A stretch of DNA of 64,000 nucleotides from an uncultured Verrucomicrobiae bacterium (GTDB lineage: Bacteria > Verrucomicrobiota > Verrucomicrobiia > Limisphaerales > JAFGQR01): the NCBI GenBank assembly GCA_963788655.1, contig CAWBHS010000023.1, positions 1-64,000 of the forward strand, in the 5' to 3' direction. This document shows positions 1 to 64,000 of the stretch, piece by piece (position 1 is the stretch's first letter; each line of letters opens with the position of its first letter). Below the pieces are notes generated by a model, which was given only the letters and a program-made list of their open reading frames with translations, did no database searches and was not told the origin of the DNA. Both the position numbers and the translations under genes were made by a program.

Positions 1-1928
1 GCAATACGTAGTCGCTCAAAGGTAGCGACAGAACAAGGCCCGTATTGCTAAGCCGCAAAGGCCGTGCAGGCCGATTATGGGAATTCTTCGGCCCATCTTT
101 TCCTGGCGAACAGTTACAACGCGCTCCGTGATCCTAACCAGGTCGAGTTGCGTTACGAAACCGCCTGGTTGAACGAATATCTCCTGGCCAATCTGTTGGC
201 TCCGGTGGGTGCGGGCCTCTTGTCGCCCACCATTTCGCAGCAGGAATACTCGCGATTGTTCGAGCGAAACCGGCTAGGGGTGGCCTCAAGCACGGAATAC
301 CTGAGCCGGGGAGCCTGGACCCAAGCCGGCGCGCAATACGGCACGATCGGGACGTTTGCCTACTCCGCCGAGACTTTTTACCGAACCGATCCCGGTCAGC
401 GTGCGAACAACGACATGGAAATGCTGACGCTGGATTTCAAGGCTAAGCAGCAGCTCACGTCCAGGGACAGTGTGTATGCCCAAGTGATTACTTACGACGC
501 GAATTTTGGCGACGTTACGCGGTACCTACGATCCCACCAATGCTCATCTTGGTTTCCGCGGTAAGGAAAAACAGGAGCCGATGGTCCTGGCAGGCTACCA
601 CCGGCAATGGTCGCCTGAATCGCACACGCTCATTCTTGGTGGCGTGCTTAACGACACCCTGGATATTAGCGATCCTGCCCAGCCGCTGCTATTCTTGTGA
701 CAAGAATGCATCCGGCAAAGTCTTGGCCGTGCCTCCCTATGGAATGCCACTAACTCCCCTCGACTATCGCAGCGATTTCAATCTGTTGACAATTGAAGGC
801 CAGCAGATTTGGCAACCAGGAAATCACGCCTTCTTGGCCGGCGCCCGCTATCAAGCTGGTGATTTTGACACAATAAGCCGCCAAGGCCAGTCGTCCTTGA
901 CGCCGTTTGGGACCAATGCCGGAGCGACGCCATTCTTCGCTCCGGCGATGAGTTGGCACTCTCACACAGATTTTGAGCGGATGACTGCCTATGGTTACTG
1001 GAGTTGGAAGATCATCAAGCCATTGCTGCTCACGGCAGGTGTCAGCTACGATTACCTTCATTATCCTGAGAATTTTCGAGTGCCCCCGTTGTCCGATGCT
1101 GAAGAAAGAACCGTTCAGGTCTCACCCAAAGCCGGGTTCATCTTGACTCTGTTTAGAGGGGCAACGATTCGCGGCGCTTACACACGGTCGTTGGGTGGCG
1201 TGAGTTTTGACCAGAGCTTCCGGCTTGAACCCACTCAGATCGGCGGTTTCAATCAAGCGTATCGCAACGTGATGCCTGAATCGGTCGTGGGATCACTTTC
1301 GGCGGTCCACTTTGAAACCTGGAGTCTTGGTGTGGATCGGAAGATGACGGGCAGAACCTACCTGGGGGCGCAGTTTGAATGTTTGAACTCTGCGGCGGAC
1401 CAATCGGTTGGCACACGGGATAAAGTGTATGTTGGGGTGCTACCCAATCCGCTTCTCGATCAAACTTCAACAACCCGTCAGTCCTTTGACTATGAGGAAC
1501 GTAATATCCGCTTGAGCTTCGATCAGTTGCTGGGCGGCTGCTTCGCCTTGGGCGCCCGCTACCGCTGGAGCAACGCGCAACTGAGCAGTTGGTTTCCCGC
1601 CGTGCCGCTGTTGGGACGGGCGGACGTGGAGGCAACCTTGCATCAGGTGCAGCTTCACATGTTGGCCTATGATCGCACCGGATTCTTTGGTGGCGTGGAA
1701 GCGCTGTGGAACCAACAATCCAATCGCGGCTACACCCCGGATCTCCCCGGCGATGACTTCTGGCAGTTCAATCTGCACGCCGGCTATCGTTTCCCGCGCC
1801 GCCATGCGGAAATCCGTCTCAGCTTGCTTAACGTGACGGACCAGGATTACCGTTTGAATCCGTTGAACCTGACGCGTGAACTGCCGCGGGAACGAACGAT
1901 CGCGGTCAGTTGCCGGTTCTATTTTTGA
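1..1928 (+). CDS. TPR + TonB-dependent-receptor-like outer-membrane beta-barrel protein (NsrA-like), 5'-partial, split by two +1 frameshifts (~525, ~697)
   Basis: ORFs 64-564, 506-700 and 540-1928 join into one continuous barrel-like sequence with alternating hydrophobic strands, TBDR-like 'LLNVTDQDY' and a terminal aromatic (RFYF). It lies directly upstream of a CHASE2 gene. Confidence 0.7.
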
Positions 1929-1954
1929 GTTAATCCTGACCCATTTGAATCCCG

Positions 1955-3932
1955 ATGACCTGGCCAGATCTCAAACGCACTTGGACCGAAAACTGGGGAT
2001 TCGGCGTCGTGGGGGCTTTGGGCAGCGTGCTGATAAGCCTGCCGCTCCACTTTGCGGATTTGGGCCGACCGCTCGTTGAATTCAGCTACGACTTGCCCTT
2101 TTGGTTATCCCATCGCACGAACCGCACTGAGGCTTGCGTCGTCAAAATGGACAGTGCGTCCACCGACCGGCTGGATCAAATGAAAAACGGTGCCGCGTGG
2201 AACCGCACCAATCTCACAGCCTTTCTCGGTTTGCCGTATGTTAGCAATGCCCCGTTGGTTGTATTTGATCTCACTCTCACAGAACCCAGCACTAACCTTC
2301 TAGGAAAGAAAGGCGAAACAATAGATGAAGAGCTTGCTCGCGCGATGCGTGAGCATGGGCACGTGCTTTTGGGTTCGGTTTGGGATCTTCTGTTTAAGAA
2401 AGAGATTCCACCTGTAGAACCGTTTGGAACGGCGGCACTCGGCTACGCTCCGGTGCAGTTCCCTCATGGAAGCGACGACGGGATTCGACAACACTGGCCG
2501 CATACCAATTTGGCTTGGAAAGCCGCCCAGTTGTTTCGAAAGAATGTCCCCATACCGGAGGAAAATCGGTGGATCAATTACAACGATTCTTGCCGATCCA
2601 TTTGGTCCTCGTCTCTGAAACCCGGCGCATTCTACCCCACGGACTTCACCAACACCGTCTTGTTCGTTGGCGGATCCGGGGAAGTCTGGACCCCCGTGAC
2701 GTTGGAGGATCGATTGGACGTCCACCCTACAGCACTCTACAAGCAATCCCTGCCCGGAGTGGAAATCCATGCTGTCGCGTTTTTGAACCTCCTTCATCAC
2801 GATTGGCTCGAATTGATACCCACCTCCGCCGAAATGTTGTACGTGTTGGGAGTCGGTCTGGTATTTGGGTTTGGTCTGATCTTCCTTCGTCCCTTAGTTG
2901 GCGTAGCGCTATGCGCGGGCGGCATTGCCGCCTTGGTGGGCCTGGATTTGTACCTCGTCTTGCACCAACACCTCTGGTTCCCGTGGGCCGTGACCTCGGT
3001 GGTTCAGATACCCAGCGCCATGGCTTGGGCCTGCCTCGTTCACGTCCGTCGAAGGTTTCGCAATAAAGGAGACTTGACCGTTGAAAGGTCGGCCGCCGGC
3101 TCCGTCGTGATAGCCCACCACAACCTCCTAATCAAGGTGGGCGAAGGCGCCTACGGCGAAGTCTGGCTGGCGCGCAATCAAGTCGGGCTGCTTCGCGCGC
3201 TAAAAATCGTTCGCAGGTCTCCGCTTCGGCGGTGACAGCGCGCCATTCGAACGGGAGTTCCGCGGCATTCAGAAGTTCATGCCCATTTCACTTAATCATC
3301 CTGGCCTGTTGCGCGTGCTGCACGTCGGCCGTGACGATCCCGAACGCTATTTCTTTTACGTCATGGAAATCGCCGACGACATCACCTCCGGCCAAACAAT
3401 TGATCCCGCAACCTACAAACCGCGCAGTCTGGCGAGCGAGATCCGTCAGCGTTCCCGCTTATCTTTGACCGAGTGTGTTGAACTGGGTTTGGCGCTGAGC
3501 GATGCCCTCGAATACCTGCACCAGCAGCAGCTCATCCATCGCGACCTCAAACCCGCGAACGTGATTTACGTCCAAGGGGCGCCCAAGATCGCTGACATTG
3601 GTTTGGTTACGGACATCGTCGGAACGCAGACGAACGCTACGTGGGTCGGGACGATGGGTTATCTGGCCCCCGAAGGACCGGGCAAAGCCGAGGCTGACCT
3701 CTACAGTCTGGGCAAAGTAATTTATCAAGCGTGGACGGGCCTGTCTCCGGAGCGGTTTCCCGAACTGCCGGCCGACCTGCTGGCGACTCCGGCGGATGGG
3801 CTGGTGGTGACCATGAATCGCATCCTTTTACGAGCGTGTGAATGCAATCCAAAGCAACGTTATCAACAAGCCGCACAAGTGCATAACGAATTGGCTGAAC
3901 TTGCCAGGACCGACACGTTCAGCAACGGCTGA
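1955..3932 (+). CDS. CHASE2-domain membrane Hanks-type Ser/Thr protein kinase (one +1 frameshift ~3221)
   Basis: N-terminal TM, CHASE2 motifs (VVFD, D.DGI.R, PGVEIHA), three TMs, then kinase motifs VGEGAYGEVW, ALKIV and, in the next frame, HRDLKPAN, ADIGL, GTMGYLAPE. Confidence 0.85.
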
Positions 3933-3937
3933 TCGTT

Positions 3938-4041
3938 AGACACTAATTACACGAATTACCACGAATTCAAGGTACCGAGTAGCGTTTTGACACCGGTTGG
4001 GAAATCCCATTAATTAGTGTCAATTCGTGCAATTCGTGTCT
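3938..4041. repeat. Imperfect inverted repeat built of tandem CACGAATT units
   Basis: Left arm agacactaattacacgaattaccacgaatt (3938-3967); right arm aattagtgtcaattcgtgcaattcgtgtct (4012-4041) is its approximate reverse complement. Confidence 0.8.
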
Positions 4042-4267
4042 CAAGCCAGCGCAGCCCCGGCGCAAATTGAATGAATTTTTCGGGTTCTCCCAAGGTCAAT
4101 AATCGTCAATCTGTATGAGCCATCCGCAGCTTCCTGCCATGACGGGCCGGGTTCGGCGCGCTGACAACCGGCGTCGCCGACCGACGGGCATTTTTCATTC
4201 GTTCCGGTCGTCGCTGGCCGGGCGGATGACGAATAGCCATTGCGAAATGACCCCGCTTCGCCCCACA

Positions 4268-4966
4268 ATGCTTCCGGTGAAATTCCAACCGACAATGGTT
4301 TCCGTGTTGATTAGCCTGCTGCTCTTGGCCGGAACCGTCTTGAATTCGGCGGCCGACGAAACCACGGGGTGGCGATCGCTCTTTGACGGCCAGTCCACCG
4401 CGCAATGGCGGGGCTTCAAGAAGACCGCCTTCCCGGACAAAGGCTGGGTGGTCGAAAACGGCTGGCTGCACTGTCTGGGCCAGAACGGTGGCGACATCAT
4501 CACTCGCGAGCAATTCGACAACTTCGAGTTTTCCTGGGAATGGCGCATTGCTCCCGGCGGTAACAGCGGCGTGAAATATTTTTTGCCGGAAAACCGCGGT
4601 GGCGCCATCGGCCACGAATACCAGTTGATCGACGACGAACGGCATCCGGATGCCAAAATCGCCGACGGTAAGCACCTCACCGCCGGTGTGTATGATGTGC
4701 TCAAGCCAATCGGCGCCCAGCCCAATCCGCCCGGTCAGATCAACCAGTCGCGGATCGTGGTTCGCGGCAATCACGTCGAGCACTGGCTCAACAGCAAGAA
4801 AGTGTTGGACTACGAATGCGGCAGTCCGACCCTCAAGGCTGCCGTGGCGCAAAGCAAATTTAAGAACATTCGTGGCTTCGGAAATAAAATCAAAGCCCAC
4901 CTGCTGCTTCAGGATCATCACAGCGAAGTTTGGTTCCGGAACTTGAAGATCCGGGAACTTCCGTGA
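4268..4966 (+). CDS. DUF1080 (3-keto-disaccharide hydrolase family) secreted protein
   Basis: Signal-peptide-like N-terminus; GW.SLFDG, GNSGVKY, EYQLIDD, HVEHWLN, LQDH motifs. Start uncertain (4268 or 4295). Confidence 0.88.
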   Translation: MLPVKFQPTMVSVLISLLLLAGTVLNSAADETTGWRSLFDGQSTAQWRGFKKTAFPDKGWVVENGWLHCLGQNGGDIITREQFDNFEFSWEWRIAPGGNSGVKYFLPENRGGAIGHEYQLIDDERHPDAKIADGKHLTAGVYDVLKPIGAQPNPPGQINQSRIVVRGNHVEHWLNSKKVLDYECGSPTLKAAVAQSKFKNIRGFGNKIKAHLLLQDHHSEVWFRNLKIRELP

Positions 4967-4980
4967 ACTCCATCCGTTTT

Positions 4981-5694
4981 ATGAACACAAGAATTCTCTG
5001 CTCGTTCCTCGCAACGCTGGCTTTTGCCGGCGCCTTTGTTTTCGCCACGACGGCGGCCGAACCCGCTCCGAACACTCTAACCCCGGCCGAAAAAGCCGCA
5101 GGCTGGCGTTTGCTCTTTGATGGCAAGACCACGACCGGCTGGCGCAATTTTGGTAAGCAGACTTTCCCGACCAAGGGCTGGGTCATCGAAGACGGCTGGT
5201 TGAAGAAGGTGGCCGGCGTGCGCGGCGGCGACATCATTACGAAGGACGAGTTCACGAATTTCGAACTGACCTGGGACTGGCGCATTGCCAAAGGCGGCAA
5301 CAACGGCGTCAAGTATTTCATCGTCGAAAACCGTGGCGCGGTGGGCCACGAATACCAGATGCTTGGCGATGCCGGCCAGAAGCCGAACAAAGGCAGCACC
5401 GCCTCGTTTTACGTCGTGTTGCCGCCCAAGGATCATGCTCCCGTCAAGTTATCGCCGGACGTCAACCACTCCAGCATCGTCGTCCAGGGCAACCACGTCG
5501 AGCATTGGTTGAACGGCGAAAAAGTTCTCGAATACGAATGCGGCAGCGATGAAGTCATGGCCGGGGTAAAGACCAGCAAATTCAAAAACGTGAAGAATTT
5601 TGGCCAGAAGCTTACGGCGCACATCATGCTGACCGACCACAGCAGCGAATGCTTCTTTCGCAACCTCAAGATCCGCGAATTGCCGTCAAATTAG
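4981..5694 (+). CDS. DUF1080 (3-keto-disaccharide hydrolase family) secreted protein, tandem paralog
   Basis: NTLTPAEKAAGWRLLFDG, GNNGVKY, EYQML, HVEHWLNG, LTDH, FRNLKIREL; clearly similar to the upstream copy. Confidence 0.88.
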   Translation: MNTRILCSFLATLAFAGAFVFATTAAEPAPNTLTPAEKAAGWRLLFDGKTTTGWRNFGKQTFPTKGWVIEDGWLKKVAGVRGGDIITKDEFTNFELTWDWRIAKGGNNGVKYFIVENRGAVGHEYQMLGDAGQKPNKGSTASFYVVLPPKDHAPVKLSPDVNHSSIVVQGNHVEHWLNGEKVLEYECGSDEVMAGVKTSKFKNVKNFGQKLTAHIMLTDHSSECFFRNLKIRELPSN

Positions 5695-5753
5695 CCTGCA
5701 TCGTTTAAGCTCCGCAAATTCGCCACCTTGCCGGTACGCCCAGAGCCTGGCCA

Positions 5754-6629
5754 TCAATCGATCAGCGCTTGCGCTGCTTCCTTCACGGCCTGGATAAAGG
5801 CTTGCACGATGGGTGTCGGCTTGCCGTGCCACATCAGGCCGAATTCGATGGGATCGAACCCGGTCAGCGGCAGGACGCGCACGCGGGGATGGTATTTGGC
5901 TTTGGGCACGCCCACGGAGAGACCGACGCCGTCGCCATTGGCCACGTAGGTTTGCACCAGGTCCAGTGAACTGACTTCGATGCCGGTGAACCAATCCACT
6001 TTGCGGCGGGCCAGGCCTTGTTGAAATGCCCGGCAGATTGGTTCGTTGGCCGGAACGGTGATCAGCGTCTCCTGGATGCGGTCCTCGGCCCAGAGCTCGT
6101 CGGTGGATTTGAGTTTGCTGTTTTTCGCCACCATCAGCACCAGCGGGAGTTTGAACAAGGGGAGGGCGGTGACGCCGGCTGGTGATTTACCGACCAAGAG
6201 CGCAATGGCCAGGTCGATTTCCTGATGTTCGATCCAAAGCTCCAATTGCGGATGATACCCTTCGCGCAAGGTGACCTTGAGCTTGAGAAATCGCTGCCGC
6301 ATCGTGCGCAGGATGGCCGGCAGGTGGTCGCGCAAGACAATCTCCGAGGCGCCGATGCGAATGTGTTGCGCGATACCCCCGCGCAATTTTTCCGCCACGC
6401 GCGGGACATTATCGAAGAACGACTGGATGAAGGCGTAAAGTTCGCGCCCGGCGGGCGTCAGTTCGAATGGCCGCCGTCGGAACAACGTGACGCCGAGCGA
6501 TTCCTCGAGTTGAATGACCTGACCGCTGACCGCCGGTTGCTGGATGCCGTAGGGGATATTGCGCACCGCCTCGCGGATGCCGCCGTGTTTGGCGACGTAA
6601 TAAAACAGTTCCAAGTGGTGGATGTTCAT
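5754..6629 (-). CDS. LysR family transcriptional regulator
   Basis: MNIHHLELFYYVAK...QPAVSGQVIQLEESLGVTLFRR HTH plus a substrate-binding domain. Confidence 0.92.
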   Translation of the reverse strand: MNIHHLELFYYVAKHGGIREAVRNIPYGIQQPAVSGQVIQLEESLGVTLFRRRPFELTPAGRELYAFIQSFFDNVPRVAEKLRGGIAQHIRIGASEIVLRDHLPAILRTMRQRFLKLKVTLREGYHPQLELWIEHQEIDLAIALLVGKSPAGVTALPLFKLPLVLMVAKNSKLKSTDELWAEDRIQETLITVPANEPICRAFQQGLARRKVDWFTGIEVSSLDLVQTYVANGDGVGLSVGVPKAKYHPRVRVLPLTGFDPIEFGLMWHGKPTPIVQAFIQAVKEAAQALID

Positions 6630-6676
6630 GGCTGCAAATGAGCGTTCAGAATGTGCCAGCGAGCGACCGGCGCTGG

Positions 6677-9043
6677 TCAAGGCAAGGTCCGCTGTCCGCG
6701 CGAGACGTTAAGACGCAGTTCGCCCGGGTCCGCCTTCTCGAACGGTCCCGGCGAAGGCTTGGTGGTGCTGCGCTTCCGTCCGAAGTAATCCGTGCCCACC
6801 GCCAGCGGCGAACCGTCGGGATGCTCATATTTCACGCCGGCCACCGCGGTTTTGCCGAGCAACGCGGTTGTGACGAAAACCGTCGGTGCCTGCTGCCATT
6901 GCGGGCTGGCCTTGAGTTGCAGAATGGTTGCCCCAGCTTCCACGGTGATTCCAGGTTGCGGGTCGAATCCGGCAAGCAAGACGGGCTTCTCCTCCTTCGC
7001 ACAAGGCTGCGCGCCATTGCAATACACGTTGCCTCCGGTTTGCAGTGGACGTTTCCGAAAGTCATACACCCATAATCCATAGCCTCCGCGCCACTGCGGA
7101 TCCTTGGTGGCGGCTTCACCCGGATCGCCGGAAACCTCGCCATTTCCCAGGAAAAGGTTGTTGTAGAAACGGTCGTCCCCGCCCTGAATGTTCGTTAGTC
7201 CGGCGACCGTGGTGGAGTGTGCGGGATGATAGGGCGTTTCGCGGTTGGGTTCCGGCCGGCTGATTAGCTTCCCGGCAAAAAGATTGTGCGCGTAGGCGCC
7301 GCCCTCGGACATGTCCAGCAAGCTGGTGCCGGACAAGAACAGGTTGTTATCCACCAGGAACGGCCCGTGGTCCACCTCGACGAACAGGTCTTCGCCGGCG
7401 TTGTCGTGGAACAGGTTTGCCGACACGCGCGTGCCTTGTGCCATCCAGTCCAACCAGAGCCCGCGGCAGGTCCGGTAGATGTGATTGCCGCGGATTGTCG
7501 TGTCAATGGCAGCGTGGAACTTGATGCCCGCCATTTCCGCACCCGTGAACAAGCGGCGGACGTGAATGTCATGAATGGTGTTGTCTGTGACGGTGCAAAA
7601 CGCGGCGCCCAGACTGCCAACAATCCCGGCTTGTTCGCAATGCGAGATGGTGTTGTAGCGGACAATGTGATGGCCGATGGTGTCCCGGTGCCAGCCATTG
7701 GCCAGGGCGCGTTCGATGGTCTTGACATAACCCTCAGCGGTGTCGGCGGAAGTGTTGTCCCATTGATCGCCGTATTTTCCGAGGGCGATGCCCGAACAAA
7801 TCGAGTAGTTGATGGTGTTGCTCTCGATGATCCACCCGCGGCTCCAATGCGTTCCGATCAAACCGATTTGCTCGGCGGTTGGCGGTGCCCAGGGCGTGGC
7901 CGCGTGCTGCATCGTGAAACCGCGCACGGTCAGGTCGTTCCGGCCGGGTTGATCCGGATAAAACACGGTTTGACGCACGTTGATTTCGACCAGTTGTTCG
8001 TTCGGATTGACCCCCTTGAATTGTGCCCAGATCGTGGTGTTGGTCGCGTCCACCTGGCCAAACCACAGTTGCGGATTCAACGGCCGGTCGGGCGCAGTCG
8101 CGGATGGAAGGGGCTTGAAGAGCAGGCACAGCGTTTTGATCCCGCTGACGGGTTTGAGCTTGGTTTTGTAAGAAGCCCAGGACTGCCAATTGCCGGTGTT
8201 GGCCACCGTGCAGGTACCGAGCAGTTCACCATTCGGCGAATCCAATCGCAATTCGATGATTCCGCCGTCCGTCGCCGACGCCGCGCGCAACTCGATTTGG
8301 TCCGTGCGCTGGCCGAAGTCCACGTGCTCATAACGAACCCAGTCGCCGGGATCAATCCAGCCAATACACTGGCCACCCTCCGAGCAAGCGGCGGTTTGAA
8401 TACCGCGTTGCGCCGCAAAACTTGCCGCCGCAACCCGTTGGGTGCTTCCGGAGTCTGTCACAAAACGCAGCCAGGCCACGTTCAGCAGATACGGCCCGTC
8501 CGACTGGTTCAACCAAGCCGGAGCCGCTCCTTCGGGCAACAGCACCTCGTCCAGTTTGGTCGCCTCGGTCAACCAGTCGCCGTTCAGATAGACGGCGCCC
8601 GTGTGATGTTCGCGGCCCTTCGGATTGAACCAGTCACCGTGGATGAGATCGCGGTAGGGATTGAAGTCGCCAAAGAACGAATTGGGGAGGCTCACCTTCC
8701 ACACGTCACCTTGAACTTTCACCCAGTTCTTGATGACCTCCGATCCCTTGATCTCGACCTTCTCGCCCGGAGCGGCTTGATACACGATGCGTTTGGTATT
8801 GGACTCGCCGCCACGCGGGGGATTGATCCGTTCACGGTAAACGCCTTGATGCACGGTGATTACATCCCCTGGTTGGGCGATCCGGGCGGCGGCGGAGATG
8901 GTCCGGAACGGTTTGCCGACGGAACCCTCATTGGCATCATCGCCGTGGACCGAAACATGGAATTCCGCAGCGGAGGCTGCGCAACTGATCACGGCTGACA
9001 GGAGAAGTGTGTTCAAGTGTTGCATGGATTTGGGTGGTTGCAT
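6677..9043 (-). CDS. GH120-like (beta-xylosidase-type) right-handed beta-helix glycoside hydrolase with internal CBM6
   Basis: Signal peptide; PFRTISAAA..AQPGD (DUF1565-like); WAPPTAEQIGLIGTHWSRGWIIE, EMAGIKFH and GLWLDWMAQG motifs; CBM6-like CSEGGQCIGWIDPGDWVRY...IELRLDSPNG...TGNWQSW. Confidence 0.82.
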   Translation of the reverse strand: MQPPKSMQHLNTLLLSAVISCAASAAEFHVSVHGDDANEGSVGKPFRTISAAARIAQPGDVITVHQGVYRERINPPRGGESNTKRIVYQAAPGEKVEIKGSEVIKNWVKVQGDVWKVSLPNSFFGDFNPYRDLIHGDWFNPKGREHHTGAVYLNGDWLTEATKLDEVLLPEGAAPAWLNQSDGPYLLNVAWLRFVTDSGSTQRVAAASFAAQRGIQTAACSEGGQCIGWIDPGDWVRYEHVDFGQRTDQIELRAASATDGGIIELRLDSPNGELLGTCTVANTGNWQSWASYKTKLKPVSGIKTLCLLFKPLPSATAPDRPLNPQLWFGQVDATNTTIWAQFKGVNPNEQLVEINVRQTVFYPDQPGRNDLTVRGFTMQHAATPWAPPTAEQIGLIGTHWSRGWIIESNTINYSICSGIALGKYGDQWDNTSADTAEGYVKTIERALANGWHRDTIGHHIVRYNTISHCEQAGIVGSLGAAFCTVTDNTIHDIHVRRLFTGAEMAGIKFHAAIDTTIRGNHIYRTCRGLWLDWMAQGTRVSANLFHDNAGEDLFVEVDHGPFLVDNNLFLSGTSLLDMSEGGAYAHNLFAGKLISRPEPNRETPYHPAHSTTVAGLTNIQGGDDRFYNNLFLGNGEVSGDPGEAATKDPQWRGGYGLWVYDFRKRPLQTGGNVYCNGAQPCAKEEKPVLLAGFDPQPGITVEAGATILQLKASPQWQQAPTVFVTTALLGKTAVAGVKYEHPDGSPLAVGTDYFGRKRSTTKPSPGPFEKADPGELRLNVSRGQRTLP

Positions 9044-9283
9044 TTTGTGGGGACGTTATGACTGATCGCGCCTTTCAAGAACAGCCTTTTTTCACTGCCC
9101 CAGACGCGGCACGCGGTCTTGTAACCTTGGCCACCTCTCAGTCAGTATTCATGCGCCATCGGATTGATAAAGTGTCTTTGAAATACTAAACGTGGCGCTT
9201 GGTAAACACTTGCGGCATTTACTTAATCGAAGGGGGAACAGCGGTCTTTTTTGATTTCCTGTGTGATTGTGGATAAATATTTA

Positions 9284-9311
9284 TTGACACTCCAATAAGG
9301 CATGGTAAAGA
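9284..9311 (+). promoter_or_regulatory. Putative sigma70 promoter of the giant gene
   Basis: TTGACA (9284-9289), N16, TAAAGA preceded by TG, in an AT-rich intergenic region. Confidence 0.45.
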
Positions 9312-9366
9312 AACCTCCCGTTATGTGGTGGAAGCAGGAAGCTTTCAACCACGGTGAAGTGATCGG

Positions 9367-12300
9367 GTGAATACGGACAACTCCAGACAGCGGTTTGAAC
9401 TTGAAGGGCTCGAGCCACGGATTCTGCTTTCCGCGGACGGGCTCAATCCGCTCTCGGGGGTCCCCCCCACCGCCGCGCTGCTGCTCAGTGCGGAAGAGAT
9501 CCAAATTAGCAATCCGGAGGATTCCCCAGCGCAATCGGAATCCGGCTTCGGTTACGATCCGGCTTCCCAACTCGACAGCATTTTCAACAGCGTCGCCGAT
9601 TCCCAGACTCAAAGTGAATCTGCCGTTTTGGCTCCGGCCCCTGAAACCGATGATCCGGCTTCCACTTCACCGGATGCATTGCAAGTCACCCCGACTGTGA
9701 CCATGGACAGCCGGGTAGAGATGCAAATTGCTACCGACCCTGCACCGGACACCGCGTCGTCGCCTATCGATTCAAGCTCATCGCCGGCACCAGATTCCCC
9801 GGCCACACTTTCCCTGACCGAACAGTTGACGGACACCCTGCACGCCGCCAATGGACCTCCAGCGACCGCTGCCGACCAGCCTGTTTCAAGCGATTCGGAA
9901 TATGTCGATCCCGACGTTCTGGCCAATCCTCAGCAGGCAATCATCGATGGTTTAACGGCCTTGGGCAATTGGGCCAACACCCTCGACAACTTTGGCAAAT
10001 TTGCCTCAAATCTTCCGATAATCGAGCGTAATGTGGGTCAAATGCTGGATGCTGGTGGCATTCTGTTGACCTATCTGCGCGACCCGATCAACGCTTACTT
10101 TACTTCGGACACTACGCCCACGACGGATGAATTGTTGGTAGCGTTGCAGAATCTCGACACGACGGTGGGCGGTTTGTCGATCACCGTTGATGACGGTTCG
10201 GTGACCGGCGGATTGATCGGTGGCAACGAGTTTCGGTTTAATCTGATTTTTCAGGCCACCAAGACGGTGACCGGCATCCCGATTGGCCTGGGACCGAACA
10301 GCGACGACTTGAACCTCGTGGTTCCAGCTTCCGCTTCCGCAACCGTCAATGCGAACGTCAGTTTCACGTTCGACTTCTCCTTCGGCCTGCGGAACCTCAG
10401 CGAGACTTCCCCCGGCAATGGCCAATACGACCTCACCCTTTCCTCCGCGCAATCGTTTTACATTTCGGTCGCCAGTCTGACGGCTTCCGCGGCGGTGCAT
10501 GTCAATAACGCGAACTTCAATATGAAGGTCGGATTCATCGACGTGGGGGTGTCGAATGGACAGATCGACCTCGACGGAAACGCGACGGTCAGCCTGACCG
10601 ATCCGGATTCGAACGGGATGATCACCCGGACAGAACTGACCTCCACCCCGTTTGCCAACCTGGTCTCGGTGAACTTGACCGGTACCGCCAGCGCCAGTTT
10701 GCCCATCACCAACTCGCTGTTCTCCGGCACGCAGACCCTTACCGCAAACTGGGCTGATGTAAACCAGCCCGACACCTTGACCAGCAACGTCGGCTCGCTG
10801 CTGAACTACGACCGGTTCGAAAACCTCACGCCCCAGACGTTGATTGATGGCTTCAATGCCCTGGCAACTTGGTTGGACAGCACCAACAACCCGACCATGC
10901 TCGGCAAGCCGCTGCCGTTTGTGAGCGATGGGGTGAAGACCGTTCTGGACATCAAGAACCTGATTACCACCCGCTTCATCACCCAAACCGGCCAATGGGA
11001 CACTGCCCAAACCCTGGCGTCCAAACTGGAGGCGGTGGCGGACCTCAGCGGCGTGAACATTACCTTTGCCGGCAACGAGTTGCGTTACACGCTCAACCTC
11101 AGTTCCACCCAAACGAAGACCGTCCAGTTCCGCTCCGGCCTGCCGAATCTGCCCCTGAGCGTTAACGTCCCAAATTTCAATCTGACCGTGACCGCCACCG
11201 GAACCCTGGTGTTCGCCCTGGACATCAGTGATTTCTCGTTTTACCTGCGCGATGATGGTCCCGGCCCCGAGTTCAGCCTGAGCGCCAGCGTAACCGCCAA
11301 TTCTATCAGTGCCACCGGCGGCGTTGGCTTCCTTTCGGTGGACATGACCGGCTCCGCCCAACTGGCGGCCAGCATCACGCTGCAAATTACCGATCCGTCC
11401 AACGATCACAAGATCACCCTGAACGATTTCGCCGGCGGCGTGGGCACCATTGCCAGCTTTGTGACGTTCAACGTGGGCGGCACCGCCAATGCCAACCTCC
11501 AGCTCGCCTCCCCGCTCGCCGGTATTCCCGCGCAACCGTTGACCCTCGACTGGCCGAACTTGGCCGACCTGAATACCTTCACGTCGAACATCGCGTCGCT
11601 GACCGACTTCACCAGTTGGGGCCAAATCACGGCCGACGCCTTCAGCGCGGGCCTGAACCAGTTGGTCGGTTACCTGGCTACCATGGCCAATGATGACCTG
11701 GGCGGAAACAATCCTTTGAAGATCAAGCTGCCGCTGATTGACAAGTCGCTGGCCGAACTGATCGACATTCAAAGCTTCTTCGAGTCGGCACTGACGAACG
11801 CCACTGATTTCGCCAACCAACCCGACGGGACTACTGCACCGCCCTTCGGTAACAGCGCGCAACTGCTGAACCTTCTGAAGTCCCTGCCCGGTGTCGGCCC
11901 CAGCAACGCCACCAACCAAGCCACCGCCGATGACATCCGTTACACGCTGCACATTGACAAGGCGCTGGTTCGCATTTACCCGCTCAAACTGGACCTTGGC
12001 AACAACGCTAATCTGTCGCTCAACTCGACGGTCAACATCACCACCAACCTCGACCTGAACATCGACATCACCTTCGGTGTGAGCAAGGCCGACGGAACCT
12101 TCTTCATCGTGGATTCTGGATCACCAGTGCTGTCCGGATCGGCCACCGTCACCACCGACATTAACGTCGCTGCGCGGCTGGGCTTCCTGGATGTGAGTGT
12201 CAATCACGGCACCGCCACTTTGAACGCCGGCGTCGCGGTAACGCTGGTCGATCCCGCCCTCGATAATCCGGCCAGCCCCGGCAAAATCACCGGCAACGAA

Positions 12301-15300
12301 ATCGGCAACGCGCCGGTCGCCGACCTTGTGAGCGTGGCGTTTACGGGCGCCGGCGGGACGGGCAATCCCAGCTTGAGCGCCGCGTTGCCGCTCAGCGCCA
12401 CCCTCGGCACGTTCACGCGCAGCGGCACCCTGACAGTCACTTGGGCCAATCTCCTCAGCCCGTCCACGATCGCGCTCGACACGTCGCCGATCGCCGACAT
12501 GTTCAATTTCAATTCGATCTCGGTCGATGACGCGCTGCAAGGATTGCTGAACCTGCCGAGCGTTTTGGACCAATTGCTCGACAACACCAAGTTCGCCAAA
12601 GAACTCCCCCTCATCGGCAATGGCCTGAAGAACCTGGTGCAGATCGCCGACCGCGTGCGCGGCTGGATCGATCAATTGGCGCCCATCGTGAACGGCGCGC
12701 GCAGCCCGACCTTTTCCTCTGCCGGCAGTCTCGAAACCCGGCTCGAACAAATCCTCAATAGCGCCGGCGCGCCCTTCGACATCACCGTAACCGTCAGTGG
12801 CTCGGACGTGCAGTTTGCGGTTCTGTTCAAGCAAACCATCGTCAATCAGAACCTGAACTACGCGATCAACGAAGGCGTGCAGGGGCTTGGCTTCCAATCG
12901 ACCGGCACGCTCAAGGTCAACGGTTCCGTCGAGGCCAAGGTCCGCTTCGGGCTGGCGTTTGGCGCTGGCGTGCCATTGGATCAACGATTCTACATCGTAC
13001 CCGGCGCGGACAGTTCAGTGGCGTTGAAGTTCAAGATCGCCGCCAATGTCATGGCCTCTGGCAGCTTCGGCCTGATCACCATCAATGGGAATGGCACCGC
13101 CCGCGTCGGCAGCGGCGCCAGTCAGGCCAACGATGCTTCCTTGAGCATCGCGCTCGTGGATCCCAACACCACCGCCAACACCGCCAACAAGATTGTCCTG
13201 GCCGAAATTCTGAACAGCCCGCTGGCCATCCTCGGTTCGCTCACCCCGACCGGCAGCGCGTATATCAACCTCTCGATCTCCTCGCCGAATGTCATGCCCG
13301 CGCCCAATCCGCTGCCTGGCGTCACCGTCGAGTGGGCCAGCATTGGCAACCTGACCAATCCCACCGTCACCACTTCCGGCGACCTCAGCGCCTTCATCAG
13401 CGCCGCCGCCAATTTTAATTTGAGCAACGTGCTCGCGGGCATCCAGTCCGTCCTCAACATGATCAGCGCCTGGACCGGATTGCCGATCATGCAGACCAAG
13501 ATTCCCCTGGTCAATCGGAGTTTGGCTGACATTTTCGATTTCGTCAGTGAAGCGGTGAAGTTTTTCAACGAGGTTTCGCACACCAACGCCGCCACCGCCA
13601 GCGCGTTCGATACTGCGGTGCAGGCGGCGTTAACGGCCGCGGGGTTGCCGGCGGGTTCGACGTTCGAGCTGATTCCATCGTCCGATCCGACCTACCACAA
13701 TCCAGGCGACCTCTCGAATCCGCGCGTCCTCTATCTGTTCCATTACCGCCACAACTTTGCCGCCAACACGGTGGATTTCGACTGGGGCAACGATCTCTTC
13801 TCGCTCAGCCTGTCATTCACGCCAGCCATCACGTTTGACCTGCAAATTGAATTTGGGTTCAGCAAGGAAAAGGGCTTCTACATCGTGGACCGCGATACCG
13901 CGCCGGCCGGTGAAGTCATTCGTTCGGACTTGCGCATGGGCATCGGCGAAGTCCATCTCGGCGCGGGTTTGACGGCCTCCAATTTCAATGCCGGCGGCCA
14001 ATTTGGCCCGGTGATTTACGGTGTGGCCGGCGGCAACGCCAGTGCGAATTTCGGCCTCACGCTCAATCTCAACGATCCGAATAGCTCCGGCGGCATCATC
14101 ACCACCAGCGAGTTGACCGGTAACATCACCACCGTCCTGCAACCTTCCGTCGGCGGCACCGCCTCGATCGTTTTGCCGATGGGCGTGCGCATTGGCAGCG
14201 ACGGTCCGGGCGTCAAGACCACCTTTAGCGCATACTGGAATGCCAACTCCCCGACGACGTTCCATTTCGGTTCGCCGAGTGGTTCGACCGATCCGGCGGA
14301 CGGCTTCTCCGGCATTCAATTCGAACTGGGTGAATTCCTACGCAAGCTGATCGGGCCATTCATCGAGAAGATCAACGAGTTCAATCCGCTGCCGCCCGAA
14401 ATTATCCGCGTCATCAACACCAAGTTGCCGCTGATCGACAAGACACCCGCCGAATTGTTGGGTGACCTAACCGGCCAACCGGAAATCAAGCTACTCTTTC
14501 AAATCCTCCAAGTCGTCACCGACCTGAATACCGTCATCAACTCCGGCAAGGATCTCGACCTCTCTGGTTACATCGCCGGCGAATCCGCCCCGTCCAATCC
14601 CGGTTCCGGCAGCGCCACCGGCGGCGACACCTCCGGCGGCAGCACGGGCTTTCTCAGTGCGCTGGATGACTTCGGCATTCGCATCTTTGGCGACCTGCCC
14701 TCGAAACTGTTCACCAGCTCGACGCCGATCCCCGGCGCGATCATTCGCCTGTTGCTCAAAGATCAAAACGTCGAGTTCGTGGCCTGGAAACCCGCGCAGT
14801 TCCACGTCGGTTTCGAATTCAATTCCCCGCCCATCCCGCTGTTCAGCTTCGGCATTCCGTTCATTGCCGAAGCCCGCGTCGAGGCGCAGATCGGCGGCAG
14901 CATTGGATTCTTTGCCAACTTGGAAATCGGCTTTACCTCGCGCGGCTTGTTCTTTGATCCCGATGGCGCGGGTCCGAAAAAGCCCAGCATCCTCAACGGC
15001 TTCTATTTCGGCGATAACATCGTCAACGGCGAAGACCAGTTCGAAGTCGGCTTCACCGCGGAAGTTCACCTCGATATTTCCGGGGTCGCCAAAATCCTCG
15101 GTGTCGATGCCGTGCGGGTGTATGGCCGGGGTGGCGTTCGCGGAACCATCGGCCTGGACATGGCCGACGTGCGCTATGACTCAATGGACCCGACGTTGCA
15201 AATCGGCGTCATCCAGCGCCGCGACACGCCCCAGGGCGACAACAAAGTTTATCTCGATGAAATTGGTTGGATCGTCAACAACTACGGCCTCACTTGCGCG

Positions 15301-18300
15301 CTCTCGTTGGGCGGCACGCTCGAAGCTTTCCTCGGCGTCGGCGCCAAGGCGCTCTGTTTGTTCGGCGGTTGCCTGGTCGATGTCTATGACGAAGCCACGG
15401 TCACCATTGCGAACTTCGACATTCCTTGCATGCCCAACACCACCAACCTGGCGGATGTCTCGGGCAATTCGCTCGTCATGTTCGACGACAACGCGCCTGA
15501 TAGCATCGGCGACCATGACATTGTGGTGACTGTCCGCGTGGACCGTGACGGCAATCCGCTTGGCCTCCGCATCCAAAAGCATCAGAAAGAAACCGACGTT
15601 GAGCGCATCATCTCCTCGTTGAACGCCACCAATGACATTTATGGCCGGGGTGTGAGTCTTGGCGACAAAGCGCTTTACAATGGTGACGTTTATACGTTTT
15701 TCGGACCGTTCGGTGGTTGGATCAAAGGTGGCGATGCGGCCGACACCATCACCATTGGCGACAAGAATGAATTCGAGGAATTTACCGCCGCCGAACTGGC
15801 TGGGGTCGATACCTTGGTAATCAAAGGCACCCAGGGCAACGACAAGATCAGCATCGATCCCACCGTCAGTGAGGTGCTCGGCATTCAGCACATCACCATC
15901 GACAGCCGTGGCGGCAACGATCAGATCGACTTCGGCACGCTCGACCCGGCCACTTCCAATTTGCAGGACACCAACATCACGACTGGCGACGGCGATGACC
16001 GCATTGTCGGCACGTTCGCCCGTGACGTAATCCATGCCGGAGCCGGTAATGACACTGTCAGCGGCGAGGGCGGCAACGACGACTTGTATGGTGAGGATGG
16101 CGACGATACGCTTTCCGGCGGGGCGGGTGATGATTACATAGATGGCGGCCTGGGGGCGGACACAATTTACGGCCAGGGCGGCATCAACACCATTCATGGC
16201 CGCGCCGGCAACGACACCATCGTGGGTGGCGACGACCGCGACGTGATCTATGGCGAGGAAGACATTGACAACATCACCGGCCAGGCGGGTAACGACGAAG
16301 CCCACGGTGGCAGCGCTGATGATACCGTGTTCGGCGGCACGGGCGACGATAGCCTCTTCGGCGACGCCGGTAACGACATTCTGAATGGTGAGGACGGCAA
16401 TGACTTCATCGATGGTGGTTCGGGCATGGACGAAATCAAAGGTGAGGCCGGCATCGACACGCTCAATGGTGGTTCCGAAGACGACACGATTTACGGTGGC
16501 AGCGAGGACGACACCATCAACGGCAACGATGGCAACGACGTGCTCTACGGCGGCCCCGGCAATGACACCATTTCGGGCGGCAACAACGATGACCGCGTCT
16601 ATGGCGAAGACGGCAACGACATCATCCACGGCGACGATGGCCAGGACGAATTGCACGGCGGGAACGGCAACGATTCCATCTACGGCGGCAACCAGAACGA
16701 CACAATCTTCGGTGAGGGCAACGACGATTATATTGAAGGCAACGCCGGCACCGACACCATCACCGGCGGCGCGGGCGACGACTTTCTGATTGGCGGCGGT
16801 TCCACGGTGGGCTCCGATGCGGGCGCCGGCGACACCATCAACGGCGAGAGCGGGAATGACATCATCATTGGCGACGACGGCGCCAAGGGCTCGATCATTC
16901 TCCTGGGTGGCACCGGCAACGACATCCTGTCCGGCGGCAGTGGTGACGACCAGATCTTCGGTGAAGGCGGCAATGACACCATTACCGGCGACGCCGGAAA
17001 CGATCTTATTCACGGCAATGACGGCAATGACACCATCAACGGCAACGATAATGAGGACGATCTCTATGGCGATGCCGGCCAGGACACCATTCACGGTGAC
17101 AATGGCCTCGATCGCATCTGGGGCGGTGACGACGTGGACACCATTACCGGCGACGCGGGCAACGACGTTATCCGGGGCGACAATGGCAACGACATCATCC
17201 AGGGCAACGCCGGCGATGATGTGATCTATGGCGGAGCCGGCGACGATAACATCGAAGGCAACGCCGGCCTGGATCGCATCTATGGTGGCGACGGCAATGA
17301 CACCATTTATGGTTACGCCCTGGTCACCGCTGGGGATGATAACACGGCCGACACGATTTTCGGCGAGAACGGCAATGACATCATCCACGGCAACGGCGGC
17401 GACGACTCGCTGGATGGCGGCGCGGGCGTGGACATGATTTATGGTGAGGACGGCAACGATCTCGTTATGGCGGGCACGGGCGTGGGCGACCAATTATTTG
17501 GCGGCAATAATGACGACCACCTGATCGGCTCCGACGAAGGCGCCGACACCGACCCGAATTTCAATGACGCGACCTATTTCGGCGACGTGATCGATGGTGG
17601 CGCTGGTAACGATTGGATCGAAGGCCTCGGCGGCGCTGACAACCTCCAAGGCGGCGAAGGTGACGACGCGATCGATAGTGGCGTGGGTGCCGACCTCGTC
17701 CACGGTGGCAATGGCAATGACGATATTTTTGCTGGCCACGGTTTGGGCGACACAATCTTCGGCGACGACGGCGATGACGTTATCTACGGGGCCCACGAAG
17801 GCAACGACGCCATCAATGGCGGCAACGGCAACGACCGCATTTATGGCCAGGGCGGCACCGACGTTCTCCACGGCAACGAGGACGATGATTATGTCGATGG
17901 CGGCGGCGGTACCGACCAGGTGTTCGGGGACAATGGCAACGACGAACTCGTGGGCGGCGGTGGCGCCGGTGACGTTCTCGACGGCGGCAACGGCGACGAC
18001 CTGATTCACGGCTCCGACGACGGCGCTGACAACATCACCGGCGGCGCTGGCAACGACCGTATCCTGGGCAACGGCGGCAACGACACGATCAGCGGCGGTC
18101 CGGGTGACGACATCATTGACGGCGGCGCCGGCGACGACACTATTTCCGGTGATGAGGGCAGCGATCTGATCCTGGGCGGCGCCGATCACGATACGCTCTT
18201 TGGGCAAAACGCCAGCGGCACCGGTGAAGACAACGCGGTCGATTACCTTTACGGCGACTTCGGCACCAATGCCAATCCGGCCGAAACCGGTTCGGGTCGT

Positions 18301-21300
18301 GATAGGCTTTTTGGTGGTGGTGGCAATGACCTCATTTACGGGGAGGGCGAAGACGATTTCATCGACGGTGGTTCCGGCGGGAGCAACCTGATCAACTACG
18401 GCTCGGGCGAAAGCGCTACCCCTTCGGATTACGTTGCGCCCACGGCCACACCCGCTCCGGCCATCCAGCCAACTACTGGCATCAGCCACGCCCCCTCCAC
18501 TTTGACCAACCGCACGAATGAACGCGGTCGTTGGACGGAATTCTCCAGTTCGGCCAGCGACGGCGGATTGAGCGATACGGACAGTCTCGCGCTTGAACCC
18601 AGCATTGCCACCGACAGTCTCGGCAATCGTTACATCGCCTGGGTGGATGGCCGGAATGGGAATTACGAAATCTATGTGGCCGTGCTGTCCAGCGCGGGTG
18701 TCTGGTCGCAACTGGCCGGCAGCGCGCAAGACGGCGGGGTCAGCAACACGCTGACTTCCTCCCGCCGTCCCAGCATTGCTGTGGGCGCGGACAACCATCC
18801 GGTGGTCGCCTGGACCGAGTTTGGTGCGGGCGCCACTTCGAGCAACATCCGCGTCGCCAAATACGATCCGACCGCCAATGGCGGCGCCGGCGGTTGGGTG
18901 GCGTTGGGCTCGTCGCTCACTGCCAATGGCGTCAGCAGCAGCGGTCTCGCCGACAACGCTTCATTGGTCATCGCCGCGGCAGGGCCGACCGTCGGTTGGC
19001 TCGACAACTCCAGTGGCACCACGCACGTTCGCGTTCGCCAGTTCAGCGGCGGCAATTGGAACGAGTTGGGTGCTGGCAGCGCCACCGGTTTCGGCATCTC
19101 CGGTTCCGCGGCCAGCGTTCGTGATCTGGTGCTGACCACCGACGGCGCGACGAAAATGGCCGCGGCCTGGACCCAACCGGTGGGCGGCAGCAGTCAGATC
19201 TACGTTAAGGAATCGACCGCCGGCGGTGCGTTCACCCAGATTGGCAACTCGGCCACGGGCGGCGGCGCAAGCAATACACTTGGTGCCAGCAGCGCTCCCA
19301 CAATGGCCTATCGCAGCGGTGCTTTGTTTGTAGCCTGGCAGGACGAAACCAATGTCTTCTCAGAAATCTACGCGGTGCAATACAGCAGCGGCACCCGCAC
19401 GGTCATCAGCACTTCCGGCGGCGGTGTTTCCAATACCAACGGTTCTGCCACGCAACCCAGCCTGGCATCCAATGGTTCCAATCTTTACCTGGCCTGGGCG
19501 GACGATACCGCCAACAGCCGCGTCGGCACGAAGATCGCGATTTATGTCCGCAAGTGGAGCGGAGCATCTTTCGTTGAGGAACTGACCGGCGACGCTGCCT
19601 ATTACGGGATCAGTTACACCGGCGGCATGTTGCGTTCGCTCGACCTCGCACTCGACAATGCTGGCAAGCCGTTCGTGGCTTGGAACGATCAGACTGCCGG
19701 CAGTCCGCAGATTTATGTTCGCGGCAACACGTTCACGCTGACGAACATTTTCACCGCCAGCGGCGCAACCAGTGTGCAGTCGATTTTGGATGCTCTCGAT
19801 CTCAATCCGGGTGATGTCATTCTGGTGACGAGTAACACCGGCGGCTTCACCGTTGGCGGGAATGACGCGGGGGTGCTCATTCACATCCTGCCCACGCCGA
19901 ACTTTTCCAGCGCGGTCAGCATCACGGTGGACAACGTGACGATCCAGGGCGGCAACTTCACGTCCACGATCACCGCCACCAACGCCAACGGCTTCACGTT
20001 GCGCGATGCCGCCGTTTCCGACGGCGTTACCGTGAGTGGCGGTTCTAATGCGCAACTCCTACACAACCTCTTGTACGGCGCCACCGCCGTGACGCTCACT
20101 GGCGGCGCGACAAGTTCGGTCATTGAGCACAACAACATTCACGGCAGCACGACCGGTTTGGCGATCACGGCTGGCGGTGCCACGGGTGTGGTGGTGTTCG
20201 ATAACAAGTTGACGGCCGCGAACCGCCCTGGTCATCTCGGCGGCGTCCAGCGGTACGATTGAAGAAAACGTTCTCTCTGCTACCGACACCGGTTTGAACA
20301 TTGCCGCGGTGTTCACTGGCCTGGTCCGCGCCAACGAAATCATGGGCGCGAACGTCGGCGTGGCCTACAGCGCCGCGGCGACCCTAAGCGCCAACCGCAT
20401 TCACGACAACGTAACGGGCGTTGTTTCCACGGTAGGTGGGAACGTCAACGGTCTGGGCTTCGTAGGTATGGCTGATCCGAATGATATTTACGCCAACACG
20501 ACCGGAGTCTTGCTCACCGGCCAGATGCAAAACCAGCACGTCTTCGACAACACGACTGGCGTCAGCGGTTCGGGCATCCTGGGCGGGACCGACGCGGCCT
20601 TGGCCAACTTGATCGAAAACAACGCCACCGGCGTTGGCAGCTTCACCGGCACCATTCAATTCAGCCGCATCGCCCGCAACGACGTTGGCATCGCGGCCAC
20701 CAATGGGCTGATCATCATTCACAACCAGGTCTATAAAAACACGTCCATTGGCATCGCGGTGAACGCCGACACCGATGTGCGGATCGTCAGTAACACGATC
20801 TATTCGCCGCTCGGCGACAGCATCCGAATCGACGGCAGTTCCAGCAACATCGAGGTGCGGAGCAACATCGTTTGGTCCGAAACCGGTTACGGTATTTACG
20901 TCGATAACAACAGCCAAACTGGGTTCTTCAGTGATTACAATGACCTGCACGCCACGGGCACTGGCCGCGTGGCTTACTGGACGAAAGACTTCTCCGACAT
21001 CCTCGACTTCCAGGCCGACGTGGCGGCGTTCGATCTGCACTCGATTGGCCGCACCGCAGTGCATCCGCAATGGTCCGAACCGCAGTTCTACAATCGGGCG
21101 TTTGATGACTTCCGGACGTTCGACCTGGTGGCCGGGCTACGCTTCTCAAGTCCGACTGTCGATAACGCCGATCCGCTGACAGACTTGGGCGTGCCGCCGT
21201 TCGAGACGAACTTGCTGGTCAATCCAGGCTTCGAGTCCGGCCTGAATAACTGGACCGCCAACCTGAATGCCGGCACCAAGAGTTCAAGCCCGGCGCCGTT

Positions 21301-24300
21301 TGCGGGGAGCAGTTATTTTTACGCGGGCAACATCCAACAGGGCTTTGCGGAACAAACGGTGAACCTGCTCAGCGCCGGTTTCACCACGACGCAATTGGAT
21401 TCGCAGGATTTGGTGCTGGTGTTTGGCGGACGCGTTCAGTCGCTCAGTGAGACCACGCTCGACCAGGGCCAGATCACAGTGGTCTTCCTCGACGGGACGG
21501 GCACGGAGATTGGCGTTGGCGGCCTCGGCACCGCGGCCAATGTGACCGATCGTTGGGAACTGATCGGCGGGCGTCTGCACCTGCCGGTGGGCACGCGCAG
21601 CATCAAGTATCGTTTCGAAGCGACCCTGAAGACCGGCAGCACCAACGACAGTTTCCTGGACGGTGCTTTTGCCTACGTGCTGAACGACACGGTCGCGCCA
21701 AACCAGGGTGCTTACGGAAATACGGTCGCTGAAAATCCCGAAACTGCCCGGGCTCATCTTTACGTTCGGTTCCCCGATCTCTACACCGATTGGGAACGCG
21801 ACAAGCCGCGCCAGATTCGTTGGGAATCCTACAACAACCTCACCGAACAAAACGTCCGCATCGACCTCTATCGGGACGATCCAGTGCATGGCCCGGCCTT
21901 CCTGCTGACGATTGCCGCTTCGACGGCCGATGACGGCGAGTTCAACTGGATTCCCTCAACCAGCGGCATCGCCTTTGCCACTTACGGATTGCGAATTGTG
22001 GTTTCCTTCGTGAACGACAATTCGGTGATCGACCGCAGTGTGGAATCCTTCACCGTGCCGGAAAACGGCGACAACTATTGGGTGGACGACCGTAGCAACA
22101 CCAATGACGAATACACCCCCGCGGCCATCGGCTCGAACCGCAACACCGGCAAACTGGCCACGGCGCCCAAACCGAATCCGGTCAACGTCCTGCGAATTTA
22201 CGAGCTGACCAGCGGTGCCACGTTGAACATTGACACTGGTCTGTATCCCCTCATCTACACCGTCATTGCCACGGCGAAGGCCGACGTGGGCCTGGGATTG
22301 GATCGCGGCTTCACGATGCGCGGCCCGACTGATCCGGCGCGCGTCGCGGAATTTGTCACCGCCATTCCCGGCAATGCCAACCAGGATTTGATTTACCTTG
22401 ATGACGCCGATTTGATGCAGATCCGTTTCCTGACGCTGACCGGCGGGCGTCATGGACTCTACGCCACGGATGCCACGAACAATCTGACCGCCGAACGGCT
22501 CACGGTTCGTGACAATGCCGGCACCGGACTGTTGCTCGACGGCAACAGCGACTTCATCCTGCTGAAGGACATCACCGCGGACAATCACGCCGGCAACGCG
22601 GACGGCGTGGGCATCGTGGGCGGCGCCGGTGGTACGATTGAGAATCTGACCAGCAGCAACAGCCGTTATGGACTGTTCGTGTCCGCCGCGAACCTCACGT
22701 TGAACGGCGCTACCATTTACAACAACCGCGCCGCCGGCATCCGTCAGGAAAGCAACACCACCGGCACCTGGACCGACCTCGAAGTGTTTGGCAACGGCTC
22801 GGGAATCGAGTTACAGGGCAACCTCACCATTGCCAATTCGTCGGTTCACGACAACGTGGGCAACGGCATCGATGGGATCAACAGCAGCAGTATCTTGACC
22901 CTGCAAGACTCGGCGGTGTTTGGCAACGACAACGGCGTGCTCATCCGCCGCGGCCAGATCACCGGCAGCCGCATTTATGGGAACGTGCGATCGGGCGTCT
23001 ATGCGCCGTATTATCCGGTGACGCTCACCGGGAATACGATCTACTCCAACAATTACGGCGTTTACAGCGAGGCCTACGTTTCCGGCACGTTCACCATCGC
23101 GAACAACCTGATTTACGACGACCGCCAGGCGGCGATTCGTTTCTCCAGCTATGGACCAAGCGCCTACGAGGTGGTGAACAATACGATCTTCGAGGCGCTG
23201 GCCGACGGCTTGTATGCCACCACGTCGGACAACATCCATCTGCGGAACAACATTATCTGGGTGCAGACCGGGTATGGGTTGCGCATCGGCAACGAAAGTC
23301 AGAACGATTTCACCAGCGACTACAACCTGCTCTATGCCACCGGCACCGGGAAGGTCGGTTATTGGCAGGGCGACCGGGCAACGTTGACCGCCTGGCAATT
23401 TGCCAATTTCCGCGACGGCAACAGTCTCAGCTCCGATCCGTTGTTTGTGAATGCCACCGGAGCGGACGGCATCCTGGGCGCGCCGAACTTGCAAGGCCTG
23501 ACGGCGACCTTCTACATCGGCAACACCCTGGCGGCGTTGGCCGGCGTTCCGGCGGTGACGCGCACGGATCGGCAGGTGAATTTCGAAGGCTACGGCGTAC
23601 CCGATAACGCGCTGCCGAATGACAACTGGGCCGGCCGTTGGACCGGTTGGTTGAAGGCCGACGTGGCGGGCAGTTACACGATTTACATCGATTCCCAGGG
23701 ACCGCAACGGTTGTCCATCGACGGCAGTGTGGTGATCGACGATGCGGTCGGAGCGAGTGAACAAAGCTACACGTTCAACGTGGCCGCGCCGGGATTGATC
23801 CCTATCACTTATGAGATGGTGGACAACAGCAGCTTTGCCCGGGCGCGGCTGCAGTGGGCGACGCCACAGACCGGCGGCACGCGCGAACTGATTCAACCGG
23901 GCAATCTGCTCACCAGCACCAGCTCGACCAACGGTGCCGACGATAATTTCCATCTGCAATCGCTCTACGGCAGCTTCAAGCCCGGCAGCGGTTATTCCAA
24001 CGACGCGGCCAGCAGTCCGGCAATTGATCGCGGGCGCCCGGGCGATTCGTTTGCCAACGAACCATTGGCCAACGGGGGATATATCAACCTGGGCGCCTAC
24101 GGCAACACGGCCACCGCCTCGAAGAGTCCGGCGCAATACATCCTGGTCACCAACCCGAACGGCGGTGATCGGTTGCCGCAGAAGACCAGCTACGAAATCC
24201 GCTGGCGGTCGGACGGGTTCACCGGCAACGTGCGCCTCGAGTATTCCACCAGCGGTGCCGGCGGATCGTTCCAAGACCTGGCGGCCAACGAGCCTAACGA

Positions 24301-27300
24301 CGGCAGCTTTACCTGGACGATCAGCCAGGCCACCTACCCGGTGTCCGATCAATACGTGATTCGCATCAGTTCGGTAGGCGCACCGGCGATCACCGACCAG
24401 ACCGATGCGGTGTTCAGCGTCATCCCGCCGATTTCCAATTACTATGTGAACGACAACTCGACGTTGGGCGACGTGTACACGACAGCGGTGGGCGATGACG
24501 CCAACGACGGATTGACGCCCGCTACGCCCAAGGCCAGCATTCGCGCGATTCTGGAAACCTACGACTTGGAGTACACGGACACCATTTTCGTCGATACCGG
24601 CTATTACTTCCTCACTGAAAACATCCTCATCACCAACCCGGATTCCGGCGTGATCATCCGGGGTCCCGACGGCGTGGTGCCGCTGAGCACGTTCTACAGC
24701 GACCGCGTGCTGGAGGATAATCCGCTGGCGTATTTCCGATTCGGCGAACCCAACGGCACGACCGCCACCGATGCCTCGGGCAACGGGTTGGACGGCACCT
24801 ACGTCAACGGCGTCACGCTGGGTATCGCGGGCGCCCTGCCGAATTCGACGGACACGGCGGCGCAGTTTGATGGCGTGGATGACTACGTGGATTTGCCCGA
24901 TGGATTTGCCGACTTCACCAACGGGCTGACGCTGGAGATTTGGATCTATCCCACCCAGGCCGATACCTATTCACGCCTGTTTGACTTCGGCAACGGTCAG
25001 AACAGCGACAACATCATCCTGGCCCGCCGGAGCACGACCAATGACCTGACGTTGCAGGTCTGGAACAACACCACGGCGGGGGCCATGTTGACGGCTTCCG
25101 GCGTGCTCGAGTTCAACAAATGGCAGCACTTTGTGGCCACGATTGACAACACTGGCGCCGCGCAGATTTTCAAGAACGGCCTGCTGGTTGCTTCGGGCAA
25201 CGTCACCGCGCCGCGCAACGTGACGCGCACCAGCAATTATATCGCCCGGAGCAACTGGACCACGCCGGATGAATACTACACCGGCAGTTTCGATGAGGCG
25301 GCGATTTATGATCATGTTCTCACCGCGCAACGAATAGCCACGCATTATTACAGCGCGACCGGGCAAAGTGCCGTGTTGGACCGCGCCAATAGCAACAGCG
25401 GCAAATACGTGTTCGAACTCGACAATGCGGACGCGGTCACGCTGTCGAATCTTTCCATCACCGGCGGCTACGACGGCATCAACATCAATCACGGCTCGAT
25501 CCTCTTCACGCTCGAAAACTCGACCGTCTATAACAATGCCAATGCCGGTCTGAACATCCAGGATGCCGCGTCCGCCAATCCCACCATTCGCGACAGCGTG
25601 TTCTACGGCGATTTGAGCGCGGGCGCCAGTGGCGATCAGAATTATGGGGTCTATTCAAAAGGTCAGGATCCCACGGTATTGCGCAACCAGGCCTATCACC
25701 TGAACGGCCGCAGCAGTTACGGCATTTATCTCGATAACGCCGGCACCAACGTCGTGGCGCGCGACAACTTGCTCTTCAACAACTCGACGACCGGCCTGAC
25801 GATCATTGCCCAAAGTTTCGAGTCTTCCGGCAATGTGGCCTATAATAACGACCGCGGCTTCTATTACGAAGACACTACGGGGTCGCAGGTGGCGACGGTG
25901 CATGACGATCTGGCCTTCGGCAACGGCACCGGTTTCGAACTCCGTGGTGCGGGCGAATACTACGATCTGAATGCCCACGACAACGGCACCGGCTTCTACG
26001 CGCCGAATGCCGCGCTGACGGGTATCGTCCACGACATCACCAGTTGGGCCAATACGACCGGCATCAGTTGGAACAGTGGCACGCTTCAAAATGCGCGCGT
26101 CTTCGGCAACACCGGCACCGGCTTGGTTCTCAACTACGGTGCTTGGACTGTCACCGGTGTGACGGCCTACAACAACGCGACCGGCATCCACTCGCAGGGC
26201 TATCACAGCAATAACACCCTGGCGAACAACCTCGTCTATGACAACCGCGACCGCGGCATCTGGCTCGACGACGCGCAATCGAGCAGCGGCACCCTCTTCT
26301 TCACCAACAACACCGTGATGGAACTGAACGCCGACGCGGTGGAGATCACCGGCAACAGCCAGAATGTGCAGTTGAAGAACAACGTCCTGTGGGCCGGCGG
26401 CGCGGGACATTATGTGGTGCGGGTGGCGGACACCGCCCAGCGCGGATTCAGCAGCGACTACAACCTGTTCCGGTTTACGGACGGCGCCCAATTCGGTTTC
26501 TGGCAAAGCGGCTTTGCGACGTTGGCGGATTGGCGTTACGAACTCGGCTTTGATACCCATTCGGTGGCCACCGATCCGTTGTTTGTCGATCCCGCTGGCG
26601 CCGATGGCATTCGCGGTTACCAGGAGTTTGCCGGCTTGATGTTCGAATATTTCCCGAACGCGACCTTCAACGGCGCCCCAACGGTGACGCTCATTGATCG
26701 CAGTATTTCCTTTGGCAGCTACTTCGGCGCCTTTCGGAATTTCGCGGGCCAGCCCAGCGACAACCAATCCTTCCGGTGGAGCGGCGAGATCTATTTGTCC
26801 ACCGCCGGCAGTTACACGTTCTACATTAATTCCTCCGGTCCACAACGGCTGACGCTGGGTGGCAACCTGTTGATCGACGACTTCAGCAATCCCTCGAACA
26901 CCGAGCAACATGCCACCTACACCGCGGCCACGCCGGGGTGGGTCAGCATCCTGTACGAAGTGGTTGATCCCGCTGGCGGCAGCGGCACGCAGGCTAGTCT
27001 CGATTGGACCACGCCCGATAACCCGGTCCGCCGGACGGTGCGCGCCGAAGAGACCGCCTATGCGGCGGGCGGCGGCGCGGCGCTCGATCATCTGGTGCTC
27101 CGTTACCAGTCCGACACGCCCAGTTACGGATTGGATGACGACTTCCATCTGTCGTCCACTGCGGGCAGTTGGCATGGTGGTATTTTCGCCGCGGACGCGG
27201 TGGATTCCCCGGCCATCGACCTGGGCGACTTGGCATCGCCGTACGCGAACGAGAGCAATCCCAACGGCGGCCGCATCAATCTGGGCTTCGAAGGCAACAC

Positions 27301-30300
27301 GGAACAAGCCTCACGCTCGCGTTCTCCATACTTGCAACTCCTTTCGCCCAATGGCTTCGAGAAGACCCGCATCAACGGTGGCATGATCATTCAATGGCGC
27401 ACGCTGGGCGACTTGCCGTTCGTCGATATTGCCGTGAGCCTGGATGGCGGCGCGCACTTCACCACGATTGCGGCGGGCGAAACCAATGACGGCGACTTCG
27501 CCTGGAATCCAACCACGGCGTCGAACCAGGCGCTGATCCGCATTTCCAGCACGCTCGATCCGTCCATCAGCGACACCTCCGACAACTTCTTCACCATCGG
27601 TGCGGCGGGAACGGTCTATTATGTGAACGACAACGCGCAGGCGGGTGACTTCTACTCGCTGGCCGTCGGCGACAATGCCAACTCCGGCACCACGCCCAGT
27701 GATCCGATGAAATCCGTTAACGCCGTGCTGGGCGCCTACGATCTTGAACCGGGCGACATCATTTATGTGGATACCGGTTACTATCCGCTCTCGACGAATA
27801 TTCGGATCACCGCCGCGGATGCCGGCGTGAGCATTCTTGGCCCGACCACCAGCACCGGCTTGGGCGCGGCGTACGAGTCGGCCGTGCTGGCGGATGCGCC
27901 CCTGGCCTATTACCGGCTGGGCGAAAGCAGCGGCACGATCGCTGCGGATGCTTCCGGGCACGGACTGGATGCCAGCTACGTGAACGGCGTCAGCTTGGGC
28001 GGGCCGGGCGCGCTGAATGGTTCCTCCGACACGGCCGCCCAATTCGATGGCAATGATGATTACGTGGATTTGCCGGATGGCTTTGCTGACTTCACCAACG
28101 GGGTGACTTTGGAAATCTGGATCTATCCGACGGCGAACGCCCAATGGTCGCGTTTGTTCGATCTCGGGAATGGCACGGCCAGTGACAATATTTTGTTGAG
28201 CCGATACACCACCAACAACGACCTCTATCTCCAGATTTACAACGGCGGCAGCGCCGGCGGCAATCTGCGCGCGTCCGGCATCCTCGACTACAACCGCTGG
28301 CAGCACATCGTGGCCACGGTGGATGCGTCCGGCAACGCGCGCATTTACCGGGACGGGGTGCTGTGGACCAGCGGCACGATCAACGCCCCGAACAATGTGA
28401 GCCGCACGAGCAGCTTCATTGGCCGGGGCAACAGTTCCGATCCCTATTTTGCCGGCGGCTTGGACGAGGCGGCGGTTTACAACTACGTGTTGCCAGTGGA
28501 CCGCATCGCGCAACACTACTTTGCTGGTATCGGCCAGGGGGCCGTGTTGGACCGGGCCAACACCTCGAGTGGCGCCTTTGCGTTTGAACTGAACAACGCC
28601 GATAATGTCCGCTTCGATTACCTGGGCATCACTGGCGGCTACGACGGCATCAACGTCAGCAATGGTTCCGCAAACTTCACGCTCCAGCATTCGCGCGTGT
28701 TCAACAACGCCAACAGCGGACTGAACATCCAGGATGCCGCCTCGGCGAACCCGGTGCTAACCGACAACGAGTTCTACGGCGACCTGGCCCTGGGCAGCGG
28801 CAGCGACCAGAATTACGGCGTCTTCTCCCGGGGCCTGGATCCCACGGTGTTGCGCAACCGCGCTTATCATTTGAATGGCTCCACCGGCTACGGCATTGAC
28901 CTGGAAAATGCCGGCACCAACGTGCTGGTCCAGGACAACGTGGTGTTCAACAATTCCAATGCCGGACTGTCCGTTTCAGCGTCGGCCTTTGACATCACCG
29001 GCAACGTGGCCTTTGACAATGGCACGGGTTTCGATTTCAACGACACCACCGCGCCGTTGGTGGGCCAGTCGCACGACAATGTGGCTTACAATAACAGCAC
29101 CGGCTTCCGCCTGGCAGGCTCAGGTGAGTTTTACCACGAAATGGCCCACGACAATGGCGCCGGCTTCCTGGTGAGCAACGGCGCGCTCGATGGAGTGGTC
29201 CACGACATCACGAGTTGGCACAACACCACGGGCATCAATTGGAACAGCGGCACGCTTCGCAACGCGCGCGTCTATGGTAACCTCGGCACCGGCATTTACC
29301 TGGGCTACGGCAATTGGACCGTGACCAACAACGTGGTGTACGACAACTACACCGGGATCCATTCGCAGGGCTATCACAGCAACAACACGCTCGCCAACAA
29401 CCTGGTCTATGACAACCGGGACCGCGGCATCCTGTTGGATGACGTGCAGACCAGCAGCGGCACCTTGTTCGTCACCAACAACACGGTGATGGAACTGGAT
29501 GCCGACGTGATCCAGATCACCGGCAACAGTCAGAACGTCCAACTGCGGAACAACGTCCTCTGGTCCGGTGGCGCCGGCCACTATGTGCTCAACGTGGCCA
29601 ACACCGCCCAACGCAGTTTCAGCAGCGATTACAACCTGCTCTATTTCACCGACGGCGCGAAGCTGGCGTACTGGCAGAACGATTTCAATACGCTGGCCGA
29701 CTGGCGTTACGAATTGGGCTTCGATCTCAATTCGCTGAACACCGATCCGTTGTTCGTCGATCCGGACGGCGCCGACAACGTGCGCGGCTACCAGGATTAC
29801 ACCGGCTTGCAGTTCGAATATTTCGCCAACGGCACCGGCGACTTTGGCGGCACCCCGGCGGTGACGTTGATTGATCGCTCGGTCAATTTCAGCTCCACCA
29901 ACAGCGCCTTCCGGGGCTTGGCCGGCCAGCCATCGGACAATCAAAGCTACCGGTGGACAGGCGAAATCTACTTGCCCGTTGCCGGCACTTACAATTTCTG
30001 GATCACGTCCCAGGGACCGCAACGGCTGACCATCGACGGCACCCCGATCATCGACGACTACAGCTTGTCGGCGAGTACAGGCGTCGAGCAAACCGGCGCC
30101 TACACGGCGGCGGGTGCCGGATGGGTGAGCCTCAGCTACGAAGTGGTCGATCCCGCATCTGGTGGCGCTACGATGGCGCGCCTCGAATGGAGCACGCCCG
30201 ACTTACCGCAACGCCGCGTGATCCGCGCCGTGGAAGCGCTCCCCGGCACGCCGGAGCGGGTCGTGTTGCGCTACAACACTGCGGCCGCCACGACCGGAGT

Positions 30301-33300
30301 GGATGACAATTTCCACCTGCAATCGTCTTACGGCAGTTACCGGCCGGCCACGATGAGCTTTGTGAACGATGCCCTCAGTTCGCCGGCCATTGACGCCGGT
30401 GACCTCACGTCCGCTTACGCGAACGAACTTGCGCCCAACGGTGGCCGCATCAATTTGGGCTACGAAGGCAACACGGCGGAAGCGTCACATTCCTCCGACC
30501 AGATCCTCCAATTGCTCTCCTTCATCGGCGGCGAAAAAGTGCGCCAGGGCGAAGCCTCGTTGATCCGCTGGCGGTCGTCCGGTATTGGCGCCGTGGACCT
30601 GTGGTTCAGTGCTAACAGTGGTGCCACTTGGACTTTGCTGGCTGACGACGAACCGAATGACGGCGTGTTTGCCTGGAATCCGGCGACGTCCACCCTGCAC
30701 GGCCGGTTGCGCATCAGTGCGGGCACCGTGACCGACTTCAATTCGCCGGACGCCGTTTTCGACGTCTCGGAAGCCGACTTCACGGTGGGTGCGGCGGGCA
30801 ATCTTTACTACGTGAATGACGCGCTCACTGCGGGCGATCAATACACCACGGCGATTGGCGACAATGCCAATTCAGGCACCACCCCGGCGGACCCGATGTC
30901 CTCGCTCAACGCCGTCCTCAACGTCTATGACCTGGGAGCGGGCGACGTGATCTATGTGGATACGGGGTATTATCCGCTGCCTACGAACGTTCGTATCACG
31001 GCGTCGGATTCCGGCGTGACGGTGCAAGGCCCAACCACCAATGTGAGCGGCAGCTCGAACTACCCGCAAGTCGTGCTGGACGATGCGCCGGTGTTCTACT
31101 ACCGCCTGGACGAGAGCAGCGGCACGACCGCTGTGGATCTTTCCGGCAACAACAATGCCGGCACGTACGTGAATGGCGTGCAATTGGGCCAGCCCGGCGC
31201 CCTGACCAACAACACGGCCATTGGCCTCGACGGCGTCAACGACTACGTGCTTTTGCCGGACGGCTTCAACAGTTTCGCGAACGGCTTCTCCTTCGAGTTC
31301 TGGGCCTATCCAACCAGCACGGGGAGCTACCAACGGTTCCTCGATCTGGGCGCTGGCCAGGCAGCGAACAACATCATCGTGTATCGCCGTTCGACGACCA
31401 CCGACCTCGCTGTGAACGTGTATAACGGCTCAACCGCCAGCTCCGAAGTGGTCGCCAGCGGCGTGCTGGAATTGAACCGTTGGCAGCATTTCGCGATTAC
31501 CATGGACCCGAGTGGCTTGGCTCGCATTTACAAGGACGGCGTGCTCGTAGCTTCCGGTCAGACCGGCGTGCCGAACGACGTCAACCGCACGAGCAATTTC
31601 GTCGGCCGCAGCAATTGGTCCACCGACGCGAACTATGCGGGCGGCTTGGACGAAGTCGCGCTGTATGATCATGTGCTCAGTGCGGAACGCGTCGCAATCC
31701 ATTATGGCGTGGCCACGGCGCAAGGGGCGCTGCTGGATCGCATCAACGTGGTCACGGGCCGCTATGCGCTCGAGTTGGCCAGTGCGCAGAATGTCACGGT
31801 GCGGAACCTGGGCTTCACCGGCGGCGAATGGGGCTTCGTGGCCAACAATGCCGACGGTCTGCGGCTGTACGATTCCCTGGCCTTTAACAATGCTGCCGGT
31901 GGGTTCTACGTGAACACCGACGTGGCCGATGTGGTGGTGTCAGGCAACGAAGCGTATGGCCGGACGGGCAATTCCAATAAAGACCAGAACATTGGCTTCC
32001 AATTGCGCGGCGACCAGATGGTGATCGTCAACAACCGCGCTTACAAAGTCGGGGCCCAATTGGGTGACGGCATTGACGTGGACAGCGCCGATGACCTGGT
32101 CTTCCACGACAACCTGGCCTACAACAACGTCAATGGCATCAGCATCAGCACCTCGCAAGGCGACGTTTATGCCAACGAGGCGCGCGACAATGACCGCGGC
32201 ATTTACGTGGACGATTCGAATGGCAACGCCCGCACCCAGGTGCATGACAATTTCTCGCACGACAACGACGCCCAGGGATTCTACTTGGACGACAATGTCG
32301 AGGCCTACAACAACACGGCCCAACTCAACGGCGGCGACGGATTCTTCATCAATAACGACAACACGCTGGTCCGCAACAATTACTCCCAACAGAACGCCAC
32401 GGGCATTCACGCCCGTTACGGCCAGGTCATTCAAAACCGCGTGGTCGGCAACACCGGCGCGGGAATTTACACCGATTACACCGGCGTTTTCATCAGCGGC
32501 AACAGCGTGTATGGCAATACCCGCGGGCATCGAGATCACCAATTACACCGGCGCTTCCACCGTGCAAAACAACCTGGTCTATGACAACACCAACTTCGGC
32601 ATATACGTTCACGGTGCCGGCACCAGCGGCAACCTCGGCACGCGCGTGATCAACAACACCGTTCACCACGAAGTGGGCAGCGCCATCCGCTTGGAAAACA
32701 ACGGCAACAACGTGGTGCTCTACAACAACCTCATTTATATCAACGGTGGTTTGGGCCTCGAAGTCATTGGCAACGTCACCGGGTATGACAGCAATTACAA
32801 CGACATCTTCCCGGCTCGCGTCGGCGCCAACGTGGGCAAATACCTCAGCCAGCCCAATTCCGCCACCCTGGCCGATTGGCAGACCGCCTCCGGCAAGGAT
32901 GCGAACAGTCAGTCCGCCGATCCGCTTTTCATCGACATCAATGGCGGCGATAACATTCTGGGCTGGGAGCAGCCGGACCCGCAAAGCCAGTTTGCTGACT
33001 TCGGATCTGGACGACAATTTCCACTTGAAACGCGGTTCGCCCGCCATCGACACCGCGGATGGCGAAGTGGGACCGGCCCAGGATGCCGATGGCAACAATC
33101 GCGTGGATGATTTGGGCACGTTGAACACCGGCAACGGCGTCTTCCGGTTCTACGACTTGGGCGCATTCGAATTCGTCGGGTCCAGTTCCGATGTCACCCC
33201 GCCGGTGGTGACGGCGCTGGTGCCGGTGGGCCTGGTGGACAATGCGGTGCTCGACAGCGGATTTGACCGGTTGATCATCCGGTTCAGCGAGCCGTTGGAT

Positions 33301-34871
33301 GCCGTCAGCGCCCGCAGTTTGTCGCTGTATCATCTGGTCGAAGCGGGTTCCGATGACAGCTTTGACACCGGCGATGACGTGCCGGTGAGCTTGGTGGCTG
33401 CCAATTATACCACCGGCGACATTGAGGTGACGCTGGTGTTTGGCGCGTCGCTTGGCCAGGGACGCTACCGGCTCACGCTGGGCACCACGACCGAGGTGCT
33501 GGTGGACCGCGCCGGCAACGCCTTGGACGGCGATAACAACGGCACGCCAGGCGGGAATTTTGTGCGCCATTTCCGCATCAACCTGGCGCCGTCGGTTCTC
33601 GGTACCACGATCAACGATGGTTCGGTTCAGCGCTCGCGGATCAGCAGCGTGACCGTGCAGTTCAGCGAAAACGTCAGCGCCAGTTTGGCGGCGGGTGACT
33701 TCCTTTTCAGCAATTTGACCACCGCGACGGACATCAACTCGCTCAATATCTCGCTGGCTTACGATCCGGTCCACCAACCGCGCAACGCTCACTTTCCCCG
33801 GATTGCCGGGCCAGAGACTTCCCGGATGGCAATTACCGCCTCACCATCACCGCTGCCAACGTGACGGATGTTGACGGCAAACCGCTAACGGCTGATTACA
33901 CTTATCAATTCTTTGTGCTGACTGGCGATGTCAACGCCGACCGGGTCGTGAATGATCGCGACCTGTACGCAGTCTGGCAGAACCTCCTCAAACCGGCCGC
34001 GGCTCGGGATTTGAATGCCGACCTCGATGGCGACAGCCAGGTGACGCAAACGGATGTCAACGTGGTCAAAGGCAATTACCTGGCCACCCTGGCACCGGTG
34101 ACCATGGCGCCGGTGCCTTTGATGGTGCTAGCAGCAAGTCAGCCTATTGTGGCGGCTCAATCGCTGGATTTGGCCGAGAGCCAAGAGGCGACGACGCATT
34201 CGGCATCAGCACTCGCCCCAACCGAGGCAGCCAATGCAGCGGGACCGTCACTCGCAATGGCGTCAGCATCGGATAGCAATTTGACTACGAACACCGTTGG
34301 GATAGTACCGATCCTCTACCCTGAACCAATCGCGCCGTTCTTTCCAACCTTCGTAGCAGCCGACGTAAGGAGGCTCACTCTTTCGAAACATGAAGACACA
34401 ATCGACTCGTCCCGCTTGCTACCCATTACCGATGCAACGCTTGAATCCCATTCGGTGTTACTGGCCATGAATTTCTCCTCGACTGTTGAGCTTGACCCGC
34501 AGCTTTCGATACTGAAGCGTATTGGCATGAGCGCCGATAGTTCCCAGTCTTGGATAACGATTCTCCCTCCCCGCGAACCGTGTAGCAACGGACGTGAGTC
34601 CGCTCTTTCTGAATTCGAAAAGAGTCAGAGCGGACTCACGTCCGCTGCTACAATGGTTCAGGAGTTCAACGCGCCAATGTTTTTGGGCAATTATCTCCCC
34701 CGCAAACATCGCGGGGGCGAGGGAACAGAAAAGGACGACGTTGGAATCATCGCTAGTCGCCAGCAACTCCGGCCACGTTTGGAACGTATGGGATCGCATG
34801 TTGTTGAAAGTCATCCTGCGACCACCGAAATCCGAGCGGCTGAATCCCCCGTAAAGGAGACGTACCGATGA
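9367..34871 (+). CDS. Giant LEPR-XLL / RTX / beta-helix / LamG / PA14 / dockerin surface protein (~8,500 aa); appears as ORFs 9367-20262, 20294-32584, 32064-33110, 32746-33864 and 33861-34871
   Basis: N-terminal FELEGLEPRILLSAD. Domain patterns continue across +1 shifts at ~20221, ~32521, ~33009, ~33770 and ~33821. Confidence 0.85.
15820..18400 (+). repeat. RTX / hemolysin-type calcium-binding nonapeptide tract within the giant gene
   Basis: Dozens of GGxGxDxL/I-type repeats (e.g. GGAGDDYID, GGNGNDSIY, GDAGNDLIH). Confidence 0.95.
21760..33180 (+). repeat. Four tandem coding supermodules (Ig-like - beta-helix[+LamG] - [PA14] - choice-of-anchor-Q-like end); full units ~3.2 kb
   Basis: Recurring IRW, YYVND..GD.Y..A.GD, DPLFV and DDNFHL...SPAID motifs. 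Units 2 and 3 are highly similar at DNA level (e.g. 26189 vs 29360). Confidence 0.9.
34581..34652. repeat. GTAG-type REP-like palindrome inside the giant gene tail
   Basis: tgtagcaacggacgtgagtccgctct ... agagcggactcacgtccgctgctaca inverted arms; a degenerate related copy lies at ~34352-34421. Confidence 0.85.
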
Positions 34872-35666
34872 ACCACCGTTCCCGGCCATTTCTCATCTTG
34901 CTTGCCTGTCTGCTCGCCAGTTTGGCGTCGTCGAGTTCGGCGCAGGTCGTGGCGGTGACATTGCGCCTGGACACCAACCAAATCCCGGTGGGCGGCAGCA
35001 CGCAGTTGCACGTTGAGGCGCAAATCCTGCCGGCGTACCGCAACGGAGCGTACGGCATCTTTTCCTGGTATGTGGACGTGCTCAACACCAATGGCGCCAT
35101 CGCCAGTGCGAACTACACGGTGATGCAGAAGACGGCTTCGGACAACGACCCGGATTCTTCCTCCATCGGCACGGCGGACGGTGCCAGTCAGCGCGGCATC
35201 TACGACACATTCCTGGACTTGCCCGGCGCCGGCCTTGACGCGCCGGTGGAGTTGATGACTATCCCGATCACCGGCCTCGCGGTCGGCCAAACACGCTTCG
35301 AGGTACAAGCCGGGACGGGGGTGCCGGAATTGAGCGCGGATTTCTTGGTGGCGGTCACCAACGCCCCGGACCCCTTGACCGGCGGCGATTACAGCGCCGC
35401 CAGCGTCGATTTGACCGTGTTGCTAGGTCACGCCCACCGCCCCGCATCTGACGATAACCAGCGCGAAATTACCCGGCGGTTCCGACCAGGTAACTCTCCA
35501 TTACACCGTCCAACCCGGCTACGATTACTATGTAGAATACCGCGACAGCCTAACGCCGGGAGTGCCGTGGCAAACCCTGCCCGGCGGTCCGCACAATTCC
35601 GGCGTGCCCATCGATGTTCCCGGCGTGCCAACTCGCTTCTATCGGGTGCGAGTCGTCGCGCCTTAG
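34868..35666 (+). CDS. Secreted cohesin-like protein with verrucomicrobial C-terminal FYRV domain (one +1 frameshift ~35426)
   Basis: Signal peptide and a ~160-aa all-beta domain (NQIPVGGSTQLHVEA...VELMTIPITGLAVGQTRFEV). The +1 frame gives VTPTAPHLTITS...WQTLPGGPHNSG...TRFYRVRVVAP*. The start overlaps the giant-gene stop (ATGA). Confidence 0.6.
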
Positions 35667-35679
35667 CTGTGACTATTCC

Positions 35680-35812
35680 GTAGGACAGGCGTCGCGCCTG
35701 TCTCGAACGACTGCCAACCATCGATTTGCCCCGCGGCGTCGGAAGCCTCTCCAAGTCACCAAAAGGTGAGAATGCCTTTGGCCATTCGAGACAGGCGAGA
35801 CGCCTGTCCTAC
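35680..35812. repeat. REP doublet (REPIN-like), GTAGGACAGGCG family
   Basis: 28-bp inverted arms at 35680-35707 and 35785-35812 with one mismatch; each arm is itself a hairpin. Confidence 0.9.
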
Positions 35813-35984
35813 CGCGCCGAGGCGCGTCATCGCTGCTCCGGCTACTGAATTGATACGCCTTGGATTGTTGAACGCGCCGAGAAGACGGTTAACGATCCTC
35901 TTCCTAAACCGGTACAAAAACAGCCAGAGAATCTTGGGCTGCGAATGACTCGCTTTTTTCGAGTCGAGCCACCAAATTGCACCA

Positions 35985-36944
35985 ATGCAGATTACACGTG
36001 TCGTTGTTTTCACCTTTGGCGTGCTCGTAGCCGCCGCGGGCCACGCGCCGGCGTGCGACCTTTGCGCCATATACACCGCGATGGAGGCCCAGGGCTCGGC
36101 CCGGACCGGCCTGTTCCTTGGCGCCGCCGAGCAATTCACCCATTTTGGTACGTTGCAGTTCGATGGCCGCGAAGTTCCCAATCCGAGCGGTCAGCGACTC
36201 GACAGTTCCATTGCGCAGGCGATCGTGGGTTACAGCTTTACCCAACGGTTCAGCTTGCAAGCCAATGTTCCGTTGATCTATCGCTCGTTCAAGCGGCCCG
36301 AAGGATTCACTATCGATGAAGGCAGTGAGTCAGGTTTGGGCGACGTTTCTGTGCTCGGCAAGTTTTTGGTTTGGCGCTTGGACACTGAAGATTTCACCGT
36401 CACCTGGAACCTGCTCGGTGGCGTCAAGTTTCCCACCGGAAGCACGAGCCGCCTCCAGGAGGAACTGCACGAAACCGAGGTCGAGGGGGCTCCGGAAAGT
36501 GGCATTCACGGTCATGACTTGACGTTGGGAACCGGTTCATTTGATGGCCTCGTGGGCACGAGCGCTTACCTGCGCTACCGGCGCCTGTTCGCCACGGGTA
36601 CGGTCCAGTATTCGATTCGCTCGGAAGGCGATTATGACTACCGCTTCGCCAACGACCTCACTTGGAGTGGCGGTCCGGGTGGTTACCTGCTTTTGGCGCA
36701 CACGTACACTCTCGCCCTGCAGGCAGTGGTGGCAGGTGAGCACAAGGGTACGGACTCCTTTCATGGGCAATCAGCCGTGGACACGGGCATCACATCGGTT
36801 TATCTCGGACCGAAGCTCATCGCCACTTGGAAAGACCGGCTGAGTGCGGACGTGGGCATCGATCTTCCCGTGAGCATCGAGAATACCGCTCTGCAAGCAG
36901 TGCCAGATTTCCGAGTGCGGGCCGGGCTGGCTTGGCGGTTCTAA
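35985..36944 (+). CDS. Outer-membrane beta-barrel 'transporter' (MetA-pathway/SphA-like) with N-terminal CxxC
   Basis: Signal peptide then CDLC; SGLGDVSV, GVKFPTG and LGTGSFD motifs; terminal WRF. Confidence 0.75.
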   Translation: MQITRVVVFTFGVLVAAAGHAPACDLCAIYTAMEAQGSARTGLFLGAAEQFTHFGTLQFDGREVPNPSGQRLDSSIAQAIVGYSFTQRFSLQANVPLIYRSFKRPEGFTIDEGSESGLGDVSVLGKFLVWRLDTEDFTVTWNLLGGVKFPTGSTSRLQEELHETEVEGAPESGIHGHDLTLGTGSFDGLVGTSAYLRYRRLFATGTVQYSIRSEGDYDYRFANDLTWSGGPGGYLLLAHTYTLALQAVVAGEHKGTDSFHGQSAVDTGITSVYLGPKLIATWKDRLSADVGIDLPVSIENTALQAVPDFRVRAGLAWRF

Positions 36945-37108
36945 CGTAAATGTCCGTGGTGCAATTGCGGCGGAACTTTCGCCATGCCATCGTGCCGACG
37001 CGAGGCACGAACCGCACCCTCACGAACCGCAGTTGACCTGGGCGCTCGGCGCAGCCATCCTAATCGGCGATCGATTTGCCCTACGAACCAGTCCGCCGGT
37101 TGAAGCTT

Positions 37109-37412
37109 ATGTCGCCCGAACAAAACAGGGGTTGCTGAAGAACATTCCCGCCATCACGGAGTTGCTCAAAAGCAAAACGGTCACGAATGGCTGAAGGTGC
37201 ATCCCGCAACCCTGGTGACCGAATGAGTGCGCGACGCCGTGTCCTCCGTGCGCCAGCCAGTGCTCGCCGACGCGGAAAGCCGCCAGGAAACACCGCCGTT
37301 GACTGCCGACGCGATCCTGGCCCGCGCGGCGGAGTTACTCGTGCAAACCACCGCCCCGCACCTGCGCGAAGCCATCAATGCCACCGGGATCATTCTGCAC
37401 ACCGGCCTGGGC
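37109..37412 (+). pseudogene. selA: Truncated selA (L-seryl-tRNA(Sec) selenium transferase) N-terminal remnant
   Basis: LLKNIPAITELL and HLREAINATGIILHTGLG match the SelA N-terminus. It carries two -1 frameshifts and an in-frame TGA at 37224, and is cut off by a repeat. Confidence 0.8.
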
Positions 37413-37413
37413 G

Positions 37414-37485
37414 GAGACAGGCGAGACGCCTGTCCTACCGCGCTGAATCGCGTCATCGCTGCTCCAGCTATTGAATGGATACGGC
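37414..37485 (+). repeat. Dispersed ~70-bp repeat copy (REP arm plus tail), homologous to 35788-35859
   Basis: gagacaggcgagacgcctgtcctaccgcgc...gcgtcatcgctgctcc.gcta.tgaat.gatacg occurs in both places. Confidence 0.9.
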
Positions 37486-37508
37486 TGAGCGGTTCTTCCA
37501 GCCTTGTG

Positions 37509-38697
37509 TTATCGCTTCCGGCGATCCCAATTCTGCTCGCGGATGAGTTGCTCCAACTCAGTCTTGGGAGCGAAGTCAGCCGGGATGATCTTCCACCGAC
37601 TGAGGTAATTGAAAACGTCGCGCAAATGGCGGGCGTCATTCCTCCGGCTGTCCAGTTGGCTGGCCGGCAACTTCTTCAGGTTGGCGACGTAGGCCCCGGC
37701 CATTTGCTCGCACTTTTCCATGGTGACCGGCTCCTTTTCATAGATAAGCGATTCGAAGTAGCGCAGCATTTGCGGCATCGGGTTGTCCGGTTGGTTCATG
37801 GTCGCGGCATCGGCGCGGATCGAGGCAGCAATTTCTTTACGTTTGGCCATCGTGGCTTCGGTGCTCAGATAACCATCGGTCCCGCCCTGGGACAAACGTA
37901 ACGGCAGTTCGCGATACCAGATGTTGCGGAAGCGCACTGGGTTGCCGTGGTCCTGGAGGCGAAGCGAGCCTTTTTCTGGAAACGGACGGGGCTTAGTGCG
38001 GCCCAAGTGGCCGCCTGGGCCTTCCAACGGAGTGTGGTCCTGCACCAGCACGCCGTTCATGAACACGGTCACGTAACCGAGATCGATTGCCTTGCCGTCC
38101 TGGTAAACGGGGCGGCGGAAGACGATGTCATAGACCTCCCATTCGCCGGGCGGCCGCAGGGCATTGGCCAGGGGCGGATTGATGCCGTAATAACCCCCGG
38201 CCGCCCCATCCGCGTAAGTCAGATTATTGTAACAATCCAGCACCTGGATTTCGAGTCCGCCCGGCAGGAAAACGCCGCTGTTGCCGCGGCCCTGGCTGCT
38301 GCCGGAGATATTCTTGGGCTCCGCCCATTCGATGTGTAACTGGCAGTCGCCGAATTGCTGCTTGGTATGGATTTCGCCGGTGCCGGGTTTCACTTCCAGG
38401 CACCCATCTTTGATCAGCCACGGGGCCGGTCCCCCCTTGTTGTTGGCCCAGTTGGAGAGGTCCGTCCCGTCGAACAGCACAATGGCGTCCGACGGTGGTT
38501 GGCCCGGTTGCGCCTGAGAACTGAACGTGCCGGGCGTGACCACTTTCGGCTGCGGCCGGTTGCCATCGTGAACGGCCCAGGGATGATGTTCGTCCGGCGG
38601 GTCACCATAGAAAACGGGCCCAGTGGAAGCGGCGAGTCCCGCCGAGGCCACCAATAAAACAGTACCTACTGAAGGTAAGAGGTAGAATCGATTTCAT
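37509..38697 (-). CDS. DUF1080 family protein with C-terminal helical extension (probable +1 frameshift in the signal peptide)
   Basis: PPSDAIVLFDGTDLS, FGDCQLHIEW, QGRGNSGV, EIQVLD, LQDHGNPVRFRNIW. The ATG at 38697 is one base out of frame with ORF 37509-38654. Confidence 0.88.
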
Positions 38698-38909
38698 GTC
38701 CCAGCATTGCACTGCCGGTTGGGCAACGTCAATACTTGGGCGCGGCTGGCGGGCCAGGCGCGCGTTACCCCGGTATATTTTTCTGTTTATCTTTTGGCAA
38801 GCGTCAGTAATCTCCCCGCAAATGCATGGCGATTGACCAGTGTGCTTTCAAGGATTCGGAGAGCAAGCCTTGAGTAACCTCACCGCCATGATGAGTCGCG
38901 GTTGTTGGC

Positions 38910-40217
38910 ATGAAAAGCGTATTGCTCATCCAAAGTAACGAAGGGGAACGGACCGCCATCGCCCAATTCCTGCGCCAGCGTGGCTGGCAGGTCTGGGAAG
39001 TGGACGACGAACAGAACGCCATGGCGTTGACCCGCCAACACCAACCCGTCCTGGTGCTTTGGGACCTGACCGGTCGCCCGACCAACGACCTGGAATGGGG
39101 CGCTGATCTTCGCGCCAACCGCGATTTGCCCCCACTTCGGATCATTGCCCTCGGCGATCCTCATCCCGGCATCAGCCGGACCCGGGTGCTCGAAGCCGGC
39201 GCCGACGAGTTTCTGGTCAAACCGGTCAGCCCGGAGGAATTACTGCGATTCATGGAGAACCTGGCGCCACTCCCGCGGCCCCAGGAGCAAGCCGCCGTAG
39301 CAGTGGTCCCTGGCACGACGTTGAGGTTCTGGGGCGTCCGCGGTTCGATCCCCGCCCCCGGTCCCGGCACGCTGGAATTTGGCGGCAATACCTCATGCCT
39401 CGAAGTGCGCGCCGGCGGCGAAATCATCGTGCTCGATTCCGGCAGCGGGATCCGGTTGCTGGGCCGAGAACTGGCGTCTGAGTTCAAAGTGCAGCCCTTG
39501 CAAGTGACGATTCTGATCAGTCACACGCATTGGGATCACATTCAAGGATTCCCATTTTTCCTCCCCGCCTACGACCGGAAGAATCACATCCGCATCCTGG
39601 GCTACGAAGGGGCGCGGGAAGGATTGACTCGCGTTTTTTCCCTGCAAATGGAGGGGCCTTATTTCCCCATCGATTTCAAGGAACTGCCCAGCAACATCAT
39701 CATCGAAGAACTCAAGGACTTGGAATTTCATCTCGGCCAAGTCAAGGTGGAGGCGATGCCCACCAACCATCCTGGCGTCTGCATGGGGTATCGGTTGACC
39801 ACCCCGGACGGGACTATTGTCTATCTGCCGGACAACGAACCTTGTTACCTGGTGCATCCACAGGCTCGGCAGCAACTCGGTGACTTACCTGCCGATGTCT
39901 CCTCGACCAAAGCGCACGAACAGCGTACACTCGAATTCATGCGTGGCGCCGACGCGTTGATCATCGATGCCCAATACGACGCCCGCGAATACAAGTCCCA
40001 CATGGGCTGGGGCCATGGGTGCGTGGATGACGTGGTCAACATGGCCATCGCGGCGGACGTCAAGCGCCTATATCTGTTTCATCATGACCCGGATCACAAC
40101 GACGCGAAGATCGCCGCCATGGTGGACGGGGCCCGGCAAATAGCAAAGGCCCACGGCAGCCCAATCCTGATTGAAGGAGCGCGGGAAGGCGAAAGTTGCA
40201 AGCTGTTTCAAGCGTGA
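38910..40217 (+). CDS. Response-regulator receiver + metallo-beta-lactamase-fold hydrolase fusion
   Basis: REC (VLWD...GADEFLVKP) then FWGVRGSIP, GGNTSC, SHTHWDHIQG, WGH and FHHDP. Confidence 0.9.
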   Translation: MKSVLLIQSNEGERTAIAQFLRQRGWQVWEVDDEQNAMALTRQHQPVLVLWDLTGRPTNDLEWGADLRANRDLPPLRIIALGDPHPGISRTRVLEAGADEFLVKPVSPEELLRFMENLAPLPRPQEQAAVAVVPGTTLRFWGVRGSIPAPGPGTLEFGGNTSCLEVRAGGEIIVLDSGSGIRLLGRELASEFKVQPLQVTILISHTHWDHIQGFPFFLPAYDRKNHIRILGYEGAREGLTRVFSLQMEGPYFPIDFKELPSNIIIEELKDLEFHLGQVKVEAMPTNHPGVCMGYRLTTPDGTIVYLPDNEPCYLVHPQARQQLGDLPADVSSTKAHEQRTLEFMRGADALIIDAQYDAREYKSHMGWGHGCVDDVVNMAIAADVKRLYLFHHDPDHNDAKIAAMVDGARQIAKAHGSPILIEGAREGESCKLFQA

Positions 40218-40337
40218 GAGCCGAAACGGAGTGACCATCTCGTCCTTTGGACAGGTTTTCCGGCGATCGCGAGTTTTCTAAAAGCGTCCAACACCACGCC
40301 CAACGCCGCGCCGACAGGAAGCACTTTCCGACGTTCG

Positions 40338-40525
40338 GGACAGCCGGGACGGCTGTCCTACTTGATCGGCACCGCTCATCAACCGAAGCCCGCCTGACCT
40401 ACTGCAGTTTAGCGTGTTGCCGGCATCCTGCCGGCAGATCGAGCGGAGCACTGTGCGGTGAACGGAGGGAGTAGTCCGAACGCATTCAGACCATTCGTTT
40501 CTGTCGGCGAGACGCCGACAGCACG
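40338..40525. repeat. Cluster of REP-like palindromes
   Basis: ggacagccgggacggctgtcctac (40338-40361); inverted pair cgtgttgccggcatcctgccggcaga / tctgtcggcgagacgccgacagcacg. Confidence 0.75.
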
Positions 40526-40587
40526 TTGGCGCATGACGGTGCAGTCGGGGGGGGCGTGCTCCCCGTAGCCAATTGTCTGCTTTCGGT

Positions 40588-41042
40588 TTAGGACTTGGTT
40601 CGAACGGCACCCGCCGCTGCGGACAATCCCTCGAATTTTTGTTTCAGGGTGCTCTTGCCGGGCAAACCCACGATTTGGTCCACCTTCTTTCCATCCTTAA
40701 ATATCAGGAGTGTAGGAATCGCTCGAATGCCGTAACGCTCCGCCAGGGCGGATTGTTCATCGACGTTGACTTTGCCCACCCGGACAGTTTCGTGGTACTC
40801 GTCGGCCATTTCCGCCACCAAGAGGGGCGAGCTGTCGGCAGGGTCCGCACCAGGAAGCCCAGAAATCGACCACGATGGGTAGCGGCGAAGCCTTCAATTG
40901 CTGATCAAAATTCTCGCGCGTCAGCGTTACCAGTGTATTTGCTGGTGACCTCGGGATTACCGGCAGAAGGATTGCCGCAAGCTCCGAGAGCGAGGAGGAC
41001 CGCGGCGGCAGTTGGTAAGAGTAGCCAGTTCAGTAACTTCAT
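40588..41042 (-). CDS. Thioredoxin (WCGPC) with lipoprotein signal, two +1 frameshifts
   Basis: Joined frames read MKLLNWLL...LALGAC, then [34 protein letters not shown], then VAEMADEY...[14 protein letters not shown]. Confidence 0.82.
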
Positions 41043-41191
41043 CGGCTTCAAGTTGGGGTACCCTACGGATAATTGCAACGGTGTCATTGCCTTCCTATCC
41101 CGAAGCAATGTCTCGGAATGCCGCAACTTTATTGGCTCAAGATGGTGGCGCTCTTCTGCCGAATCGCCGCGACGCCAGATTCATGGGGAAC

Positions 41192-43469
41192 TCACCGCCG
41201 GAGGCGCACGGCGAGATCGCGGTCCATAGCCGGTAAAGCAATCCGGGCAAATCCCGAGGCTGGGACGACTCACCGACTGGGTGTCGAGGACGCCTTTGCC
41301 CCAAGTGTCCCAGACTTCGGCTTTCCACGATCCCGGAGCCACGCCGGGTAAAACCAGAATTGACGGTGCCGCCGGCGGGATTTGCGCCTTCTGCACACAC
41401 ACATTCTGCCAGGTGCGGCCTTCCAAGCGTGCCCACGCCAGCGCCGTGGTTTTTCCGACCAGGCCCCAAGCGAGCACCGGCGGTTTGCGGGTTTCCATCG
41501 CGCCAGGCAGACGATACTGCACCATGAACCAATCTTTGCCCGTATTCTCCACCACCACCGTGTGCGCACCGGCGGGGACTTCAATCGCGTAGGTTCCCGC
41601 GAACTGAGTCAGCGTTTTGTAGCTCGGATCATTGTCCGGAAATTCCCGTGTCAACGCCGTCTTCCCGTCGAGACTTACTTGCAAGACCGCGCCACCATAG
41701 CCGGACACGTCGCCCACGAGCACTTCGAAGCGTGCCGGCCACGGCAAGTCCAGCGCGAAGGTGACCGGATTGTGTTGGTCTCGATGGCCGCCCAATCCGT
41801 GCTGGATGCCGGCCAAAGGCAATTCACCGGAGATGCCCGTCCGGGTGATCCGCACTTGGCGCGGCTGATTGAATTCGGTTTTCTCCCAGCTCACCGGTCC
41901 TTCGTTCAGCAGCAGATCGGTGCGCGGATGTGGCGTCTCTTTGTCCTGCCATTCCAGGGAGGGGGTGACAGTGTGAAAACGTTCGGCGGGCCAATCCACG
42001 TCGGTGGTGAACCGGACGAGGGGCGTAAACAAAGGATACAATTTCAAAGGATCAATGAGATTATCCCACCACCAGGATTGCGCGGATGCGGCGCCACCGG
42101 TCACCACCGATACCCAAAGTGGATCGTGAACCTGCAAACCTTCACGGTCATCCTGCCGGCGCGGCCCGCCGGCGTCAGCGCCGATTTCACCCACGTAATG
42201 CGGTTTGCCGTAGGTGGCTTTGGTCAATTGGGCGCGGGCGGCCGTTGGCACAATGTCCGCGCTGCCGTAGTGATGGGTTTGCGCATAATCGAGTTCTGGC
42301 AGCCGATCAATTTCGGGATCGCCACGCGTGTTGGCAAAACTGGTGGTAATCAAATGGCCGTACGGATCGAGCGCCCGCAAGGCCCGCGCCATGCGTTGGT
42401 GCCAGTCGCGGACCGGAGCGGTTTGATAGCCGGTCGTGATGTCCACTTCATTCCAAAACTCCCAGGCGAATACTTGCCGATAGGCGCCGTAGCGGGCGAC
42501 GAGATACCGCAGCTTGTGACGATACCAGCGGTCCATTTCCGCGTTGGTCCAGAACTCGGTCGGCTGTTGCAGCGGCCCGCCGTTCTTCGCGTTGTGCGGC
42601 GTGTTGTCCCATTGGGGATACGCGTTTTTCTCCCGAAGGATGTTGTAGGAATCAATACACAGCTTGAGCCATAAGCCGTGTTGGGCAGCCAGCCCGAGCA
42701 CATAATCAATGCGCCAGGCATTCGCCAGATCAAATTGCCCCATACCTTTCCCGTCCGCAGGGGCGCCGGCTTGTTCGAGGGCAAACGTCGTCCAATTCGG
42801 CGACAACCACAGCCGGCCGTAATTACAACCCGCCGCCTCATAACGCGGCAGCCACGCGTCATAATCGAACGTGCCGCGCCGGCCGGCCCAGCAGATATTG
42901 GCGCCGATCGGGAACATCGGTTGGCCGTCTTCAAATTCGAAGTAATGCCGATCCCGCGAACTCACGCGCACGAGGCCGTGGTTATGGGAGGGACTGGCTT
43001 TAAAGGGCACCGGTTTGGATTCGACCGTGCCGGTCCGATCCCGCAAAACCACGACCGCGCTGTAATCGCCCACTTGGCTCGGCGCATAGCGGATGCGCCA
43101 GGAGGGATCGCCCGCTGGAGTGAGGATCTCATTGCCGGATTGTTGGGAGCGCTTGAATGGTCGGTAAAGGAAGCCGGGCACGGAAACGGTCTCGCCTGAA
43201 GGCGTAGTGATACGAGCGTCCAGCGCCACGTCGTCCGGGTCAAACGGATTGTCGTAGGCGGCGCCCAGTTCCACGGTCATTTCGATCCGTTCCCATCGAG
43301 GAATCGTCGGGGCAGAGAGCGACACCTTTTGAATGGCCAAGTCCGTTTTGCAGGCGTAAGGCGTGACCAGACGGGTGACCGGTTCGGCCGATTGGGCACC
43401 AGGCATCAGCAGGAGGAAGCCCAGGCACAGGGCGAAACAACCAAAGGCAGCCTTCCAGGTGGAGCGCAT
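41192..43469 (-). CDS. DUF5060 + GH5-like TIM-barrel secreted glycoside hydrolase
   Basis: Signal peptide; YDNPFDP (DUF5060-like); AWEFWNE acid/base and YVGE nucleophile-like motifs. A +1 shift near 41272 gives the end ...RDLAVRLRR* (uncorrected ORF ends at 41181). Confidence 0.78.
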
Positions 43470-43567
43470 ACTTCGCAGCGTGTGTCATGAGGCATCAGAC
43501 GCATGACACCGGGGAGGAGCTTCATTTTTCATTCTCGAAATCGCGAGCTTGTGGCAAAGTCCGGCGC

Positions 43568-44320
43568 GTGAAAGCAGTGATTCTCGCCGCCGGCAAAGGC
43601 ACCCGCATGAAAGGGCTCACCAATGAGCTGCCCAAGCCCATGCTCAAGGTACAGGGTAAACCCATTCTCGAGCACATCGTCACCGGCTTGATTCACGCCG
43701 GAATTACGGAGGTTTTCATCGTCACCGGTTACAAAGCCGAGGTCATCGAAGCCTACTTTCGGGACGGCCAATCGTGGGGCGCCACCATCCGTTATGGTCG
43801 GCAGGAAGTTCAGAATGGCACCGGCAAAGCTCCCGAGGTGGCCCAAGCGTTTGTCGGCACCGACCCGTTTCTGCTGACTTACGGAGACATCCTCGTCAAA
43901 CGCCAAACCTACACGCAGATGCGCCGACGTTTCGAAGAAGATCAATTTGCCGGACTGGTCACCGTTACCGGCGGCGAAGATGTGACCAAGGGCGGGCTGG
44001 ACTTTTTTGATGAGGCCTTTTGCCTGACCCGGTTGCTGGAAAAGCCCACGCCCGAACAATTGGAAGAAGTGCGCCGGCAAGGTCTCCTGAAACCCGGCCA
44101 GACCGTGTGGTACAACGCGGGGATTTATATGTTTCAACCGGTGGTTTTTGATTACACCGCCAAAATTGAGAAGTCACCGCGCGGCGAATACGAACTGACC
44201 GACGCCCTCAATGCCATGGTCAACGACGGCCTGAAGATTGCCGGCATGCCCATCGAAGGCCGGTGGGTAGATGTGCGCGATCCGGAAGTGCTGGCTTCGT
44301 TGGAAGCGGGCTCAGAATGA
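43568..44320 (+). CDS. Sugar-phosphate nucleotidyltransferase
   Basis: KAVILAAGKGTRM...LPKPML; KSPRGEYELTDA; WVDV. Confidence 0.9.
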   Translation: MKAVILAAGKGTRMKGLTNELPKPMLKVQGKPILEHIVTGLIHAGITEVFIVTGYKAEVIEAYFRDGQSWGATIRYGRQEVQNGTGKAPEVAQAFVGTDPFLLTYGDILVKRQTYTQMRRRFEEDQFAGLVTVTGGEDVTKGGLDFFDEAFCLTRLLEKPTPEQLEEVRRQGLLKPGQTVWYNAGIYMFQPVVFDYTAKIEKSPRGEYELTDALNAMVNDGLKIAGMPIEGRWVDVRDPEVLASLEAGSE

Positions 44321-44339
44321 GTCTGGTGGCGCGCGGCGA

Positions 44340-44456
44340 GTATCCGGCGAGACGACCGGCGAGGATAATCTGAAGACGCTGCGCCTGGTTTTTTCGGCAT
44401 CCGAGTCGGCCAAGCGGGGCGAAGCCATCGATCTTTCACCCAGCGTACCTCAATAA
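44340..44456 (+). pseudogene. Remnant resembling the C-terminus of a Gfo/Idh/MocA oxidoreductase
   Basis: ETTGEDNLKTLRLVFSASESAKRGEAIDL, with no N-terminal part. Confidence 0.5.
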
Positions 44457-44457
44457 A

Positions 44458-45514
44458 TCAAAAGCGGCGGTCGGGTGGCTTGTTTGGAAGCGGCGAAGTC
44501 CACGCGGGCGGTGGTTTAGGTGGCTGGTAAGAGGGAGTCGGCAGGCTGGAAAAGCCGGTGACGCGCGACGAGCTGCGGTTCATTCCGCCCGGAGGAAAAA
44601 AGGAACTGGCCGCTGAATTCGGGGAGCGGGAACTTGCTGAAGGCACGGCAAACCCGGATCTCCCGCCCGGAGAATCCATGCGGCTTCCGATAATTGGCTG
44701 CATGGATTGTCGTGACGTGTCAGGCGAGAGGTTGATTGGATCCTGCCCCCCCATGGTCGCCGGGCTTGACAGGCTTGGTAAACCCGAACTGTCGCGGTTG
44801 AGGTTATTGCCGGTGGCGCCAGCCGGCACTCCCAACAGCTCCTGAAGCCGGCTGCGCGGTTGGCCGAAGCTTCCTTGAGCGGTGGCGGAAGGCAACGGCG
44901 CCAAGAGCTCATTCAAGGATATGTCCGAGGAGGCATGGGCATCCTGCCCTCCGTTACTGGCGGGATTTTCGCTTTCGTCGTAATAGTGGGTCGCAACCTG
45001 GGATTGACTGGCTGGTGACGACTTGGAATCACGAAGCGCAACATTGTCAAATGTGGGATCGTTATTGCCGGAGTGTCTTTCAAGGTCTTTGGGGGTGTAT
45101 TCGCGTACTCCAAAACTGGCTTTCACATTGGTCCTTGGGGTCTTTGGAGGTTTCAAAAAGCCAAAAGCGTCGCCGTCTTTCTTCTTCACGAAGCTGCCGC
45201 AAACGTCGCGGATCCTCTTTCGCCGAAGAAATGGAACTGGATTGCGCAGGGGGTTGGTATTGGGAACGGGAGTTGTCGCCCGAGGCGGCATTCTGCCGCT
45301 CCCGCAACCGTTGCTCGGTCGAATCCAAATTGGCGCTTTGCCTGGTGTCCACGAACACGATCGGGGTTCCTGTCGGTATGGCCGGACGATAGGCCTGTCC
45401 CTGGGGGAAAATGATCGCGGTGCCGCCGACCGCCAGGGCGGCTGAAAAAGCCAACCCCAGAACGATTCCTGGCAGCAGATAGGTTCGTTTGCGAATGCTA
45501 AACAACAAATTCAT
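44458..45514 (-). CDS. Hypothetical exported Ser/Pro-rich protein (one +1 frameshift ~45190)
   Basis: ORF 45080-45514 (signal-like N-terminus) overlaps ORF 44458-45291 (low-complexity tail). Confidence 0.55.
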
Positions 45515-45746
45515 GCTTGCGATTTCTAATCCCCAAACCGGCGTCAATTTACGGACAAAACCACGACTACCGTCCGTTTGAAGACATCTCACAAATACTC
45601 AGAGGCATTTCCAGGACAAAATGTTCAAAACTCCAGGCGGCACATCTCTCCGGGCAACTCGATCTCATCCCAAAGTAAGAGGCGATTTTCTTGATTTCAG
45701 AAGTTGAAGTTGTGCGGGGGCTCAGTTAGCGTTTTCCTTTATTGCT

Positions 45747-47117
45747 ATGACCTTAACGGAAAAGATCCTGGCTCGGGCTTCCGGCAAAAACCGGGTGCAG
45801 GCTGGCGAAAATGTCTGGGTAAACGCTGATATTTTGATGACGCACGATGTTTGCGGACCCGGCACGATTGGCGTGTTTAAACGCGAATTTGGCAAGACCG
45901 CCAAAGTCTGGGACCGCAATAGGGTGGTTATCATTCCGGATCACTACATTTTCACGGCCGATTCGAAATCCAATCGGAACGTGGACATTTTGCGGGAATT
46001 CGTGGCTGAGCAGGATATCCCGTATTTCTACGATGTGATCGATGATCCGAAGGGCAAGTGGGTGTTTGATGCCGCCAAAGGCATGCTGAACCGCCAATAC
46101 GGATCCCATTACGCGGGGGTCTGCCATACCGCGCTGCCTCAGAAGGGTCACACGCGTCCGGGCGAAGTCTTGTTTGGAACCGATTCCCATACCTGCATGG
46201 CGGGGGCGTTCAATGAATTTGCCACGGGCATCGGCAACACCGACGCCGGTTTTGTCATGGGGACCGGCAAACTCTTGCTCAAGGTGCCGGAAACCATGCA
46301 CTTCCGACTCGAAGGCCAACTCCAGCCCGGCGTCATGGCCAAGGATATTGTGCTGCATGTCATTGGCGAAATCGGTTTTGACGGAGCCACTTACCGCGCG
46401 ATGCAATTTGATGGCCCCGGCGCAGCGAATCTCGCCATGGACGACCGCATGACCATCGCCAACATGGCCATCGAAGCGGGGGGCAAGAATGGCATTTTTG
46501 AATTTGACGCGCAGACCAAGGCTTATGTGGATTACCGCTGCAAGTTGAACGGCACCAAAGCCACCTACGATCCGGTCGAGCACGATCCAGACGAGAAGTT
46601 TGTCTATGAACTGACGGTGGACCTTAGCAAGCTGGAACCGACCGTTGCCTGCCATCCGGATCCGGGACAGCGCAAACTGGCCAAAGAACTGCAAAACATT
46701 AAGTTGGACCGGGCCTATATCGGCTCCTGCACCGGCGGCAAGACCAGTGACTTTCTCGAATTTGCCGAAGTCCTCCGCGGCCGGCGAGTAGTGATTGACA
46801 CGTTTGGTGTGCCCGCGACCCCGGAAATCGTTCATGACCTCCAGACCGCCCGTTGGGGGGACAAAACCATTTGGGAACTATTGGTGGAATCAGGGGTGCA
46901 GATGACTGAAAACGCCGGTTGTGCGGCGTGTTTGGGCGGGCCGGTGGACACCTTTGGCCGTATGAACGCTCCGTTGAAGTGCATCAGCGCCACGAACCGC
47001 AACTTTCCAGGCCGAATGGGGCACAAGGAATCCCAAGTCTTCCTGGCTTCGCCGGCCACCGTCGCGGCCAGTGCCCTCACCGGTCACATCACTGATCCGC
47101 GAGAATATTTGAGATGA
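45747..47117 (+). CDS. leuC: 3-isopropylmalate dehydratase / homoaconitase large subunit
   Basis: MTLTEKILA, HDVCG, PDH, GTDSHT, GSCTGG, CAACLG and TNRNFPGRMG aconitase-family motifs. Confidence 0.88.
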   Translation: MTLTEKILARASGKNRVQAGENVWVNADILMTHDVCGPGTIGVFKREFGKTAKVWDRNRVVIIPDHYIFTADSKSNRNVDILREFVAEQDIPYFYDVIDDPKGKWVFDAAKGMLNRQYGSHYAGVCHTALPQKGHTRPGEVLFGTDSHTCMAGAFNEFATGIGNTDAGFVMGTGKLLLKVPETMHFRLEGQLQPGVMAKDIVLHVIGEIGFDGATYRAMQFDGPGAANLAMDDRMTIANMAIEAGGKNGIFEFDAQTKAYVDYRCKLNGTKATYDPVEHDPDEKFVYELTVDLSKLEPTVACHPDPGQRKLAKELQNIKLDRAYIGSCTGGKTSDFLEFAEVLRGRRVVIDTFGVPATPEIVHDLQTARWGDKTIWELLVESGVQMTENAGCAACLGGPVDTFGRMNAPLKCISATNRNFPGRMGHKESQVFLASPATVAASALTGHITDPREYLR

Positions 47118-47181
47118 GGCTGGATGGGCAAATGCCAAGGAGTCCGCTGAAGAAACCAATGCACCATTCTCCCCAACCGAA

Positions 47182-49110
47182 ATGATGGATCAGGAACGAG
47201 TGGACAAGTGGTGCGCCAAGGGCGTCCTGGGTCTCGTTCTGGCGATTCTGATTTACACGCCCTTGGCGACCGGCGCCGTCCGGCCTCAGGATTTCGTGGT
47301 GGTGGAATGGCTGACCGTGGCGCTGCTGGCCGTGTGGAGCGTCCGCTTCCTGGTAAATCCCAAGCACCGCCTGCTGTGGGCCCCGGTCTGCTGGGCGATT
47401 CTGCTATTTGTAATTTATGCGGTGGGACGCTCTACCCAGGCTGACATTGAATTCATTGCCCGCCAGGAAATGATTCGCGTGCTGGTGTATGCGGTTTTGT
47501 TTTACGCGATCCTAACGAACCTGCACAAGCAAAGCGCCACCCAATTCGTGGCCATTACCTTGATTGTGTTGGCGGCGGGCATCTCGATGTATGCCATCGC
47601 GCAGTTCCTGACCGAATCGAATCACGTCTGGGGTTTCGTCCGCCCGGCGGGTTACGCCAAACGGGGATCGGGCACCTTCATCTCGCCCAACAGCTTGGCC
47701 GGTTATTTGGAAATGATTTTGCCGTTGGGATTGGCCTACACGCTTACCGGCCGCTTCGAACACGTGACCAAGGTAATCCTGGGCTACTGCTCCTTGATGA
47801 TTTTCGGCGGCATCGCCGTGACCGTTTCCCGCGGAGGCTGGCTGGCGACGGGGCTGATGCTCATGGTGTTCTTTTTCTGGTTGATCCGGCAGCGCGGCTA
47901 TCGTATGCAAGCGGTCTTGCTGCTCGTCACCCTGGTGATTATTGGAGCGGTTTTCTTCTACAAAGCCAGCTTGTCCAAGAACCGCAACGACAGTCTCTCC
48001 GTGGCCGTGCAGATGGAGGACATTCGCTTCAAGCTGTGGGCTCCGGCGATGGCAATGTGGCACGACCATTTTTGGTGGGGTGTCGGGCCCGCGCACTTCG
48101 ATTATCGCTTTCGAGAATACCGTCCCGCGGACGATCAACTCCAGATCCGTCCCGACCGGGTCCATAACGATTATTTGAACACGCTGGTGGATTGGGGCCT
48201 GGTCGGCGGCGTGCTGGTGGCAGCCATTTGGATCATTTTCTATTGGGAAGTGTTTCGAAGCTGGAAATATGTGCAGCGAGCCCCCAACGACCTGACCACC
48301 AAGCGGAGCAACAAGACCTCGCTGGTGATGGGCGCTTCCCTGGGATTATTGGCCATTTTGTTCCATTCGATTGTCGATTTCAACATGCATATTCCCGCGA
48401 ATGCCCTGGTGGTAGTGACGTTGATGGCGCTGGTTACCGGACATTTCCGGTTTGCGACGGAGCGGTATTGGATCACGGTGCATTGGCCGTTGCGCATCCT
48501 GGTGCTGCTGATTCTGTGGGGGACTGGGGGCTACCTTGGCTGGCAAGCTTGGCAACGCACGCGGGAAGTCTATTGGCTCGAAAAAGCCGAGGCGTCCGCG
48601 GTAAATCCTCCGGCACAAATTCAGGATTTGGAACGAGCCTTTGCCGTCGAGCCCAAGAACTTCAACACGGCTTACCAAATCGGAGAAAGCTATCGCCGGC
48701 AAAGCTGGGAGGGCCATGAGGACTACCGCGAACTCGCCCAGCAAGCGCTGCCATGGTACCAACGCGGGACGGAACTCAATCCTTACGATCCCTATAATTT
48801 CCTACGCTATGGCATGTGTTTGGATTGGCTGGGCGAACATGAAAAAGCTGCTTCCTATTTCCAGTCCGCCCGGAAACTTGATCCCAACAACTACTATATT
48901 CTCGCCAACGTCGGCTGGCATTATGTGCAGGTGGCGGAAGCTGCCGACGGCGATCCGGATGAAAAACGGATCGAATACCAGAAAGCCAAAACCCTTTTTG
49001 ACCAATCGCTGCGGTTGAAATGGTCCACCAACAATGTCATCGCCCATGCCTATCTGCGCATCGCGTCGCAGAAGTTGCAGGACCTGAATCGAGGGAGAGT
49101 CAACCGCTAA
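47182..49110 (+). CDS. O-antigen ligase (Wzy_C) family membrane protein with C-terminal TPRs
   Basis: Multiple TMs; GTFISPN, SRGGW, GVGP, HNDYL and HSIVDFNMHIP; TPR-like tail. Confidence 0.88.
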   Translation: MMDQERVDKWCAKGVLGLVLAILIYTPLATGAVRPQDFVVVEWLTVALLAVWSVRFLVNPKHRLLWAPVCWAILLFVIYAVGRSTQADIEFIARQEMIRVLVYAVLFYAILTNLHKQSATQFVAITLIVLAAGISMYAIAQFLTESNHVWGFVRPAGYAKRGSGTFISPNSLAGYLEMILPLGLAYTLTGRFEHVTKVILGYCSLMIFGGIAVTVSRGGWLATGLMLMVFFFWLIRQRGYRMQAVLLLVTLVIIGAVFFYKASLSKNRNDSLSVAVQMEDIRFKLWAPAMAMWHDHFWWGVGPAHFDYRFREYRPADDQLQIRPDRVHNDYLNTLVDWGLVGGVLVAAIWIIFYWEVFRSWKYVQRAPNDLTTKRSNKTSLVMGASLGLLAILFHSIVDFNMHIPANALVVVTLMALVTGHFRFATERYWITVHWPLRILVLLILWGTGGYLGWQAWQRTREVYWLEKAEASAVNPPAQIQDLERAFAVEPKNFNTAYQIGESYRRQSWEGHEDYRELAQQALPWYQRGTELNPYDPYNFLRYGMCLDWLGEHEKAASYFQSARKLDPNNYYILANVGWHYVQVAEAADGDPDEKRIEYQKAKTLFDQSLRLKWSTNNVIAHAYLRIASQKLQDLNRGRVNR

Positions 49111-49193
49111 GATTGGCGAAACAGGAACGAGAGGCAGCGTTTATGCTGTCACTAATTCGGAAATTGAAAATGTGCAAAGTTGTGAATATTCAA

Positions 49194-49221
49194 TTGACAA
49201 GACCGGTCAGTTTCCTAGATT
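49194..49221 (+). promoter_or_regulatory. Putative sigma70 promoter for the FecR gene
   Basis: TTGACA-N16-TAGATT about 45 bp upstream of ATG 49266. Confidence 0.5.
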
Positions 49222-49265
49222 TCGCTGATTGTGTTGGTTACGAACGTGGATCGGAGAGAACATTT

Positions 49266-50045
49266 ATGAAATTAGCAAAACGCTTTACGCAACAACTGGT
49301 GACCTTGAGTGTCCCAATTCTGGCCATTGTTTTGGCCACGACCCTTAATGCCCAAACGCAACCTGGCAAAGCCAAAGTTCAGGCTATAGCCGGATCCGCA
49401 GTCTTTTCGGTCGGCGGTGGCCCTGCGGTGCCCTTGAAAGTTGGCACCATCCTTGATCAGGGTGCCACCATCAGGACCGCCAAAGATTCGACGGTTGATC
49501 TGTTCCTCGGTCGCAGCGCGGGCGTGGTGCGCGTCGTCGAGAACACCACCCTGTCTTTGGATAAACTGGCCTTGATCGACACCGGAGCGGATACGGTGGT
49601 GGACATTCAACTCAATCTGCCGGAAGGCACCATGCTGTTTAATGTCGAGAAGCTATCGGCGGCATCGAAGTACGAGATTAAAATCCCCAACGGCGTGGCC
49701 GGGATACGCGGCACCAAAGGCCGGATCAATTCGGCCGCGTTCATCGTCCTCCGGGAAGGCCGCTTCGTATTTGTTTATGTGCCGCCGGGTGGTGGCCAAC
49801 CGCGTCCTTATACCTTGGTGGCTCCGCCCGTGGTGTATTTTACCCCCGTCGAAGGCGTGAAACCGGCCCCGCCCGAATTGGTCCGGGAAATAAACAATCA
49901 ATTCGAAGGCTTGGGCACGGGCAAACCAGAGCACGCAGTGAGGCCTCCTCATGGGAGAGCGGTGGAAAACAAGGTAATTGGGAACGCTCGCAGCCCGCAA
50001 GACCAAGAGATAGAACCGGTTGTATCCCCCACTAATCCCAATTAA
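49266..50045 (+). CDS. FecR-domain secreted protein
   Basis: Signal peptide; IRTAKDSTVDL, G.M.F.VEK and IKIPNGVAGIRGT FecR motifs. Confidence 0.85.
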   Translation: MKLAKRFTQQLVTLSVPILAIVLATTLNAQTQPGKAKVQAIAGSAVFSVGGGPAVPLKVGTILDQGATIRTAKDSTVDLFLGRSAGVVRVVENTTLSLDKLALIDTGADTVVDIQLNLPEGTMLFNVEKLSAASKYEIKIPNGVAGIRGTKGRINSAAFIVLREGRFVFVYVPPGGGQPRPYTLVAPPVVYFTPVEGVKPAPPELVREINNQFEGLGTGKPEHAVRPPHGRAVENKVIGNARSPQDQEIEPVVSPTNPN

Positions 50046-50080
50046 AGTTGGACTAGGACCACCGGCTCAATTAATTGAAC

Positions 50081-50118
50081 GGCCCGAAGCATGCTGAAGC
50101 AGCTTCGGGCCTTTTGTT
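50081..50118 (+). terminator. Rho-independent terminator-like hairpin
   Basis: ggcccgaagc...gcttcgggcc followed by ttttgttt. Confidence 0.7.
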
Positions 50119-50129
50119 TAACCCTCTAC

Positions 50130-52251
50130 ATGAAGCTTGAACCGCCCAGATTGATCCCCAGCCTCATCTGCCTGGGGATCATCGGCGCGGGTCTGCTGTT
50201 GCAAGCGTTGCCGCATTGGGCGCCTGGTTTTGACCTGTTCCGGCGCTTGGAGTGGATCACTTACGACTGGCGGATGAAGCAGGCCTGTGCGCATTCATCG
50301 GCGGAAGCGACTTCCCTGGGCGCGGTCTTGATCGACGAAGAGAGCCTGACTTACATCAACAGGCAACTCGGCTTTCAATGGCCCTGGCCACGGCAATATT
50401 ACGGGCGGCTGGTCAAACTGTTGAAGGGACAAGGCGCCCAGGCCATCGGGTTCGACATTCTCTTCAGCGAACTGCATCCTCCGAATCCCCAGGCCAGTTA
50501 CAAGCGTCCAGATGGCACGCTGGTTGATTCGGACGAATACTTTGCTCAGCAGTTGCAGGCCGCCGGAAACGTCACGCTGGGAGTCATGAGCGAGACCTCC
50601 GGCGATCACTGGGTACCCCTCATGCCGGCGGATGTTTTTCGCACCAACGCCTGGAGCGTGGGACACATCAGCAGCGAGAAAGACTCCGACGGTGTGCTGC
50701 GGCGGGTCCAAGGCGTTCCATGACGATCCACGATACGGTCGCATCTGGCATCTGGGCATTGTGATGGCAGCCCGGGCCTTGGGCGTGGATTTGTCCCAAG
50801 CTCAGGTGGAACCGAACCGGATCGTCTTGCGCGGCACCAATGGTCGCGAACGGATCATTCCCATGGACGACGAGGGCTACTTGCTGATCAATTGGCAACT
50901 GACCTGGAACGACAAACGCATTACCCGGAGTTCCTTTGCCGAAATGGCGGGCCTGAAGCCCGGGGCGGGCCAGCCACTCGACTGGCATCAGAAATTGGTG
51001 TTCGTAGGTTCCATCCTGGCCGGCAATAACGTGGGCGACGTGGGCCCCACTTCACTCAGCAAAGAAACCTACCTGGTCAGCACCCACTGGAATGTGGCCC
51101 AGTCGATCCTCACTGGACAATTTGTCCATCCGCCACCTGCATGGTTGGCGTATGCCCTTATCATTGGCCTTGGCTTGTTCTCTGCGTTGGTCACCTGGAG
51201 CTTGCGGCCTCCATGGTCCACGGCCGTGGTCGTGCTGAGCGTGCTGGCCGTCGGCGCTCTGTCTGCGTGGTTGTTTGTCGAATTCCGGTTTTGGCTGCCG
51301 TTGGTCGTACCGCTGGGGATGGCCTTGGGGATGAACCACGTCGGACTGGTCACGTACCAGGTAACATTTGAGCGCCAGGAAAGACGCCGGGTGAAAAATG
51401 TCTTCACGAAATTGGTTTCCCCCAACGTCGTCAATGAATTGTTGAAAGCCAAGGCCATTAATCTCGGCGGTTCCCGCCGCCAAATCACGGTGATGTTTGC
51501 CGACGTTCGCGGATTCACCGAATTCACCGACGACATCCAGGCCAACGCTGAGTTATACGTATATCAGCACAACCTGACGGGAGCAGCCGCGGAGGCCTAT
51601 TTCAACGAGCAAGCCCAGTTGACGCTGGACACCGTCAATCCCTACATGTCGCTGATTGCCGACCAGGTGAAGACGCATAACGGCACCCTGGACAAATACA
51701 TTGGCGACTGCGTCATGGCGTACTGGGGCATGCCGACGCCCAATGAGCAACATGCGCTGTGGTGCGTGCGGGCGGCGATTGCGTCCCATCGGGCCATTCA
51801 CGAGTTTAACCTCCAACGCCGCCGCGAGAACCAGCAACGTGAACTGGAAAACGCGGCCCGCATCGCCGCCGGGCTGCCCCCGTTGTTGCCGCACCCGCTG
51901 TTGGCGCTCGGCACCGGCATCAACACCGGCGTGGTCATCGTGGGATTGATGGGTTCCGACGCGCACATCTTGAACTACACGGTTTTCGGCCGCGATGTGA
52001 ATTTGGCCAGCCGACTCGAGGGCGTCTCCGGTCGCAGCCGGATTGTGGTGGGGGAAATGACCTACCGCGACTTGCTGCGCGATGATCCCGCACTGGCCCA
52101 AACCTGCCGCCAACTTGAGCCCGTCATCCTGAAGGGCATTCGCGGCCGCGTGAAACTCTACGAAGTGCCTTGGCAGATCGGTTTTGAAGTCTCCTTCGAT
52201 GCCGAAATGACCTGTTCCCAAGTCAGCGCTTCACTTCCCGAAACGGGGTAG
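50130..52251 (+). CDS. CHASE2-domain class III adenylate cyclase (one +1 frameshift ~50709)
   Basis: WPWPR, IGFDILF, DSDGVLRR, three TMs; cyclase motifs MFADVRGF, DKYIGD and NYTVFGRDVNLASRLE. Confidence 0.9.
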
Positions 52252-52277
52252 CCCGCATTCCCCACCCCGATCTGGGG

Positions 52278-53741
52278 TTACGCCGGCGCCTGGACGGGGT
52301 TGCCAGCCGAGGCGTTCATATCTTCCTTGCGTTGGCGCAGGCTGCGGAAGAATTCCCAACCCTCCCGGCAGCGGCGCACGAACACATCCTTGTCCTCGAG
52401 CATGGTGCGGATGATGCGCAAGATCGGTTTGGGACGCAGGTAATAGGCGCGATAAAAACGGTCCACGGCTTCGAAGATTTCCTCTTTGCTCAAGTCCGGA
52501 TACTCCAGCGAGGAATGCTGAAAACCGTCTTGATAAATAATGTCCGTCTTGTCTTTCTTGGAAAACCAGCCGTTGAGGCGGGCCTGTTCGTACAACTCGG
52601 TACCCGGATACGGGGCGGCCAGCGAAACTTGAATGCTGAACACGTCCAGTTCCTGGGCAAAACGGATCGTCTGCTCGACCGTCTCCTTGGTTTCCACCGG
52701 CAGGCCCAGCACGAACGTGCCGTGAATGACCACGCCCGCCTGGCGGCATGCCCGCGTGAAACGCCGCATTTCCTCGAGCGTGACGCCCTTCTTGATGTTG
52801 TTCAGGATTTGGGCGTTACCACTCTCGTAACCGACCAGAAACAACCGCAGACCGCAGTCTTTGAAAGACTTGATCGTGTCATAATCCAGATTGGCGCGGC
52901 TGTTGCACGACCACGTCAGCCCCAGGGGCGCAAGGCGTTTGGCAATTTCGCGAGCGCGCGGCAGATTGGCCGTGAAGGTGTCATCATCGAAGAAGAATTC
53001 TTTTACGCGCGGGAAGAGCTGCTTCATGTACGCCATCTCGTCAGCCACGTTTTGCGGAGAACGCACGCGGTAACGGTGGCCACCGATCGTCTGCGGCCAC
53101 AGGCAAAACGTACATTGAGCCGGACAACCGCGGCCGGTGTACATGCTGACGTAGGGGTGCAACAGGTAACCGATGAAATACTTCTCGATGTCGAGGTCGC
53201 GTTTGTAAGTATCCGCCACCCACGGCAACCGATCCATGTCGGTGATCAATTCCCGCTCGGGATTGTGAACGATCTTGCCGTCTTGATTGCGGTACGAAAG
53301 CCCGGCGACGCTTTCCAGGGACCGGCCTTCGGCCACTTCCTTGCAGGTAAAATCAAATTCCTTGCGGCCCACCCAGTCAATGGCTTGCGAGGCCTTGAGG
53401 GTTTCGGTGGGCAATACCGCGGCGTGTGCCCCGACAAATCCGATGGTCGTGTCCGGCTTCTGCTGCTTGATGGCTTCGGCCACCTTGCAGTCATTACGCA
53501 ACGAGGGGGTGGACGTGTGAATGACGACGTGCTCGTAGGCTTTCGCCTCGGCCAGGCACTGGTTGATGTCAATGTCGTGTGGCGGACAATCCATCAGCCG
53601 GCTGTCCGGCACGAGCGCCGCCGGTTGCGCCAACCAGGTGGGATACCAGTAACTGGTGACCTCGCGGCGGGCTTGGTAACGGGAACCGGCGCCGCCGTCG
53701 AAGCCGTCGTAGGAAGGGGGCGAAAGAAACAGGGTTTTCAT
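52278..53741 (-). CDS. hpnJ: Hopanoid biosynthesis-associated radical SAM protein HpnJ
   Basis: MKTLFLSPPSYDGFDGGAGSRYQA..WYPTWLAQP; GRGCPAQCTFCLWPQ; near hpnH. Confidence 0.92.
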   Translation of the reverse strand: MKTLFLSPPSYDGFDGGAGSRYQARREVTSYWYPTWLAQPAALVPDSRLMDCPPHDIDINQCLAEAKAYEHVVIHTSTPSLRNDCKVAEAIKQQKPDTTIGFVGAHAAVLPTETLKASQAIDWVGRKEFDFTCKEVAEGRSLESVAGLSYRNQDGKIVHNPERELITDMDRLPWVADTYKRDLDIEKYFIGYLLHPYVSMYTGRGCPAQCTFCLWPQTIGGHRYRVRSPQNVADEMAYMKQLFPRVKEFFFDDDTFTANLPRAREIAKRLAPLGLTWSCNSRANLDYDTIKSFKDCGLRLFLVGYESGNAQILNNIKKGVTLEEMRRFTRACRQAGVVIHGTFVLGLPVETKETVEQTIRFAQELDVFSIQVSLAAPYPGTELYEQARLNGWFSKKDKTDIIYQDGFQHSSLEYPDLSKEEIFEAVDRFYRAYYLRPKPILRIIRTMLEDKDVFVRRCREGWEFFRSLRQRKEDMNASAGNPVQAPA

Positions 53742-53754
53742 AGTGGTCAGGGAT

Positions 53755-54003
53755 TCAATTGCCGATGGTGGGCAGCCGCCCAAACGGGGTAATCAGGTTG
53801 ACAATGATGCACAGGAGCGATGCCGTCAAGCCCGCGCCCGCGCCCGCGAGTGGCGCCAGGGAATTCCACCGTTGCGCCAACAACACATAAACGGCGGTGG
53901 CCAACAGGATGCCGGTGCAAACCGTCACGGCGGTCAACTTCAGCCACGGTGCCCAACATATCACCCGCCGTCCGTTGCGTTTGCCCACGAGGGTAATGTG
54001 CAT
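53755..54003 (-). CDS. Small two-TM hypothetical membrane protein
   Basis: 82-aa ORF filling the gap between hpnH and hpnJ, with two hydrophobic segments. Confidence 0.55.
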   Translation of the reverse strand: MHITLVGKRNGRRVICWAPWLKLTAVTVCTGILLATAVYVLLAQRWNSLAPLAGAGAGLTASLLCIIVNLITPFGRLPTIGN

Positions 54004-54011
54004 GAAACCGC

Positions 54012-55373
54012 TCAGGAGATCTTCTTGGCCGCGATCTTCGCCAACAATTCATCGCGTTGGGAGGCGTCTCCGGCGCCGCAGCCCGAACTGCCGGTGGGCA
54101 GGTGGGCTGGATTAATCGCGGCCCGGGCTTCGGCAAGATGGCCTTTGCCGATGGAGAATCCGTTGAGGGCCTTCACCTGGAGTCCGTCCACGTACGGCTT
54201 GGGTTTAGCCCCGAAGTTGTATTTGACGTTCTTCCAGGTGTCGCCGCGCTGATAGTTGGTGCCCAGCGCGCCGCTGGGATCGTAGCCGCAGTGGACCATG
54301 CAATTCTCACAGCGCGGATCGCGCGCCACGCCGTCCACCACGCCGTATTTGTCCCAATCCACCTGCTCGAGCATTTCCTGATAGCTGGCATAATGGCCGT
54401 CGGTCATCAGGTAACACGGCGCCTTCCAGCCCCGGATGTTGCGCGTGGGAATGGCCCAGGCTGTGCAGGTCAATTCGCGTTTGCCGGCCAGGAATTCCTG
54501 ATAAACTGGCGTGCCGAATATCGTGTAGTGATCACCCCAGTCGAGAATGTTGGCAAACTTCTGTTTGGTCATTTCGCGGGTCAGGAAGAAGTCTTCCGGT
54601 TTCCGGCCGAGGCGTTTGGTCATGTCTTTCTTGGCGGCGTCATAGTCATAACCGGGCGAAATCGTGTGGCCATCGACTTCCATGGCGGAAAAATACTGGA
54701 ACATCTGCTCGATCTCCCGCATGTCGGTTTCTTTGTAAACCGTCGTGTTGGTCGCCACCTGGTAACCGAGCATTTTCGCCATGCGGATGGCCGCCACGCA
54801 TTCCTTGAAGACGCCTTCCCGCTCGACGATCAGGTCATGCGTGTATTCCAAACCGTCCACGTGGACGTTCCAATACATCCATTGCGTGGGCTGGATCACC
54901 GGTCGGTGGTCGGACTTGCCCTTGCGAATCGTTTCCCGGTCTTTTTCCGAGATCAGGTTTTCCCGGAGCAGCGCCTCAAGCTTGGGTTCGAGCGCCGTGG
55001 AGTAAATGCTGGCCAGGTAGTCCTTGAGCTTCTTGCGCATGAACACGCCGTTCGTGCAGATGTAAACGATCCGGCGCTGTTCCAGCAGACCGGCCACCAG
55101 TTCCTCGATCTTGGGATAGATCAGCGGTTCGCCCCCGCACACGGACACCATTGGAGCGTCGCAGTCCTCGGCGGCCGCCAGGCAGTCTTCGAGGCTCATT
55201 ACATCTTTGAGGCTGGTGGAATATTCACGAATGCGACCGCAACCGGTACACGTCAAGTTGCAGGTGTGTAAGGGCTCAAGCTGCAGGACCAAGGCGAATT
55301 TGGGAGTGCGCCGCAGTTTGTGCTTAATGATGTGCCCGGCGATTTTCGCCGTCAGCGCCAAAGGAAATCGCAT
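54012..55373 (-). CDS. hpnH: Adenosylhopane-forming radical SAM protein HpnH (DUF3463)
   Basis: LVLQLEPLHTCNLTCTGCG, GGEPL, CTNG, PTRNIRGWKAPCYL and DPRCENCMVHCGY. Confidence 0.88.
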   Translation of the reverse strand: MRFPLALTAKIAGHIIKHKLRRTPKFALVLQLEPLHTCNLTCTGCGRIREYSTSLKDVMSLEDCLAAAEDCDAPMVSVCGGEPLIYPKIEELVAGLLEQRRIVYICTNGVFMRKKLKDYLASIYSTALEPKLEALLRENLISEKDRETIRKGKSDHRPVIQPTQWMYWNVHVDGLEYTHDLIVEREGVFKECVAAIRMAKMLGYQVATNTTVYKETDMREIEQMFQYFSAMEVDGHTISPGYDYDAAKKDMTKRLGRKPEDFFLTREMTKQKFANILDWGDHYTIFGTPVYQEFLAGKRELTCTAWAIPTRNIRGWKAPCYLMTDGHYASYQEMLEQVDWDKYGVVDGVARDPRCENCMVHCGYDPSGALGTNYQRGDTWKNVKYNFGAKPKPYVDGLQVKALNGFSIGKGHLAEARAAINPAHLPTGSSGCGAGDASQRDELLAKIAAKKIS

Positions 55374-55378
55374 AGAGT

Positions 55379-55591
55379 TCAGGGGTTCCGGGACGCGCCG
55401 CTAGCCGGCGTCGCAATTATCCCAACGGGTGGTGAAGCTGGTTGCGGGACCGGGGCTTGCAGGACCAGTCCCGGCAAGAAGAACGAAGCCGGAGAAATGC
55501 TGTGCGATGCGTTGATACCGCTGCACCCCGAATTGAGGAGCCCGAGTACCAGACCCGCGGCCAAACATAGCATTTTCCAACTCAAACTCAC
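55379..55591 (-). CDS. Small putative lipoprotein
   Basis: Hydrophobic stretch plus NSGC lipobox-like motif; ends 5 bp before hpnH. Confidence 0.5.
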   Translation of the reverse strand: MSLSWKMLCLAAGLVLGLLNSGCSGINASHSISPASFFLPGLVLQAPVPQPASPPVGIIATPASGASRNP

Positions 55592-55618
55592 GGTGTTAGT
55601 ATAGATTTCGAAGCAACA

Positions 55619-56488
55619 ATGGCAACAGCTATTTCAAAAAAGTCGATTATTGTGACTATTAGCAAAAAACCGGTCCAGAACGGGTTGCGGACAACTTCCA
55701 AGTGGCTGCTCCTGGCCGCCGGCCTGGTGGGCTCGGCGCTTGGCGGTTTCGGCGGCGACGCTTATTCGGAAAATGCCCCAGCCTCCGTCATCACCGCCGC
55801 CCGCGAACGGGCCACCGAAGCCTATCAGGAAACGCGGAAGCGCTATCAAATTGCAAACGCCACCCCGGAAGCGGCCTGGCAATTTGCCCGGGCCTGCTTC
55901 GACGAAGCGGATCTGGCCACCAGCAACGCCGAACGCGCCCGGCTGGCGCAGGAAGGCATCACGGCGGCTCAAAAGGCGATTGATGTCGATCCAAAACTGG
56001 GAGCGGCCTACTACTACCGCGGCCTAAACCAAGGCCAATTGGCGCGGACGAAGAAGCTGAGCGCACTGGGTTTGCTCGACGATATTGAACAGTCTTGGAC
56101 CCAGGCCATGGCCCTGTCGCCGGACTTCGATTATGCCGGTCCGCACCGTTCCCTGGGGATACTCTATCGGGACGCTCCGGGTTGGCCCTTGAGCCTTGGA
56201 AGCCGCACCAAAGCCCGACAACATTTGGAAAAGGCAGTAAAACTGGCCCCCACCTATCCGGATAACGTCATCAGCCTGCTGGAGAGCTATTTGGAATGGG
56301 GCGACAGGCAAGCGGTCCAAACCCGGATGGATGCCGCCACGAAAGTCCTGGCGACCGCGCGCACGGTGTTCACCGGCAAAGCGTGGGAGCTGAGCTGGTA
56401 TGACTGGAACCATCGCTGGGCAGCCATCCAAGCGAAAGCGGCGGTCAATCCGCCCAAAACTCTCAAAAGCCCACGCGAACGGGATTGA
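55619..56488 (+). CDS. TPR protein, TatT-like (TRAP-associated family)
   Basis: Helical repeats; DYAGPHRSLGILYRDAPGWPLSLGS..KARQHLEKAV. Confidence 0.65.
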   Translation: MATAISKKSIIVTISKKPVQNGLRTTSKWLLLAAGLVGSALGGFGGDAYSENAPASVITAARERATEAYQETRKRYQIANATPEAAWQFARACFDEADLATSNAERARLAQEGITAAQKAIDVDPKLGAAYYYRGLNQGQLARTKKLSALGLLDDIEQSWTQAMALSPDFDYAGPHRSLGILYRDAPGWPLSLGSRTKARQHLEKAVKLAPTYPDNVISLLESYLEWGDRQAVQTRMDAATKVLATARTVFTGKAWELSWYDWNHRWAAIQAKAAVNPPKTLKSPRERD

Positions 56489-56495
56489 GGCGGCT

Positions 56496-58847
56496 TTATT
56501 GCAGGAGACGCACCCGGTAATAGTGCTGCCCGCCTGCCCCTCCCCCAACGTCCAAGTAAGAGTAGATCCCCCCGTTGCCAGGCACCGTGTCGAGCTGGAC
56601 CCAGGTTGTTGGGTTGCCCAAGGCGTCCGCCCGCTCGATTTGATAGTGCGCTCCGTTTTGGCTCGTAAACCGGATCCGCACGTCCAAGTCACTGAGTTTG
56701 ATGCTGGTGATCTGGATCTCAGGCTGTTCCGAAAGGTACCGCGCGGCCATCAGCGTGTACGTGCCGGTGCCCGTTGGCGAGGAATGCCGCACCAACAAAT
56801 AGTAAGTGCCGGCAGCTTCCAACCGATAACAAAATGCTTCCGCTGCTTCGCGATCCCGGAGATCCGAGTCAGCCTCAAACAGCGGTTCCGGATCCGTTGC
56901 AGAAAACAGGTCCAAAACCAAATCCGTGGCCAAGTCATCCTTTTCCGGGTTACAATCCGCGCTCACATAAATCAGGCTGTTGGACGGGACGGTAATCGTG
57001 TAGTAATCCACGTCGCCCGCGGTATTGATTGCTCCCCGGAGCACTCCCTGGGCCGCCCCTCCGGACAATAGTATGTTGGCCGACTCCGGCAAATCGTTGG
57101 CCTCGGTTTCCTGGGTAAACGGCGCCGGGGTCAAAACCACGTACAATTGATACGGGACGATGATTTGATCCGTTGCGGCAGCCTGGACGCGCAGAAAATA
57201 CGAACCACTATTCGTCAGGCTGCGACCGGCAATCGCCGAAGCCAGTTCCCCGTCGGGTTCCAGGGTGGAATCACCGCCGTTGCCCGAGCCATCATCGTCA
57301 TCTTCTTCGATCAGCGTCGTGCCGTTGGCGGCAAACAATGCCAGTTGCGAGTCACGCGAATTGGCGCCGATCCCCTGCGGTCCACCGGTGTCCACCAGCG
57401 TCCAGAGCAGGGAGCCCGCCGACGCATCGAACACAAACCAATCCGCATCGCCGTCCGGCGAAATCGCCAGGGGCAATCCCCCGCTCGCTTGGTCCAGCAC
57501 GGCGAAACTGCTGTTAAATACCACCACGGTTGCGGTGCCGGGGGAATTGTCCACCACCTCATCGTCATCGAGAATGATCAATTCCGTCGTGCCCGCCGTC
57601 CCCACCAGCGCCCCGCCCGTCGGGTGGCGCAAAGTGAGCAGTACCGTTTCGTTGGATTCAGTGAGCGTGTCATTCAGGATCGGCACCGTGACATATTGCG
57701 TCGTCACGCCTTCGGGAAATGTCAGCACCTGAAAAACCGAGGTGTAATCCGTCGCAGCCACCGCCGTCCCGTTGCTGGTGGCAAATTCAACCGTCACTTC
57801 ACCCAAAGCCCCGCCGCCACGAAGCACTTCCAACGCAGCGCTCCCGTCGTTTTCCCGCACCAGATAGCTGGATTCGCCAAACAGCAGTGTGCCCGGCCCG
57901 CGACTGAGCACCATCAAGTGATACGGGGCCGGATCGGTCCCGCTGATTCCATGGCGCACGCGGACGTAATAAGTTCCGGTGGCCGGCACGGCAAAGCAAA
58001 AGGCCCGCGATGCGTCATTCCGCGGGGGCAACCGCGGAAATTGGAGTTGGCTGGAGAAGAGAACCGTCGCGCCGTCGGTGCCGAGTAATTCCATGGCCAG
58101 ATATAGTCCGCCCGCCCGAGTGGGATCACAATCCAGGGCCAGCAACAGGGTGTTCCCCGCCAGCGTCTCAATCTGGTAAACGTCTTCGTCACTGCTGGAA
58201 TCGAGTAATCCCGAACGCAGCCCCAAAGGGGACAATAGAGTGATGATCGGTTCGGCGTTGGCAACGGTATCGTTGGGTTCCGCTTCCGGCACCGGATCCT
58301 CCACCGTCAAAGCCACGAACAAGTTGTAAGATTCAATTGGCCCTAGAAACGATTCGATCCGGATATAATACGTGCCGCCTTCGTCAAGAGTCAGTCCGCT
58401 AATCGCGGAGGCTACGTCATTTGTCACCGTGGTTCCGCAGCCATTGCCCAACCCATCGTCATCGTCTTCCTCGAGCGACGTTGCGCCATCGCTGGCGATG
58501 AGGCTCAGGTAGGGATCGGCAAACTCTCCGTCCACCACGTTGGTGGTATCGACCAGGATCCAGACCTTGGCTCCCGGAGGCGCGATGAAGCTGAAATAAT
58601 CGACATCGTCACCCGTCGCCAGCGCGCCAATCCCCACCGCGCTACGTGACGACAAATTCAACGAGGTGGCCGTGCCGGCAAAATCGTTGGGCTCGACTTC
58701 GACGGTCTGGGGTTCCGCCTGGGCTTCCGGGGCTGGAAAACCGAGCGCGGCGGCGCCCAGAAACAACGCCACCGTCCAATCCTTGAATGCTTCGAAAATC
58801 CTAAGCCTCCAGCTCCGACCAACCGGAAGTGTACGACAGGTATTCAT
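56496..58847 (-). CDS. Secreted PPC-repeat / Calx-beta protein with C-terminal YYRV domain
   Basis: EVEPND...DVDYFSF pre-peptidase-C-like repeats (duplicated pair), Calx-beta (GTAVAATDY...LTFPEG), C-terminal HYYRVRLLQ. Confidence 0.8.
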   Translation of the reverse strand: MNTCRTLPVGRSWRLRIFEAFKDWTVALFLGAAALGFPAPEAQAEPQTVEVEPNDFAGTATSLNLSSRSAVGIGALATGDDVDYFSFIAPPGAKVWILVDTTNVVDGEFADPYLSLIASDGATSLEEDDDDGLGNGCGTTVTNDVASAISGLTLDEGGTYYIRIESFLGPIESYNLFVALTVEDPVPEAEPNDTVANAEPIITLLSPLGLRSGLLDSSSDEDVYQIETLAGNTLLLALDCDPTRAGGLYLAMELLGTDGATVLFSSQLQFPRLPPRNDASRAFCFAVPATGTYYVRVRHGISGTDPAPYHLMVLSRGPGTLLFGESSYLVRENDGSAALEVLRGGGALGEVTVEFATSNGTAVAATDYTSVFQVLTFPEGVTTQYVTVPILNDTLTESNETVLLTLRHPTGGALVGTAGTTELIILDDDEVVDNSPGTATVVVFNSSFAVLDQASGGLPLAISPDGDADWFVFDASAGSLLWTLVDTGGPQGIGANSRDSQLALFAANGTTLIEEDDDDGSGNGGDSTLEPDGELASAIAGRSLTNSGSYFLRVQAAATDQIIVPYQLYVVLTPAPFTQETEANDLPESANILLSGGAAQGVLRGAINTAGDVDYYTITVPSNSLIYVSADCNPEKDDLATDLVLDLFSATDPEPLFEADSDLRDREAAEAFCYRLEAAGTYYLLVRHSSPTGTGTYTLMAARYLSEQPEIQITSIKLSDLDVRIRFTSQNGAHYQIERADALGNPTTWVQLDTVPGNGGIYSYLDVGGGAGGQHYYRVRLLQ

Positions 58848-58936
58848 GTTGAGTGCTTTTTACCGCAGGTTTGCCGCATTATATACTCCTTCTTGGCCGA
58901 AATTTCAAATTCCCGCCGTCTGCCCCGTTTTCTTCG

Positions 58937-60062
<1,126 letters not shown>

Positions 60063-60085
60063 ATCACTTCCCCAGTTCAAGCTTC

Positions 60086-60120
60086 ACCGGCGATCCGGAA
60101 ACGGGTCGCCGGTTTTCTTT
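60086..60120 (+). terminator. Rho-independent terminator after gap
   Basis: accggcgatccg-gaaa-cgggtcgccggt followed by tttcttt. Confidence 0.85.
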
Positions 60121-60150
60121 CGCCATGACAAGTTGACACACCAATCGCGA

Positions 60151-61665
60151 TCATCCGTGTTGATCCGTGTTGATCCGAGGTTGATATGAATCCGCACGGC
60201 CGAACGACCTGCCGACCAGCCCCATAACCAACGCCACCCCCACCATGATCGTGAGCCCGATCAACGTGTACCACGGCCAGGCAATGTCGGCCTTCCAACG
60301 AGCGTTGATGACCACCATCAATCCGAGCGAGGTCAGCATGCCGGCGCCCACCGCCAGGGCGTTGCCGCGTTTCCAGAAGATCGCCAGCAAGAGTCCGCCC
60401 AACATCGCGCCGTTGGTCAGACCAACCAGCGTGAACGCCAGATTGAAAACCGATTGCACTTCGCGGCTGAGGTACGCCACCAGCACCAGCACCACGCCCC
60501 AGGCCACGGTGGAATACTTGCTCAGCCGAAAATAAAACGCCTCGTCGCGCGGCTTTCGCGTCAGGCCTTTGAAGATGTCCATGGTGGACACGGACGCCAA
60601 CGCCGCCATGGCCGCGCTGACTGAAGACATGGCCGCTGCCAGGATGGCGACAATCAAGAATCCCTTAAATACCGGTGGCACCTCAGTGAGAATGAAAATG
60701 GGAAAAATGTAATCCTGTTGCGGCATGCCGGCCGCATTTTCAGGCAGCGGAATCGCCAGGGCAAATTGATGGTAATAGACCCACAAAAAGCTGCCAACCA
60801 ACAGAAACATCAGGAACAGCGGGGCGATGATCACCGCGCTGAGCACCAGCGATTTGCGGCCTTCCCGAACTGAACCGCACGTCAGCACGCGTTGGACGAT
60901 CAATTGATCTGCCCCGTGCGTGGACATTGCCAAGAACGTGGCGCCGAACAGGCCCATCCAAAGGTTGAACGGCATGGCGAACGAAAAATGAGTATTCAGC
61001 CAGGCCAGTTTTCCCCCGGCACCAGCGGCTTGAAAAACCGCCGCCAACCCGCCCTCGAACCGCGTCGGGATCAGGAACAGCACATACAGGCCGCCGGCCA
61101 TGAACAGGACGAACTGGGCGGCCTCGGTCCAGACCACGGCCTTGATGCCGCCGACGGTAGTATAGATCAGCGACAGGACGACAAACAAAAGAATGGCGGG
61201 CAGAATGCCCATGCCCAGCATCAATTCCAGCGGAATGCAGGTTACGTACACCCGCACGCCGGCCGCCAGTGTGCCGGCAATCAGGAAAAACACCGCGGCC
61301 AATCGGCGCGCTGATGGCCCAAAGGCGCGGTCGAACAGTTGGTAGGGGGAATAGATTTCGCCTTTGAAATAATGCGGCACCAGCACAACGGCCAGGATGA
61401 TTCGGGCAAGCACGTAACCGGCAACGATCTGGATGAAAGTCAGATTCTGCTTGCCGTACGCCATTGCCGGCACGCCGACGAAGGTGAGCGCACTGGTTTC
61501 CGTGGCGATGATGGACATGCCCACGCCCCACCAGGGAAGGTTGCGGCTGCCCAGGAAATAATCGCGCGTATTCCGTTGGCCTTTGCCCAGCCATACTCCC
61601 AGGACGATCATGCCCAGCAAATACCCGACGATCACGGTCCAGTCTGCTGCCGTTAGATAACTCAT
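60151..61665 (-). CDS. Sodium:solute symporter family transporter
   Basis: DYFLGSRNLPWW, SIIATETSALTF, GGIKAVVWT, DQLIVQR and AAAMSS; multiple TMs. Confidence 0.93.
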   Translation of the reverse strand: MSYLTAADWTVIVGYLLGMIVLGVWLGKGQRNTRDYFLGSRNLPWWGVGMSIIATETSALTFVGVPAMAYGKQNLTFIQIVAGYVLARIILAVVLVPHYFKGEIYSPYQLFDRAFGPSARRLAAVFFLIAGTLAAGVRVYVTCIPLELMLGMGILPAILLFVVLSLIYTTVGGIKAVVWTEAAQFVLFMAGGLYVLFLIPTRFEGGLAAVFQAAGAGGKLAWLNTHFSFAMPFNLWMGLFGATFLAMSTHGADQLIVQRVLTCGSVREGRKSLVLSAVIIAPLFLMFLLVGSFLWVYYHQFALAIPLPENAAGMPQQDYIFPIFILTEVPPVFKGFLIVAILAAAMSSVSAAMAALASVSTMDIFKGLTRKPRDEAFYFRLSKYSTVAWGVVLVLVAYLSREVQSVFNLAFTLVGLTNGAMLGGLLLAIFWKRGNALAVGAGMLTSLGLMVVINARWKADIAWPWYTLIGLTIMVGVALVMGLVGRSFGRADSYQPRINTDQHG

Positions 61666-62123
61666 GGGAACTCAATCACGTGCGGGCCATTACAGAAGAT
61701 GGCCCCACCGCTTGGCGAGGGAAAAGTTGCGGGGGGAGGGGAGTCTCGGCGTGGCGGCGTATCGGCCGCCGCCACCGACTCTGCTGGTGGCCGGTCGCCG
61801 CTTTGACGCCGCTACGGTTCCGGAGTTCAATGGGTGAATCTCATCGAGGAAAAGTCGCCCCAAACCTTCCGGTGGTTCAGGGAAAGGTGACTTCCGGCGA
61901 AAGGGGTTGCGAATCCACCAGCGCTTCCGAAAGTCGCGTCACTGTATAGCGGGCGTTGAGCTTGCTTCTGCGGTTGTTGGCCTTCCGGCGTGCAAAAACC
62001 AACGTAGCGCGCAAAATATTTCCTGCGTCTTTCCCTGTAAGAGAGTCGGCACGCAGTCAATCCGCTCAATTTGTCCCCCGGCGCGCAGTTTGCGCGCCGG
62101 GAATTTCCAGCCTGGCCGCCGAG

Positions 62124-62489
62124 CTACTTGCCAATGGATTTTTGCATGTTTTCCATGGCTTTATTGGCCTCGCCCTTGGCCTTTTCCACAGCTTCGCTGA
62201 TGGCCTTTTTGATATTGGCAATCACGTCGGTGATGGCCTGCTTCTGGTCGTCGGTGAGTTTGGCATTGGCGCTGAGTTTCTGAAGTTCGGTAAGCGCCCC
62301 CTGGTAATTCTGCGCTTTAATTTCAGAGACCGCTTTGTCCGCGGTGGCCTTGACCGAGGGATCCGCCGAAGCAAAACTCTTCTCGACCGGAGTCGGATCG
62401 ACTGTGGTTGATTGTTCGGATTTGCTGCAACCCGCTACGAAAACGGTTACTGCCACAAGTGAAGTGAGTATCCAATTGATTGATTTCAT
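62124..62489 (-). CDS. Small helical lipoprotein
   Basis: MKSINW...FVAGC lipobox; Ala/Lys-rich helices. Confidence 0.8.
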   Translation of the reverse strand: MKSINWILTSLVAVTVFVAGCSKSEQSTTVDPTPVEKSFASADPSVKATADKAVSEIKAQNYQGALTELQKLSANAKLTDDQKQAITDVIANIKKAISEAVEKAKGEANKAMENMQKSIGK

Positions 62490-62955
62490 TGTTGAGCCTT
62501 TGTTAGTTTTTGTGGGCGCACCGTAAAAGTTTGCGCAGCCCCTGTCAAATCCATCCGGGCAGTTCCATCACGCCGCTTCAGCAATTTTCAAACGCGAGCT
62601 TCTAACAAACCCGGTCACTCGATTGTCGTAGGCGTTAGAAACGTACGAAAGAAAGCAAAAGATAGCGCTGTGTGTGGCCATCGATTGCGCCCTTGAACAG
62701 GGCATTTGCCCCCGGGAAATAGGGTGGATGAACCGGCATGCGTTGGCAAAACGGGCACAAATCCAACTGATTCGCGTGGGTGGGCGTTCATCGCTGCCGC
62801 AACCAGCGGTTGGATGTGGTGTTACTCCAAAAACTGGAATTCTAGCAATATCATGAAGAAACCTCCGGAGATTTGCGTGGTCAATCCGGTTACAACAACG
62901 CCGCCCACAGCTTGGGGCCGGTTCACTCCAGCAGTTTCGTGACGTATTCTGTTCC

Positions 62956-63576
62956 ATGAGCCCCATCGACGAATCCCAATTGCTCACGCGGTGCCGCCAG
63001 GGCGATGCAGCGGCGTGGGATGAATTGTTTGACCGGCACTACGCTGCTGCGAGCCGGTTCATCTTTCAATTGAGCTACAATTTCACGCGGGAAGACGTGG
63101 AAGAGATTTGCCAGGAAGCATTTCTGACGGTGATTCGTAATCTGAATACCTTCAAAGGCCAATGCCAGTTTCAAACCTGGCTCTTCCGTATCGCCACGAA
63201 CAAGGCGCGCGACTACCGGCAGCGCCAGAATGCCGCCAAGCGGGGCGGCGGGCAGGTGCCGGTGTCGTTGCAAGCTGAAGATCCGGAAAACGGGACCGTT
63301 TTGGACCCTCCCAGCGATTCGCCAACGCCGGACATTTCGACGATTCAGGCGGAGAACCTTGCGTTGGTGGGCCAGGCGCTGGAGGAACTTGGCGATCCGT
63401 GCCAGGAAATTCTTTCCCTCCGCTACTTTGGCGATTTGAGCTACGAAGAAATTGCCGACAGTCTATCGCTGCACCCGAAGACGGTCAGTTCTCGTTTGAG
63501 TAAGTGTTTGGACAAACTGGAAATCGTCGGCCGAGCGATAAATGGACGGGAGAAAAGAACGGCGGCTTCCGTCTAA
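62956..63576 (+). CDS. ECF RNA polymerase sigma factor
   Basis: GDAAAWDEL, DVEEICQEAF, FQTWLFRIATN; region 4 LSYEEIA...TVSSRLS. Confidence 0.93.
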   Translation: MSPIDESQLLTRCRQGDAAAWDELFDRHYAAASRFIFQLSYNFTREDVEEICQEAFLTVIRNLNTFKGQCQFQTWLFRIATNKARDYRQRQNAAKRGGGQVPVSLQAEDPENGTVLDPPSDSPTPDISTIQAENLALVGQALEELGDPCQEILSLRYFGDLSYEEIADSLSLHPKTVSSRLSKCLDKLEIVGRAINGREKRTAASV

Positions 63577-63585
63577 TGAACTGGT

Positions 63586-64000
63586 ATGCCGTTTGAACCA
63601 GGCAAGAAAATTGAAGAACTGCTCCGAGCCTACGCCGCCCAGCGACGGGAAGAGAGCGGCGAGCCGTTGGCATTGCACCCGGCCAATCGTCGCCTGCTCC
63701 AGGACGAGGTGACGCGGACGTTTGGCCGATCCCGCAAGTCGAACCGATCGTTGTTTCAGATTCTGGGGCTGATGTGGCCTCGGTTGGTTTTTGCGGCGTC
63801 GCTTCTCGTCGTCATGAGCTTCGTGCTGTGGCGGTTGAGTGCGCCCAAACCCGCGGAGCAACAACTGGCCCGGAAAACGACAGAACCTCGGAGTTTCTCC
63901 TCAGTTCCCGCGAAACCAGGCAATGCCGGTAACTACACAAACGCTGACGAAGCAAAGGGAGGAAGTTCGCTGGCCCCTTTGAGCACTGTCGCCACCGCGT
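63586..64000 (+). CDS. Probable membrane anti-sigma factor, 3'-partial
   Basis: MPFEPGKKIEELLRAYAAQRR...WPRLVFAASLLVVMSFVLW: a short cytoplasmic domain plus TM immediately after the ECF gene; open to the window end. Confidence 0.7.
   Translation, partial: MPFEPGKKIEELLRAYAAQRREESGEPLALHPANRRLLQDEVTRTFGRSRKSNRSLFQILGLMWPRLVFAASLLVVMSFVLWRLSAPKPAEQQLARKTTEPRSFSSVPAKPGNAGNYTNADEAKGGSSLAPLSTVATA

Follow-up and report, generated by a model that had tools for sequence, protein, structure and literature searches.

The window, a stretch of 64,000 nucleotides, carried the gene of a giant LEPR-XLL protein and, directly downstream on the same strand, a small gene encoding the putative binding partner of the giant. 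The features of the locus were as follows.

9367..34871, + strand: gene of the giant LEPR-XLL protein, ~8,500 codons, colinear with intact orthologues
9394..9444, + strand: LEPR-XLL N-terminal motif (NF012209), by profile match
15960..18400 (approximate bounds), + strand: internal RTX-type GGxGxDxL calcium repeats, read from the translation (PF00353)
33580..33917, + strand: Big_5-type Ig module immediately adjoining the dockerin, resembling an X-module and interrupted by the frame switch near 33770-33800
33918..34097, + strand: dockerin with two EF-hand-like loops (Pfam Dockerin_1)
34098..34868, + strand: low-complexity, unconserved tail of 257 aa, compared over 24 loci
34868..34871, + strand: ATGA start/stop overlap (ATG 34868-34870, TGA 34869-34871)
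34868..34942, + strand: Sec signal peptide predicted from hydropathy at the N-terminus of the partner, with cleavage before a conserved Q
about 34943..35425, + strand: divergent cohesin-fold domain, by fold prediction, with no sequence-family match
35442..35666, + strand: FYR-type C-terminal domain, located by tblastn, in another frame than the cohesin in this assembly

Intact orthologues of the giant were single frames of 8,518 and 8,681 aa, and the pieces in the window were colinear with them, with 53-60% identity in the last piece and 68-77% in most others. An analysis of the domains revealed RTX calcium repeats (28 stretches of PF00353 found by Pfam), right-handed β-helices, LamG, PA14, Kre9-type Ig, choice-of-anchor Q, and Big_5 domains, and the dockerin, a composition that suggests an adhesin or lectin role. 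The Pfam label Toxin_R_bind_N overlapped a LamG domain and does not point to a toxin. The LEPR-XLL motif scored 22.5-28.2 bits against a cut-off of 17, which placed the giant in this family, and no classical hydrophobic signal peptide was visible ahead of the motif. The earlier description of the giant as an RTX protein held for the internal calcium repeats, but the repeats were not C-terminal as in a LapA-type RTX adhesin secreted by a type I system (T1SS), the C-terminus consisting of the dockerin and the tail, and none of the 12 HlyD-like matches in this 86%-complete genome, and thus no type I HlyD, passed the TIGR01843 cut-off. A third LEPR giant of this genome had neither a dockerin nor a partner gene.

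Neither the giant nor the small gene formed one ORF in this assembly. The giant was broken into ORF pieces at 9367-20262 and 20294-32584, with frame switches near 20220, 32530, 33010, and 33770-33800, and a further switch near 35430 disrupted the small gene. The FYRV C-terminal domain proposed in the earlier note was thus present, with its stop at 35666, but was out of frame with the cohesin. Relatives carried both genes intact. Assembly error was judged likelier than decay as the cause of the breaks because frame switches also occurred elsewhere in the assembly (6 in 52.1 kb aligned). If instead the system were real in relatives and this copy were a decaying pseudogene, the denser switches in the giant-gene regions (5 in 19.4 kb aligned) would be explained; however, the background rate predicted ~2 switches there, with P ~0.08 for at least 5, and the breaks compared were frame switches amid continued high identity. 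The two other LEPR giants of this assembly were likewise in pieces, which points to assembly errors, and decay of this copy was considered rather unlikely. This question touches the present copy only and not the mechanism.

A dockerin was recognized by two repeats of ~22 residues, in whose loops positions 1, 3, 5, 9, and 12 bind Ca. Both EF-hand-like loops quoted in the earlier note were found, and Dockerin_1 (PF00404) matched 33924-34070 at 31.6-35.4 bits, above the gathering cut-off of 22.9. The profile of this dockerin subtype also matched the CelS dockerin of Clostridium thermocellum (E 2e-9). Residues N12, D15, D35, D39, and D46 were invariant among 37 sequences. Helix 1 (W20 in 86%, K25 in 78%, and P26 in 84%) was more conserved than the second repeat, which suggests that the subtype may have a single binding mode. 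The dockerin ended 257 aa before the C-terminus of the giant, and the tail ranged from 6 to 257 aa across the 24 loci. In 30 aligned copies the Big_5-type Ig ran straight into the dockerin as a conserved dyad, an arrangement of an Ig-like module directly N-terminal to the dockerin that corresponds to the XMod type, and up to four such dyads stood in tandem at family loci. In an intact paralogue, in which Big_5 scored 32.5 bits, the dyad of Ig and two helices was modelled as one unit (pLDDT 94.8); its helices H125-135 and H156-167 gave the two helices expected of a dockerin, and its dockerin was 77% identical to the window copy. The Ig part of this model best matched the SbsC Ig (Z 12.0), with SbsC/CopC-like Ig domains at the top, and no cellulosomal X-module was found among the best 50 structural matches of the Ig-dockerin model in the VIA search. 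Foldseek with the same model returned antibody-type Ig folds only. Five Dockerin_1 matches were present in this genome, four of them above the cut-off, and just two dockerins belonged to the subtype, the window copy and one on contig C22. With so few dockerins genome-wide and a partner bearing a single cohesin, the locus did not resemble a cellulosome, in which a scaffoldin bearing several cohesins collects a large set of enzymes with dockerins.

The next gene overlapped the stop of the giant by ATGA, as had been noted earlier, and its basic and hydrophobic N-terminus ending in SSA|Q agreed with the proposed signal peptide, a prediction from hydropathy only; the residue after the predicted cleavage site, Q1, was at least 90% conserved. 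Intact proteins of this family were ~260 aa long (248 matches, 120 of them listed). The AlphaFold2 model of the cohesin region, built from 114 sequences, was an all-β sandwich with a pLDDT of 95.8 and a pTM of 0.90. When this model was searched by VIA-align against 48,161 chains, ranks 1-13 were all cohesins (Z 13.8-11.0), with 2vo8 as the best match (Z 13.8, rmsd 2.6, 132 aligned residues), and the best non-cohesin was CLIPPER at Z 10.8. Ranks 1-10 in Foldseek were also cohesins (E 1e-5, TM ~0.6). The TM-scores to cohesins were moderate (0.5-0.64), and CLIPPER and pilin sandwiches reached Z ~10-10.8. The predicted model showed the nine-stranded jelly-roll of a cohesin aligned over the whole domain, so that the suggested cohesin-like β-sandwich of ~160 aa was borne out at the level of the predicted fold. 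The profile comparison suggested alongside it gave the opposite outcome: Pfam Cohesin (PF00963) matched neither the domain nor two intact homologues even at E 10, and sequence searches of Pfam, NCBIfam, and PDB returned nothing for the domain. The closest structures were non-cellulosomal cohesins of Clostridium perfringens glycoside hydrolases and of Archaeoglobus fulgidus (2vo8, 2w1n, 2xdh). These cohesins belong to enzymes or to archaeal proteins as modules and shared no sequence similarity with the partner. In the Atlas, the window domain gave no more than a lead to a Cohesin cluster (0.88). Conserved polar and aromatic residues (S41, Y43, D45, R83, Y87, D88, and T89) lay on strands 3 and 6, which we take to be the dockerin-binding sheet of cohesins. 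The partner is thus predicted to be a cohesin by fold and not by sequence, and true divergent cohesins missed by profiles have been recovered by AlphaFold (PMC11557425). The Pfam search of the whole genome gave five cohesin matches, the window domain not among them; such other Pfam-recognized cohesins could bind the dockerin instead, an observation that runs against an anchor function of the partner.

The C-terminal FYR domain had no family match in Pfam, NCBIfam, or PDB sequences and no transmembrane helix, and its nearest Atlas clusters were unnamed Verrucomicrobiota proteins (0.95). With an iterated profile, 188 ORFs of this genome were seen to carry the domain, in 169 of them no more than 25 aa from the stop codon, whereas the giants were without it. 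The FYR domain behaved like a sorting signal and is a candidate sorting domain. Two exosortases and 6 PEP-CTERM matches were present in the genome, which implied that FYR is not simply a substitute for an absent system. PorV of the type IX secretion system (T9SS) had 0 matches in this genome, so that the basis for the term anchor is the position of the domain and its swap to PEP-CTERM in distant homologues. PEP-CTERM has been suggested to direct surface sorting in a sortase-like manner (PMC1569441). A scan of the C-termini of 40 homologues, picked from at least 150 listed, showed that 13 ended in PEP-CTERM (8 above the cut-off) and that 3 carried Dockerin_1 within the same chain. Of ten PEP-CTERM homologues checked for their source, the single one with a name came from Phycisphaeraceae. 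Several had long Ig, Calx-beta, or cadherin stalks between the cohesin and the FYR end. Among ten metagenome loci of the PEP-CTERM branch, four (three distinct) flanked a large gene with a homologous Ig-dockerin (92-145 bits). The other six had no dockerin neighbor, including one that preceded a truncated LEPR-like gene; the flank was ample at one dockerin-less locus (L113), short at L108, L109, L114, and L117, and cut off at L111.

The gene pairing was described from a pool of 28 distinct loci at which the family gene scored more than 100 bits; an esterase fusion of 87 bits and two fragments of 29 bits were left out. The proposed conservation of the pairing was confirmed, as a dockerin gene lay directly upstream of the family gene in 24 of these loci, two of them from this genome, whose second dockerin-partner pair was on contig C22. 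Two further loci were convergent, one was partner-first, with the partner before a LEPR giant and a dockerin ~10 kb further on, and one had 122 nt of upstream DNA only. On the tree, the convergent and partner-first orders need two origins each. The gap between the genes was -43 to +17 nt in 23 of the 24 tandem loci, with starts picked heuristically, and exactly -4 nt in 14, despite the variation in tail length. The bodies of the giants varied (SdrD/P-domain, β-helix, CARDB, FG-GAP, and lipase-like), while the end formed by dockerin and partner was constant. The genes flanking the window pair were not conserved at other loci, and thus no secretion gene was linked. No dockerin was found near the distant homologue fused to an esterase.

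The same association was seen across genomes. In the order sample, the cohesin family was present in 23 of 401 genomes, and the same 23 carried a dockerin above 54 bits; 18 further genomes had weaker dockerins only (at most 42.7 bits), and no genome had a strong dockerin of the subtype without the cohesin family. This co-occurrence is partly circular, because the 54-bit threshold was read post hoc from a gap in the scores, the dockerin model was built from cohesin-adjacent loci, and 16 dockerin candidates were scored per genome; 13 of the 23 genomes had contributed to neither model. The co-occurring genomes span 15 genera, and kin are not independent. In the phylum sample, the cohesin was found in one of 400 other genomes, which was also the sole genome there with dockerins above 54 bits, three copies lying directly upstream in an ORF of 12,522 aa. 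Five dockerin genes of the subtype stood away from any family gene, all in genomes holding one elsewhere. The gene pair is real and conserved, and apparently undescribed.

The best reading of these results, which we regard as fairly probable, is that the partner anchors giant LEPR-XLL proteins at the cell surface by means of one cohesin. It would be exported by Sec through its predicted signal peptide, sorted by FYR (or PEP-CTERM), and held at the cell surface through its C-terminal domain. Its predicted cohesin would then grip the Ca-loaded Ig-dockerin end of the giant, so that the lectin-like and repeat domains of the giant reach outward. Binding between the partner cohesin and the Ig-dockerin is very probable, and the behavior of cohesin-dockerin pairs suggests that it would be Ca-dependent. 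From the ~170 C-terminal occurrences of FYR and the PEP-CTERM swap in distant homologues we infer that the FYR domain does the anchoring; this is less sure than the binding because FYR is uncharacterized. A giant with no classical signal peptide and no FYR end would need a separate surface attachment, and its LEPR-XLL N-terminus is a candidate export signal. The overlapping start and stop may couple the translation of the giant and the partner. One anchor may also serve other giants with the dockerin subtype in the same genome, with which the five partner-less dockerin genes in carrier genomes are consistent, and tandem Ig-dockerins (up to four) may bind several anchors. The earlier note had allowed for a scaffold that tethers, caps, or polymerizes the giant. 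Polymerization was unsupported and was rejected for this locus, since the partner contains just one cohesin and is itself without a dockerin, and in place of a scaffold the partner appeared to be an anchor-type single cohesin.

Binding could also be real with the partner acting as an export adaptor or cap, lending its signal peptide and FYR domain to the giant in trans by holding on to its dockerin; the complex would then be released or stabilized. The missing FYR end of the giant, in a genome with ~170 FYR proteins, and the conserved translational coupling would fit such a role, and FYR, with no transmembrane helix, could be an export signal only. However, homologues use PEP-CTERM in its place, which has a transmembrane helix and is a proposed surface sorting signal (PMC1569441), and the long stalks before the FYR end in several homologues fit a stand-off anchor; we consider an adaptor or cap unlikely.

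It is quite improbable that the two genes travel as a linked cassette of DNA along with the 3' ends of giant genes that recombine, the proteins not binding and the dockerin being a stand-alone Ca-binding end module. Linkage alone yields synteny and correlated distances, and the mirror-tree correlation (r 0.70, 26 pairs) was dropped as evidence because linked genes share history; other dockerin subtypes also occur on giants with no obvious adjoining cohesin. A cassette would nevertheless leave it to chance that the neighbor has the predicted cognate fold, and the pairing has outlasted an inversion, a swap in gene order, and the replacement of the sorting domain over deep branches. The overlap was kept while the tail changed in length, and every strong-dockerin genome of the order sample had the cohesin. 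The scores of CLIPPER (9ifr, Z 10.8 and Foldseek rank 11) and pilin domains (Z ~10), together with the position of the domain at the tip of long stalk proteins, would suit a cohesin-like sandwich of the CLIPPER or pilin-CnaA kind, acting as a lectin or adhesion domain on an external ligand, in which case both genes would encode co-expressed adhesins. Thirteen cohesins scored higher, and the one-to-one link with the dockerin subtype would be left unexplained, which makes this reading very improbable.

As a surface anchor, the pair is likely to work like an XMod-dockerin:cohesin anchor, and is neither a cellulosome nor a T1SS RTX adhesin. In the type II interaction of C. thermocellum, an X-dockerin on the large CipA is bound by a small surface-anchored cohesin protein such as SdbA. 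The window pair, with its X-module-like Ig-dockerin on a large protein and its small, putatively surface-anchored cohesin, would share this arrangement, but in C. thermocellum the anchor is of the SLH type, the cargo is an enzyme scaffold, and the structural identity to the window cohesin is ~11%; structures of this type (PDB 5k39 and 5m0y) were among the matches. The earlier statement that no characterized system is like this one was too strong, given the XMod-Doc:cohesin anchors of Ruminococcus (PMC4266597) and a pair proposed in Chlorobium (10.64898/2026.03.19.712371). CttA:ScaE of Ruminococcus flavefaciens is comparable to the predicted layout here: the adhesion protein carries an Ig-type module joined to a dockerin at its C-terminus, and a second protein bears the single cohesin and ends in a sorting signal, a sortase motif (PMC4266597). 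A KD of ~20 nM and rupture forces of 600-750 pN were measured for CttA:ScaE (PMC4266597). That system is Gram-positive, sortase-anchored, and cellulosomal (PMC4266597), whereas the present host is a diderm PVC bacterium; here the cargo is a LEPR-XLL protein of 3,000-12,500 aa, the putative anchor ends in FYR or PEP-CTERM, the Ig is SbsC/Big_5-like, and the pair is known from sequence and models.

In Chlorobium chlorochromatii, the adjoining Gram-negative genes Cag_2038 and Cag_2037 encode an upstream Ig filament with a C-terminal dockerin and a downstream protein with an N-terminal cohesin, and their interaction was deduced from modelling and co-expression (10.64898/2026.03.19.712371). The polarity is reversed: in Chlorobium the RTX/T1SS cargo bears the cohesin, and the anchor role is proposed for the protein with the dockerin; in addition, that case concerns a single species and a cohesin recognized by Pfam/InterPro, and its LEPRxLL giants are separate genes (10.64898/2026.03.19.712371). 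The "planctosome" of freshwater Phycisphaerae is likewise a proposed non-cellulosomal cohesin-dockerin assembly at a PVC cell surface, but is a hypothetical multi-enzyme peptidase complex with recognized cohesins (PMC6461901), in contrast to a giant adhesin with its own small anchor as proposed here. Cloacimonadota scaffoldins are another proposed non-cellulosomal Gram-negative case (PMC8542988), and the accessible account of the dockerin-type giants of Omnitrophota describes no such partner (10.1101/2023.11.21.568195). In the openly accessible literature on dockerins and cohesins, LEPR-XLL proteins, and sorting signals, no description of the partner family was found.

These results name small, expressible candidate partners, a cohesin of 160 aa and an Ig-dockerin of 170 aa, which makes the attachment of giant PVC proteins to cells directly testable. 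They add a cohesin family, by predicted fold, that is invisible to Pfam, and likely a new cohesin-dockerin specificity that could serve protein assembly and force-resistant linkers. The FYR C-terminal domain is a candidate for an undescribed sorting signal. Tentatively, PVC bacteria may possess a general two-part display of anchor-less LEPR-XLL giants via an Ig-dockerin and a hidden single cohesin sorted by PEP-CTERM/exosortase or by an undescribed FYR pathway (~170 substrates per genome), other dockerin subtypes being paired with further cohesin families that are likewise hidden. A survey found an enrichment of dockerins on very large Planctomycetota proteins and makes no mention of cohesins in its main text (PMC11573180). 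If true, the two-part display would account for the dockerins that seem to be "orphan" on giant proteins of PVC bacteria.

The pair formed by the LEPR-XLL giant gene and its small cohesin-FYR partner was found to have a paralogous counterpart elsewhere in the source genome, and further genes with a LEPR-XLL, dockerin, cohesin or FYR part were located on other contigs:

Contig C22, 82139-113940 (loci L014/L015): second giant and partner pair, paralogous
Contig C81, 56235-74611: third LEPR-XLL giant
Contig C38, 217965-221039 (L016): alkaline-phosphatase-looking protein (by eye) with a dockerin, a Pfam cohesin and an FYR end

The C22 giant, also LEPR-XLL, had ~10,300 codons and was split into several frame pieces; the cohesin-FYR gene after it was intact, with an overlap of 4 nt. 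The C81 giant ended in RTX-like repeats, and no dockerin or partner was found for it. After the C38 gene came another Pfam cohesin, small and ending in a PEP-CTERM-like stretch.

Other giants (L093-L098, L100) carried a second dockerin subtype, YYGDxDGDRDVDFxD, preceded by the same Ig module as the subtype of the main pair. In L094 (2808-3410), the ORF after a second-subtype dockerin gene looked like a cohesin of a different kind; in L099 (2063-3697), the gene after another dockerin had a cohesin-looking part, an Ig part and an FYR part. Both likenesses were judged by eye. Among the phylum sample, dockerin-like matches were found in two genomes of one family (12 in G700 and 6 in G448) on ORFs of ~500-1,300 aa, possibly a separate multi-protein system; the cohesin family of the main pair had no match in either genome.

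The window also contained the following:

64-3932: TonB-barrel-like, CHASE2 and kinase cassette, frame broken in the window; several paralogues in the genome (contigs C1, C2, C27, C87 and C88)
37227-37412: short fragment like the SelA N-terminus, at the start of an ORF without other matches
56499-58847, minus strand: example of an FYR-domain ORF

The FYR domain occurred in 188 ORFs of the source genome and formed the C-terminal end of ~170 proteins. No family name was found for this end, and PorV was not found in the source genome; the FYR domain is a candidate marker of an undescribed sorting pathway.
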